Part shown: positions 1 to 52,029 of the stretch, piece after piece
Layout: the number at the start of each line of letters is the position of its first letter
Position numbering within the stretch: the first letter of the stretch is position 1
Origin: an uncultured Pseudomonadota bacterium
GTDB lineage: Bacteria > SAR324 > NAC60-12
Direction: 5' to 3'
Length of the DNA: 52,029 nt
Assembly: GCA_913020725.1 (NCBI GenBank)
Contig: CAJWCD010000007.1
Location: 1-52,029, forward strand
Notes under the pieces: model-generated
The model's database searches: none
What the model was told of the DNA's origin: nothing
Seen by the model: the letters and a program-made list of their open reading frames with translations, nothing else
Program-made: the position numbers and the translations under genes

Positions 1-2
1 CA

Positions 3-137
3 CTGGACCGCTACCTTACTCTGCGTCCCAACCTCAAGGTCCGTGACGACTACCGTCGCATCTTCGTCCCCAACTCTGCACTGGCGGACCCCATCATCGA
101 AGGACTGGTCAAGGCGGGCTGGGAGCCGGAGGGGTGA
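3..137 (+). CDS. 3' end of an unidentified CDS running in from the left edge
   Basis: Open frame from nt 3 (LDRYLTLRPNLKVRDDYRRIF...PIIEGLVKAGWEPEG) to TGA at 135-137. The 'EGLxKAG' ending resembles C-termini of TPR-containing cyclases/regulators (weak). Confidence 0.45.
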   Translation: MDRYLTLRPNLKVRDDYRRIFVPNSALADPIIEGLVKAGWEPEG

Positions 138-225
138 ACAGATATTGGCGGTTCCGCTACGCTTGCTCCCTACATGCCTCGCTGTCTCTCTGAGCGGATT
201 TCCCAACCACGACTCAAGCAACGCT

Positions 226-1248
226 ATGGACGCGATTTACGATTCCACTCAACAAAAACACGATCCAAAATTCTTCCTGCAAAACGGCATCGTCAAACCC
301 AGCCCGGAATCCCCGCAACGTGCTGAGGTTTTTCTGAAGGCTCTGCATGGGGCGGGGCACAACATCATCGCGCCGGAAGCTCACGATTCGGCTGCCATCC
401 AAGCCATTCACACGCCGGACTACCTTCAGTTTCTGGAAACCATTCACGAACGCTGGCAGCACACGGGCGGCTCCGAGGAGGTGATTCCGAACGTGCATCC
501 CAACCGTTGGGTTGCCAACGGCTATCCGGATTCAGCCGCAGGTCACGCAGGCTGGCACATGGCGGACACCGCATGCCCAATTGGTGCGGGAACATGGGAA
601 GCGGCACAGGCTGGAGCCAAGACGGTGATTGACGCAGCCCAACGAGCCTTGAACGGAGCGACTGCGGTCTATGCACTTTGTCGACCTCCGGGGCACCACG
701 CTTTTGCAGACATGGCCGGAGGCTTCTGCTACCTCAACAATTCCGCGCTTGCTGCACAGGAACTGCGTTCGCAGCATGAGCGCGTGGCGATTCTTGATGT
801 GGACGTGCATCACGGCAACGGCACCCAAGGGATTTTCTATCGCCGCCGTGATGTTCTCACGGTTTCGCTGCACGCCGATCCGCAACGCTTTTATCCGTTC
901 TTCTGGGGCTATGCCCACGAACGCGGCGCAGGTGAAGGATTCGGCTGCAACTTCAACCTGCCCTTGCCTCGCCACACTGCTGATGACGAATTTCTGGTGG
1001 AATTGGAGCGTGGCTTTGAGCGGGTGCGGGCGTTTCGTCCGGGTGCGCTGGTGGTCGCTTTGGGGCTGGATGCTTTCGAGGGCGATCCTCTTGCCGGACT
1101 TGGCATCACCACGCAAGGCTTTGCCCGCATCGCCCAAGCGATTGCCCAACTCAAGCTCCCCACCGTGTTGGTACAGGAAGGCGGTTATCTCTGCGATGCA
1201 CTGGGGCCGAACCTTGTTAGCTTCCTCTCCGGATTTGCAAGCAGGTGA
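226..1248 (+). CDS. Histone deacetylase family protein / acetylpolyamine amidohydrolase-like
   Basis: Motifs RPPGHHA, GGFCYLNN, LDVDVHHGNGTQ, VSLH, GLD, QEGGY. ATG at 226 (MDAIY...) is a more likely start than the GTG at 43. Confidence 0.9.
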   Translation: MDAIYDSTQQKHDPKFFLQNGIVKPSPESPQRAEVFLKALHGAGHNIIAPEAHDSAAIQAIHTPDYLQFLETIHERWQHTGGSEEVIPNVHPNRWVANGYPDSAAGHAGWHMADTACPIGAGTWEAAQAGAKTVIDAAQRALNGATAVYALCRPPGHHAFADMAGGFCYLNNSALAAQELRSQHERVAILDVDVHHGNGTQGIFYRRRDVLTVSLHADPQRFYPFFWGYAHERGAGEGFGCNFNLPLPRHTADDEFLVELERGFERVRAFRPGALVVALGLDAFEGDPLAGLGITTQGFARIAQAIAQLKLPTVLVQEGGYLCDALGPNLVSFLSGFASR

Positions 1249-1298
1249 CTTCTGGGCAGCGAGTTCTTGCTGAATTTCAACTCCACCAAACAACGAAA

Positions 1299-2219
1299 AT
1301 GCCTTACACCCAACTGAAGCAGCGTCTTGACGCTGGAGAACGAATTGTACTCGACGGCGGAACGGGGACCGAACTGGAGCGGCGCGGGGTGCCGATGAAC
1401 CCGGACGCATGGTGCGGGCCGACCTCGGTCGAGCATCGGGCCACTTTGGAGCAGGTGCATCTCGACTACATTGCTGCCGGAGCGGAAATCATCACCGCCA
1501 ACACCTTCGCCTCTTCTCGGTTGATGCTGGAACCCGCAGGTTTGGGCGAGCGCGTGGCCGAACTCAACCAAGCCGCTGTGGAAGCCGCGCTCAACGCCCG
1601 CGAACGTTCTGGGAACTCAGCAATCGTGGTGGCAGGATCACTTTCGCACATGGTCCCGGTCCGCCCCGGAACCGACCGTTCCTTCGCGCAGAACGAGGAT
1701 GCTTCCGTGCTTGCCGATGCTTTCCACGAGTTGGCAGAGATTCATAAAGCGGGCGGGTGTGACTTCATCCTCCTTGAAATGATGAGCCACACGCAGCGTA
1801 CCCCTCTTGCGGTTGCTGCCGCAAAAGCAACGGGTCTCCCGCTCTGGGCTGGGTTCTCAGCCCGACGTGATGAAGACTCCGGAAAGCTCACCTCTTACTC
1901 GCAGGTTCACCTTCCTTTTGAAGATTCAATCGCAGCGGTGGACCCGAAAGCTGTGGATGCTGTCGGTCTGATGCACACGAACGCGACCCTGATTGCTCCC
2001 GGACTTGAGCTTTTGCGCAAACGCTTCGCCTGCCCACTGATGGCCTATCCGGATTCCGGATATTTCAAGATGCCCAACTGGCAGTTCGAGAACATCCTAA
2101 CCCCCGAAGATTTCTTGGACTACGCCCGGACTTGGGTGACTTCCGGAGTGCAAATCATCGGGGGCTGTTGCGGACTTTCTCCGGAACACATCGAGGCGAT
2201 TCGCTTTTTACGCACTTGA
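1299..2219 (+). CDS. Homocysteine S-methyltransferase family protein
   Basis: LDGGTGTEL, HLDYIAAGAEIITANTF, AYPDSG and IIGGCCG motifs. ATG at 1299, in the same frame as the ORF from 1245. Confidence 0.88.
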   Translation: MPYTQLKQRLDAGERIVLDGGTGTELERRGVPMNPDAWCGPTSVEHRATLEQVHLDYIAAGAEIITANTFASSRLMLEPAGLGERVAELNQAAVEAALNARERSGNSAIVVAGSLSHMVPVRPGTDRSFAQNEDASVLADAFHELAEIHKAGGCDFILLEMMSHTQRTPLAVAAAKATGLPLWAGFSARRDEDSGKLTSYSQVHLPFEDSIAAVDPKAVDAVGLMHTNATLIAPGLELLRKRFACPLMAYPDSGYFKMPNWQFENILTPEDFLDYARTWVTSGVQIIGGCCGLSPEHIEAIRFLRT

Positions 2220-2552
2220 ATGTTAACTCAAAACCCGTCCGTGTATGAGCGTGTCCACGCGCTGGTTCGCAAGATTCCCCGTGGAAAAGTCACGTCCTAT
2301 GGGCGCATTGCGAGGGAACTTGAAGGCTGCACCGCCCGTATGGTGGGCTACGCGCTGGCGGCATTGCCGTGGGAAGCGGATGTGCCGTGGCAGCGGGTCA
2401 TCAACCATCAGGGCAAGGTCAGCCCCCGCAACAGCGGACATGGAAGCTGGGCGCAACGGGAATTGCTGGAAGCGGAAGGCGTGGTGTTTGATGCGCAGGG
2501 GCGGGTGGATTTCCACAAGTTCGGCTGGCGGAAACTCCACAAATCGAAGTAA
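2220..2552 (+). CDS. Alkyltransferase-like (ATL/YbaZ, MGMT family) DNA damage-binding protein
   Basis: IPRGKVTSYG, ARMVG, PWQRV (Trp in place of the catalytic Cys of PCHR), QRELLEAEGV. Confidence 0.88.
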   Translation: MLTQNPSVYERVHALVRKIPRGKVTSYGRIARELEGCTARMVGYALAALPWEADVPWQRVINHQGKVSPRNSGHGSWAQRELLEAEGVVFDAQGRVDFHKFGWRKLHKSK

Positions 2553-2560
2553 CCCGCACT

Positions 2561-3124
2561 TCAGGCGGTCGTCTGCTTCCACGGTTCGTACCATCCGAAG
2601 GTGGGCACCGTGACAGGTTCCGGAAAACCGTCGGACTGATTGTCGAGCAACCGTTCGACCGCTTGGGCAGCAAGTTCGTAATTGGCCAACCCGCCCTCCC
2701 GGAAGTAGTCAAACAACCGTAGCGCGAGCGGTTCGGCGTAGTCGCTGTAGGACAACAGTTCTGCATCCCACTGGTCGGTTCCGGGCAGCACCAGCACCCG
2801 GACTTGCGCTCCGTGGGACTTGATGTGCTGGATTTCATCGAGCAAGTGAGGAAAGTAGCCCCGTCCGCCGTGCAGCCGGAAGATCGCCAGCTTCGAGTGC
2901 ATCAGCACATGATCCGCATAATGCTCCGCCGCCGCCGGATGCTGCAACGCCCCTGCCGACATCAGCCGCAGCCGCCCACCAAACTTCGGCCCCCAGACGC
3001 GGGCCAGCGCGGAGAGTTCCGTGTCCGCCGTACTCACGAAGAGGATTTCGGCAGGCGTCTGCCGAACCGCCTCCAGCTTGCGTTCGAGATCCAAGTCTCC
3101 GGATTGTGTTGCGACTCGATGCAT
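2561..3124 (-). pseudogene. cobN: Truncated cobaltochelatase CobN, N-terminal 187 aa only
   Basis: MHRVATQSG...RQTPAEILFVSTADTEL, RLHGG, LPGTD..D.EL and YFREGGLANY match the CobN N-terminus. Stops after 187 aa, whereas CobN is about 1200 aa. ATG overlaps the upstream stop (TGATG). Confidence 0.75.
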
Positions 3125-3633
3125 CAGACTCCCACTCGTTGACTGCGTCGTTCCATCAGCACCACATCCCGCCAGTGTCCGACGAGCGGGCCGTAAGTCA
3201 TTTTTCCCAGCCGCTTGCGAACCCCAAGCCGCTCGAAGCCGTGCCGCTCGTGAAGCCGCAGGCTGGCGGTGTTTTCCGGGAAAATTCCCGCCTGAAGCGT
3301 CCAGATCCCCAAGTCTTCCGAGCATGTGACCAGCCGCCCCAGCAGCAGTGACCCGACCCCACGCCCCTGCGCGGCTTCCGCCACATAGAGGCTCACCTCC
3401 GCGACTCCGGCATAGACACAGCGCGAGGACACTCCGGAAAGCGCCGCCCAGCCCAAAACCGAATTGCCCGCCTCGGCCACCCAGCGGCATTCGGCAAGAT
3501 GTCCGGAATCCCAAGCCTCCCAGCTTGGCACTTCCGCCTGAAAGGTGGCGTGTCCTGTGGCGATGCCCTCTCCGTAAATCCGGAGAACGACCCCGGCGTC
3601 TTCCGGTTGCAGGGACCGAAGTGAAATGGTCAT
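3124..3633 (-). CDS. GNAT N-acetyltransferase (phosphinothricin/methionine sulfoximine acetyltransferase-like)
   Basis: IYGEGIATGHATF, VAEVSLYV, QGRGVG acetyl-CoA motif, IFPENTASLRLHERHGF, WRDVVLMERRS. Confidence 0.88.
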   Translation of the reverse strand: MTISLRSLQPEDAGVVLRIYGEGIATGHATFQAEVPSWEAWDSGHLAECRWVAEAGNSVLGWAALSGVSSRCVYAGVAEVSLYVAEAAQGRGVGSLLLGRLVTCSEDLGIWTLQAGIFPENTASLRLHERHGFERLGVRKRLGKMTYGPLVGHWRDVVLMERRSQRVGV

Positions 3634-3649
3634 GTCATTTTTCGTGAAA

Positions 3650-4252
3650 TCACCACTCCCACTCCGGCTGGGCCTTTCCGGGTTGCCAGAGGGTTTCCTG
3701 CTCGCCGAGGGTGGCCGTCACCCAGCGTCCGGCGACGAAGAGGAAATCCGAGAGGCGGTTGAGGTACTTGATCACCTCCGGGTTCACCTCTTCCTCCCGG
3801 CTCAGGCGGATCACGTCGCGTTCGGCGCGGCGGCAGACCGTGCGGGCTTGATGCAGGAAGGCGTTGAGCGGAGTCCCGCCCGGCAGGATGAAGCTCTGCA
3901 GCGGTTCCAAGTCTTCGTTCATCGCGTCAATGATTTCCTCCAGCCACTCCGCATCTTCGGGTTGCAGCGTGATCTGCCCTTCGTATTCAGTGCCCGGAAG
4001 GGTCGCCAGTTCTGACCCCATGTCGAAGAGCTTTTGCTGGATGGCCTCTAAGACGAGGTCGAGCTTGTCGCGCCGCACGGACGACTCCTTTTGCGCCAAG
4101 AAGCTGCGGCAGAGACCGACGATGCTGTTGAGCTCATCAACGGTTCCGTAGCTCCCAATACGAGGGTGGTCTTTGGGAATGCGTTTGCCGCCGACGAGTC
4201 CGGTGTCGCCCTTGTCGCCGCTGCGCGTGTAAACTTTAGTGATGCGAACCAT
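3650..4252 (-). CDS. PduO-type ATP:cob(I)alamin adenosyltransferase
   Basis: KVYTRSGDKGDT, YGTVDELNS, FILPGG, ARTVCRRAER, YLNRLSDFLF. Confidence 0.93.
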   Translation of the reverse strand: MVRITKVYTRSGDKGDTGLVGGKRIPKDHPRIGSYGTVDELNSIVGLCRSFLAQKESSVRRDKLDLVLEAIQQKLFDMGSELATLPGTEYEGQITLQPEDAEWLEEIIDAMNEDLEPLQSFILPGGTPLNAFLHQARTVCRRAERDVIRLSREEEVNPEVIKYLNRLSDFLFVAGRWVTATLGEQETLWQPGKAQPEWEW

Positions 4253-4277
4253 TGGGGTTTCGATTTTCTGATTTTAC

Positions 4278-4326
4278 GCCACGGATTTCACGGATAGCTC
4301 CTTTGTGATTCCGCGTGGTCTGTGGC
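4278..4326. repeat. Imperfect intergenic inverted repeat built from 9-bp-period units (REP-like)
   Basis: GCCACGGATTTCACGGAT ... TTCCGCGTGGTCTGTGGC; the arms pair with G-U wobbles. Confidence 0.5.
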
Positions 4327-4336
4327 TGTGGATTTG

Positions 4337-4975
4337 TCAGGTTTTGGCTTGGTTTCCTAGGCCAAACTTGCTCATCAATCCGGCAAGCTCCTGATGTGCG
4401 GAATCTTCAGATTCCATCAAATTTTTTCGGAGGGACGCCTGATCCTCAGCAGAACGGTTCTGGCCGAGCTTGGCCTTGCCCTCCCAATGTGTAACTTTCA
4501 ATTCAAAACCCACAATGGCATTGAGCATGTTGCTGATTTTTGCATCAGACCAATCGGCTTGCCACGGAGAAGCGGCAACTGCCTCGTGTTCTGCGGCCAA
4601 AGTATCCACGAGTTGCATCAACTCGCCCTCGTCTGCGATCCTGCGGAGCGCTCCCGTGGCATGAACCGAGCGGTAGTTCCAAGTGGGAACATTGCCATCC
4701 GCAGCATACCAGCGCGGTGAGATGTAACCGTGCGCTCCGGAAAAGACCACCCGCGCCGCTTGCCCGTCCACCAATGCCTTTGCGTGCGGGTTCGCCTTCG
4801 CGACATGTCCAAGGATGTGGTCGTCGCCGGAATCGTCTGCTTGCAACAATAACGGCAAATGCGTGACTTCCGGAACCTCCGGCCCATTGGTGAGCAGTAA
4901 TCCAAAGGGATGAGCCTGCACAAACTCCAGGATTTGTCCGGAATCGTCCATGCGGAAATGAGCGGGCGTGTACAT
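4337..4975 (-). CDS. PaiB family FMN-binding negative transcriptional regulator-like protein
   Basis: MYTPAHF, THLP, GHVAKANPH, HGYISPRWY, VPTWNY, GKAKLGQNR. Confidence 0.9.
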   Translation of the reverse strand: MYTPAHFRMDDSGQILEFVQAHPFGLLLTNGPEVPEVTHLPLLLQADDSGDDHILGHVAKANPHAKALVDGQAARVVFSGAHGYISPRWYAADGNVPTWNYRSVHATGALRRIADEGELMQLVDTLAAEHEAVAASPWQADWSDAKISNMLNAIVGFELKVTHWEGKAKLGQNRSAEDQASLRKNLMESEDSAHQELAGLMSKFGLGNQAKT

Positions 4976-4984
4976 TTGTCTTTG

Positions 4985-5824
4985 TCAGTTTGCTTGTTTA
5001 ACGTTTGGGCTGCCCAATTTCCCAAGCCAGTCCAGTTGTTTTCGGAACCGCACCACCTCCCCGATGACGACCACCGCAGGCGGTTCGAGTCCGGCAGTTT
5101 GCACATCGTCGGCGCAACGGGCCAGCGTGGTTTCCAGCACCCGCTGCCGGGACGTGCAGGCACTCACGATCACGGCCATCGGCTCGTTCGGGGAACGCCC
5201 CGCGCCGATCAGCCGTTCCGCGATGAGGGCGAGGTGCTTCATCGCCATGTACATCACGATCACGGGCGATCCCTTGGCAATGCTCTCCCAGTTGTGCTGC
5301 TCCGGAACCTGTCCGCTAACGCCGTGCCCCGTGAGAAAGGTGACGGCGGAGTTGGTGTCGCGGTGCGTGACCGGAATCCCGGCATAGGCGAGTCCGCCAA
5401 TGCCTGCTGTGATACCCGGAATGATGCGGAACGGAACTCCCGCCTCCACAAGCTGCCGTGCTTCCTCGCCGCCACGTCCGAACACAAACGGGTCGCCGCC
5501 CTTGAGCCGCAACACTCGCTTGTGCTGACGCGCCAAATGGATCACACGCTCAGTGATCTCTGCTTGCTTGGGTGACGGTTTACCACCGCGTTTACCTGCA
5601 TATTCCAGCTTGCATTCCGGAGACGCCAATTTCAAAATACGTTTATCGACCAGCGCGTCATACACCACCACCTCCGCCTGCTGCAAACCCTGCCATGTGT
5701 GCAGCGTGAGCAATCCGGGATCTCCCGGACCTGCCCCTGCAAGCCACACCCAACCCGGTTCCAAGTCGGGAAGCGCAAACGGCAGCGATGCCGAGTCGTT
5801 GCGTTTGTCCTGAGAATTCTGCAA
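4985..5824 (-). CDS. cobA: Uroporphyrinogen-III C-methyltransferase (SUMT)
   Basis: GAGPGDPGLLT, VVYDALV, RLKGGDPFVFGRGGEE, PGITA, GIPVTHR. Confidence 0.95.
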   Translation of the reverse strand: MQNSQDKRNDSASLPFALPDLEPGWVWLAGAGPGDPGLLTLHTWQGLQQAEVVVYDALVDKRILKLASPECKLEYAGKRGGKPSPKQAEITERVIHLARQHKRVLRLKGGDPFVFGRGGEEARQLVEAGVPFRIIPGITAGIGGLAYAGIPVTHRDTNSAVTFLTGHGVSGQVPEQHNWESIAKGSPVIVMYMAMKHLALIAERLIGAGRSPNEPMAVIVSACTSRQRVLETTLARCADDVQTAGLEPPAVVVIGEVVRFRKQLDWLGKLGSPNVKQAN

Positions 5825-5961
5825 AATACCTGTTCCGGAAACGATGGCCGTGGCTCGTTGTTCGTGTCCCCTTCAAACCTTCAGAACCACCCAAGGGGGT
5901 AAACTGCCCAAAGGTCCATCAGTTCAACCTGAAATCACAAAACCTGAAATCCGAAACTGAC

Positions 5962-7062
5962 ATGGCCCGCAAACCCTCCGGTCCCTTGCGACGCGGCTGG
6001 ACCACCGGAGCCTGCGCCACCGCTGCGACCAAAGCCGCCTACACCGCGTTGCTCACGGGGGAGTTTCCTGATCCGGTCAGCATCATTCTGCCCAAAGGCC
6101 AAACCCCGGCCTTCGCCTTGGCTCGCGAGGAATTGGGCGACGGCTGGGCCACTGCCGCAATCGTCAAGGACGCGGGTGACGATCCGGATGTCACCCACGG
6201 CGCAACCATCATGGCCACCGTCCAACACGGCCCTTCCGGCTCCGGAGTTGTGTTCAAAGCGGGAAACGGCGTCGGCACCGTCACCAAGCCCGGACTGCCG
6301 ATTTCTCCCGGAGAACCGGCGATCAACCCGGTGCCGCGAAGTCTGATGCACGAGGTCATCCGCGAGGTCGCCGCAGCCCACGGCGGCTCTGGAGATGTCG
6401 TCATCACGCTGTCCGTCCCCAACGGCGAGGAACTGGCAAAGCACACCTGGAACCCGCGCCTCGGCATCGTGGGCGGACTCTCCATCCTCGGCACCACCGG
6501 AATCGTCATCCCGTACTCCTGCTCGGCGTGGATTCACTCGATCCAGCGCGGCATCGACGTCGCCCGCGCCACGGGCCTCTCGCATGTGGCCGGATGCACC
6601 GGTTCCACCAGTGAAAAAACCGTACAGACCCGCTACGGACTCCCGGATGAAGCGATGCTCGACATGGGCGATTTCGTCGGCGGCTTGCTCAAGTACCTCC
6701 GGAAACATCCCCTCCCGAAACTCACAATCGGCGGCGGCTTCGGCAAACTCACCAAACTCGCGCAAGGGCACCTCGATTTGCACTCCGGGCGCAGCCAAGT
6801 TGACTTTACTTGGCTTGCGGAGCAACTGCTCCGGCTTGGCGCTCCCGAAGCCTTGGTCACCGCCGCCCGCCACGCAAACACCGCCAACGAGGTGCTGGGC
6901 CTCGCCCAAGCGTCCGGATTCCCGCTCGCCGATACCCTCGCCTCCCACGCCCAAGCCGAGGCTCGGAGAGTTCTTCGCAATGCACCCGTTTCGCTGGAAG
7001 TGCTGGTGGTTGATCGTCAAGGAAAGATCGTCGGCAACGCTTCGTTTTCGGAACCGCCATGA
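5962..7062 (+). CDS. cbiD: Cobalt-precorrin-5B C1-methyltransferase
   Basis: LRRGWTTGACATAA, KDAGDDPDVTHG, GVGTVTKPGL, AINPVPR, NPRLGIVGGLSILGTTGIV. ATG at 5962. Confidence 0.95.
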   Translation: MARKPSGPLRRGWTTGACATAATKAAYTALLTGEFPDPVSIILPKGQTPAFALAREELGDGWATAAIVKDAGDDPDVTHGATIMATVQHGPSGSGVVFKAGNGVGTVTKPGLPISPGEPAINPVPRSLMHEVIREVAAAHGGSGDVVITLSVPNGEELAKHTWNPRLGIVGGLSILGTTGIVIPYSCSAWIHSIQRGIDVARATGLSHVAGCTGSTSEKTVQTRYGLPDEAMLDMGDFVGGLLKYLRKHPLPKLTIGGGFGKLTKLAQGHLDLHSGRSQVDFTWLAEQLLRLGAPEALVTAARHANTANEVLGLAQASGFPLADTLASHAQAEARRVLRNAPVSLEVLVVDRQGKIVGNASFSEPP

Positions 7063-7817
7063 CCGCCGACACAATCCTTATTCTCGGCGGCACCAGCGAA
7101 GCCTATGGACTGGCCAAGCAGTTGGTGGGCGCTGCACGATTTCAACACTTTCGGGTTCTGACGTCGCTTTCAGGAGCCACCTCCAACCCGCGCCGACCCG
7201 CAGGAGAACTTCGGTTTGGCGGTTTTGGAGGGGCTGATGGCCTTGTCGGTTTTCTTCAGCAGGAAAATATCACGCTGCTTGTGGACGCGACCCATCCCTT
7301 TGCCGAGCAAATCTCCCGGAACGCCAGCGACGCTTCCCGGAAAGCGAACGTCCCGTTGCTGCGGCTGGAACGTCCGTCTTGGACTCCAGAACCGAAGGAC
7401 CGCTGGATTTCCGTCCCCAATCTTGCCACTGCTGCCGCATGGCTCCGGGAGCATCCGCACACCGTGTTCCTCACGACCGGCATCCGCGAGCTTGACGCCT
7501 TCCGGGACTGCCTCAGCTCCCGCTTTGTGATCCGCACCATCACCCCGCCCCAGCTTGCAGAGCCGTGGCCGCACGCCAGCTTCGTGCAGGCGCGCGGGCC
7601 GTTTTCCGTGGAAGCCGAACTCCAACTCCTCCGGGATCACAACATCTCCCTGCTCGTCACGAAAAACAGTGGTGGTTCTGCAACGGCCCCAAAACTCCAT
7701 GCGGCCCGCCAGCTTGACCTGCCCGTGCTGATGACCGAACGCCCGGAACTTCCCCTCTCCAAAACGGTTTCGGAAGTAGATGCGGCCCTTGCGTGGATCA
7801 CTTCGTTTCAGGCGTAG
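7059..7817 (+). CDS. cobK: (Cobalt-)precorrin-6A reductase CobK/CbiJ
   Basis: ILILGGTSE, GGFGG, VDATHPFA, RGPF, VTKNSGG. ATGA overlap with cbiD. Confidence 0.93.
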   Translation: MTADTILILGGTSEAYGLAKQLVGAARFQHFRVLTSLSGATSNPRRPAGELRFGGFGGADGLVGFLQQENITLLVDATHPFAEQISRNASDASRKANVPLLRLERPSWTPEPKDRWISVPNLATAAAWLREHPHTVFLTTGIRELDAFRDCLSSRFVIRTITPPQLAEPWPHASFVQARGPFSVEAELQLLRDHNISLLVTKNSGGSATAPKLHAARQLDLPVLMTERPELPLSKTVSEVDAALAWITSFQA

Positions 7818-8032
7818 TCCAACACCGGAACCATTCGTGAGGGTTGTTTCTTTTGCCGGAGTCTCTGTTCCATGCTCTTGATGGTGTCTGGAGCAAGTAG
7901 CGTATCAGAACATACATCACACACCTCTGCCGAAACGTTCTCAAAGACGTACACTTGCTCTCCTTCCTGAAGCGTATGGAGAATGTGGCGAATTTCATAC
8001 TCTCCTGTACAACCTCGAATTGTGCATTTCAC
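7808..8032 (-). CDS. YgiT/MqsA-type zinc-finger protein (putative antitoxin)
   Basis: KCTIRGCTGEY...VFENVSAEVCDVCSD zinc-ribbon pattern. GTG start at 8032 overlaps the upstream stop. Confidence 0.75.
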   Translation of the reverse strand: MKCTIRGCTGEYEIRHILHTLQEGEQVYVFENVSAEVCDVCSDTLLAPDTIKSMEQRLRQKKQPSRMVPVLDYA

Positions 8033-8347
8033 CGGGGACCTCTCCTGAAGGGTGTTTCCCATTTGGGTAGTTTAGGTTCATAGACCGTGATGATGACAGT
8101 AACCTCGTGTGAGGTTGTGCAAACGACATGAACATATCTGTTTCTTGCTGGATTTTCCGCATACGAGACAACAAGCACCTCTTTGGTGTTCCGGGTAGTT
8201 CTCCAACAAGACACAGGACTGCAAAACTTCCAAGAGTTCCTCAATATCCACTAAATCGTCACGCATCTCCTGCTGTGCATGAAGCGTCAGTCGGATTTGA
8301 TTCCGCTGGGCTTGATCTCTCAGATTTGATGCTAGCGCCTCATCCAT
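8029..8347 (-). pseudogene. DUF4258-type putative toxin split by a frameshift
   Basis: N-terminal half (IRLTLHAQQEM...LENYPEHQRGACCLVCGKSSK) and C-terminal half (NRYVHVVC...VIITVYEP...W) lie in different frames. Removing one A from AAGAAAC (8141-8143) joins them. Confidence 0.7.
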
Positions 8348-9143
8348 TATTTTTGAAGTCGAGTGTTTTTTGCCTCTCTGTGTGCTTTTTCTTCGGACGC
8401 AGCACATGCACATGCTCCGCGTCGTAGAGGGCGCTGTCGCGGAAATCATGTGAGGCGAAGACTCGTCCAACAAGGATCAAAGCGGTACGGCTGATTTTCG
8501 ACTTTCGCACTTTTTCCCGGATGTCGGCCAAGGTTCCGCGCAGAAACTGCTCGTCCGGCCAACCGACGCGGTAGGCGATCACCACGGGGCAGTCCTCGCC
8601 GTAGTGGGGAATCAGCGTGTCCTGCACATGCTTGAGGTTGCGGATCGAGAGGTGAATCGCCAAGGTCGCGCCGCTGCGTCCGAGGGTGTCCAAATCCTCA
8701 CCTTCCGGCATCGCCGAGGCGTGCATGGTGGTGCGCGTGGCGATCACCGTCTGGCTGACCTCCGGAAGTGTCAGTTCCTGTTTGAGAACCGCCGCCGCCG
8801 CTGCAAAGGCGGGGACTCCGGGAGTCACGTCATAGGCAATGCCGAGTGCGTCCAAACGCCGCATCTGTTCCGCAATCGCCCCGTAAATCGAGGGATCGCC
8901 CGAATGCACCCGCGCCACGTCCTTGCCCTCGGCGTGGGCGTTTTCCATTTCAGCGATGATCTCGTCAAGGTGCATGGGGGCGGTGTCCCGGATGTGCGCG
9001 TTTTCCGGGGCATACGCTAAAATTTCCTGCGGAACCAGCGATCCGGCATAAAGGCAGACGGGGCACTTGGCGATCAGGTCGCGTCCGCGAATCGTGATCA
9101 GGTCCGGCGCTCCCGGCCCGGCCCCGATAAAATGAACGATCAT
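8340..9143 (-). CDS. cobM: Precorrin-4 C11-methyltransferase CobM/CbiF
   Basis: [57 protein letters not shown] at 9143. Confidence 0.95.
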
Positions 9144-9159
9144 GGAATTTCTGATTTTT

Positions 9160-9468
9160 TCAGGTTGCTGAGGATGTACGCTTTTCCAGCCAACGCCTGA
9201 ATGAAGACCTAGCCTCCCCCGATGATCTTCCGACCAGCATCCCTTCCACACTGATGTCATCGTCCAGTTCTTCCCAATGCACCCCTTGACCACCTCCGAG
9301 CAAACGCCAATTCTTGCGCTCTTCCGGGGTCGCATGAAGCAGCCGTGGGAACCACGCCAGGGGCACCGAAACACTGTGTCCGTCACTCAAGTCCATTCTC
9401 AAAGTGTCTGAAGTCACAGAAACTTGCTGAGCATTGGGCACTTGAAGTTCAGCCAATAAAGTACTCAT
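9160..9468 (-). CDS. DUF2442 family protein (putative antitoxin)
   Basis: [41 protein letters not shown]. Confidence 0.85.
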
Positions 9469-9684
9469 TCCAGCATTCCATGATTTGGGTTTGATGTGAG
9501 ATCACGATTTTCTGAATACGGTTGATTTCTTCCCGGTTGAATCCACCACTGCTTTGCAACCGCACGGGGTCCATCCAGAATTTGGCGATTTTGTTATCTC
9601 GTTCCACATGCACATGATACGGTTCATGTCGATCTCCTGCATAGAAAAAGAAGCGATATAGCCCCTTCTGAAAATCGTAGGCAT
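9449..9684 (-). pseudogene. DUF4160 family putative toxin, apparently frameshifted near its start
   Basis: The body (GLYRFFFYAGDRHEPYHVHVERD...AKFW...WNEYF) is out of frame with the family-typical start MPTIFR (ATG at 9684). One base appears to be missing at AGA-AG-GGG (about 9662-9669). Confidence 0.65.
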
Positions 9685-10035
9685 GTGAGGTCTTAGCTTC
9701 GCACAAGTTTTTTGAGGGGGATGCCCAGACAGCCGGATGAGTCGTCTCAAAAGCCCAAGGGTGAGCGGAACGCCGACAGCCGCAGACGTTTCCCTAGTAA
9801 AGTCCAGGGGCAGAAGGTACCAAAAAAATGACACGATTCCGGTAGGAATTCAAGCAGTTTCGGAGGCTGAGCCTAGGGTGCAAGTTTCAGGGGGGAAGCG
9901 AATTCTCACGGTGGGCACTCAATTGGCTTGCAGCCACCGGGGCACCTCTCCTATGCTCCGGGAAGTCCATCCTTCAGGCCGAGGCTGCCATGATTGCCAA
10001 GACCTGCTCCACAACTGTGTTAGGAAAATCCTCCC

Positions 10036-12231
10036 TTGCAAAGCCCCCAAACCATTCTGGAATCGGTGTTTGGTTATGAGTCGTTTCGTGGTCTCCAGCA
10101 AGAGATCATTGCACACGTCAGCCAAGGCGAGTCCGGATTGATTTTGATGCCCACCGGAAGCGGGAAATCGTTGTGCTACCAGATTCCGGCCATTCTGCGA
10201 GCAGGCGTGGGCGTGGTGGTTTCGCCGTTGATTGCGCTGATGCAAGATCAAGTCAGCGCCTTGCAACAAGCCGGAGTCCAAGCCGCATTTCTCAACTCCA
10301 CGCTCAGTCCGCAGGAAATGGCGGATGTCGAGGGGCAACTGCGAGCAGGGCGATTGGATTTGCTCTATATCGCTCCGGAACGTCTCAAAACCCAGCGGTT
10401 TTGGCAGTTGCTGGGGCAACTCCAGATTGCGCTTTTTGCCATTGATGAAGCCCATTGTGTCTCACAATGGGGCCACGATTTTCGCCCGGATTACCGTCAG
10501 CTTGTCGCCTTGCGAAAACGCTATCCGGGAGTGCCTTGCCTAGCACTCACGGCGACGGCGGATGCTGTCACGCGGGAAGACATTCGGGAGCATTTGCAAC
10601 TGACGGACTCACCCGTATTTGCTTCCGGATTTGACCGCCCGAACATTCAGTATCGAGTCGCACTCAAGCACAGCCCTCGCCCCCAACTCCTGAATTTCAT
10701 CCGCGAAGAACATCCGGAAGATGCTGGAATTGTTTATTGTTTAAGCCGCAAACGGGTGGAAGACACAGCGGCATGGCTGGTCGGCAAAGGCGTTCCCGCG
10801 CTCCCCTACCACGCGGGGCTGGATGCTGCTGTCCGGCGCCAAAACCAAGCACGGTTTGTGCGAGAAGAAGGCATTGTGATTGTCGCCACGGTGGCGTTTG
10901 GAATGGGGATTGACAAACCAAATGTGCGTTTTGTCGCTCACCTTGACCCGCCTAAAAGCATCGAAGCCTACTATCAGGAAACGGGACGCGCCGGGCGTGA
11001 CGGCTTGCCCGCAACGGCGTGGATGATCTACAGCCTTGCCGATGTGGTCAGTTTGCGCAGGCTGCTCAGCCAATCCGAAGCCGATGCAGCGCATAAACGC
11101 TTGGAACAGCAAAAACTGGAAGCCCTGCTCGGTTATTGCGAAAGCGTGAGCTGCCGCCGACAAGTGCTGCTGCGTTATTTTGGCGAATTGCCTGAAGCGC
11201 AGTGCGGCAATTGCGACACCTGCTTGCAGCCCGTCACAAGCTGGGACGGCACGATTGCCGCGCAAAAAGCGCTATCCGTGATTGCTCGCACTGGCGAACG
11301 CTTTGGAGGAGGGCACTTGGTTGATGTGCTGCGGGGCACTCCAACTCCAAAGGTGCAGCAATTTGGCCACGACCGCATCAAAACTTTTGGGGTCGGCGCT
11401 GAGCTTCCGGAAAAGCAGTGGCATTCCGTGTTTCGTCAATTGATGGCTGCGGGGCTTTTTGAGGTTGATCCGGAATACGGCAGTTTCGGTTTGAACACAA
11501 ACAGCTGGGAGGTCATGCGGGGGAAGCGCACGGTCGCACTCCGGCATGATCCGGAACCGCCGCGAAAATCCCGCAAACCCAAACGTCCGGGCGCACCCGT
11601 CGTTTTTGAAGACCCGGCGATGAAAGCGTTGTGGAACGATTTACGGGAACTCCGGATGGCTCTGGCAAAGGAGCAGAATGTTCCGCCTTACGCCATTTTT
11701 CACGACAAAACGCTGGTGGAAATGCTACGGCAACATCCGGGGACTCTGGCGGAATTGGCCCAAATTCCCGGAGTGGGCAAGAACAAACTCGAACGCTATG
11801 GCGAGGGTTTTCTTGAGTTGCTGCGCCCTTTTGTTGGCCGTTCAACGACCCCGGAAATGTCGGGTGCTCCGGAAAAACAGAAACCTCCGGCCCCGCTGGA
11901 ATTTGCGGAGGTTGATGAAATTTCAGAAACGGTGCAACAAACGTTTGATTTGTGTGTGCAAGGGCTGGCTCCGGAACAGATCGCAGAGGAGCGGGGCTTG
12001 CAGGAAACGACGGTTTACAGCCATCTCGCCCAAGCAATTGCTGAAGAGAAGCTCACTCCGGAAGATGTGTTGCCATTGGAAAGCTTTGAATTTGAGCGTA
12101 TCCGGAGAGAGTTCACCACCCTTCCCGAAGAATCGCAAACTGCCCTCAAACCCGTGTTTAAGGCACTGAACGAGCAGTATGCTTACGGCGTGTTGCGTTG
12201 TGTGCGGGCAGGGCTTTGGGGGCTGCCGTGA
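10036..12231 (+). CDS. recQ: ATP-dependent DNA helicase RecQ (helicase, RQC, HRDC and C-terminal HTH)
   Basis: [43 protein letters not shown]...CGNCDTC and HRDC '[12 protein letters not shown]'. Confidence 0.96.
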
Positions 12232-14044
12232 GGGATGAATCGCCCCCGCTTCCGCTTGCAGATTTGCGGGCATAGCCCCTCGGCGTGTAAACCCATCCGG
12301 CCCCGTCGGGCGAGGGCAGGTGCCGCGTCTGGCTGGAGCCGATCAGCACCACGGTGAGCATGTCGATGAGTTCCGGGCGCAGTTCCTCCAGCGAAATGAC
12401 GCGCAGGGTTTCGTCCGGGCGACCAAGGTTGCGGGCCAGCACGACCGGGGTTTCCGGAGGCCGGTGGTGCCGCAGGATGTCCCGTGCCGTCACAAGCAGG
12501 GCCACCCGTTTCCGGGAAACCGGATTGTAGAGCGCAATCACGAAATCGCCCTGCGCGGCGGCATGCAGCCGTTGCTTGATCACCGAGGTCGGAGTCAGCA
12601 AATCCGAGAGCGAAATCGCGCAGAAGTCGTGGCCGAGGGGTGCGCCGATGCGGGCGGCGGCGGCATGCATCGCGGAGATTCCGGGGACCACGGACACCGC
12701 CACCGGCGCCCACTCCGGTTGCGCCTCCCGCTCCAGCAGTTCAAACACCAGCGTCGCCATCGCGTAAATTCCGGGATCGCCGGATGAGATCAGCGCCACG
12801 GTGCGCCCCTCGGCGGCGAGATTCAGGGCGTAGCGCACCCGCTCGGTTTCCTCACCCAAGGCAAAGCGGTGCTGCTTTTGGTCACGCCGCACGTCCGCCG
12901 CCAAGTCGAGATAGAGTCCGTATCCCACCCAGTCGCTGGCGGCTTCCAGCGCCTTTCGTGCTTCCGGAGTGCGCCACTCGGCGGTACCGGGGCCAAGCCC
13001 GACGATGAACAACTGCCCCTGCCCCACGCCAAAGGCTTCGGCCTCAAACGGTTCTGGAGCCACCGCGATGGCACAGGTCGCCCGCGCCGAGCGCACCTTG
13101 GGCACCCACAACATTCCGAGCGGCCCGACCACCGCCAGCGCCGCGCCCTCTGCGACTCCGTGGCAACCCACCTCCCGAAACACCACCTTGGAGGGGGTCA
13201 GCAGCCGCGCTTTTTGCTCATCCAAGGTCGCCGCATCAAAAAACCGCACCGGGCGATTCAATTGCATTCCGAGGGCCAACACCGCTTGCTCGTCGCGCTT
13301 GACCTCCAGCGAAAACACTCCGGCCACGCTCTCTGGCGCAAGGTGGTACCAATGCAGGGTCTCGTCCACCAGCGTCCACAATTCATCAGGATCGCAACCC
13401 CGCTCGCACCCCACCCCAATCGCCAACGTCCGGGGGTGATAGACGAGGTGGCTCGTGCTTCCCGACCAACGCCGCTCGGACACGGAAATGCGCAAGCTCC
13501 CGTGCGGGTGGCGCGGCAATTGGCTCTCCCCGAACCACGAATGCCGCCCCTCCATCGTGAGGGTCGCGCCATTCAGCAGTTCCGCCATGAAAGATTTTGC
13601 GTCTTCCGGATTGGCGAGGGTGAGGCCGTCCGGCGGCTCGTCGAGCGCAATGCCAAAGCGTAAATCACCGGAAGTTGTCACGGCAGCAGAACCGCCCAAT
13701 TCCTGCGTGATTTGCTGTGCCAAGAAATTGGCCCGATGGTGTCCGCCCAACAACGGCACCACGGAACTACCGTCCTCCGCAATGGCCAGCACTGGCGGCT
13801 CGGTGCGTTTGTTCTTGAGTTCCGGGGCCACCGCCCGAATCAAAATGCCCGCTGCACACACTCCGATGATCGGCGTTCCCTCCCGGAAGAGCGCGGCAAG
13901 GTGTGCCATCGTTTCGGTGAAGTGAACCTCAGCTTCGGGCACACGACCGGCCTTGCTGTGCAGGGTGCCGTCCAGCAAGCCCACGATGCGCTGGGCCACA
14001 GGAACTGCTCCGGCGGTGAGGCAGACAACGGCAGGTTTAGACAC
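12158..14044 (-). CDS. cobJ: CbiG-CobJ(CbiH) fusion: cobalt-precorrin-5A hydrolase plus precorrin-3B C17-methyltransferase
   Basis: CbiG motifs ([33 protein letters not shown]) followed by CobJ motifs ([42 protein letters not shown]). Confidence 0.92.
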
Positions 14045-14747
14045 GGCGCACCAAAATCATGGAAAAGTACGGAACGGTCTCCGGATCAACCTCGTCCAAG
14101 GGCAGCACCCGTTGATCCGGACGGGTCGCGTGTTCCACATAACGGGCTTGTTCCGCCAAATCGCAACGGTTCAACAAGTCTCGCAGTTTCGTGAAATGCC
14201 GACCCACTTTCATTAGCACAAACACGCCCGGTGCTTGCAGACGCGACTCCAATTCCGCTTCTGAAAGTGGGCCGGGCAGCACGGTGAGGGGTTCGTTACG
14301 CGCAACCAGAGGCCGCCCAAGCACGGCGGCACAGGCCATCAGCGAAGATACTCCGGGCACCACCTCAATCCGGAAACTTCCGGAGAGCCGTTCGAGCAAA
14401 TACATGAACGAACCGTAAAAAAGCGGGTCGCCCTCGCACAGCACGGCCACTGATTTTCCGGAGGCCAGTCGAGTCGCCAAGCTCTCTGTGGCATCGTCAT
14501 ACGCCTGCTGCGCCGGAAACGGGTCTACCGAAATCGGCAAGCGCAAGGGCAGCACCTCCGGATTGGCGCTCAGGTGCGGCTTGGCGATTTCCCAAGCCAA
14601 GCCAGTGCCTATCTCCGGAGCCGGATATGCCACCACCGCACATTCGTTAAGCAGACGCACCGCCTTGAGGGTGAGCAACTCCGGATCACCCGGTCCCACT
14701 CCGAGGCCGTACAACACTCCTGAAGTTTGATTCACCACAGAGGACAC
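14037..14747 (-). CDS. cobI: Precorrin-2 C20-methyltransferase CobI/CbiL
   Basis: LYGLGVGPGDPELLTLKA, EGDPLFYGSF, VPGVSS, MKVGR, PYFSMIL. Exact start uncertain. Confidence 0.93.
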   Translation of the reverse strand: MSSVVNQTSGVLYGLGVGPGDPELLTLKAVRLLNECAVVAYPAPEIGTGLAWEIAKPHLSANPEVLPLRLPISVDPFPAQQAYDDATESLATRLASGKSVAVLCEGDPLFYGSFMYLLERLSGSFRIEVVPGVSSLMACAAVLGRPLVARNEPLTVLPGPLSEAELESRLQAPGVFVLMKVGRHFTKLRDLLNRCDLAEQARYVEHATRPDQRVLPLDEVDPETVPYFSMILVRRV

Positions 14748-14751
14748 AGAG
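14733..14751. repeat. Half copy of the 9-bp-period REP-like element
   Basis: CACCACAGAGGACACAGAG, closely matching the left arm at 27954. Confidence 0.55.
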
Positions 14752-14772
14752 GTTTAAAGTTTGAGGTGAATC

Positions 14773-15981
14773 TCATCTGACTGCGGCGAGTTGGGTGACG
14801 GGGCGCAGAGGACGCCAGCCCTGAAATGCACCGATGGGTGCTGCATGAGCAATGTCGATCCTAGTCAAAGCACCTCCGTTCGCAGCCTGCCATTTCAGCA
14901 ACACCTGTTCCCCCTCCAAAGTCACTGCGTTTGCCACCATCCGTCCTCCCGGTTGCAATTGCTGCCAACAGGTTTCCAGCAGATTCGGCGTTGTCAGCCC
15001 ACCTCCGAGGAACACAGCATCCGGAGCCTCCAAACCGGAAAGTGACTGCGGTGCTTCTCCTGCGACAATTTGCAACCGGGGCACACCAAGTTGGGTCGCG
15101 TTTTGTTCAATCAGGGCGCTGCGCTCCGGTTTGCGCTCAATGGCAAGGGCGCGACAACGGGAGTCGCTGCGCATCCACTCAATTGCCACAGAGCCGCAGC
15201 CCGCTCCCACATCCCAAAGCAACTGCCCCGGAATTGGCTGCAACCACGCCAGCGTGAGTGCCCGAACCTCGCGCTTGGTGAGTTGGCCGTCGTGGGTGAA
15301 GGCTTCGTCCGGAAGCCCCGGAATGCACGGCAGCACTTGGGCGTTTTCGTTTGCAACACACTCCACGGCAACCACGTTCAGGGCCGCACCTTCCGGATGG
15401 TTCCAGCTTGCAGCGGTTCCTGCAAGTTTCTGCTCGCGTTCGCCACCCATGTTCTCCAGCACGGTGAGGCGGCTGGCCCCAAATCCACGCTGGACAAGTA
15501 ATTCTGCAATCGCCTTGGGACTGCGACCATCCCAACTCAACACCATCAGCTTGGCTCTAGGTTGGATGTGCGGGTGCAACGCCTCCAGCGGTCGCCCATG
15601 AACGGTCAGCGTTTCAACCTCCGGCAACGACCACCCCAATCTCGCGCAGGCCAGCGAGTAGGCGGACGGAGCAGGCAAAAAACGAATTTCCTCACAGCCG
15701 AAGCCTTCCCGCAAGAGCTTTGCGCCAACGCCGTAGCAGAGCGGATCCCCCGTGGCGAGGACCACCGTACCCTCGCCCGCTTCCCGGATTTTTGGGAAAT
15801 CGTCTCCCATGCGCTGCGCCCAAGTTTCGCGCTGGGCGGCAACGGCATCCGGTAGCATTGCCAAGTGGCGCGGTCCTCCGTAAATCGTGCGAGCCTGCTC
15901 CAGACACGAACGCGCCGCTACGCCCAATCCGGGCCAGCCATCCTCGCCGATGCCCACCACCGTCAACCAAGGTGTGTTCAT
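14773..15981 (-). CDS. cobL: Precorrin-6Y C5,15-methyltransferase (decarboxylating), CobL/CbiET
   Basis: VVGIGEDG, LATGDP..YGVG, HDGQLTKREVR, WDVGAGCGS, NAVTLE. Confidence 0.94.
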   Translation of the reverse strand: MNTPWLTVVGIGEDGWPGLGVAARSCLEQARTIYGGPRHLAMLPDAVAAQRETWAQRMGDDFPKIREAGEGTVVLATGDPLCYGVGAKLLREGFGCEEIRFLPAPSAYSLACARLGWSLPEVETLTVHGRPLEALHPHIQPRAKLMVLSWDGRSPKAIAELLVQRGFGASRLTVLENMGGEREQKLAGTAASWNHPEGAALNVVAVECVANENAQVLPCIPGLPDEAFTHDGQLTKREVRALTLAWLQPIPGQLLWDVGAGCGSVAIEWMRSDSRCRALAIERKPERSALIEQNATQLGVPRLQIVAGEAPQSLSGLEAPDAVFLGGGLTTPNLLETCWQQLQPGGRMVANAVTLEGEQVLLKWQAANGGALTRIDIAHAAPIGAFQGWRPLRPVTQLAAVR

Positions 15982-16610
15982 GTTGGCGCTCCCATTATCG
16001 CCAAGGCGTTGACCGCCGCCGCCGCCATTGCGCTACCCCCCCGCCGTCCGTGCAGGGTGATGAACGGAACTCGGGCAAATTCCGCAACCGCAACTTTCGA
16101 TTCTGCCGCCCCGACGAATCCCACTGGAAACGCGAGGATCGCCGCCGGTTCCGGCCAGCCTTCCGCGATGCCTTCAAGCAAATGAAACAACGCCGTGGGT
16201 GCATTGCCGATCACCACCACGGCTCCTGCGAGTTCCGGAAGCCAACGTTCCGTGGCGACCAGCGCCCGTGTGCAATTTCGAGACTTCGCTTCCTCACGCA
16301 CTCCGGGATCGTTAATCCAGCAGTACACCGCATTCTGCGCGGGTAGCCGCTCCCGCATGACACCCTCCACAACCATCCGGACATCGCACAGCACGGGTGC
16401 CCCGCATTGCAGCGCAGCGCGTCCGGATTCCACCACTTGCGGATGCCATGCGAGTTCGTTGAGCAAATCCGTCATCCCGCACGAGTGCATGAGTCGCACG
16501 GCCATCTCCGCCACCCCCTCTGGACAGCTGGAGAAATCAACCTCTTTTCGGATCGTTGCAAAGGATTCACGGTAAATCGCGTCCGGCTCCTTCAGGTACG
16601 CAAAGCTCAA
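15978..16610 (-). CDS. cobH: Precorrin-8X methylmutase CobH/CbiC
   Basis: IYRESFATIR, IGNAPTAL, PVGFVGAAESK, GRRGGSAMAAAAVNAL. Confidence 0.95.
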   Translation of the reverse strand: MSFAYLKEPDAIYRESFATIRKEVDFSSCPEGVAEMAVRLMHSCGMTDLLNELAWHPQVVESGRAALQCGAPVLCDVRMVVEGVMRERLPAQNAVYCWINDPGVREEAKSRNCTRALVATERWLPELAGAVVVIGNAPTALFHLLEGIAEGWPEPAAILAFPVGFVGAAESKVAVAEFARVPFITLHGRRGGSAMAAAAVNALAIMGAPT

Positions 16611-17611
16611 ATCTGCCCTTCGAGTTTCTTGAGCGTCACGGGACCCAGCGGATGATCCGCGTGGGGGTACGGATGATGACCGTGCTCGTGCGAGTGATTG
16701 TGACCGTGGTCGTGCGAATGCTGATGCCCGGAATCTTCTGATCCGATTCCTTCGACATGGTGATGATGGCTTTCTTGCGGCAAACCGACCTCGGCTTCAA
16801 AGCCCAGCACCTGTTCGCGGTATTTGCACATCTGGCAGTTCATCAGGTTCTGTCCCTCCAGAATTTCCTGCACGCGATCCCGAAACGCATCCAACACCAG
16901 CGGATGGTCATTGAGGTAAGGAGCTTTGACGAACTCGATCTCCGGATGTCGTGCCGCCACCAAATCGGTGTGGTCGTAGATGCGCTGCACAAGAATTCCA
17001 GTGAAGAGGAAATACGGAAAAACGATAATCCGCTTGAATCCCAGCCGCACCGCCCGCTCCAGAGCGGGTTCCACCAGCGGAAAGGTGACGCCGGAATACG
17101 CGGTTTCGCCCCAGCCAAAGCCGAGACCCTCCCAGAGCAAGCGCATCACTTTGGCGACATTCGAGTTTGCGTCCGGGTCGGAGGCACCTCGTCCCACCAC
17201 AACCAGCAACGTCTCGTGCCGGGAAACGTGGTCTCCGGCTTCAGTAACCGCAGCCTTCACCCGCTCTCCGGCGGCGCGGATCAATTTAAGGTCAATCCCC
17301 AATTCACGCCCGTAGCGGATGTCCATGTCCGGATGTTGGGCTTGGTAGGTGTTGAGCACGGAAGGGATGTCGTTTTTCGCATGTCCTGCCGCGAACAGCA
17401 TTCCCGGCACCGCCAACACTTTACGGAAACCCTTGGTCCGCAAGGCGTCCAGCCCATCGCGAATGATCGGCGTGGCGAACTCCAGAAAACCCCACTCCGT
17501 CTCGTGTTCGGGCATGCGCTCGCGCAGTCCCTGTGCCACCGCCTGAAATTCCTCCACCGCTTGTCCGTCACGACTTCCGTGACCACAGACCATGATTCCC
17601 CATTCGTTCAT
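16607..17611 (-). CDS. cbiX: Sirohydrochlorin cobaltochelatase, long form with Fe-S motif and His-rich tail
   Basis: CGHGSRD, AAGHAKNDIP, VGRGASD, PYFLFTG, MNCQMC and a His-rich C-terminus. ATG at 17611 follows GGAGA. Confidence 0.92.
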   Translation of the reverse strand: MNEWGIMVCGHGSRDGQAVEEFQAVAQGLRERMPEHETEWGFLEFATPIIRDGLDALRTKGFRKVLAVPGMLFAAGHAKNDIPSVLNTYQAQHPDMDIRYGRELGIDLKLIRAAGERVKAAVTEAGDHVSRHETLLVVVGRGASDPDANSNVAKVMRLLWEGLGFGWGETAYSGVTFPLVEPALERAVRLGFKRIIVFPYFLFTGILVQRIYDHTDLVAARHPEIEFVKAPYLNDHPLVLDAFRDRVQEILEGQNLMNCQMCKYREQVLGFEAEVGLPQESHHHHVEGIGSEDSGHQHSHDHGHNHSHEHGHHPYPHADHPLGPVTLKKLEGQI

Positions 17612-17626
17612 TGCTTCTCCTTTCAA

Positions 17627-18166
17627 TTATTTGATTCGGACCGGCTGTCCGGCCACACACCACCAGACCTCGTCGCAAGTCTCACCGAGTTGCTGCCCGG
17701 CTCGTCCGGAGAGATCGGCAAAGCGACGGGCCAACTGATTCTCCGGAAGGATGCCCTGCCCCACCTCGTTCAGCACCAGCACCATGTCATTGGGCATGGC
17801 CAGTATGCGCTCGATTTCGGAGAAGGCTGCGGCTTCCGGAAGCTGATGATGCAGCCAGTTGTTGAGCCACATCGTCAGGCATTCGACAAGTACCGGAGAA
17901 TGCGATTCCCGAAGGTCTCCCCCCTTTGGCAAAGGGGGGATGGGGGAGATTTTCAGGGCATTGGTCAAGTGCAGCGGCTCCTCGATAGTCCGGAATTGTT
18001 CACCTCGTCTTTGACGATGGACGGCAATGCGTTCACGCATTCCATTGTCCAGAAGCTCGGTTGTCGCCAGATAAATCGGTGTTTCACCACCTGCGAGTTC
18101 TAGGGTACGTTGCTCGGCGAAACTCGACTTGCCGCTTTTGACGCCCCCTGTGATCAACACCTTCAC
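17627..18166 (-). CDS. cobU: Bifunctional adenosylcobinamide kinase / phosphate guanylyltransferase CobU(CobP)
   Basis: ITGGVKSGKSSFAE, YLAT, RIAVH, TIEEP, VECLTMWLNN, NEVGQG, VAGQP. GTG at 18166 overlaps the cbiB stop. Confidence 0.92.
   Translation of the reverse strand: MKVLITGGVKSGKSSFAEQRTLELAGGETPIYLATTELLDNGMRERIAVHRQRRGEQFRTIEEPLHLTNALKISPIPPLPKGGDLRESHSPVLVECLTMWLNNWLHHQLPEAAAFSEIERILAMPNDMVLVLNEVGQGILPENQLARRFADLSGRAGQQLGETCDEVWWCVAGQPVRIK
17914..17953. repeat. GC-rich palindromic element inside cobU
   Basis: TCCCCCCTTT-GGC-AAAGGGGGGA (17918-17940), a perfect 10-bp stem with 3-nt loop, followed by TGGGGGAGATTT. Confidence 0.8.
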
Positions 18167-19152
18167 GACGGCCACCCCACGGGAACCCAGCCCAGCGAAA
18201 ACACGATCACCAAACCTCCGGAAAACAGCCACGTTGCCATGCGCGCCAAGCGGTTCATACGTTGGAGGTCGGCATTTGTCACCTCAGCCCGTGCATCCGG
18301 ATCACCGAGCCAAAAGTCACTCGCCAGTTTTCCTTTGCGCCAGATTGGCCCACAGAGCCGGAGGCCCAATGCTCCCGCCGCTGTGGCTTCAGCCCAACCG
18401 GCATTCGGACTGGGGAGTTTGTGGCAATCCCGCAAACCCACGCGCCACGCCGCCCTTCCGGAGCCTCCCGACATTACTGCTGAAGCGACAATCAGCAAAA
18501 ACGACAGCCGTGCCGGAATCCAGCAGAGCCAATCATCCAAGCGGGCACTGGCCCAACCGAAGTGGCGGTAGCGTTCATTGCGGTAGCCCACCATCGAATC
18601 CAGCGTACTTACTGCCTTGAAGGCTACCATGCCCGGAATTCCGGCGACTGCAAACCAGAACAACGGCGCGATCACACCATCATTGAGATTCTCGCTCACG
18701 CTCTCCACGGCAGCGCGTCCGCAGGCGTGGAGATTCATGCGTTCCGTATCGCGGCTGACCAACCGACTCACCTGCCGCTTGGCTTCCGGAAGATCGGCTT
18801 GCTCCAGCGCAGTTCCCACGCGCTTGGCGTGGACCAGCAAATCCTTCAGCGCCAGCAAACTCCAGCCGAGCAAGAGCAGCACCGCCAGTTCTAGCAATTC
18901 ACCTACAAGTGATCCCAGTGCCAGCAGCAGCGTTGATGTCCCCACGGTCACGCCGATTATCACGGTCAACAAGAGAATACCACCACCTTGCCCATTCCAG
19001 CCAAAATTCCGGAGCAACGCTTCCGTTTTCGCTATAAAATTTCCGAGTACCCGCACTGGATGCCAGCGGTACTCCGGATCCCCAAAAACTTCGTCCAGTG
19101 CCAGCATCAACACCAACACCCATTCCGGACGTAGCCACTCACTGCTTTCCAT
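18163..19152 (-). CDS. cbiB: Adenosylcobinamide-phosphate synthase CbiB/CobD
   Basis: GDP..RWHPV, LVSRDT, AAVESVSENLNDGVIAPLF, TLDSMVGY, SPNAGW. Confidence 0.94.
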   Translation of the reverse strand: MESSEWLRPEWVLVLMLALDEVFGDPEYRWHPVRVLGNFIAKTEALLRNFGWNGQGGGILLLTVIIGVTVGTSTLLLALGSLVGELLELAVLLLLGWSLLALKDLLVHAKRVGTALEQADLPEAKRQVSRLVSRDTERMNLHACGRAAVESVSENLNDGVIAPLFWFAVAGIPGMVAFKAVSTLDSMVGYRNERYRHFGWASARLDDWLCWIPARLSFLLIVASAVMSGGSGRAAWRVGLRDCHKLPSPNAGWAEATAAGALGLRLCGPIWRKGKLASDFWLGDPDARAEVTNADLQRMNRLARMATWLFSGGLVIVFSLGWVPVGWPS

Positions 19153-19179
19153 ATGAAATCACCCCGGAGAGGCAAAGCA

Positions 19180-19710
19180 TCACAAAGCGCTGGCTTCGGA
19201 ATCTTTGTCTGGGGCAGATGTTGAGGGTGCTTGCTCGCTGGGGGATTTGGAAACGGCTGCGGTGGGTTCGGCAGGTACGTTCTTTTCCTCTTTGGTTTTC
19301 CCGGCAATGTACTCCTGATGCTGATCCCAAACCTTCTGGAGCACACGATTCACCAAACCGTGCGAGTCGTCATCTACGAGATCCTTGCACAACTCAACAG
19401 ACTCGTTAATGACAATCCGGTGCGAGATTTCAGGACCAAAGCACATCTCATACACACCAAGGCGCAGGATATTGCGGATGACCACGGAAAGCCGATTAAG
19501 CCGCCAGTTGTCGAGGCTGCGGCGGATGCGACGGTCAATGTACTTGCGGTTATGCAATGTGCCCACTGCCAACTCGCGGGTGAAATCCCGCATCTTTTCA
19601 GGAAGCTCGGAGTGTTCTAGGAAGCGCTCCACCGGACCTGAAGCCTTCGACTCAATCAGTTCCGATTGGTAGAGCGCTTGGATGGCGTGAACGCGGGCTT
19701 GATGGCGCAT
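19180..19710 (-). CDS. nusB: Transcription antitermination factor NusB
   Basis: RHQARVHAIQALYQ, NWRLNRL, ILRLGVYE, VINESVEL, VNRVL. Confidence 0.88.
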   Translation of the reverse strand: MRHQARVHAIQALYQSELIESKASGPVERFLEHSELPEKMRDFTRELAVGTLHNRKYIDRRIRRSLDNWRLNRLSVVIRNILRLGVYEMCFGPEISHRIVINESVELCKDLVDDDSHGLVNRVLQKVWDQHQEYIAGKTKEEKNVPAEPTAAVSKSPSEQAPSTSAPDKDSEASAL

Positions 19711-19716
19711 GGGAAT

Positions 19717-21042
19717 TCAGGATTGTGTGCTGGCAAGTGATTGATGCAGCTTTTGCACCAGTGCCTGATTATAGCCGTGGGAGGTCATGTTGGCAACAAC
19801 ACGGCCCCGCACGGAGTGTCCGATGAGGAAGAGGTCGCCCAACAAGTCGAGGATTTTGTGGCGCACAAATTCATCTGGAAACCGCAATTCTGTGTTGATC
19901 ACCTTGTTGTCGTGCAGAATGATGTGCGAGTTGAGGTAGCCACTGCCCACCGTTCCTTGCTTCTGGGCCATGTCGATGTTTTCGAAGGTGTTGAACGACC
20001 GCGCCGGGGCGATGTCTTTGTAGAACGAGTCACGCTCCGGGTTGAAGGTCAGCACCTGTTCGTGGATGGGAGCGGGGTAGTCCACGCGCATCTGAATTTC
20101 AAAGCCCTCCGCAGGTTCCGCGTAAAGGTGTTTTTCCTGCGAAGATTCAATACCCACCAGAATTTTCTCGTGAATGACAAGGGTGCGGGCTTTGGCATCC
20201 TGCTCCACGGTTCCGGCTTCAGCAATCACCTTGGCAAAGTCGAGGGCGGAGCCGTCGATGTTGGGGATTTCCTCATCCGCCTTGACGAGCACGTTGTCGA
20301 GTCCAGCCATGAAGAGCGCAGCCATCAGGTGTTCGACCGTCCGGACCTTGCGGTTTTGCTGGGCAAGGACGGTGGAATTAGCGGTGAAGGTGTGCGTCGC
20401 GACTGATTGTGAAAAATTTTCCAGCGCGGTGATGTGTCCGGGAATGGTGGTGCCATCCAGTGTTTGAAACTGGATTCCGGAATCTGGCTCGGCTGGGCTG
20501 AGGATGATGCCGGTGTTGCGCCCCGTGAGCAGACCCTTGCCGTTGAGAACCACATTGTCAGCAACGGTGCGCTGGTTCCGCCCTGCGGCTTCCAGTGAAA
20601 CCGCTCCGGACTGCACATCGTCCTGATACGAAGCTGCTTCTAAGAGCGTGTCCGAGGCCAGTTCCTTGTGATTTCCGGAGGGTTTGGTCAACAATTGCGA
20701 AACCCGGTTCAGCACCACCTCCAGTTGCAGGGGTTTCTCCAAAAAATCTACGGCCCCCAACTTGATCGCGTTGACGGCGGCTTCGATGCCGGCATGTCCG
20801 CTCATCATCACCACTGGGACCTGCGAATGTGATTCACGCAGTTGGCTGAGGATGGCCATGCCGTCCATGCCCGGCAGCCAAATGTCGAGAAAGATGAGCG
20901 CAGGGGTTTGCCGTTCCAGTTCCTGAAAGAGCGAGGTTGCGTTGGCACAGGTGATCACCGGGTAACCTTCATCCATGAGGATGTCCCCCAAGGTTTCCCG
21001 GATTGTGGGTTCATCGTCAACGATGCAAATGGCGGCGGTCAT
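19717..21042 (-). CDS. lpxC: Response-regulator receiver domain fused to UDP-3-O-acyl-N-acetylglucosamine deacetylase (REC-LpxC)
   Basis: About aa 1-120 is a receiver (VDDE, LDIWLPGMDG, MMSGH, FLEKP). From about aa 157 it is LpxC (QRT...G.GL..G, TVEHLMAAL, EIP.IDGSA, IAPARSF, LRFPDEFVRHKILDLLGDL, TSHGYN). One uninterrupted ORF. Confidence 0.92.
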   Translation of the reverse strand: MTAAICIVDDEPTIRETLGDILMDEGYPVITCANATSLFQELERQTPALIFLDIWLPGMDGMAILSQLRESHSQVPVVMMSGHAGIEAAVNAIKLGAVDFLEKPLQLEVVLNRVSQLLTKPSGNHKELASDTLLEAASYQDDVQSGAVSLEAAGRNQRTVADNVVLNGKGLLTGRNTGIILSPAEPDSGIQFQTLDGTTIPGHITALENFSQSVATHTFTANSTVLAQQNRKVRTVEHLMAALFMAGLDNVLVKADEEIPNIDGSALDFAKVIAEAGTVEQDAKARTLVIHEKILVGIESSQEKHLYAEPAEGFEIQMRVDYPAPIHEQVLTFNPERDSFYKDIAPARSFNTFENIDMAQKQGTVGSGYLNSHIILHDNKVINTELRFPDEFVRHKILDLLGDLFLIGHSVRGRVVANMTSHGYNQALVQKLHQSLASTQS

Positions 21043-21061
21043 CTTGTCGTGGCTGGAAGGC

Positions 21062-21553
21062 TTAGGCGATCACGCGGGCGCGGCCATTTTTGGGGGTGTC
21101 CTGTGGTGGCTCTACCTTGAGGATTTCGATCTTGAAGATCAAATTGGCACTCGGAGGAATATCCATTTGTGGCACCCCTTGCGGGCCGTAGGCGAGTTTG
21201 GCAGGAATCCGGATTTGGAGCTTAGTGCCCTGCCGGACTCCAGCAAGGGCCTCCTCCCAACCTGCGATCACCTTGCCCGCACCCTGTTCAAGGGTGTAGG
21301 GTTTGCGCTTGGCGCGGCTGCTGTCAAACGGTGCAAACGAATCGGCGAGCCAACCTTCGTAATGGACGGTGACTTTGCTGCCCTTTTCGATCTTGCGGCC
21401 ATCCCCGGGACGTTCCACATAGATTTCCAGTCCGGAGCGTTGCTTCTTGAACGCCGCATCAAGGGCGAGCTTGGGGCGTGGATGCTGCTCTTCCTCTTTG
21501 CCCCCCTTGGCTCCAACAGCAGCTTTGGCAGCAGGATTGATCTTCATCGGCAC
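21062..21553 (-). CDS. FKBP-type peptidyl-prolyl cis-trans isomerase
   Basis: VTVHYEG, FDSS, VIAGWEEAL, IPAKLAYG, IPPSANLIFKIE. Confidence 0.92.
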   Translation of the reverse strand: MPMKINPAAKAAVGAKGGKEEEQHPRPKLALDAAFKKQRSGLEIYVERPGDGRKIEKGSKVTVHYEGWLADSFAPFDSSRAKRKPYTLEQGAGKVIAGWEEALAGVRQGTKLQIRIPAKLAYGPQGVPQMDIPPSANLIFKIEILKVEPPQDTPKNGRARVIA

Positions 21554-22761
21554 GAAAAAGAAGTGGGTGCGTCACTCTCGTTCATCAGGATGGTGACTTC
21601 GATGGGAGCGGTTTCATCTCCCTGCGCAAACCCCCGGTTGACATCCAGAAAGAGGTTGATGAGGTTTCCCCGGAGATAGTACTGTCCGGAAAGCACCTCT
21701 GCGTCGCCTTCCAGCACAATCATTTTCGTCAGTTCGTCAAAGCTCGCCCGTTTGGCACGAGCCACACGTCCGGGTTGCTGAAGGCAGACGTCCTGCTCGG
21801 CGCGAGCGAGCTGGAGCCGCTGCGCCTTGTCCGCATGCAAAGAAATACGCTCCGCCCGCACAAACATTTCCTCCGGAGTGCGCTCCATTTCAACCTGCCC
21901 CTCGAAAACGGCCTCACCCTTGTCCGCGTCCAGCACGGCCCGGTAGGCTTGCACGATGATTCGTTGGGCGTTGGGGTCTCCCGCCAGCCGCAACTCGGCG
22001 GCTTCATCGGCCTCCGGCAGGGCGACCAAGTCCAGATTTGCCTCAACCCGGAACCGTCCCTCTGGAGTGGGCAAGCCCTCAAGTTCAGTGCGGTGATGCA
22101 AAAAATCGGCAAAAAACTTGTGGGTCCGCAGCGAACCTTGCGGAACTGTCACCCGCACATTGCCCTCCAACTGAAGGGTCTGCTCATTCAGGAATTCTGA
22201 ATCACGCCGTTTGCCCTGCCAACCGCGCTCAAAGACCATGTAGTCGGCATTCAACTCGCGGTTCCACTGCCGGAACCAAACGACGCCTTCTCCCGTCAAC
22301 CGTTCTCTCAGTGGTTCCTGCTGACGATTGATCCGCAGTTTGAGCGTGGTGAACTCCAGATTTTCTCGTGCAACCCACCCGTGCACGTTGCCCCGGAACA
22401 TCGCCTCTCCCGCATTGAGATCGCTGCTGAACTCATCGGCCTCGATGCGCAGTCGCTCGGTTCCGGCGTAGTGCAAGATCAGTTCTGTTTCATCAGGATT
22501 TTGTGCTGCGGTGGACAACGCCCCCAACGCCGCGACAAAGGCATTTTTTGCGAGGAACCTCCGGTCTTTCAGAGTCCCCAATGCTGACAGCAAGGACTCG
22601 GGGAAGCCTTCGCGTCGCAAATTCTGGAGGGTACTTGTCGTGATTTGAAACGACTCGACCGCGAGTCCGGTACGCTTCTGCGCCAGCACTTCCGGAGCGG
22701 CGACTGCTACGAATGTGACCAGCACGAACAAAGCAAACAGCGACCTATGGAACTCAGGCAT
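21544..22761 (-). CDS. Exported LptA/OstA-like beta-jellyroll protein with N-terminal extension
   Basis: Signal-peptide-like N-terminus. Repeated OstA-type strands (IEAD...[30 protein letters not shown]...LRGNLI). Lies between pyrG and lpxC. Confidence 0.65.
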
Positions 22762-24436
22762 GTGCGGTTTTCAGTGTCTCAGTGGAGGAAAGCTGCCCCT
22801 GACGACTGGCGCGATGCTTGTGCGCCGCAGCGATGAACGCCGCAAACAGCGGGTGCGGCTTGAGCGGTTTCGACTGAAGTTCCGGATGATACTGACAGCC
22901 AATGAACCACGGATGCTCCGGAAGTTCAATGGTCTCGACGAGATCACGCTCCGGGTTCCTTCCGGAGAAGACGAGTCCGGCTTTTTCGAGCTTGGGGACA
23001 AACTCGTTCATGACCTCGTAGCGATGCCGATGCCGCTCAGAAATGCGGGTGGTTTTGTAAATGCGGGCGATCTTGGAGCGCACGACAAGCTCAGCCTTGT
23101 ACGCCCCCAACCGCATCGTGCCTCCGGTTTCCTGTTTGCCCCGCTGTTCGGGCATCAGATCAATGACGTTCTGCGCGTGGTTCGGTCGGAATTCCCCGGA
23201 GGAGGCTTCCTTGAGTCCGGCGACGTTGCGGGCAAACTCGACAATCGCCATTTGCATTCCGAGGCAAATGCCAAAGAACGGAATGCTTTGCACACGAACA
23301 AACTCGATGGCGGCCACCTTGCCTTCGGTGCCGCGTTCTCCAAATCCGTGAGCGACAAGAACGCCATCCATCGCCTGCAACCGTTTCGCAACGTCCCCCG
23401 ACTCCAATTCCTCGGAGTCAATGTAGTGCAGGTTGACGCGCAACTGATTGGCAATGCCGCCGTGGACCAGTGCTTCGTTGAGACTTTCGTAGGAATCGCG
23501 CTGGTTGACGTATTTTCCGACAAAGGCGATGTCCACCTCCCCCTGTGGATTGTGGTAGCTCTCCACCAAATCCACCCACGGTTGCAGCTTGGGCTGGCGG
23601 GTCCACATGTGTAGGTACTCGACGAGCCGGTCGTCCAACCCCTGCCGCTGGAACATCAGTGGGGCTTCGTAAACCAAGGGGACGTCCAAGCCGTCAAACA
23701 CCGCATTGACTTCAACATTCGTGAACAGTGAGATTTTCTGGCGCAACTTGTCAGGAAGTGGCTCGGAGGTGCGGCAGATGAGGATTTCGGGCTGAATGCC
23801 GATTTCCCGGAGCTTGCCCACGCTGTGCTGCGTCGGCTTCGTCTTCATCTCGGTGGTCTTGATGATGAGCGTGAGATGGACGAAGAGCGCGTGTTCACGC
23901 CCATGTTCCAGTCGGAATTGCCGGATTGCCTCCAAGAACGGGAGTGATTCGATGTCTCCCACGGTGCCGCCGATTTCGACGATGCAAACATCCGCATCAT
24001 CCGCCGCTGCTTTGATGGTGGACTTGATCTCGTCAATGACGTGCGGAACCACCTGCACTGTCTCCCCAAGGTAGGCTCCCGCCCGCTCCTTGCGCAAGAT
24101 GGAATCGTAGATTTGTCCAGTCGTGCAGTTGTGCTTGCGGGTCAGCGTCGCGTTGGTGTAGCGCTCGTAGTGCCCAAGGTCGAGGTCGGTTTCGGCGCCG
24201 TCATTAGTGACAAACACCTCTCCGTGCTGGAAGGGGTTCATCGTGCCTGCATCCAAGTTGATATACGGGTCGAGCTTCATGAGGCTCACGTGTAATCCAC
24301 GGGCTTCCAGCAAGGCTCCGACAGATGCCGCCGCAATGCCCTTGCCTAAGCCGGAGACCACGCCTCCTGTGATGAAAACGTACTTCGTCTGCATTCGTTT
24401 TTTTGTCGTTTGATGCTTAGTGGCTGGAGACGTCAT
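22754..24436 (-). CDS. pyrG: CTP synthase
   Basis: [55 protein letters not shown]. Start at 24436 or 24394. Confidence 0.97.
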
Positions 24437-24453
24437 GCCTCGTGGTCGGCTTG

Positions 24454-25077
24454 TCAAGCAGTCGCAGGTGACGGGGGAGCTTGGAGTGGTGTTGCTTTGC
24501 GGACATCCATGCGGCGGAGGACTTCGTCGGTCACCTGCTCCACCAGAGCAATTTTTCGGATTTCCTCATCTTTCGCCAAAGCCTCCAGCGCGACTTCCTT
24601 AGATTTGGCAAGGACCGTGCGGCGATCCCAAAACGCAAACCCAATGGCCGCGACCATGATCACCGTGAAAATCCCCGTGATGATCTGCAAGAACTGCATC
24701 AGTTCCGAAAAGCGCGTGTTCATTGAATTTTGCCTCTGCTCAAAGCGCGTGTTCATTGAGTTTTGCATCTGCTCAAAGCGCGTGTTGAAGTCCTCACGCT
24801 GTTCGGCAAAACGCTTGTCCACCTGCTCAAAGCGCGTGTTGAAGTCCTCGCGCTGTTCGGCAAAACGCTTGTCCACCTGCTCAAAGCGTTGAGCTGTGGA
24901 TTCCATGAACATCTGGAGCGTGGTCTCGATGCGCACCATATGCTTTCCCACTTGGTCAAAACGCCGATCGATCCGCTCCCGATCCTCTTGTGTGAACCCC
25001 ACTTGCTGCGCTTGAGCCAGCGAAACCCACAACACGCCCAGCCCCACCACCAAGGCTCCGATTCTTGGAAATCTCAT
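24454..25077 (-). CDS. Membrane-anchored coiled-coil protein with internal tandem repeats
   Basis: Signal peptide (…SLAQAQQ), [18 protein letters not shown] repeats, a TM segment followed by WDRR. AAGGAG RBS upstream. Confidence 0.75.
24709..24888. repeat. Intragenic tandem repeats with 54-bp and 33-bp periods
   Basis: CTGCTCAAAGCG recurs at 24736, 24769, 24823 and 24877, giving two near-identical 54-nt units and two 33-nt units. Confidence 0.9.
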
Positions 25078-25247
25078 CGACTGCTCCTTGAAAAGCTCTT
25101 TTTGAGAAGTTTAGCACACTTTCCGGATTACACAAAGTCAACCACTTTTAGCAGTCCATCAAGGTGGTTGATTGAGAAGCATTTACTTTGATTTTTACGA
25201 GAGCGTCTTGAATTGCTTGCTCATGGATAGAACGGCAGCGTTTGGGG

Positions 25248-27482
25248 TCAGGAAACGGGCAGTTCCAGCGTGAAACAGGCGCCGCCGGACTCAAGGTTTT
25301 GGAAGCGCACGAAGCCGTTGTGGTCGGCAAGGGTCTGGTGGAGGATCGTGAGGCCAAGTCCGGTGCCGTCGTCCTTGGTGGTCGCATACGGCTCAAAAAG
25401 TCGGTCGGCGATTTCGGGTTCAATCCCGGTGCCGTTGTCTTCCACTTCCACCCGGACAATCCGCAGTTCGGGATCGAGGCGGGTGGTGAGGGCAATCACG
25501 CCCTGTTTGAAGATGCGGGAAAGGCGGCCCTTGTTTTCGATGGCGTCAATGGCGTTGTCAATGAGATTGATGAAAACACGCCGTATCTGCTCGCGGTCGA
25601 GGGGTAACGAGGGCAAGTCCGGAGCCAAGTGGGTGTCCAGTCGAATGCGGGCGGGAAGATTGCCGTCGTAAAGCTGGACTGCTTCAAGGATGATGCTGTT
25701 GAGGTCGTTCGCCTGTGGATTCGACTCCGGAATCTTGGCGAAGTTGGAGAACTCGCTAACCATCTGCTTGAGTTGCTGCACCTCTTGGATGATGGTCCGC
25801 GTTGCCTGCTCCAGCGTGGTGTCATTCTCGATAAGCCCGGAGTATTTGCGGCGGATGCGCTCGGCTGAGAGTTGGATGGGGGTGAGGGGGTTCTTGACCT
25901 CGTGAGCAATGCGTCGTGCCACCTCCCGCCACGCCTGCGCCCGTTGTAAGCGTTGCATCTCCGTGATGTTGTGGTACACCGAGACCATGCCTACCGGCTT
26001 CCCTTCGCGATTCTCCAAGGCAAACAAGCCGGACGAAACATGAACGGGGGCACCCTGCTTGGACACCGTGAGGTTGCGCATCACGGACTTCCCCGGATTC
26101 GCCTGTAGGGATTGGAACATCTCCTCAAATCCCGCCAGTGATTCCCGTTCCAGCACCTCCCCAAAGTGCTTGCCCTGAAAGGCAGCAGTCTTGAGTTGCA
26201 GGATTTGCTTGGCAGTGCGGTTGATGCCCTCGATGCGTCCGTCCATGTCTAGGGACACGACGCCGGTGCTGATGTTCTCCAGCACAAGGTCCACAAACCG
26301 TGTGTGTTCTTCCAGTACCCGATTGCTCTCCTGGAGATGCTCGGTCGTGCGGATCAACCCTTGGCGGTACTCCAGTAAATCTCGGCTCATCGCGTTGAAG
26401 GAGTTGACCAGCAGTGCAAAATCGCGGTCCAATGGTTCCTCCAGTGTGACTTGGTAGCCAACTTCCCCCTCTGACACTCGTTGGGTGGCAACGGCAAGCT
26501 GCTCAATGGGTTCCACAAAACCGCGGGCGAGGTAGAATGCAAGCCAGATGGAGACGAAGAGGATAAAGAAGGTCATCAGCAGGAAGACGACGATGTAGTA
26601 GCGCCGGATCAAGTCCTGCGACTCCACAAAAACCTGAGTGCTGAGCACCTGTTTCTCAAGGGCGTTGACCGCATGGGTCAGTGACCGTGGGGTGGGGCGG
26701 AAGATTTCCACAAACGTCGCCTGCCCGCCAAGTTCTGTCCTCCGGAAATGCCGATAGAGCATCCGCCCGCCGCGCTCTTCGACGATCCACGTCACGTCTT
26801 GCTCCTGCACCTGCGGCCACTCGGTTTCCGCAAGCGGGGTCCAGAGTTCCTGAGCCAGTGGAGTGTGGAGTCGCTGGGACAGCACTTTGTGCTCGGAGGA
26901 ATAAACCACGATGCCAGCACCCAACTCCGGACTTGGGGGGAAGGAAAACTCCGAACTCGAGGGACTTTGCCACTCTTGCAGTCGTCCCGCGAACGCCGCT
27001 CCTTGCAACTCCATCGAGTGTTTGAGGTCGAGGTGGAAGGTCTCTACCACGCGCTGGGCGTTCTGCACAACGGTTTCATGCTGGCCTTCCAGCCACGATT
27101 CGAGGGTGCGGGCGATGAAGGTACTGGCGAAGAGATGGAAACCCATCGCCGGGAGCGAGAGGATCACGAAGGCGGTGATGAGCTTGGTCTTGAGGCGGAC
27201 GCCAATGGTGCGGTGCCGATGTTCGTAAGCAAGCTTGAGAAGGTTGCGGGCGATCAGGTAGAAGACGATGGCGATGAGGACGATGTTGACGTTGATCGCC
27301 ACAAAAAGTATCAATCTCGACTCACTCGTGCCCGTGTCCGGGATGCCCTGCTGGATGCTGAAGCCAATGAGGAAGAGAAGCAACGCAAGCAGGCTGGCGA
27401 TCGCTAGAAAGCGGTTGCGAATCCGGGGATCGGCGGAGAGGAGACTGCGGAAGTGCTGGAGTTTAAGTAAGCGAAGGCGCAT
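25248..27482 (-). CDS. ntrY: NtrY-like membrane sensor histidine kinase (TM, HAMP, PAS, HisKA, HATPase)
   Basis: G.RLKTKL after N-terminal TMs; HAMP (PIEQL..AT.RV.EG, FNAM); PAS; AWREVARRIAHEVKNPLTPIQLSAER; NLIDNA, EDNGTG, FEPY.TTK, GTGLGL. Confidence 0.88.
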   Translation of the reverse strand: MRLRLLKLQHFRSLLSADPRIRNRFLAIASLLALLLFLIGFSIQQGIPDTGTSESRLILFVAINVNIVLIAIVFYLIARNLLKLAYEHRHRTIGVRLKTKLITAFVILSLPAMGFHLFASTFIARTLESWLEGQHETVVQNAQRVVETFHLDLKHSMELQGAAFAGRLQEWQSPSSSEFSFPPSPELGAGIVVYSSEHKVLSQRLHTPLAQELWTPLAETEWPQVQEQDVTWIVEERGGRMLYRHFRRTELGGQATFVEIFRPTPRSLTHAVNALEKQVLSTQVFVESQDLIRRYYIVVFLLMTFFILFVSIWLAFYLARGFVEPIEQLAVATQRVSEGEVGYQVTLEEPLDRDFALLVNSFNAMSRDLLEYRQGLIRTTEHLQESNRVLEEHTRFVDLVLENISTGVVSLDMDGRIEGINRTAKQILQLKTAAFQGKHFGEVLERESLAGFEEMFQSLQANPGKSVMRNLTVSKQGAPVHVSSGLFALENREGKPVGMVSVYHNITEMQRLQRAQAWREVARRIAHEVKNPLTPIQLSAERIRRKYSGLIENDTTLEQATRTIIQEVQQLKQMVSEFSNFAKIPESNPQANDLNSIILEAVQLYDGNLPARIRLDTHLAPDLPSLPLDREQIRRVFINLIDNAIDAIENKGRLSRIFKQGVIALTTRLDPELRIVRVEVEDNGTGIEPEIADRLFEPYATTKDDGTGLGLTILHQTLADHNGFVRFQNLESGGACFTLELPVS

Positions 27483-27502
27483 CGGAACTCAGTGGAGGAA
27501 GG

Positions 27503-27937
27503 TTACTGTGAGAGGGACTGGTAGTAGGCCTCCTTGCTCTTCTGGTGTGCGGGCTCCACGGTGTACTCCTCGCTGTGCTTGACGAGCAACTGCTGCGCGT
27601 GGAAGACGTCGCCCTGCATCCGCCCCTCGATGACCACGCCCTGCCCCTCCCGAAACATGTCGGGTTTCACACCGTTGTAAACGACAGGAACGAAATTCCG
27701 GGAGTCTTCTGTGACTTTGAAGGCGAGCCGGATGGCTTGGGCGTTCCACTCCACCGAACCGGGCTGCACGAGCGCCCCAATGCGGATGGTCTTGTTCTCA
27801 AAATCAGCAGGCGCGGCCAGCACCTCCTGTGGGGTGTAGAAGAACACAGTGGCTTTCTGGAGTCCCTGAATCGAAATCGCTGCCAGCGTGGCGAAAATGA
27901 CGAATCCGCCAATGACAAATTTGGTGCGTGTCTTCAT
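27503..27937 (-). CDS. ccmE: Cytochrome c maturation heme chaperone
   Basis: FFYTP, IRIGALV, PDMFREGQGVV, KHSEEY (HxxxY). Confidence 0.93.
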   Translation of the reverse strand: MKTRTKFVIGGFVIFATLAAISIQGLQKATVFFYTPQEVLAAPADFENKTIRIGALVQPGSVEWNAQAIRLAFKVTEDSRNFVPVVYNGVKPDMFREGQGVVIEGRMQGDVFHAQQLLVKHSEEYTVEPAHQKSKEAYYQSLSQ

Positions 27938-27953
27938 GTTTGAGTTGCTAAAT

Positions 27954-28013
27954 CACCGCAGAGGGCACAGAGAAAAACTTAAACACACCTCCGGCACTCT
28001 GCGTCTCTGTGGT
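27954..28013. repeat. Complete inverted 9-bp-period REP-like element
   Basis: CACCGCAGAGGGCACAGAG ... CTCTGCGTCTCTGTGGT, between ccmD and ccmE. Confidence 0.7.
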
Positions 28014-28192
28014 TAATCAAAACCTCGCTCATCGGACTGAACAGTGCGGGATGCGGAATTCGGGGAGATTTTCAGATCCTCAAGCTGTTGCTGGCAGGTA
28101 TGCTGCCGGTTCCACGTCCAGAGTAGATAGCCGAGAAAGGCTGCAATCCAGACGCCGTAGCTGATGAGAACGTATTCGATGTTTTCAGGCAC
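28013..28192 (-). CDS. ccmD: CcmD-like small membrane protein
   Basis: 59 aa (ENIEYVLISYGVWIAAFLGYLLW followed by a charged tail) between ccmC and ccmE. GTG overlaps the ccmC end. Confidence 0.7.
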   Translation of the reverse strand: MPENIEYVLISYGVWIAAFLGYLLWTWNRQHTCQQQLEDLKISPNSASRTVQSDERGFD

Positions 28193-28898
28193 GGGAGTAC
28201 TCCGGAGAGTGGTTGGCGATGTGTTCCTGAATTGTGTCGTTAGCACACTCGATCCGGTAGCGCATCAGCAGCAGGTAGCCGTAGAAAATGGCCATCGCGA
28301 CCATGCAGGCAAACAGCGGATAGAGCAGTTCCGGAGGCATTGAGGGTTTGGCCGCACCCGCTTCAACCTTGAAGAGTGTGGAGGGCTGGTGCAGGGTACG
28401 CCACCATTCGACAGATTTGTGGATGATTGGGATGTCAAGGACACCGATGACCCCAAGGACAGACGCCAGCCGGGCCTCCTTGTCCCGGTCGGGTACGGAC
28501 ATACGCAGCACGAAGTAGCCCACGAAGATGAGGAAGAGCAGCAGCGTCGTGGTCAGCCGAGCGTCCCACACCCAGTAAGTACCCCACGTCGGCTTGCCCC
28601 ACACCATGCCGGTGATGAGAACCAGCACGCAGAACACGAGTCCGATTTCTGCCGAGGATTTGGCGATGCGGTCAAACTTGAGGTCGCGTTTCCAGAGGTA
28701 GGCAATGCTGCACACAAAAACCACGAAGAAAGCGAGGTAGGTTGTGACCACGGAAGGGACGTGCAGGTACATAATTTTCTGCACAAAACCTTGGCTGCTC
28801 TCCAGCGGAGTTCCTAAGAACACCCAGAGTCCACAGCCCGGCAAGGCAAGCAATGATCCCCATTTCAGCAGCCGGAAGTAGCTCGGAGTTTCAGGCAT
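28185..28898 (-). CDS. ccmC: Heme exporter / cytochrome c biogenesis protein CcmC
   Basis: IMYLHVP, WGKPTWGTYWVWDARLT (WWD motif), SVEWWRTLHQ. Confidence 0.95.
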   Translation of the reverse strand: MPETPSYFRLLKWGSLLALPGCGLWVFLGTPLESSQGFVQKIMYLHVPSVVTTYLAFFVVFVCSIAYLWKRDLKFDRIAKSSAEIGLVFCVLVLITGMVWGKPTWGTYWVWDARLTTTLLLFLIFVGYFVLRMSVPDRDKEARLASVLGVIGVLDIPIIHKSVEWWRTLHQPSTLFKVEAGAAKPSMPPELLYPLFACMVAMAIFYGYLLLMRYRIECANDTIQEHIANHSPEYSRA

Positions 28899-30330
28899 CG
28901 AGGCGTTCCCGCAGCAGTTGATTGATCAACTGGGGGTTGCCCTGTCCTTTGGTCTGTTTCATCATTTGTCCCACAAAAAATCCGAGCACCTTGGTTTTTC
29001 CAGCACGGTATTGCTCCACCTGTTCCGGATTCGCCGCGATGAGTTCAGTGGCGAGCCGACCGAGTTTGTCGGTGTCCGAAACCTGTTTCAGCCCCTTTTC
29101 CTCCACAATCTGAGCCGGAGCCTTTCCGGAATTGCGCATTTCCTCAAAAACGGACTTGGCAATTTTGCTGCTGATCTCGCCCTTGCGGAGCAGTTCCGTG
29201 AGTTCCGCAAGCTGGGCGGGGGCGATTCCACTGTCCCGGAGGCCACAGCCGCTCTCGTTCATCACGCGGGTGAGGTCGCCCATGATCCAGTTGCAGGCGA
29301 GCTTGGGGTCTGCACCTTCCGCCAGCGTTTCCTCGAAAAACTCGGCGGTTTCGCGGCTGGCGATCAGCACTCCGGCATCGTAAGAACTCAGCCCATGCTC
29401 CTGCTGGTAGCGTTCCTGTTTCGCGTCCGGAAGTTCCGGAAGGGCGTTTTGGATTTCCTCCACCCGTGTTTCTGAAAGCTGGACCAGCGGCAGATCGGGA
29501 TCGGGAAAGTAGCGGTATTCCCCGGCTTCCTCTTTCGTGCGCATGGTGAAGGTGACGCGCCGCTCGGAATCCCAGAGCCGCGTTTCCTGCACTAGTTTCC
29601 GCCCATCCAACAATTCCTCTTGGTGTCGGTCAATCTCATAGGCGACCGCCTGCTGGATGAAACGGAAGGAGTTAAGATTCTTGACCTCGGCCCGGACTCC
29701 AAGCTGTTTCTGCCCCTTGGGACGCACCGAAACATTGGCGTCACAGCGCAGTTGGCCTTTTTCCATGTCACCTTCGGAAACACCGAGGTACGTCACCAGC
29801 GAATGGAGTTTCTCCATATATGTCTTGGCCTCTTCCGGAGTGCGCAAGTCTGGTTCGCTGACGATCTCCAGCAGGGGAGTCCCGGCGCGGTTGAAGTCCA
29901 CAAAGCTCGACTCTCCGGCGGATTCATGCACGAGCTTTCCGGCGTCTTCCTCGATGTGGATGCGCGTGATGCCGATGCGTTTGGCTCCGGATTTGGTGTC
30001 GATCATCACCCAGCCGCGTTCGCAGATCGGGCGGTCGTACTGCGAAATCTGATACGCCTTGGGCAGGTCCGGATAGAAGTAGTTCTTGCGGGCGAACTGA
30101 GAGTCGAGCCGGATTTCGCAATGGGTCGCCAGTCCTAGCTGCACGGCGAACTCCTGCACCTGCTCGTTGAGAACGGGCAAGGCACCCGGCAGGCCGAGAC
30201 AGACTGGGCAAGTGTGTTCGTTGGGGTCCGCTCCAAAGCTGGTGGGGCAGTTGCAGAACAGCTTGGATTTCGTTGCCATTTGCGCGTGTATCTCCAATCC
30301 AATAACAGCTTCAAACTCCATCTTGCTCAA
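28891..30330 (-). CDS. gatB: Asp-tRNA(Asn)/Glu-tRNA(Gln) amidotransferase subunit B
   Basis: IGLEIH, RKNYFYPDLPK, EEDAGK, RCDANVS, YRYFPDPDL, GFFVGQMMK. Confidence 0.97.
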   Translation of the reverse strand: MSKMEFEAVIGLEIHAQMATKSKLFCNCPTSFGADPNEHTCPVCLGLPGALPVLNEQVQEFAVQLGLATHCEIRLDSQFARKNYFYPDLPKAYQISQYDRPICERGWVMIDTKSGAKRIGITRIHIEEDAGKLVHESAGESSFVDFNRAGTPLLEIVSEPDLRTPEEAKTYMEKLHSLVTYLGVSEGDMEKGQLRCDANVSVRPKGQKQLGVRAEVKNLNSFRFIQQAVAYEIDRHQEELLDGRKLVQETRLWDSERRVTFTMRTKEEAGEYRYFPDPDLPLVQLSETRVEEIQNALPELPDAKQERYQQEHGLSSYDAGVLIASRETAEFFEETLAEGADPKLACNWIMGDLTRVMNESGCGLRDSGIAPAQLAELTELLRKGEISSKIAKSVFEEMRNSGKAPAQIVEEKGLKQVSDTDKLGRLATELIAANPEQVEQYRAGKTKVLGFFVGQMMKQTKGQGNPQLINQLLRERLDA

Positions 30331-30983
30331 TCCTTCAGTGAGGCCATGCGTGTTTCCAAATCCAGCAGCCGCTGCTTGAGGTCGTCCACCTCACTCTGTT
30401 CGGGAGGGGGATTGGGGATTGGGGGCGGGGCGGGGTGGGTTCCAAACCCGTCCGTACTAGGCGTGGGTGGTTCGCTGCTTGAAGGCTGAGTTTCTGGTTC
30501 CTCACCCCTCGTTGAATCGGGAGGGGGGGCGAATCCAGGAGGTCTGAACTGACGGAGGTGATCCGTGAAGTTCGTCAGGGGGTTTGTGAAGGGCAAGGCT
30601 CCAGATTGCCCCAACCATGCTTGCGGCGTTGTGAACTGCGTCATATGCCGCCGCATGAGGTCACGGGTTTCCAAGTAGGAGTCCAGCACTTTTGGCAGAA
30701 ATTCGGTGAGAAAATCTCCGATCAACCCGTCTTGGTTACGAATGAGCTGGTGCAGGAAGTCCGCAGAAAACAGATAGGAATTTTGTTCCAAGACCACCTG
30801 CGCTAGCACAGCTGGAGTGATGTCCTCCCGCGTTTTCGAGTCGATCACCTGCACCTCGCGGCCCTGCTTGATCAACTCCACCAACTCGTCTAGCGTGAGG
30901 TGCTTGCTGCGCGTGACGTCATAGAGTCGGCGATTGGGGTATTTGCGGATGACGACCGTGCCTTCCGGCGCGTGACGCTTCAT
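30327..30983 (-). CDS. PhaR-like PHA/PHB accumulation regulator (N-terminal DNA-binding domain)
   Basis: IRKYPNRRLYD..S...TLDE, VIDSKT.EDIT..VL.Q, then a Pro-rich linker and C-terminal coil. ATG at 30983. Confidence 0.8.
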   Translation of the reverse strand: MKRHAPEGTVVIRKYPNRRLYDVTRSKHLTLDELVELIKQGREVQVIDSKTREDITPAVLAQVVLEQNSYLFSADFLHQLIRNQDGLIGDFLTEFLPKVLDSYLETRDLMRRHMTQFTTPQAWLGQSGALPFTNPLTNFTDHLRQFRPPGFAPPPDSTRGEEPETQPSSSEPPTPSTDGFGTHPAPPPIPNPPPEQSEVDDLKQRLLDLETRMASLKD

Positions 30984-31115
30984 GGATGGTGCGTGGCATG
31001 TGCAAAGAACAAGGAAAAGGATACCCGGGCGGAGCCTCAAGGACAAGCCTAATGGCATCATGCCCTCATTGCTGGACCAGCAAAGTTGTGAACTTATCCG
31101 CGAGCGCGGAGTTCT

Positions 31116-31604
31116 TCAGAGCGGATAAACGACTACGCCCGGAGTGGCGAAAGTGTCGAGGACAACACGGCGCCCGCAGAAGCGGGCCATGCCGTTGGTG
31201 ACGCGGATGCGATCGTGGTAGGTGCCGGCGATAAAAAGCTGGGAGCGACCCCGCAAGTCTGTGGCGAAAACGGTGACATTGCTCAGGGATTTCCAGAGAC
31301 CGTCTGCGTCCGCTTGCAGGTCAAGCGTTTGCAGGAAATGCCGAGTCTGGTAATCCTCAAACGCGCCGGGCCAAACTTGCGTTACATAGGTGACGCGGTC
31401 TTGCAGGCGTTCGTAGGAATCGTCAAACATGAGACCAATGGGCAGGTCGTCCTGATCGTTGTCCGCTCCAGTCACAAAGTACGAACCGTCCCGGTCAAAG
31501 CACTCGAGCCAACCCCGCATGTCTTTGCCATCGAGTGCCCGCAGGTAGCGCTGCTGCAAAGCGTCCACCGCCTGCCGGATTTCCTCCGGAATCACTGCGC
31601 TCAT
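31116..31604 (-). CDS. Aromatic ring-hydroxylating oxygenase beta subunit
   Basis: Y..ALD...W...F, LQDRV, YQTRH, G.Y.D, VVYPL C-terminus. Adjacent to the alpha subunit. Confidence 0.85.
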   Translation of the reverse strand: MSAVIPEEIRQAVDALQQRYLRALDGKDMRGWLECFDRDGSYFVTGADNDQDDLPIGLMFDDSYERLQDRVTYVTQVWPGAFEDYQTRHFLQTLDLQADADGLWKSLSNVTVFATDLRGRSQLFIAGTYHDRIRVTNGMARFCGRRVVLDTFATPGVVVYPL

Positions 31605-32815
31605 GAGGTGGCCCGTTCAAAGCCCATCGTCTGACGATAGGTCTCCCACCACACGGTGTTCGTCACCTCGTCGTTGTGGCTGACGTGCCACGGGTCGTTC
31701 TCCGAGCTGTCCTGCCAGCCGCGCAGATAGCGGATGCGGTCCGGTTCAGCGTGGAGCGCCTTCTGGATACGACCGAACACGGCCCCGTCCTCCAAGCTGA
31801 TAAAACCACTGGGCCCGATCAAATTGGAGGATTGCCGCACTCGGTGCCGCACGAGTTCCGGATCATCGTCCTGATGTGCGAAGTAGGCGTAATGCACCTC
31901 GGTTTGTGTGGGCGAAAGGGGGTTGGCGAAGCGGCAGTTGATGATGTCGAGGTGATTCATCACCGCTCCCAATGGCCACGGAGTGACGAGCAGTGAACCT
32001 GCCTTTTGGTGCGGAAGCTTGTTGCGGGGATGCTCGCCGCCCCAGTAGCGCATCAGTTCCGGATCGTTCAGCAGGCCTAAGTTGTCCGCCACCCCTTCCA
32101 TCACGGTTTCCGTGACACGATGCCCCTGGGAAGACCGAACTTGTGAGCCTGCGCCACCCTTCCATTTCAGGATCTGAAAGGCCCGGTGCAGCAAAGGCGC
32201 GTGGTAGCCTTCATCGTCAATGTAGATTTTCCAGTTCGTTTCAAAGATAGTTTTCTGGTAGCCCAACAACTTTAGCCGCCCGTCGCCTCCAAGGGCTGCC
32301 CGCAAAGGTGTTGCGATTTCCGCCAGCCACGCTTCCAGCACTGGCGGATCTGGATGCAGGGACGCGAACAACAACCCACAAAACTCTTCAACGCGGGCAC
32401 TGGCGAGTCCGTGGTTAGTCAGTTCAAAAGACCCCGGAAAATCCTTGACGCCGGGGCAGCGGGTGAGGGTGCCTTCCAGCGAATACGCCCAGCGGTGAAA
32501 CGGGCATTCAAACTCGCGGGCCTTGCCCCGAAAACGGGGTTCGAGCATGGTGCCGCGATGAGCACAAGCGTTGTGCAAGGCGCGGATGACGCCATCCTGC
32601 CCGTGAATGAGAATCAGTGGCACCCGCCCAAGCTGCACGGTTTTGAAACGTCCGGGCGCATCCAATTCAGCGCGGTGCCCCACCAGATGCCAGAGCGGTC
32701 CTGCAAAGATTCGCTCCATTTCGGGGTCGAAAATCTCTGCCCGCTCAACCGCCCATTTGGGTGCTTCGTTGAAAGCACTGGGCCACGGAGGTGGTTGAAA
32801 ATCGGGGGTGTTCAT
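31601..32815 (-). CDS. Rieske ring-hydroxylating oxygenase alpha subunit (NagG/salicylate-hydroxylase-like)
   Basis: Rieske CAHRG...CPFH motif, mononuclear Fe motif EGYHAPLLH, and GPSGFISLEDG. Confidence 0.88.
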   Translation of the reverse strand: MNTPDFQPPPWPSAFNEAPKWAVERAEIFDPEMERIFAGPLWHLVGHRAELDAPGRFKTVQLGRVPLILIHGQDGVIRALHNACAHRGTMLEPRFRGKAREFECPFHRWAYSLEGTLTRCPGVKDFPGSFELTNHGLASARVEEFCGLLFASLHPDPPVLEAWLAEIATPLRAALGGDGRLKLLGYQKTIFETNWKIYIDDEGYHAPLLHRAFQILKWKGGAGSQVRSSQGHRVTETVMEGVADNLGLLNDPELMRYWGGEHPRNKLPHQKAGSLLVTPWPLGAVMNHLDIINCRFANPLSPTQTEVHYAYFAHQDDDPELVRHRVRQSSNLIGPSGFISLEDGAVFGRIQKALHAEPDRIRYLRGWQDSSENDPWHVSHNDEVTNTVWWETYRQTMGFERATS

Positions 32816-32822
32816 TTCAAAT

Positions 32823-33746
32823 TTAGCGGATGCGTTCGGCTCCGGAATAGATATTGAACCGCTTGGGGCTGAGGAAACCCACGAGCGTCATGCCAAATTC
32901 GCGGGCGGTCAACACGGCAAGGCTGCTCGGTGCGCCAACTGAGGCGAGTGCTGGAATGCCGCCGATCACCGCTTTCTGCACGAGCTCAAAGCTGGCGCGT
33001 CCACTCACGAGCAGGAGCCGTCCAGAGGCGGGAAGTTGCTCGTCGAGCAGCAATCGACCGTTGATTTTGTCCACAGCATTGTGCCGTCCGACATCCTCGC
33101 GGAGCAAGAGCAGCTTACCGGATTCGTCGAAAAGCGCCGCTGCGTGCAATCCGCCAGTTTGCGTGAAAACTGCCTGCACTTCGCGGAGCCGATCCGGGAG
33201 GCTGCGCAGCAAATCCGGCGAAAATCCGTCCAAGCCCTGCGGACGCGAGGGGCACACCTCCCACACAGAATCGAGCGAGTTTTTTCCACAAATCCCGCAA
33301 CTGGACGAGGTGAAAACATTACGGCTCAGGCGTTTTGGATGGAACGGAGTGCCGGGTTTGAGTTCGACGATGACCATGTTCTCAGGCTGTGGTTCATGCG
33401 GATCCTCTGGACGAAACACTCGGGCCACGGTTCCCGGCTCCGGCACCAAACCTTCACTGAGCAGAAATCCCACCGCCAGTTCAAAATCATGCCCCGGAGT
33501 GCGCATTGTCACCGCCACCCGAAATTGAAAGCCATCCGCCAAAATCCGCATCTCCAACGGTTCCTCCACGGCCAACTGATCGTCGAGTTCCTTGCGGACA
33601 GCGGCGGTGTGTCGCACGATTGGCGTCGTCCACACGCCTTTCGTGATGCTGTCCGGAACGGCAGGGTTTGCGCTGAGCCGGGGTTCTTCCGGAACCTCCG
33701 TTGCGTCTGACTCCAAAGCGGCTCGATCGATTTCAAGCATGGGCAT
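32823..33746 (-). CDS. fdhD: Formate dehydrogenase accessory sulfurtransferase FdhD
   Basis: VEEPL, TMRTPGHD.ELA.GFL.SEG, SSCGICG, TGGLHAA, REDVGRHNAVDK. Confidence 0.94.
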   Translation of the reverse strand: MPMLEIDRAALESDATEVPEEPRLSANPAVPDSITKGVWTTPIVRHTAAVRKELDDQLAVEEPLEMRILADGFQFRVAVTMRTPGHDFELAVGFLLSEGLVPEPGTVARVFRPEDPHEPQPENMVIVELKPGTPFHPKRLSRNVFTSSSCGICGKNSLDSVWEVCPSRPQGLDGFSPDLLRSLPDRLREVQAVFTQTGGLHAAALFDESGKLLLLREDVGRHNAVDKINGRLLLDEQLPASGRLLLVSGRASFELVQKAVIGGIPALASVGAPSSLAVLTAREFGMTLVGFLSPKRFNIYSGAERIR

Positions 33747-33773
33747 TCACTGAGAGCATAAACTGCGTTTTCA

Positions 33774-34556
33774 TTAGCGCCCCTGCCAAACTGGATCACG
33801 CTTTTCGGCAAAGGCTCGTGCGCCTTCCTTGATGTCCTCGGAGCGGTTAACTGCCATGACGGTGGCACAGGCATCGTGGACGGCAAAGGCTTCGTTTTCC
33901 GGAACCATCTCGGTCATCCGTAAGACTTGTTTGATCGCGGGATAGAGTAGTGGGGGGCCGTCGGCAAGCATTTCGGCAATCTCCCGGGCCTTGGCCAATC
34001 CCTGCCCCTTGGGAACGATGTGGTTGACCAACCCCCAGTGCTTGGCTTCCTCCGCATCCATCCAGCGTCCGGTCATCATGAATTCGACCGCAACGTGATA
34101 CGGAACACGCCGCCGCAATTTCACCACTCCGCAATCCGGAAGCACCCCCACGTTGATTTCCGGAAGCGCAAAAGTGGCGTGTTCCTCGGCGACGATGATG
34201 TCGCAGCCGAGCATGATCTCAAAGCCACCACCACAGGCAATGCCGTTGACCGCGCAAATGATCGGCTTGTAGAGGTTGCGCGGATAGTTCAGTCCGCCAA
34301 AACCTCCGGAACCGTAGTCGGAATCCGAAGCCTCCCCGCTGACAGCGACATTCTTCAAGTCCCAGCCTGCGCAAAAGAACTTCTCGCCCTTACCGGTGAG
34401 GATGGCAAAACGCTGCTCCGGATGATCCCGGAACGCCTCCCACATGTGGTTGAGTTCGCGGCTGTCCTCGGCGCTGATGGCGTTGGCCTTGCCCTTGGAA
34501 AGCGTGACCTCTAAGATCGGCCCACGCGGATTGAGAACAAACGGTGCTTCGGCCAT
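33774..34556 (-). CDS. caiD: Carnitinyl-CoA dehydratase (CaiD-like crotonase)
   Basis: KANAI, KFFCAGWDLK, DYGSGGFGG, AVNGIACGGGFE, EGARAFAEKRDPVWQGR. Confidence 0.8.
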   Translation of the reverse strand: MAEAPFVLNPRGPILEVTLSKGKANAISAEDSRELNHMWEAFRDHPEQRFAILTGKGEKFFCAGWDLKNVAVSGEASDSDYGSGGFGGLNYPRNLYKPIICAVNGIACGGGFEIMLGCDIIVAEEHATFALPEINVGVLPDCGVVKLRRRVPYHVAVEFMMTGRWMDAEEAKHWGLVNHIVPKGQGLAKAREIAEMLADGPPLLYPAIKQVLRMTEMVPENEAFAVHDACATVMAVNRSEDIKEGARAFAEKRDPVWQGR

Positions 34557-35264
34557 CCAGTTTCCTTCATACGAAATGAGCACGTCTGCGGCCACCATTT
34601 TTTACCGCAAGGACGCACAATCAGAGGGTTGCGAGCAACCCGAATCCTAGCGGCATGATGCCCCACCTTCCACAATTCTGCAAGTCTCGCATGGCGATGC
34701 CCCCTGCCAACAAAAATCTTGACGGAGCCTTCGCCTTCTCAAAGAAGAACTGGGGCAAGTCTGCGTCATTCGACGGTTCATCATCGAATACAATCGGTCA
34801 TTGTGATAGTGAGCCACTACAAAAAATGTTTTGACAGCCTAAGATTGGGGGCTACTCAAATAGTGTCCGCGAGAGCAAAGTATTGATCGATCGAGGATCA
34901 AGCGGATGATCCACTCATTCGGGTATCCATTTCATCTATAAGGAGAAAAGATGTAACTATTACATTTCCTTCTCAGCGCCAACCTGAAACAGAAAAATCC
35001 GCTTCGCGAACGATTCGGAATTGACAGGCTCAAGATTCTGGGCCTGCTTGCTGTTCTTTATTCATTCGTTAAACCTGAAAAGCTGAGAATCAGGATAAAA
35101 TTGAACCACTTTGCCATTAATGAAAAAATTTATATCGAGGCTTTTAAAATCACATATGATAATCTTGAAAAGATGAGTGGGACTCAAAATCGACTGGCTT
35201 TAGTTTAGTCTAATGACACTCTGCGTAACATCGACTGAATAGTTACAATAGGTTTTGTTCTGGA

Positions 35265-36209
35265 TCAGCATTGAATTGTTTCGACACGATAGGCTTTTTT
35301 AGCGTTTTCAGCAAAAAGTTTTTGTTGATCCTCTCGATTATACTGACGCTCAATTAGATTGACAAAGGCTTTGTACAAACGCTCAGCATTCCAACCAAAA
35401 TGATTCTCAACTGGAAAATTAGACGCGAAGAAACAGCGATCAACTCCAAACAAATCAATCACTCTGAGCACGGTTTCCTGAACTAATGAACTTTGCTCCC
35501 AATTCTTGTCAATGTAGGAAAGCATTGAAATTTTAACAAAGGTTTTTTCTTGGTCTGAAAAGGCTTTCAAACCTTCCCAGTAGACATCCTTATTTTCTGT
35601 GATATCATCAATCGTGGGGCTTCCCAAATGACCAATGATGACAGGAGTTTCCGGATGTTTTTCCACCAAACTGACAGCATCCTTGAATTGATGCGGGTTT
35701 AGCTGTAAATCAAAGGACAAGGAGTGATTTTCCAATTTGGCGTATCCTTCACGCCACCTTGCATTACTAAGCAAATCTCCGAGCTGTTCATTTCTTGGCC
35801 ATGATGGTTCATGGTTGAGGATTTGCCGGATTCCTCGAACAAGGGGATTTTCAGCCAGTTGAGCTAGGATCTTTCCGGAATCCACATCCTCAAGAGGTGC
35901 AGATGAAACAATGATATAGCAATTATTTGAGTTGCAAAATTGCTTGGAAACCCAGTTTGTTTCTGCCAAACATTCAGAAGTGAATCCATCTCCTGTGGCA
36001 CCGACATGACAAACACTGACCGCCTCTACGAAAGCCCCTCCGTTATGTTCAAAATCGGAACCTGCTGAGAGCATGTCTTGTTCGTAACAATCCCAAGAAT
36101 AAACGGGGTTGTCATCGGGTGCGAAAAGCTGACTGGAATCATGCCCGGAGAGCGTATTCTCTGAGACATCCCACAGATGAAAATGTGGATCCCAAATCTC
36201 CATTCTCAT
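35265..36209 (-). CDS. Amidohydrolase-family sugar lactonase (L-rhamnono/L-fuconolactonase-like)
   Basis: DPHFHLW, VRGIR, LSFDL, IIGHLG.P, VKIS, FG.DRC.FASNFPV. Overlaps the stop of the dehydratase gene. Confidence 0.75.
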   Translation of the reverse strand: MRMEIWDPHFHLWDVSENTLSGHDSSQLFAPDDNPVYSWDCYEQDMLSAGSDFEHNGGAFVEAVSVCHVGATGDGFTSECLAETNWVSKQFCNSNNCYIIVSSAPLEDVDSGKILAQLAENPLVRGIRQILNHEPSWPRNEQLGDLLSNARWREGYAKLENHSLSFDLQLNPHQFKDAVSLVEKHPETPVIIGHLGSPTIDDITENKDVYWEGLKAFSDQEKTFVKISMLSYIDKNWEQSSLVQETVLRVIDLFGVDRCFFASNFPVENHFGWNAERLYKAFVNLIERQYNREDQQKLFAENAKKAYRVETIQC

Positions 36210-37414
36210 TCTCCCTGTCGTTTAGCTGCTGGAGAAACCCTGTTCAGTTCCAAACCCTTGCGGTTCAACTTCAGCCCCCATCCGGGATCATCCGTCAATT
36301 TGATTTTCCCGTTTTTTGGAAGAATTTCATTCTCAAACATGTTTCCAAACACCGGAGGAAAGCTCAGGCAGTCTGTGCTGGTGTTCAGGTACTCGCAGAA
36401 TGGACAGTGGGGTTGCGTGACGACAAAGTGGTAGCTGTATGCGCCACTACCGTGAGGCACCACAGGAATGTCATATGCAGCAGCCATGGCTGAGATGCGC
36501 AACAGTTCGGTCAAACCTCCACACCACATGACATCGGGCTGGAGGATGTCAACCGAGCGGGATTCGATGAGCTTCCGGAATCCATAACGGGTGTACTCGT
36601 GTTCTCCAGTGGTCCAGCGCATCCACGGGACTCGTTCCTTGAGCAACTTGTAGCCGTCGAAGTCATCAGGATGCAAAACCTCCTCCAGCCAGTACATGCC
36701 GATCTCCTGAAGAGCGTAGGCCAATTCTACCGCATAGGGTACATCGAGAGCCATCCAGCAGTCCGCCATCAGATGAAAATCCGGGCCAACCCGATCTCGC
36801 ATTTCACGGAATTGCTTCACATTGGCATTCAGACCTTCCCGGCGGTCTGCCGGACTATGAGGCAGGGGCATTTTTCCTCCGATGAATCCGGCTTCTTTGG
36901 CGACATCCGGACGGATTCCCGTGCAATAAAGTTCGATCTCATTTCGCACGGCCCCGCCGATCATTTGATAAACGGGTTCTTGCCGGAGCAGGCCCAGCAA
37001 ATCCCAGAGGGCCAAATCAACGGCACTGATTGCCCAGAGCGGCACTCCCTTGCCACCGTAATACCTGCTGGCCCGGAACATCTGGTCCCAGATGCGATTC
37101 AAGCTCCTTGGGTCTTGACCGACGATGAAACGCCGGAAGTGCTGCTCAATCATGTAACACGCCGGGGCGCCTCCCTGTCCAGCACTGATTCCGATTGTGC
37201 CATCCGAAGCCTCTACTTCCACAACGATGCTCTTCATCACGTTGATGCCAAAGCTGGTGCGGGATTGTTTGTACTCCGGATAGGCAGACATGGGAGTGGC
37301 AATCAGGGTGTCCACCAACCAGTGGCCCTGTTCACGGTCGTGATAATCTCCTCCGGAACCGGCCTGCTCCAAGACAAAAGCCCGGACATCGGTGATCGTC
37401 ACTTGCTTCATCAT
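36206..37414 (-). CDS. rhmD: L-rhamnonate dehydratase (enolase superfamily)
   Basis: GGDYHD...HW, IATPMS.YPEY..SR.SFGIN, GGKMPL, DCWM, WLEE, GEHE.TRYG, VVPHGS. Confidence 0.88.
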   Translation of the reverse strand: MMKQVTITDVRAFVLEQAGSGGDYHDREQGHWLVDTLIATPMSAYPEYKQSRTSFGINVMKSIVVEVEASDGTIGISAGQGGAPACYMIEQHFRRFIVGQDPRSLNRIWDQMFRASRYYGGKGVPLWAISAVDLALWDLLGLLRQEPVYQMIGGAVRNEIELYCTGIRPDVAKEAGFIGGKMPLPHSPADRREGLNANVKQFREMRDRVGPDFHLMADCWMALDVPYAVELAYALQEIGMYWLEEVLHPDDFDGYKLLKERVPWMRWTTGEHEYTRYGFRKLIESRSVDILQPDVMWCGGLTELLRISAMAAAYDIPVVPHGSGAYSYHFVVTQPHCPFCEYLNTSTDCLSFPPVFGNMFENEILPKNGKIKLTDDPGWGLKLNRKGLELNRVSPAAKRQGE

Positions 37415-37805
37415 AACCTCTTCAATAATTCGGGTGATTGTAGTTCAGATCGAAGACTCTCCCGGCGGTGGGTAAAATTGCGGAAGAATAGAGCCATGCG
37501 CCCCTCACCAAGCCCATGCCTTGTGCCTCGCCTGTGATCACAGCACATCGATTTTGGAGATCAATATTTTTCATAAAATACCTGTGATATTGAAACGCTT
37601 GAATTCAACTCGTAAGTGCAATACTCTCCGGATCGGAAAAGATTGGTTTTCTGCCAAGTACAAAACGAACACTAGGATAAGCATATAAAACTAAAAGACA
37701 AAATCCGAATGACATGGAGTAAAATACTGAAACCGCACATCCTCAAAGAGTTACACTTACGAGTTGAATTCAGGTCTTATATTTCTGAATCCAGAAATGT
37801 TTTGT

Positions 37806-37829
37806 GGGGAGTGTTTTGCAACACTCCCC
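37806..37829. terminator. Perfect hairpin 3' of the substrate-binding protein gene (terminator or mRNA-stabilising stem)
   Basis: GGGGAGTGTT-TTGC-AACACTCCCC, a 10-bp stem. No U-tract on the - strand. Confidence 0.55.
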
Positions 37830-37851
37830 GGACAGCAGGGTTAAGCTGGCG

Positions 37852-38892
37852 TTATTTTGCCGATGCTTCCACGTTATCTTTATTGTACGTGCTGAAGGGT
37901 CCCATTAACACGCGCAGTCCTTTGTCGCGGGTGGGGTCTTTTTCAATCGTGTAGTACCCCATCCTTCCGGCCTTGAAGGTTTCTCCTGCAATGCCCTCAA
38001 TTTGGTTTGTGGCCAGAAGATAAGTGGCATAATAGGAAAGGTAGCCTAAATCAACAAAACTCCAGAGTGCAAACTCAGGAGCACAACCGTTCATCGTATA
38101 GCTCACCATTTCTGCCGGCAACCCAAGACCGCTCACCTTGACCTGATCGCATAACCCTTCGTCCTGCATCGCCTTTGCCGCTGAGGCAATACCGACAGTG
38201 GTCGGGGCCATGATCAACTTCAATTTCGGATGTTTGTCCACTAAAGCCAGCGCTTGATTGTAGCTTTTCTCCGATTGATCATCTCCATAAACCAAATCTA
38301 CCAGCTTAATTTTGGAATACTTGGGAGCCTTCAAAGCTTCCTTCATAGCAGCATTCCAAGCATTTTGGTTTGAGGCATCCGGTGAAGCGGAAAGCACTGC
38401 AAACTCACCACCAGAGGATCCGATAATATTCAAAGCCATATCGGCCATTACGGTTCCGGTTTCATTGAAGTCCACCTGAGCGATGAACAACTGCTCGCCA
38501 TCCGCAGATGGAATGGGTGAGTCCCAAGTCACAACCGTCATCCCCTTGGCGCGCGCCTTCTTGGCCGCAGGAGCAATCTGGTCTCCGGCATTGTTTGAGA
38601 TCATAATGCCGTCCTGACCTTGTGTGGTTGCGGTGGTCAGAATTTCAATCTGACCGGCAACGCTATTCTCCGGGGTTGGCCCAAGAAACAACAATTCCCC
38701 GGGGTTCCCCAATTCGGCATGGGCTTCCTTGGCACCTTCGTGCGCCTGATCGAAAACCAAGATGCCGAGAAATTTCGGCATCAAGACCAAATCGGCCTTT
38801 TGGCCTTTTTTGGCGACAGTGTGCCCCATTGCCAGGCTCCCGATGAGCATGAAAAACAATGGAACGAGTGTAATCATTTTACGATAAAACAT
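37852..38892 (-). CDS. Rhamnose-type ABC transporter substrate-binding protein
   Basis: Signal peptide, PK.LG..F, GP, VVTWDS, NQNAW, YGDD, APTTVGI, GLGLP, LW...DLGY. Confidence 0.85.
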
Positions 38893-39018
38893 AACTTCTC
38901 CTTAATTCAGGATTGAAAAAAACTAGCTTAGAATCGACTGCTCAGTGTTTCATAGGCATTGCCTCCTTATTGCATAGAGTGATTAAATGATTGAGATGAA
39001 AGTCTTTCAGTCTTCATT

Positions 39019-39990
39019 TTAAATCGATCTTCGGTGTTGGCTCCAAAATTCTTGTATCATTTTCTGTAGATTGGGAATCAAGACCGACAGGATTAACAAA
39101 CCCCCAATAACCCCGGTTTGGACATGGCCAGTGATATTACTCAATGACATTCCGTTTCTCAAGTAAAGCACAATAAAAATGGAGAGAATAACCCCGTAAA
39201 TAGTGCCTGAACCTCCGAAAATACTGACCCCTCCAAGTAGTACCATAGTGATGATATCCAGTTCAAAAGAAAGTCCCATATCGCCACGAACTGCACCTAA
39301 ACGGGCAGCGAAAATAATCCCAGCCAGTGCGGAAATTAATCCTGATGCCGTGAATAAAAACATTTTGACTTTGGAAACGTTAACCCCGGAGTATAGAGCC
39401 ACATTCTGATTGATCCCTATAAAGTAAACATAGCGACCGAGACCAGTGTACTGCAGGATGATCACAACCAGCACCAGCAAACTAAAGAATAAAAGCATCG
39501 AAAGGGGGAATGGCCCCAGCAGCGGTTGCTGACCCAAGGCTTCAAACCACGGGGGAAACACACGAATGGAACGGTCTTCAACCAGCACCCGTGCCAAGCC
39601 CCGGAACCCGATCAGCATCGCCAATGTCACAACGAGAGACGGCAGTTTGAACACAGTGATCCAGAAGCCGTTGAAGGCCCCACCCAAGGCTCCAATGATC
39701 AGGCACAAACCTAAGGCCAGTATCATCGGAGTTCCAGATTCCACCAACCAACCCAATACACAGGCAGAAAGACCCATCATCGAAGCCACTGACAGGTCAA
39801 TTTCGGCATTCAGAATAATAAAGACCATGACCAAGGCAACAATGATTTTTTCGATTGACAATTCGAATATATTGATCTGGTTATCAATGCTCAGAAAAGA
39901 TTCTGAATTGAGGGCATTGACCAAGATGACCGATACTAGAATCAGACTCAGGAACCCTTCCCAACTTCTCAATTTTTTCAAAATAGACAT
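39019..39990 (-). CDS. Sugar ABC transporter permease (RhaQ-like)
   Basis: [40 protein letters not shown]. Confidence 0.9.
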
Positions 39991-40009
39991 TAACGTTCCT
40001 TCAAGTAAA

Positions 40010-41029
40010 TCAAGAGTTCGTTTGAGCTAGTTTTTTCAAGCGGTAGTCACGAAAACGTTTCATAATAACACTGTCGGTTGCCACTGAAGCCAGAATTAAT
40101 ATTCCAAGCATGGCATCTCGCCAAAATTCGCTAATCTGCAACCAGCGGATCAGGCTGTTTTCCAACAAGTCAATTATAACGGCACCCAACACTGCGCCAA
40201 AAATACTTCCGGAGCCACCAAAAATATTGACTCCTCCAACTACTACTGCTGCAACAGATTTGAGTTCAAGACCGCTTCCGGCTACCACGGTAATGTTCCC
40301 AAACCGTGCTAGGAACATGAACCCAGTCAGTCCTGCTAGTGCACCACACATAACGAAGGCCGTAAAAATTATTTTCCGGTTAGAAAAACCGGAGTTTCTG
40401 GCCGCCTCCGGATTTGAACCGACTGCATATAGTTTTCGTCCGAAGGATGTGTAGCGCAAGCTTAGTTGAAAGAGTATGACCACAACTAACATTCCTGCGA
40501 CCATCAATCTTAGGTGTAAGCGTTCGTAACTCAATACATTGAACCTCGGCAGATCCAATAACCACTGAGGGAGATTGACGGTGAGTACGGTTTTGGCGTC
40601 GGAATATTCAACGAGCAAAGTTCGATACAGAGCCATCGTTCCCAAAGTGACAATAATGGCGGGGATGCGACAAAAGGCCACTAGGAAACCGTTGAATCCT
40701 CCCATCAAAGCTCCAACTCCAATGGCCATGAAAATTGCAACAAGTGGGGTGATCTCATTGTTTTGAGAAAGCTGCTGACCGACAAAGTAAGCCGTGAATC
40801 CCACCATGGAACCCACTGATAAATCTATATTGCGCGTCAAAACCACCAAAGTCTGCCCAATTGCCAGCACGCCCATGATGGCAACGCTCGTTGACACTCG
40901 GTTGAACAAACGTGCGTTGAGGTAATACTCGATTACAGTAGAAAAGAAAAGCAACACCACGAATATGAGCAGAAGCAAGACCAGTTCCCTCAATCTTTCC
41001 GGACGTAGTTTGTGTAAGAGGCCGTTCAT
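40010..41029 (-). CDS. Sugar ABC transporter permease (RhaP-like)
   Basis: [42 protein letters not shown]. Confidence 0.9.
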
Positions 41030-42537
41030 TAAGACTCCTTGTTCTGTCCCATCGCCAAGGACATGACAGATTCCGGAGTTGCATTTTGGCTTTTCACAAT
41101 TCCCATTTGCTTACCTTCCCGCATGATCAGGATTCGATCGCTCATGGCCAGCACTTCCGGGAGATCCGAGGAAATACAGATGATAGAGAGACCCTTCTCT
41201 GCTAATTCCTGTATCATCGCATGCACCTCAGCTTTCGCTCCAACATCAATCCCTCTAGTCGGTTCGTCCAAAATAATTATTTTTGGTTGGGTATTTAGCC
41301 ATTTACTGAACATCACTTTCTGTTGGTTACCACCGGATAATGTGCTAACTTCTTGCTCAAGCGAGGTGGTTTTTATTTGTAATCGATTTTTGAACTCATT
41401 GGCTGTTTCGTCTTCTTTCTCTTTATTAATGATTCCAAACTTGCCAAGATACCGACTTAATGACGGAAGGGTAATGTTTGAAGTGATTGACATGGGCATG
41501 GCCAAACCTAACTGATGCCGATCCTCGGTCATGTAGACGATCCCGAGTTTTTTTGCGGTTTGCGGTGAGTTAATTTTTACTGTTTCACCTTCAAGTTCGA
41601 TGCTTCCAGAATCGGCAGGATTTATACCAAACATTGCCAATCCAACATCAGTGCGACGGGAACCTACAAGTCCGGAAAATCCAAGTATCTCTCCTTCATG
41701 TAACTCAAAATTAATATTAGAGAACGTAGACTCCTTGGATAGATTTTTTACCGAGCAAATACGTTTACCGACTACTCTAGTTTTCCCTGTTGCGTAGAAT
41801 TGATCTACTTCCCGTCCAACCATCTCCTTTACGAGGCTGTCCTTGGTGACAGTAGACAGCGCATTGGTAGAGATGTGCCTGCCGTCACGAAGAACCGTGA
41901 TCCGGTCGGCGATTTCAAAGACCTCTTCTAATCGATGGCTGATGAACAAAAGAGCAACATTGTCTTGCTTGAGTTGCCTAGCCACACGGAATAGCTGATT
42001 GACCTCATGGTCTGATAACGAGGCAGTAGGTTCGTCCATGATGAGTACTCGAACATTCATCGAAATGGCTTTGGCAATTTCTACAGCCTGTTGTGCCGCG
42101 AGCGTCAATCCGCTTGCCGCATTGTGGACGTCAATACGGAAGCCCAAATCATTGAGGATTTTTTCAGCTTCTTCATATATCTTGTTCCAACGGACAAAAA
42201 ATCCCTGATTTTGATGACTGATGAAAATATTTTCTGCAACATCGAGATCCGGAAACAACAGTGGTTCCTGATAGATTGCTGCAATTCCGTAGGCTTGAGC
42301 TTCTTGAGAGTTGTTGATCTGGACAGGTTTTTCTGAAAGCCTTATTTCACCTTGATCGGCCTGCTGGATACCAGTCAGTATTTTAATCAGGGTTGATTTT
42401 CCAGCACCATTTTCTCCGACAAGTGCATGTATTTCTCCTGGGTACATTTTCAACGAAACTCCATCAAGTGCTTGAGTCATATCAAAACACTTGGAGATGT
42501 TCAGCACTTCTAGAACTGGCGGATTAGAGTTTTCCAA
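41029..42537 (-). CDS. Sugar ABC transporter ATP-binding protein with two ABC domains (RhaT-like)
   Basis: [34 protein letters not shown]. Confidence 0.93.
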
Positions 42538-42564
42538 ATTATTTATTTTAAACGGTTGAAGTCT

Positions 42565-42891
42565 TCATTCCATGTGCCATTGCAGTGGAAGCAGAAATGG
42601 GTAATTAATTCGGGTGTCCACATCTATTTTCATTATGGGAGCCATGTATTCACCCCACTTCTGGTTGACTTCACTTTGGTTGATGCGGGCAATGGTTTTT
42701 TCCAAATCATCAGTTTCAAAATAGCCAAACAACGTCAAGCCATGACGGAAAATCGAGTAATTTTTTACTCCGGACTCCCGTAGCATTTCAACCATTTCCG
42801 GCCAGATTTCCTCATGCCTCTTTTTGTACTCTTCCTCATATCCGGGTCTGACTTCCAGAACCCAAGCAAATGATGTGTTGCTCATCTTCAT
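42565..42891 (-). CDS. rhaM: L-rhamnose mutarotase
   Basis: EEYKKRHEEIWPEM, NYSIF, LFGY, KW..YMA. Confidence 0.88.
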   Translation of the reverse strand: MKMSNTSFAWVLEVRPGYEEEYKKRHEEIWPEMVEMLRESGVKNYSIFRHGLTLFGYFETDDLEKTIARINQSEVNQKWGEYMAPIMKIDVDTRINYPFLLPLQWHME

Positions 42892-42944
42892 TTTCCTCAA
42901 CTGAGTTCAATTATTACGAAATTTTTGATTTAAAACTATATTGA

Positions 42945-43808
42945 TTATGACTTGCGGACCTCCTGAATTCGGTAGATTGAATCTGGATTCGGAGGTCTGG
43001 GATAAGGCATAATCATGTCCACATTTTCACATCGTGGTTGCAGGGTGCTTATCCCAATCACGATTTTTTCTTCGTATTCTGAAAAAGCACCATAAACTTC
43101 AAAATCAACCAAGGGCCAGGCATCAGCAGCAGCATATTCAAATAGTAACAGCCTGCGTGGTCGGTTTGAAAAATTCGGACTTGATCCATGCAGAGTTTTG
43201 ACGTGATGAAAGCTCGCGGAACCGGCTTTACCCGTAATTTTAACAGCTGTTGAAAGATCGATCCCTTCCTTTTCCAAGTCAATAGAACCACTAAAAATCC
43301 CCTTGTAGTGGTGATTCAAAGTTTTGCCCAGATGACTTTGTGGAACCACCATCAAAGGAGCATTGTCTTCGTCAATATCGTCAATCATGATCCCCACTGC
43401 CAACAAATCAGGATTGGTATGCGGATAAAATGCCCAGTCCTGATGCCAGTTCACCGCAGAGCCTCCGTGAGCGGCTTTGATGTTGAGTTTGCTGTTCCGG
43501 AAGCGGACATTTTCTCCGAGCAGTATTTTTAACACAAGGAGTATTTTGGGGTTCCGCACTGCCCTGCTAAACACCTCGCTCTGCTTGTGTGGAACTTTAA
43601 TCCGCTGCACGCGAGGGGCGGCCTCCGAGTGATCTGGTTCCAGATCGAATTTCGAGTCTGATTTCTGGTGGTTTTTTGACTGCTCCACCAGCTCATCGGT
43701 CCCCCGCTGGAATTCGGCAACTTCCGCCTCGTCAAACAGTTCATTGATTACGACAAATCCCTGACGTTGGTAGTTGTCTTTCAGTTCACTAGGATCAGCT
43801 CTCAGCAT
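42945..43808 (-). CDS. Phytanoyl-CoA dioxygenase (PhyH) family Fe(II)/2-oxoglutarate oxygenase
   Basis: WHQDW (HxD), NAPL.VVP.SH, GS..FHH..TLHGS..N.S..PRR. Confidence 0.88.
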   Translation of the reverse strand: MLRADPSELKDNYQRQGFVVINELFDEAEVAEFQRGTDELVEQSKNHQKSDSKFDLEPDHSEAAPRVQRIKVPHKQSEVFSRAVRNPKILLVLKILLGENVRFRNSKLNIKAAHGGSAVNWHQDWAFYPHTNPDLLAVGIMIDDIDEDNAPLMVVPQSHLGKTLNHHYKGIFSGSIDLEKEGIDLSTAVKITGKAGSASFHHVKTLHGSSPNFSNRPRRLLLFEYAAADAWPLVDFEVYGAFSEYEEKIVIGISTLQPRCENVDMIMPYPRPPNPDSIYRIQEVRKS

Positions 43809-44899
43809 GTTACGGTTTTACCCGTTGAAATTGATTCATACATTGCTTTCAGGACTTGAATAGTTTTTGCCCCCACAACATGATCTCCGCAGTTGCGGGC
43901 TTGCCCGTCCCGGCAAAGTGTGATGAAACGGTTAATTGATTCTTGAGTGGAATAAGAGCCGTACCCCTCCCCTAGCTTCATGGATTCAATCGTATCGTTT
44001 CTATCAAAACGACGGATTTGCAAGCGCTCTCGACCTTCTTCTACATCCAGCAATAGCATTCCCTCACTGCCGTAAACCTTGAGATCTAACTGAGGTGGAC
44101 AGTGTTTCGGCAATCCCGCAGCACCGGAAATCGTTCCCGTAGCATCCTGCGTGAAGCGCAGGATGGCGGCATCAAAATAATCTACACCAGTGGGGGACTT
44201 GCCTGCTACTGCATGGATGTCCATTGGCTCTAGGCCCGTCACGAAAAACAACGCAGCCAGTGCATGGGACATCTGCCCCCACCCATAGCCGCCAGCACGT
44301 TGCGGATCGGCCCATGTTGATGCCGGGGGGCGGAACAAATGTTTCTCGGTTTCCAGCATGGGTTCGCCTCCAAATAAATCCATCAACGCCGAAGACATGT
44401 GCAGCACGATGTGCTTGATCTCGCCAATCTGCCCGTCCCGGACATGATCTGCGGCCTGCTCCATGAAGCGGGTGTGGTTCAAGCCGTAAGGCGTCATCAG
44501 AATCTTTCCGGATTGTTCCACCATTTGGCTCAGATCACGGGCCTCCTGAATTTCGGTCACCATGGGCTTCTCCACCAAAACATGACAGCGATTCTCCAAC
44601 GCAGCTGCCGCGTGTTCAAAGTGGTAGGTGTGGGGAGATGATACGATCACTCCATCGGGATGCTGGGAGTAAACCTCCCGATGGTTTTCCGTGACATGAG
44701 GAATCCCGAAACGGTTTTTGATGTGGTCGAGTTCCTTGGCTCCAAGCCTCGATGCTGATACCAGTTCGGCATTTGGGTTTTGTAACACATGCGGGATGTG
44801 GAACTCGCAGGCCCACCATCCAGCACCGACAACGGCAATTCGTGCAGTCTCTTTCATCGTAGCAGCTTTGTTTATGATCAAACTCCGTTCGGAGGACAC
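43802..44899 (-). CDS. Gfo/Idh/MocA family oxidoreductase
   Basis: IAVVGAGWW Rossmann motif, VSSPH..H, HVLVEKPM, GGYG...SH. Alternative ATG at 44857. Confidence 0.9.
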   Translation of the reverse strand: MSSERSLIINKAATMKETARIAVVGAGWWACEFHIPHVLQNPNAELVSASRLGAKELDHIKNRFGIPHVTENHREVYSQHPDGVIVSSPHTYHFEHAAAALENRCHVLVEKPMVTEIQEARDLSQMVEQSGKILMTPYGLNHTRFMEQAADHVRDGQIGEIKHIVLHMSSALMDLFGGEPMLETEKHLFRPPASTWADPQRAGGYGWGQMSHALAALFFVTGLEPMDIHAVAGKSPTGVDYFDAAILRFTQDATGTISGAAGLPKHCPPQLDLKVYGSEGMLLLDVEEGRERLQIRRFDRNDTIESMKLGEGYGSYSTQESINRFITLCRDGQARNCGDHVVGAKTIQVLKAMYESISTGKTVTC

Positions 44900-45035
44900 C
44901 CGGGTCTCATTTTCTCTTGAGATATTATGTATGATATGCTATTCTCGTAAAATGGAAAGTGCAACATTTTTTTAGAGACTGGTATCATGGGAAGGAATCT
45001 CTACGATTCCATCCCGGACTTCCCAAGGGCCAAGT

Positions 45036-45707
45036 ATGGAGACACTGTCACTGGAAATTGAAACTCCACACCGATCGCTGGCACAGATTGCGGCTGATAC
45101 GATCCGAGTCAGCATCATCCGCAAGGAACTCCGGCTGGATCAACCGCTAACCGAGACGGCGCTGTCTCAGGCGCTTGAGATCAGCAAGACCCCGGTGCGC
45201 GAGGCACTGTCACTGCTGAGGTCTGAAAGGTTAGTCGTTTCGGAAACACACAAGGGGTACCGGGTGTTTTCAATGAACCAGCAGGAACTTGTGCAGTTCT
45301 GCGAACTTCGTTTCGCGCTGGAGTCCCAAGCCTTGCGCTACGGGGCGGATCGCGACCACTCCGGACTGACGCGGCAACTTGAGCTGATTCTGGGAAGAAT
45401 GGCAGACAACCAAGGAGAGTTGGAGCGCGAGAACTACTTGTCTCTGGACACTCAGTTTCACCAGGCGTTTTTCGAGGCCAGCGGCAATCGTTTCTTGACC
45501 GAACACTACAACAGCATCAACTCAATCATCGAGACGATCCGTCACTACATTTCGCAGACGAATGACGCTACGCAAACTTCCCTGAAAGACCACCGGGCGC
45601 TGGTGGAGCAGGTCGCAAACGGTCGGCTGGAGGAGGCGGTCAGGCAGTTGGAGAAGCACATTGTCAACTGGTCCCGTCGTGCTATCTTGGAACCCGTACT
45701 ATTGTAA
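45036..45707 (+). CDS. GntR family (FadR/FCD) transcriptional regulator
   Basis: TETAL...L.ISKTPVREAL, LRFALE, D.QFH, N.FL, H..L...LEKH. Divergent from the sugar operon. Confidence 0.92.
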   Translation: METLSLEIETPHRSLAQIAADTIRVSIIRKELRLDQPLTETALSQALEISKTPVREALSLLRSERLVVSETHKGYRVFSMNQQELVQFCELRFALESQALRYGADRDHSGLTRQLELILGRMADNQGELERENYLSLDTQFHQAFFEASGNRFLTEHYNSINSIIETIRHYISQTNDATQTSLKDHRALVEQVANGRLEEAVRQLEKHIVNWSRRAILEPVLL

Positions 45708-45783
45708 CGACCACACGTTGGCAGTGTCGTCCGCGGACCGTGACGGAATGCTCTTGACACAAGCGCTTGGATTGCCAGAAGGG

Positions 45784-46728
45784 TTAAGTGAACTGAGTCG
45801 CTGAGTCGGGGTGCAGGGGCAGGCTGAAGCTGAAACCGGAGGCGCGTTCCTGCTCGCGGTGAAATTCAAGGGCGATGCCGTGCCGGTCCAGCACATCCCA
45901 CGCGACCAGCAGTTCCAACCCGAAGGTGTCTGATTCCTCCAGCTGCTGCGTCAGGAAATCCGCAAGGGTGGCTGTTTCCGGAAGTTCCCAATCCGCAGCC
46001 CCCGACAGGGCCACGAGTAGTTGCGCGGAATCCAGCCCGGACTTCCGCAGGGTGACGGTAATCTCCTCGTCAGGGTTGCGGCGTTGGACTTCTTGAAGCA
46101 GCAGCAAGGCCGCTTCCTCAAAGCGGGCGGGATCCAACTGTCCCACCGCCTGCAAACGGGGAGATGAGAACAGGCGGATGCTGGCCGTCTCTAGGCTTTG
46201 CTGGCGGGCGAGTTCCTTGAAAAAATCCAAGAGGTCGAGCCAGTCGGTTTTTGGAACCCACGGATTTTTCAGTGGTTCGGCGTGGCGCTGGAGGGTGAGG
46301 ATACGTTCGGTGAGGATCAGGAGCCGATCCCGGCAGCGTTGTACCAAACCAAGGGCTTCCGGATGCATGATCCGCCCGAGCGTGGTTTCCAGTTCGGAAA
46401 GGGTTTGCATGAGCGACTGCCCCAATTCCTCCAACAATCGGAAAAGCACCGCCACGCCATGCTGACGAAGGTCGGTACCACTTGTTAGTTTGGGCGGATG
46501 CTGCTGCGACTCCAGTTCTCCCTCAAGCTGCCGAGTCCGGGAATCAGCTTCGGCCAGCCGTCCGTCCAGTGTTTGGCGGGTTTTCTGCAACTCCCCAACC
46601 TGCTTGTCGAGCTTGTCGACTTCCTGTTGGAGTAGAACGATCTGCCGATCTGCTTCGTCTGGAAGATAGGATTCTGCCCCTTCCGCTTGTAATGCAGGGG
46701 GAAGCCTTGTTATGATTTCTCTAGACAT
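45784..46728 (-). CDS. Coiled-coil protein with degenerate histidine-kinase-like C-terminus
   Basis: N-terminal heptad coil. C-terminus LDPARFEEA..., FGLEL...LDRHG..L....GFSFSLP resembles HATPase_c without the catalytic boxes. Confidence 0.55.
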   Translation of the reverse strand: MSREIITRLPPALQAEGAESYLPDEADRQIVLLQQEVDKLDKQVGELQKTRQTLDGRLAEADSRTRQLEGELESQQHPPKLTSGTDLRQHGVAVLFRLLEELGQSLMQTLSELETTLGRIMHPEALGLVQRCRDRLLILTERILTLQRHAEPLKNPWVPKTDWLDLLDFFKELARQQSLETASIRLFSSPRLQAVGQLDPARFEEAALLLLQEVQRRNPDEEITVTLRKSGLDSAQLLVALSGAADWELPETATLADFLTQQLEESDTFGLELLVAWDVLDRHGIALEFHREQERASGFSFSLPLHPDSATQFT

Positions 46729-46757
46729 TCTTGCATCAATTTTGACCTAACTCACCC

Positions 46758-47627
46758 GTGAACCCACTAACACACTCGCACAGTTTCCTCAGCCTCTTCG
46801 TGAGCAGCTTCCGGCTCTATCGAAAGCACTTCCTGCCGATGGTGCTGCTGACCGGAGTGCTGCTGATCCCGTCAATGCTGCTGAGCATCGGCGGATTGAT
46901 CGAGACGGAAAGTGTCTTGTTCATGCTGATGATGCACATCTTAGAAGGGGCGATAGCGCTCGGAGTGGTGGTCCTCGCCTTTCAGGGAGGAGCCTTCCCA
47001 ACCCTAGGCATCCTCAACATTTTCCGCAGTCGCGTGTTTTTTGGGGCCATGCACATCGCGGTCCTGCAGTACATGCTCTTCCTCTTTGGCGTGATCGGAA
47101 TGACACTGCCGTTCCCGATCAACGTGATGATGGTTTCGCTTTGGTTGTTCAGCCTCTTTGCCTTCTCACTCGCTCAACCCGTGTACATGGTGGAGCAGGT
47201 GCGGGGTTTGCCCGCCTTGGCCCGCAGTTTCCAACTCGTCCGCACCAAGCTCTCCCGGGTGTCCGGAGTGATTGTGACCAGCACGGCGTTGCAGTTCTTG
47301 TTGATGTGGGTGCTGTTGCAGGCGTTTCTGCCGGAACTTGATTTTGAACTCAATCCCGACTCTGCCCTAGAGGTGCAGATCATCGGACTCATTCAGAATG
47401 AGGAGGTGAAACAGGCGATCCACTGGGCGAAGTACCTCACCGCCCTGTTCTTCTTCCCGTTTGCCGCACTGCTTTCCGTGCTGCTCTACTTCGACCTCGC
47501 GCACCAGGAATCCGGATTCCAACTAGAGCAGTTGGAGCAGCTTTCCCAGCGTTGGTTCGGCCCTCCCTCGCAAACCTCCCAAACTGACCCTGAGCCGCCG
47601 GAGCATCCGGAGGGCGGGGAGCAATGA
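46758..47627 (+). CDS. Polytopic membrane protein of unknown function
   Basis: Several hydrophobic segments; 'F.LY..HF', 'E..G...AL.RS..LV' and 'LLYFDL' patterns. Overlaps the engB start. Confidence 0.7.
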   Translation: MNPLTHSHSFLSLFVSSFRLYRKHFLPMVLLTGVLLIPSMLLSIGGLIETESVLFMLMMHILEGAIALGVVVLAFQGGAFPTLGILNIFRSRVFFGAMHIAVLQYMLFLFGVIGMTLPFPINVMMVSLWLFSLFAFSLAQPVYMVEQVRGLPALARSFQLVRTKLSRVSGVIVTSTALQFLLMWVLLQAFLPELDFELNPDSALEVQIIGLIQNEEVKQAIHWAKYLTALFFFPFAALLSVLLYFDLAHQESGFQLEQLEQLSQRWFGPPSQTSQTDPEPPEHPEGGEQ

Positions 47628-48202
47628 AAATCACCTCGGCGGAACTGGTCATCAGTGCCGCTGCCCCCAAGCAGTTTCCGCCCACCAAAGTTCCGGAGGT
47701 CGCCTTTGTGGGGCGCTCCAACGTGGGCAAGTCCACGCTGATCAATTCGCTCCTCAACCGCAAGAGCCTCGTCAAGACCAGCTCGACTCCGGGCAAGACG
47801 CAACTCATCAACTTCTTCCGGATCAACCAGAGTTTCCACTGCGTTGACCTGCCGGGCTATGGCTTTGCAAAGGTTCCGGAACCCATCCGGCGGAGTTGGC
47901 TGGCACTGATCGAGGCGTACCTCGCTGGGCGGGAGCCGCTGCGTGGGGTGGTGCTGATCATCGACAGCCGACAAGGGCCGACTGCGGAGGATGTCCAGTT
48001 CAAACAGTGGCTCGACGAGAGCCAGCGTCCTGTGCTGGTGGTGGCGAACAAGGTGGACAAGCTCAAGCGCAACGACCTCGCCAAGCAGAACCGGATCATC
48101 CAGCAAAAACTTGGGCTGGAGCAACCGCCACTGGCCCACTCGTCTCTCAAAAAAATCGGACGCCGCCAGATTTGGGGCGCCCTGCGACCGTGGCTTTCCT
48201 GA
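47624..48202 (+). CDS. engB: Ribosome biogenesis GTPase EngB (YihA/YsxC)
   Basis: GRSNVGKS, PGKTQLIN, DLPGYG, NKVD. Confidence 0.95.
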   Translation: MKITSAELVISAAAPKQFPPTKVPEVAFVGRSNVGKSTLINSLLNRKSLVKTSSTPGKTQLINFFRINQSFHCVDLPGYGFAKVPEPIRRSWLALIEAYLAGREPLRGVVLIIDSRQGPTAEDVQFKQWLDESQRPVLVVANKVDKLKRNDLAKQNRIIQQKLGLEQPPLAHSSLKKIGRRQIWGALRPWLS

Positions 48203-48205
48203 AAC

Positions 48206-48634
48206 TCAGCCGGCGTTGACCAGTTCGGTCTTGGCGAAGAAGTAGGCGATCTCGATGGCCGCGTTCTCCAAGCTGTCCGAACCGTGGACCGTGTTCTCAC
48301 CGATGCTTTCCGCAAAATCCTTGCGGATCGTGCCTTCGGCGGCGTCAGCAGGATTGGTCGCACCCATCACCTCGCGGTGCTTGGCAACCGCGTTTTCGCC
48401 TTCCAAAACGGTGACGACCACCGGACTCCGGGACATGAATTCGGTGAGTTCTCCGAAAAACGGGCGCTCGCGGTGAACGTCGTAGAAGCCCTCGGCTTGC
48501 TTGCGGGACATCTGGATCATCCGGGTGGCGACGATGCGCAGTCCGTTCTGCTCAAAGCGTTGTAGGATTTGGCCAACGAGATTGCGCTCCGTGCCGTCTG
48601 GTTTGATGATTGAGAAGGTTTGTTCCTTGGCCAT
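48206..48634 (-). CDS. ndk: Nucleoside diphosphate kinase
   Basis: [26 protein letters not shown]. Confidence 0.97.
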
Positions 48635-48658
48635 GATGTTTGGTGTTGAGGTGAGAGA

Positions 48659-49270
48659 TTAAGAAATGAAGGCACAGAAATTACGCAGGAGTCGCAACCC
48701 GGCATCCTGACTTTTTTCAGGATGGAACTGCACGCCCCAAACATTCTGCTTGCGCACGACCGAGGTGAAACGAATGCCGTACTCGGTTTCAGCGAGCGTG
48801 GTTTCCGGTTCGTGGGGAATCATGTGGTACGAGTGGACGAAGTAAAAATGGGCGCCGTCCGCAATCCCGTCCAGCAACGGATCGGCTTTCCGTGACTCCA
48901 CCTGATTCCAGCCGATCTGCGGAATCTTGAGATCATGCCGAAAGCGCTGGACCCGTCCGGGAATCCAGCCAAGTCCGGGATGGAGGCCATCCTCTTCGCT
49001 CTCATCGAGCAGGAGTTGCGAACCCACGCAAATGCCGAGCAAAGGCGTTCCCGCTTGCATCCGCTCGCTCAGCACGTCCAGCATTCCGGAACCCCGCAGC
49101 CGTTCCAGTGCTGGTGCAAACGCACCCACGCCCGGAAGCAGAATGCGCTCTGCGGTTTGCAACGGCTCTGGGTCACGGACCACAACGCATTCCACCCCAA
49201 GGTGATCGAGGGCATTCTTGAGGTTTGCGAGGTTGCCAACGCCGTAATCAATGATGGCAGTTGTTGCCAT
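48659..49270 (-). CDS. hisH: Imidazole glycerol phosphate synthase glutaminase subunit
   Basis: IIDYGVGNL, LPGVGAF, GICVG, YFVHSY, QFHPEKS. Confidence 0.96.
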   Translation of the reverse strand: MATTAIIDYGVGNLANLKNALDHLGVECVVVRDPEPLQTAERILLPGVGAFAPALERLRGSGMLDVLSERMQAGTPLLGICVGSQLLLDESEEDGLHPGLGWIPGRVQRFRHDLKIPQIGWNQVESRKADPLLDGIADGAHFYFVHSYHMIPHEPETTLAETEYGIRFTSVVRKQNVWGVQFHPEKSQDAGLRLLRNFCAFIS

Positions 49271-49271
49271 C

Positions 49272-49865
49272 TCAGAGTGTTCCCTTGGTGGAAGTCACGG
49301 TCTGCCGCCGGGGATCACGCTCCACCGCCTGACGTAGTGCCCGTGCGAGTGCTTTGAACAGCCCCTCGCACTGGTGATGATCGTTTGAGCCATAAAGAAT
49401 GGCGAGGTGCAAAGTACTTGCCGAGGTGAGCGCGAAGGACTTGAAAAAATGCGGGATCAACTGGGTGTCCCATTCGCCGATCGCAGGTTGGGTGAACTCA
49501 CCCTGAAAGACAAACTCCGGACGCCCGGAGAGGTCGATCACGCAGCGTAGTAGCGCCTCGTCCATGGGAACGTAGGCGTGTCCAAAACGCTGGATGCCCT
49601 GCTTATCGCCTAGTGCCTCCCGGATGGCCTGACCGAGCGCGAGGGCGATGTCTTCTGTGCTGTGGTGTCCATCAATGTGCAGGTCACCTTTGCAGCGCAC
49701 TTCAAGGTCGAGTAACCCATGGAACGTAAGCTGGTCGAGCATGTGATCGAGAAAGCCAAGGCCCGTGTTCACGTCCGACTTTCCGGTGCCATCAAGATTG
49801 ACGCACACCCGAATTTGAGTCTCCTTGGTGTTGCGCTCAACCGTGGCGGTTCGTTCCGAGTTCAT
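49272..49865 (-). CDS. hisB: Imidazoleglycerol-phosphate dehydratase
   Basis: RNTKETQI, FLDHML, GDLHIDGHH..ED, PMDE, NDHH..E..FKA, STKG. Confidence 0.96.
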   Translation of the reverse strand: MNSERTATVERNTKETQIRVCVNLDGTGKSDVNTGLGFLDHMLDQLTFHGLLDLEVRCKGDLHIDGHHSTEDIALALGQAIREALGDKQGIQRFGHAYVPMDEALLRCVIDLSGRPEFVFQGEFTQPAIGEWDTQLIPHFFKSFALTSASTLHLAILYGSNDHHQCEGLFKALARALRQAVERDPRRQTVTSTKGTL

Positions 49866-49877
49866 TTCCTCCCTCAT

Positions 49878-49897
49878 CTCAGCGTCCTCTGCGGTGA
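49878..49897. repeat. Half copy (right arm) of the 9-bp-period REP-like element
   Basis: CTCAGCGTCCTCTGCGGTGA, approximately the reverse complement of the arms at 14733 and 27954. Confidence 0.55.
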
Positions 49898-49902
49898 GTT
49901 GC

Positions 49903-51477
49903 TTAGAAGTGATACAACACCCGAGCGGCAGTGTGCGTGATCATTTTTGTGATGCCCAGTGCAGTGCTGTGGTCATCGTAGGCAAAAGCGCGACCTGCCA
50001 AAAACAGGTTGATGTCAATGTGAGCCTGAACATGCGGAGTGAGCTTGAAGGAGAAGGTGTTGTCCCACTCAATGCCAATGTCCTTCACCGAATTGCCTTT
50101 GGTGTTCGTGACCGCAAGGTTGCGCTTGAGTTGGTAGAGGCCAAAGCGGTAGCTAAAATCCTCTTCCGGGATGTTGTAGCGGTAGCGAAGTCCGGTCATG
50201 CGGGTGTTGTTGATTGAATGTCCAAGTCCGGTGCCGCTGTTCAAATTTGTACTGCCGCCGTTGAAATAGAACTGGGTGCCCCCGTAGGAACCGGGCATGA
50301 TCTCGAAGTAGCCCTTCAAGGTACGAGCATGATTGGCCTGCGTGTCGCCAAAATCCTCGTCCCCGCTGGCGTAGAGGAAGACTAGCGTGGTCGCGTGAAT
50401 GTTGTCACGGTAAGTCAGTTCCAGTTCGGCGGCCCGGCCCGTCAACTTGTATGACGTCAGGGTTTGCCGCTGGTTGTACTTGTAGTAGCGGCGGTTGCCG
50501 AAGTTGTTGACTAGATCGAGGTAGAACTCAAAATTCGGAGTCTCCCAAAGCAACCGCAACCCAAAGTACTCCTGCCCGTGCGCGTGGTAGAAGAGCGGGG
50601 TGTAGTCACTCCCCTTGTTCCAAACGGCGTACCCGGGCCAACGATTGGCGGCAGTCCAAGAACTAGGCACGGTCATGTTATCCGGGAGACTGCGGGGCAC
50701 GTTGTTGAGTCCCACCGGAATGTCGTGTTCGGTGTACTTGATCCGGAAGAGTTCCACACGAAGGATGTTGATCGGCTTCCCGTTGGCATCGACCTCGTAG
50801 AAAAACGGATAGTCGAGTGAGAGGTAGTAGAGCCAATCGCCTCCGGCACTGGCAAGCCGCATGCCGCCCAATTGGTAGCACCACGTTCCGGCTCGACACT
50901 CCGGTTGCGAAATGCCGGTGAGGACACCATTGAACACTTTGCCGCGTCGGTCTCCGATGTTGACCTCCTGCTTGCCGAAACGGAGCGTGTTGCGCGGATT
51001 GAACTTGAGGTCGAGGTACACCTGCCGTGCCGAAACTGAAGCCTCCTGTCCATCCGCGCCTTGTGCCCAAGTGCTGCGGTTGCGACGTAAGTTGGCGTTG
51101 TGCCAGGGACTTTGCCCGGTGGCAAGTTCCAAGTTGAGCGTGGAGGTCCGGTGAACCGTGGACTTGAGGTGCAGCCGCAGATCGTGATCCATCGCCACAT
51201 CTTCGGGTGTGTTGCGCCCCGGCAGACTTGCCGGGAAACTGCTACCCTGAATCGTGCTCATGCGGAAGCGGTAATCCCCGGAAAGCTCCACTCCAGGCGA
51301 GAACATGAGTTTTTCCTCGCGCTCCTCGTAATCCCCGCGCTCCAGCGGGATGAAGTTGGTTTGGGCAAGGAGGGCAAACGGGAGGGCACAAAACAGCAGC
51401 GCCAGCGTCAGTCGATGAAGGATTCCGGACACGAAAGCAGGAAAGTGAGTGGGCAGAAAGCGATGATTTGGCGACAA
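49903..51477 (-). CDS. Probable outer-membrane beta-barrel protein
   Basis: Signal-peptide-like N-terminus, alternating aromatic/hydrophobic strands (LSGDYRFR, VYLDLKF...LRFGKQ, DIGIEWD), and a C-terminal YHF BAM-type signal. Confidence 0.65.
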   Translation of the reverse strand: MSPNHRFLPTHFPAFVSGILHRLTLALLFCALPFALLAQTNFIPLERGDYEEREEKLMFSPGVELSGDYRFRMSTIQGSSFPASLPGRNTPEDVAMDHDLRLHLKSTVHRTSTLNLELATGQSPWHNANLRRNRSTWAQGADGQEASVSARQVYLDLKFNPRNTLRFGKQEVNIGDRRGKVFNGVLTGISQPECRAGTWCYQLGGMRLASAGGDWLYYLSLDYPFFYEVDANGKPINILRVELFRIKYTEHDIPVGLNNVPRSLPDNMTVPSSWTAANRWPGYAVWNKGSDYTPLFYHAHGQEYFGLRLLWETPNFEFYLDLVNNFGNRRYYKYNQRQTLTSYKLTGRAAELELTYRDNIHATTLVFLYASGDEDFGDTQANHARTLKGYFEIMPGSYGGTQFYFNGGSTNLNSGTGLGHSINNTRMTGLRYRYNIPEEDFSYRFGLYQLKRNLAVTNTKGNSVKDIGIEWDNTFSFKLTPHVQAHIDINLFLAGRAFAYDDHSTALGITKMITHTAARVLYHF

Positions 51478-51581
51478 CTTACGGTACAGAAGTAAACTTA
51501 CAAAAAATACGGGATTTGCTCCGCAGGTTCAAGTGCTTTCGCCGAGCTGCCCACGCCGAGGCCAGCAGGCCAGCAAGATCT

Positions 51582-52029
51582 TTAAGGGGTTGGGCGTTTG
51601 TGTGCTGCGCGGTAGAGTTTGAGATACTTGTGGGCGGAGGCGGTCCACGAGAAGCGTTTGCGCATGGCCCGGCGTTGGAGGGTGCGCAGGTGCGGGCGAC
51701 GGTACTGCCACGTTTCCAGCACCCAATTGAGCGTGCCCAGCAGGGCTTCTGAAGTGGGGTCGTGGAAGACGAAACCAGTGCCGTCCCCGGAGTTAGGATT
51801 GTAGTTGACAACGGTATTCTTGAGACCTCCCACTGACCGGACGATGGGCAAGGTTCCGTAGCGCAAGCTGTAGATCTGATTGAGGCCGCAGGGTTCGTAG
51901 AGCGAAGGCATGAGGAAAAAATCAGACCCCGCCTCAATGAGGTGGGCGAGCGGGTCGTTATAGCCGTGAAGCCAGCCCAGCCGTCCGGGGTGGCTTGCTG
52001 CCAGTCGGTCCAGTGCTTGCCGGAGGTGC
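51582..52029 (-). CDS. glgA: Glycogen synthase, 3' part (gene continues beyond the window)
   Basis: GYNDPLAHLIEAGSDFFLMPSLYEPCGLNQIYSLRYGTLPIVR.VGGL, GTGF, FSW..SA..Y..LY. Confidence 0.93.
   Translation of the reverse strand, partial: HLRQALDRLAASHPGRLGWLHGYNDPLAHLIEAGSDFFLMPSLYEPCGLNQIYSLRYGTLPIVRSVGGLKNTVVNYNPNSGDGTGFVFHDPTSEALLGTLNWVLETWQYRRPHLRTLQRRAMRKRFSWTASAHKYLKLYRAAHKRPTP

Follow-up and report, generated by a model that had tools for sequence, protein, structure and literature searches.

LpxC, the committing enzyme of lipid A synthesis, sets lipid A flux and is an antibiotic target. In the 52,029-nucleotide stretch of a SAR324 contig analyzed here (CAJWCD010000007.1 of assembly GCA_913020725.1; hereafter the window), this enzyme is encoded as one protein with the receiver domain of a response regulator. 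The locus raises the question of whether LpxC can be controlled by phosphorylation of the enzyme itself, as the first-pass annotation of the DNA had proposed.

Receiver and LpxC domains in a single conserved protein

The gene (P0001) occupies 19717-21042 on the minus strand and encodes 441 residues. Pfam recognized two domains only, Response_reg at residues 5-114 (20701-21030; E 7e-30) and LpxC (PF03331) at residues 157-433 (19744-20574; E 9e-72, covering profile positions 1-267 of 268), and neither an AAA+ nor an HTH domain. The protein scored 242 bits against PF03331 (cut-off 27) and 202 bits against the lpxC family TIGR00325 (cut-off 187), whereas its receiver reached 115 bits against the 600-bit cut-off of the NtrX family NF051870. 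By these family tests the protein is an LpxC and not an NtrX. Like LpxC-FabZ (NF009667), it is an LpxC within a two-domain protein, but there the partner is a C-terminal metabolic enzyme; the match to NF009667 scored 192 bits against 465 and covered the LpxC part only.

The first-pass annotation had described the same arrangement, a single 441-residue frame combining a receiver with LpxC, and its motifs were recovered in both halves: D9-D10-E11, D53 in LDIWLPG, S81 in MMSGH and K103 in EKP in the receiver, and E237-H238, H395-K396-x-x-D399 and H422 in the enzyme. The linker, which it had put at about 35 residues, spans about 38 (residues 119-156; 20575-20688). It was also right that the receiver is of NtrX type, but it was silent on the minus strand, on an origin from a whole NtrX-LpxC fusion and on the spread of the fusion over several phyla.

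To assess conservation, we compared 82 fusions of the window's subclade with 16 stand-alone LpxC controls. The receiver residues D9, D53, S81 and K103 were invariant in 82/82, including the predicted phospho-acceptor Asp53 (codon 20884-20886). In the enzyme, H395, K396, D399, D403 and H422 were invariant as well, and E237 and H238 were kept in 81/82, the remaining sequence having a gap. The zinc ligands of LpxC are H79, H238 and D242 in E. coli numbering, according to the accessible text of a review (PMC13333357); the matching residues H238, H395 and D399 were present in 81-82 of the 82 fusions, and the catalytic residues E78 and H265 were retained as E237 (81/82) and H422 (82/82). An AlphaFold2 model (pLDDT 88.5, pTM 0.72) contained both the receiver and the LpxC fold. 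Its LpxC domain aligned to 7cid with a TM-score of 0.88 by target length and an rmsd of 1.8 Å, and every Foldseek match among those listed was LpxC. The domain is predicted to be a UDP-3-O-acyl-GlcNAc deacetylase, sharing its fold, zinc ligands, catalytic Glu and His and UDP-site Lys with the stand-alone LpxC (PF03331, TIGR00325) of P. aeruginosa, E. coli and A. aeolicus, to which the fusion adds an N-terminal receiver and a linker.

A frame of this kind could also arise if two genes were joined by an assembly error or read through by chance. Parts of the region occur in 20 RNA runs; four of these gave short contigs with patchy gene cover, and among the pieces listed none bridged the whole linker. 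One related Nitrospirota locus is split, with a receiver of 166 residues and an LpxC of 296 residues in overlapping separate frames (L063:5561-6891), either by sequencing error or as a real split. Against this, receiver and LpxC were complete and in a single frame at 76 of the 80 loci in the genome_contigs set. The four exceptions are two loci cut off by the end of their contig, the split locus, and L095, where similarity stops after residue 318. Carriers belong to SAR324, Nitrospirota, Desulfobulbales, Oligoflexia and Leptospirales and include a cultured organism, Desulfofustis glycolicus DSM 9705 (Desulfobulbales), so that the taxonomic spread on which the first-pass annotation had left a question extends over several phyla. 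A chimeric join is ruled out by these independent genomes, and we assign artifact or read-through a negligible probability. The receiver-LpxC fusion is a real, conserved gene architecture.

The architecture is apparently undescribed. We found no description of it in the literature covered, mostly open-access main text, and a census table of response regulators could list it. The accessible text of two reviews (PMC12444477, PMC13333357) had no match for 'fusion' or 'fused' or for LpxC phosphorylation, and the parts of PMC11877204, PMC6776010 and bioRxiv 2021.11.05.467447 that were available contained nothing on a receiver-LpxC fusion.

Whether the source genome has another lpxC had been raised with the initial proposal. 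In a profile search of this genome (93.3% complete) the fusion was the single PF03331 match, and lpxA, lpxD, lpxB, lpxK and waaA were also present, all above cut-off. The relatives, whose lack of the fusion would have weakened the proposal, carry it throughout: it was the single match in 25/25 genomes of the window's family, f1 (the source genome included; one copy is cut at a contig end). By contrast, in the sister family, f2, a stand-alone lpxC was found in 16/16 genomes and the fusion in 0/16. Among 40 carriers from the 80-locus set, 23 had the fusion only and 17 a canonical lpxC too, a second copy that the first-pass annotation had missed. In genomes of the broader clade the fusion was the only lpxC match in 30/33, with one canonical second copy and two fragments in the others; all these genome counts lack independence, since the assemblies are incomplete and related to one another. 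In Hydrogenedentota, two lpxC-like genes of 450 and 303 residues stand side by side (L189:6992-9413).

Probable origin of the receiver from NtrX

The best NCBIfam match of the receiver was NtrX (NF051870, E 3e-33), and its best matches among solved structures were also NtrX (PDB 4d6x and 5m7n, which we take to be the Brucella protein). In a receiver tree, fusion receivers intermixed with those of ntrY-linked NtrX, with modest support (0.84, falling to 0.60 when three long branches are included). Family match, tree and structures all agree with the earlier description of the receiver as NtrX-like.

We searched 50% cluster representatives for related architectures. Of 150 hits, 50 were domain-scanned and comprised 22 REC-LpxC, 15 REC-AAA-LpxC, 2 REC-HTH-LpxC, 5 AAA+-LpxC fragments, 5 LpxC only and 1 receiver only. 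NtrX was the best family match of all three long-form fusions tested. Of 19 long forms, none kept G[AS]FTGA or LDE (Walker B), compared to 8/10 free NtrX; by these motifs, the AAA+ domain of the long NtrX-LpxC fusions is decayed. Three arrangements thus occur among relatives of the window protein: lpxC, ntrY and ntrX as separate genes; a whole NtrX joined to LpxC, its AAA+ domain decayed; and a short protein of receiver and LpxC. With a long-form alignment query, which favors loci holding both receiver and LpxC parts, we recovered 80 loci with 33 fusions. In 12 of the 33, ntrY lay directly upstream, the fusion taking the place of ntrX behind ntrY, and 8 of the other 47 loci had separate neighboring lpxC-ntrY-ntrX genes. 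An NtrX-only query found the lpxC-ntrY-ntrX cluster in 5/80 loci, one of them a repeat.

In an IQ-TREE analysis of LpxC domains, 48 fused domains formed one clade against 25 stand-alone domains (support 100/99), in a set of 73 rows hand-chosen from 159 and with a bootstrap that had not fully settled. A few 'solo' rows that fell inside the fused clade in the first FastTree, mostly fragments, were left out of this set. On this tree the fused LpxC clade has a single origin. A single clade of long forms was rejected (p-AU 7e-76) and eight state changes were needed, which fits repeated AAA+ loss. Short forms branch off first within the fused clade, so a long-form ancestor is a proposal, which we favor as the simpler reading. 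An lpxC-ntrY-ntrX cluster would then have given rise to an NtrX-LpxC fusion, whose AAA+ and DNA-binding parts may have decayed and then been lost several times.

A receiver with such a history might be a leftover of the fusion event, with no regulatory role and of structural or solubility value only. The AAA+ and HTH parts did decay, and one stand-alone LpxC (P0164, 283 residues, no receiver) nests inside the fused clade beside P0124, perhaps by receiver loss or a truncated gene call. Yet the phospho-site has been spared, its residues being invariant in 82/82 fusions even where overall identity falls to about 53%, and NtrY has persisted, its active site intact, where no NtrX was found (see below). 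We consider a role-less receiver highly improbable.

An NtrY kinase without NtrX

A 744-residue NtrY-type membrane histidine kinase (HAMP, PAS, HisKA and HATPase domains; H527 box intact) is encoded at 25248-27482 on the minus strand, 4.2 kb and four genes upstream of the fusion, and no response regulator lies directly downstream of it. The kinase is the orthologue of the NtrY that adjoins NtrX in f2. NtrY was present in 25/25 f1 genomes, whereas an NtrX orthologue was found in 0/25 compared to 15/16 in f2; two paralogues at 43-44% turned up in large genomes. None of the 20 f1 ntrY loci fetched had a same-strand regulator behind ntrY. In f1 NtrY the H-box and ATP-binding boxes are preserved, and kinases linked to NtrX have near-identical ones.

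Among 32 carriers outside SAR324, an NtrX orthologue (49% identity or more) was found in 16/17 genomes with two lpxC genes and in 5/15 with the fusion only, and in fusion-only Oligoflexia ntrY is orphaned. No NtrY match was found in 5/32 of these carriers, whose genome completeness is uncertain. In 0/80 subclade loci was ntrY within 8 kb of the fusion, so the linkage seen in the window is not general. In an Oligoflexus genome with the fusion as its only lpxC (G056), ntrY is immediately followed by what is left of ntrX, a 112-residue AAA-HTH remnant (L236:6664-7002) and a possible snapshot of ntrX loss. The window NtrY is likely to be the cognate kinase of the fusion receiver, a pairing suggested by ancestry and co-retention. 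An NtrX-type receiver, a conserved fusion, a sole lpxC and an NtrY without NtrX together make the pattern expected of direct phospho-control.

Between kinase and fusion, the minus strand encodes pyrG (CTP synthase by Pfam; 22754-24457), a 405-residue LPS transport protein of the LptA/LptD_N family (21544-22761) and, directly upstream of the fusion, an FKBP-type peptidyl-prolyl isomerase (21062-21553), both by Pfam/NCBIfam. The LptA/LptD_N protein matches Pfam over two stretches, resembles LptC weakly and is far longer than a typical LptA. Directly downstream of the fusion is nusB (19180-19710, minus strand, Pfam), which follows the fusion in 26/80 related loci. Conserved neighbors in the 80 loci were nusB and genus-level blocks only, and no common partner gene was found outside SAR324. 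Behind ntrY in other f1 genera (L208-L211) come a short gene and then pyrG-lptA-FKBP; at some other loci pyrG-lptA-FKBP precede the fusion. These split contexts suggest that the unbroken run of genes between gatB and nusB in the window may be the older arrangement.

Several further features of the region were noted. The interval 24454-25077, between ntrY and pyrG, encodes a 207-residue protein that begins with a signal or membrane segment, contains tandem repeats and ends in a membrane helix; 54 nt within the repeats (24796-24851) are missing from one RNA contig, suggesting copy-number variation. A sigma-70-like site (11 of 12 positions; 19796-19768, minus strand) at the end of lpxC, upstream of nusB, was rejected as a coding by-product because it overlaps the conserved VANMTSHGYN codons and matches the pattern in only 4/20 relatives. 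The DUF4390 profile (PF14334) had no match in the source genome, and the controls were equally blank. Downstream of nusB, 12158-19152 holds a cobalamin biosynthesis cluster in which cobD/cbiB was confirmed by Pfam; its other genes were named by eye. Also by eye, we take 30327-32815 to be a PhaR-like regulator with a Rieske ring-hydroxylating dioxygenase pair.

Active-site changes and proposed control of the enzyme

The enzyme domain departs from stand-alone LpxC at several positions. The His equivalent to H19, which the first-pass annotation had reported as replaced, is Leu172 by alignment to P. aeruginosa LpxC; Leu stands there in 80/82 subclade fusions and His in 0/82, compared to His in 16/16 stand-alone controls and in 16/19 long forms, the other three having Gln. 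Other changes had gone unnoticed. The T191 position is Ser349 (Ser in 78/82 fusions, Thr in 4/82; Thr in 16/16 controls), ARTFGF of the controls reads ARSFNT in the subclade, with G192-F193 changed, and a 7-residue insertion precedes the M62 region. Tyr369 and His373 stand at P. aeruginosa S210 and A214, positions that we assume line the acyl tunnel. The E. coli envA1 allele is, we presume, a change at H19. As far as the available text of PMC13333357 goes, envA1 compromises LpxC activity; this source and the accessible part of PMC11877204 describe His19 as hydrogen-bonding inhibitors and do not count it among the zinc ligands.

These differences raise the possibility that the LpxC domain of the subclade has shifted in role, having become an enzyme of low activity or altered substrate, or else a sensor that reports a metabolite to NtrY via the receiver. 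The changes at H19, T191, G192-F193 and the tunnel region are fixed, in the LpxC tree a long stem leads to short terminal branches in the subclade, and the canonical lpxC that coexists in 17/40 carriers is often accompanied by intact ntrY-ntrX. However, the fusion is the sole lpxC of the source genome, where the other pathway genes are present, and it is the single match in 25/25 f1 genomes; all zinc ligands and both catalytic residues are retained; and loss of H19, to Gln, occurs also in 3/19 long forms. We find a shift in role improbable.

The effect of phosphorylation on the enzyme is a separate matter. NtrY might act on the receiver with LpxC stability or localization as the outcome, through membrane or protease recruitment, and not catalysis. 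This would fit all the genomic evidence equally well, and E. coli controls its LpxC by proteolysis and Neisseria by recruiting it to the membrane through Ght, as reported in the accessible text of PMC12444477. Moreover, linker residues 120-126 are predicted to be disordered, and the model (pTM 0.72) is compatible with domains in contact or apart. The later linker, by contrast, is conserved, including a motif at residues 128-135 that is conserved in part, and is predicted to be ordered against the enzyme domain; the available parts of two reviews also provide precedent for allosteric control of LpxC by LapB and MurA (PMC13333357, PMC12444477). An effect through stability or localization is, in our assessment, unlikely.

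The best explanation, and one that we consider probable, is that NtrY phosphorylates Asp53 and that the receiver in turn changes LpxC activity; ancestry and joint retention point to the pairing of kinase and receiver. NtrY would sense an envelope-related signal and set the phosphorylation state of Asp53, and the receiver with its ordered linker would alter the catalytic output of LpxC, tuning lipid A synthesis on the enzyme itself. Kinase control would then likely act on the LpxC enzyme directly instead of via gene expression. The catalytic effect is itself a guess; as to its direction we guess, with barely a lean to one side, that phosphorylation activates LpxC, by analogy with a sigma-54 activator of lpxC.

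Response regulators with enzymatic output include CheB, PleD and RpfG, in which, as in the fusion, the receiver is N-terminal to the enzyme domain. With its intact receiver joined to an enzyme, the fusion appears to fit this class, but the enzymes of CheB, PleD and RpfG act in signaling, whereas that of the fusion is the committed step of an envelope biosynthesis pathway. Similarly, NtrX has a transcriptional output, whereas the output of the fusion, which lacks AAA+ and HTH domains, would be its enzyme. The known controls of stand-alone LpxC are proteolysis, binding of LapB or MurA, and transcription. NtrY/NtrX is itself tied to the envelope and to lpxC levels: in R. sphaeroides, loss of NtrYX raised the lpxC transcript 8.8-fold and LPS about twofold, indirectly, according to the portion of the report available (PMC7240162). 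The accessible text of PMC3333781 gives lpxC as the single mapped target of D. vulgaris DVU2934 and places lpxC of S. fumaroxidans directly upstream of an operon orthologous to DVU2931/DVU2934. This two-component system acts on the lpxC promoter from a separate gene.

Over several phyla, the history that we propose is a circuit short-cut, in which NtrX joined the product of its neighbor and repeatedly shed its transcription parts, so that NtrY would switch LpxC by Asp phosphorylation; we hold this to be somewhat better founded than its alternatives taken together. In the available text of a 2026 review, allosteric control of LpxC activity is an open question (PMC13333357). The receiver-LpxC fusion would be a new mode of such control and could point to an allosteric surface. 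If the proposal is true, control of an LpxC by phosphorylation would here be seen for the first time, and the NtrY signal would gain a single-enzyme read-out, testable with one enzyme assay; a cultured carrier is available in D. glycolicus DSM 9705. The long, medium and short forms would then trace the passage of control from transcription to the post-translational level.
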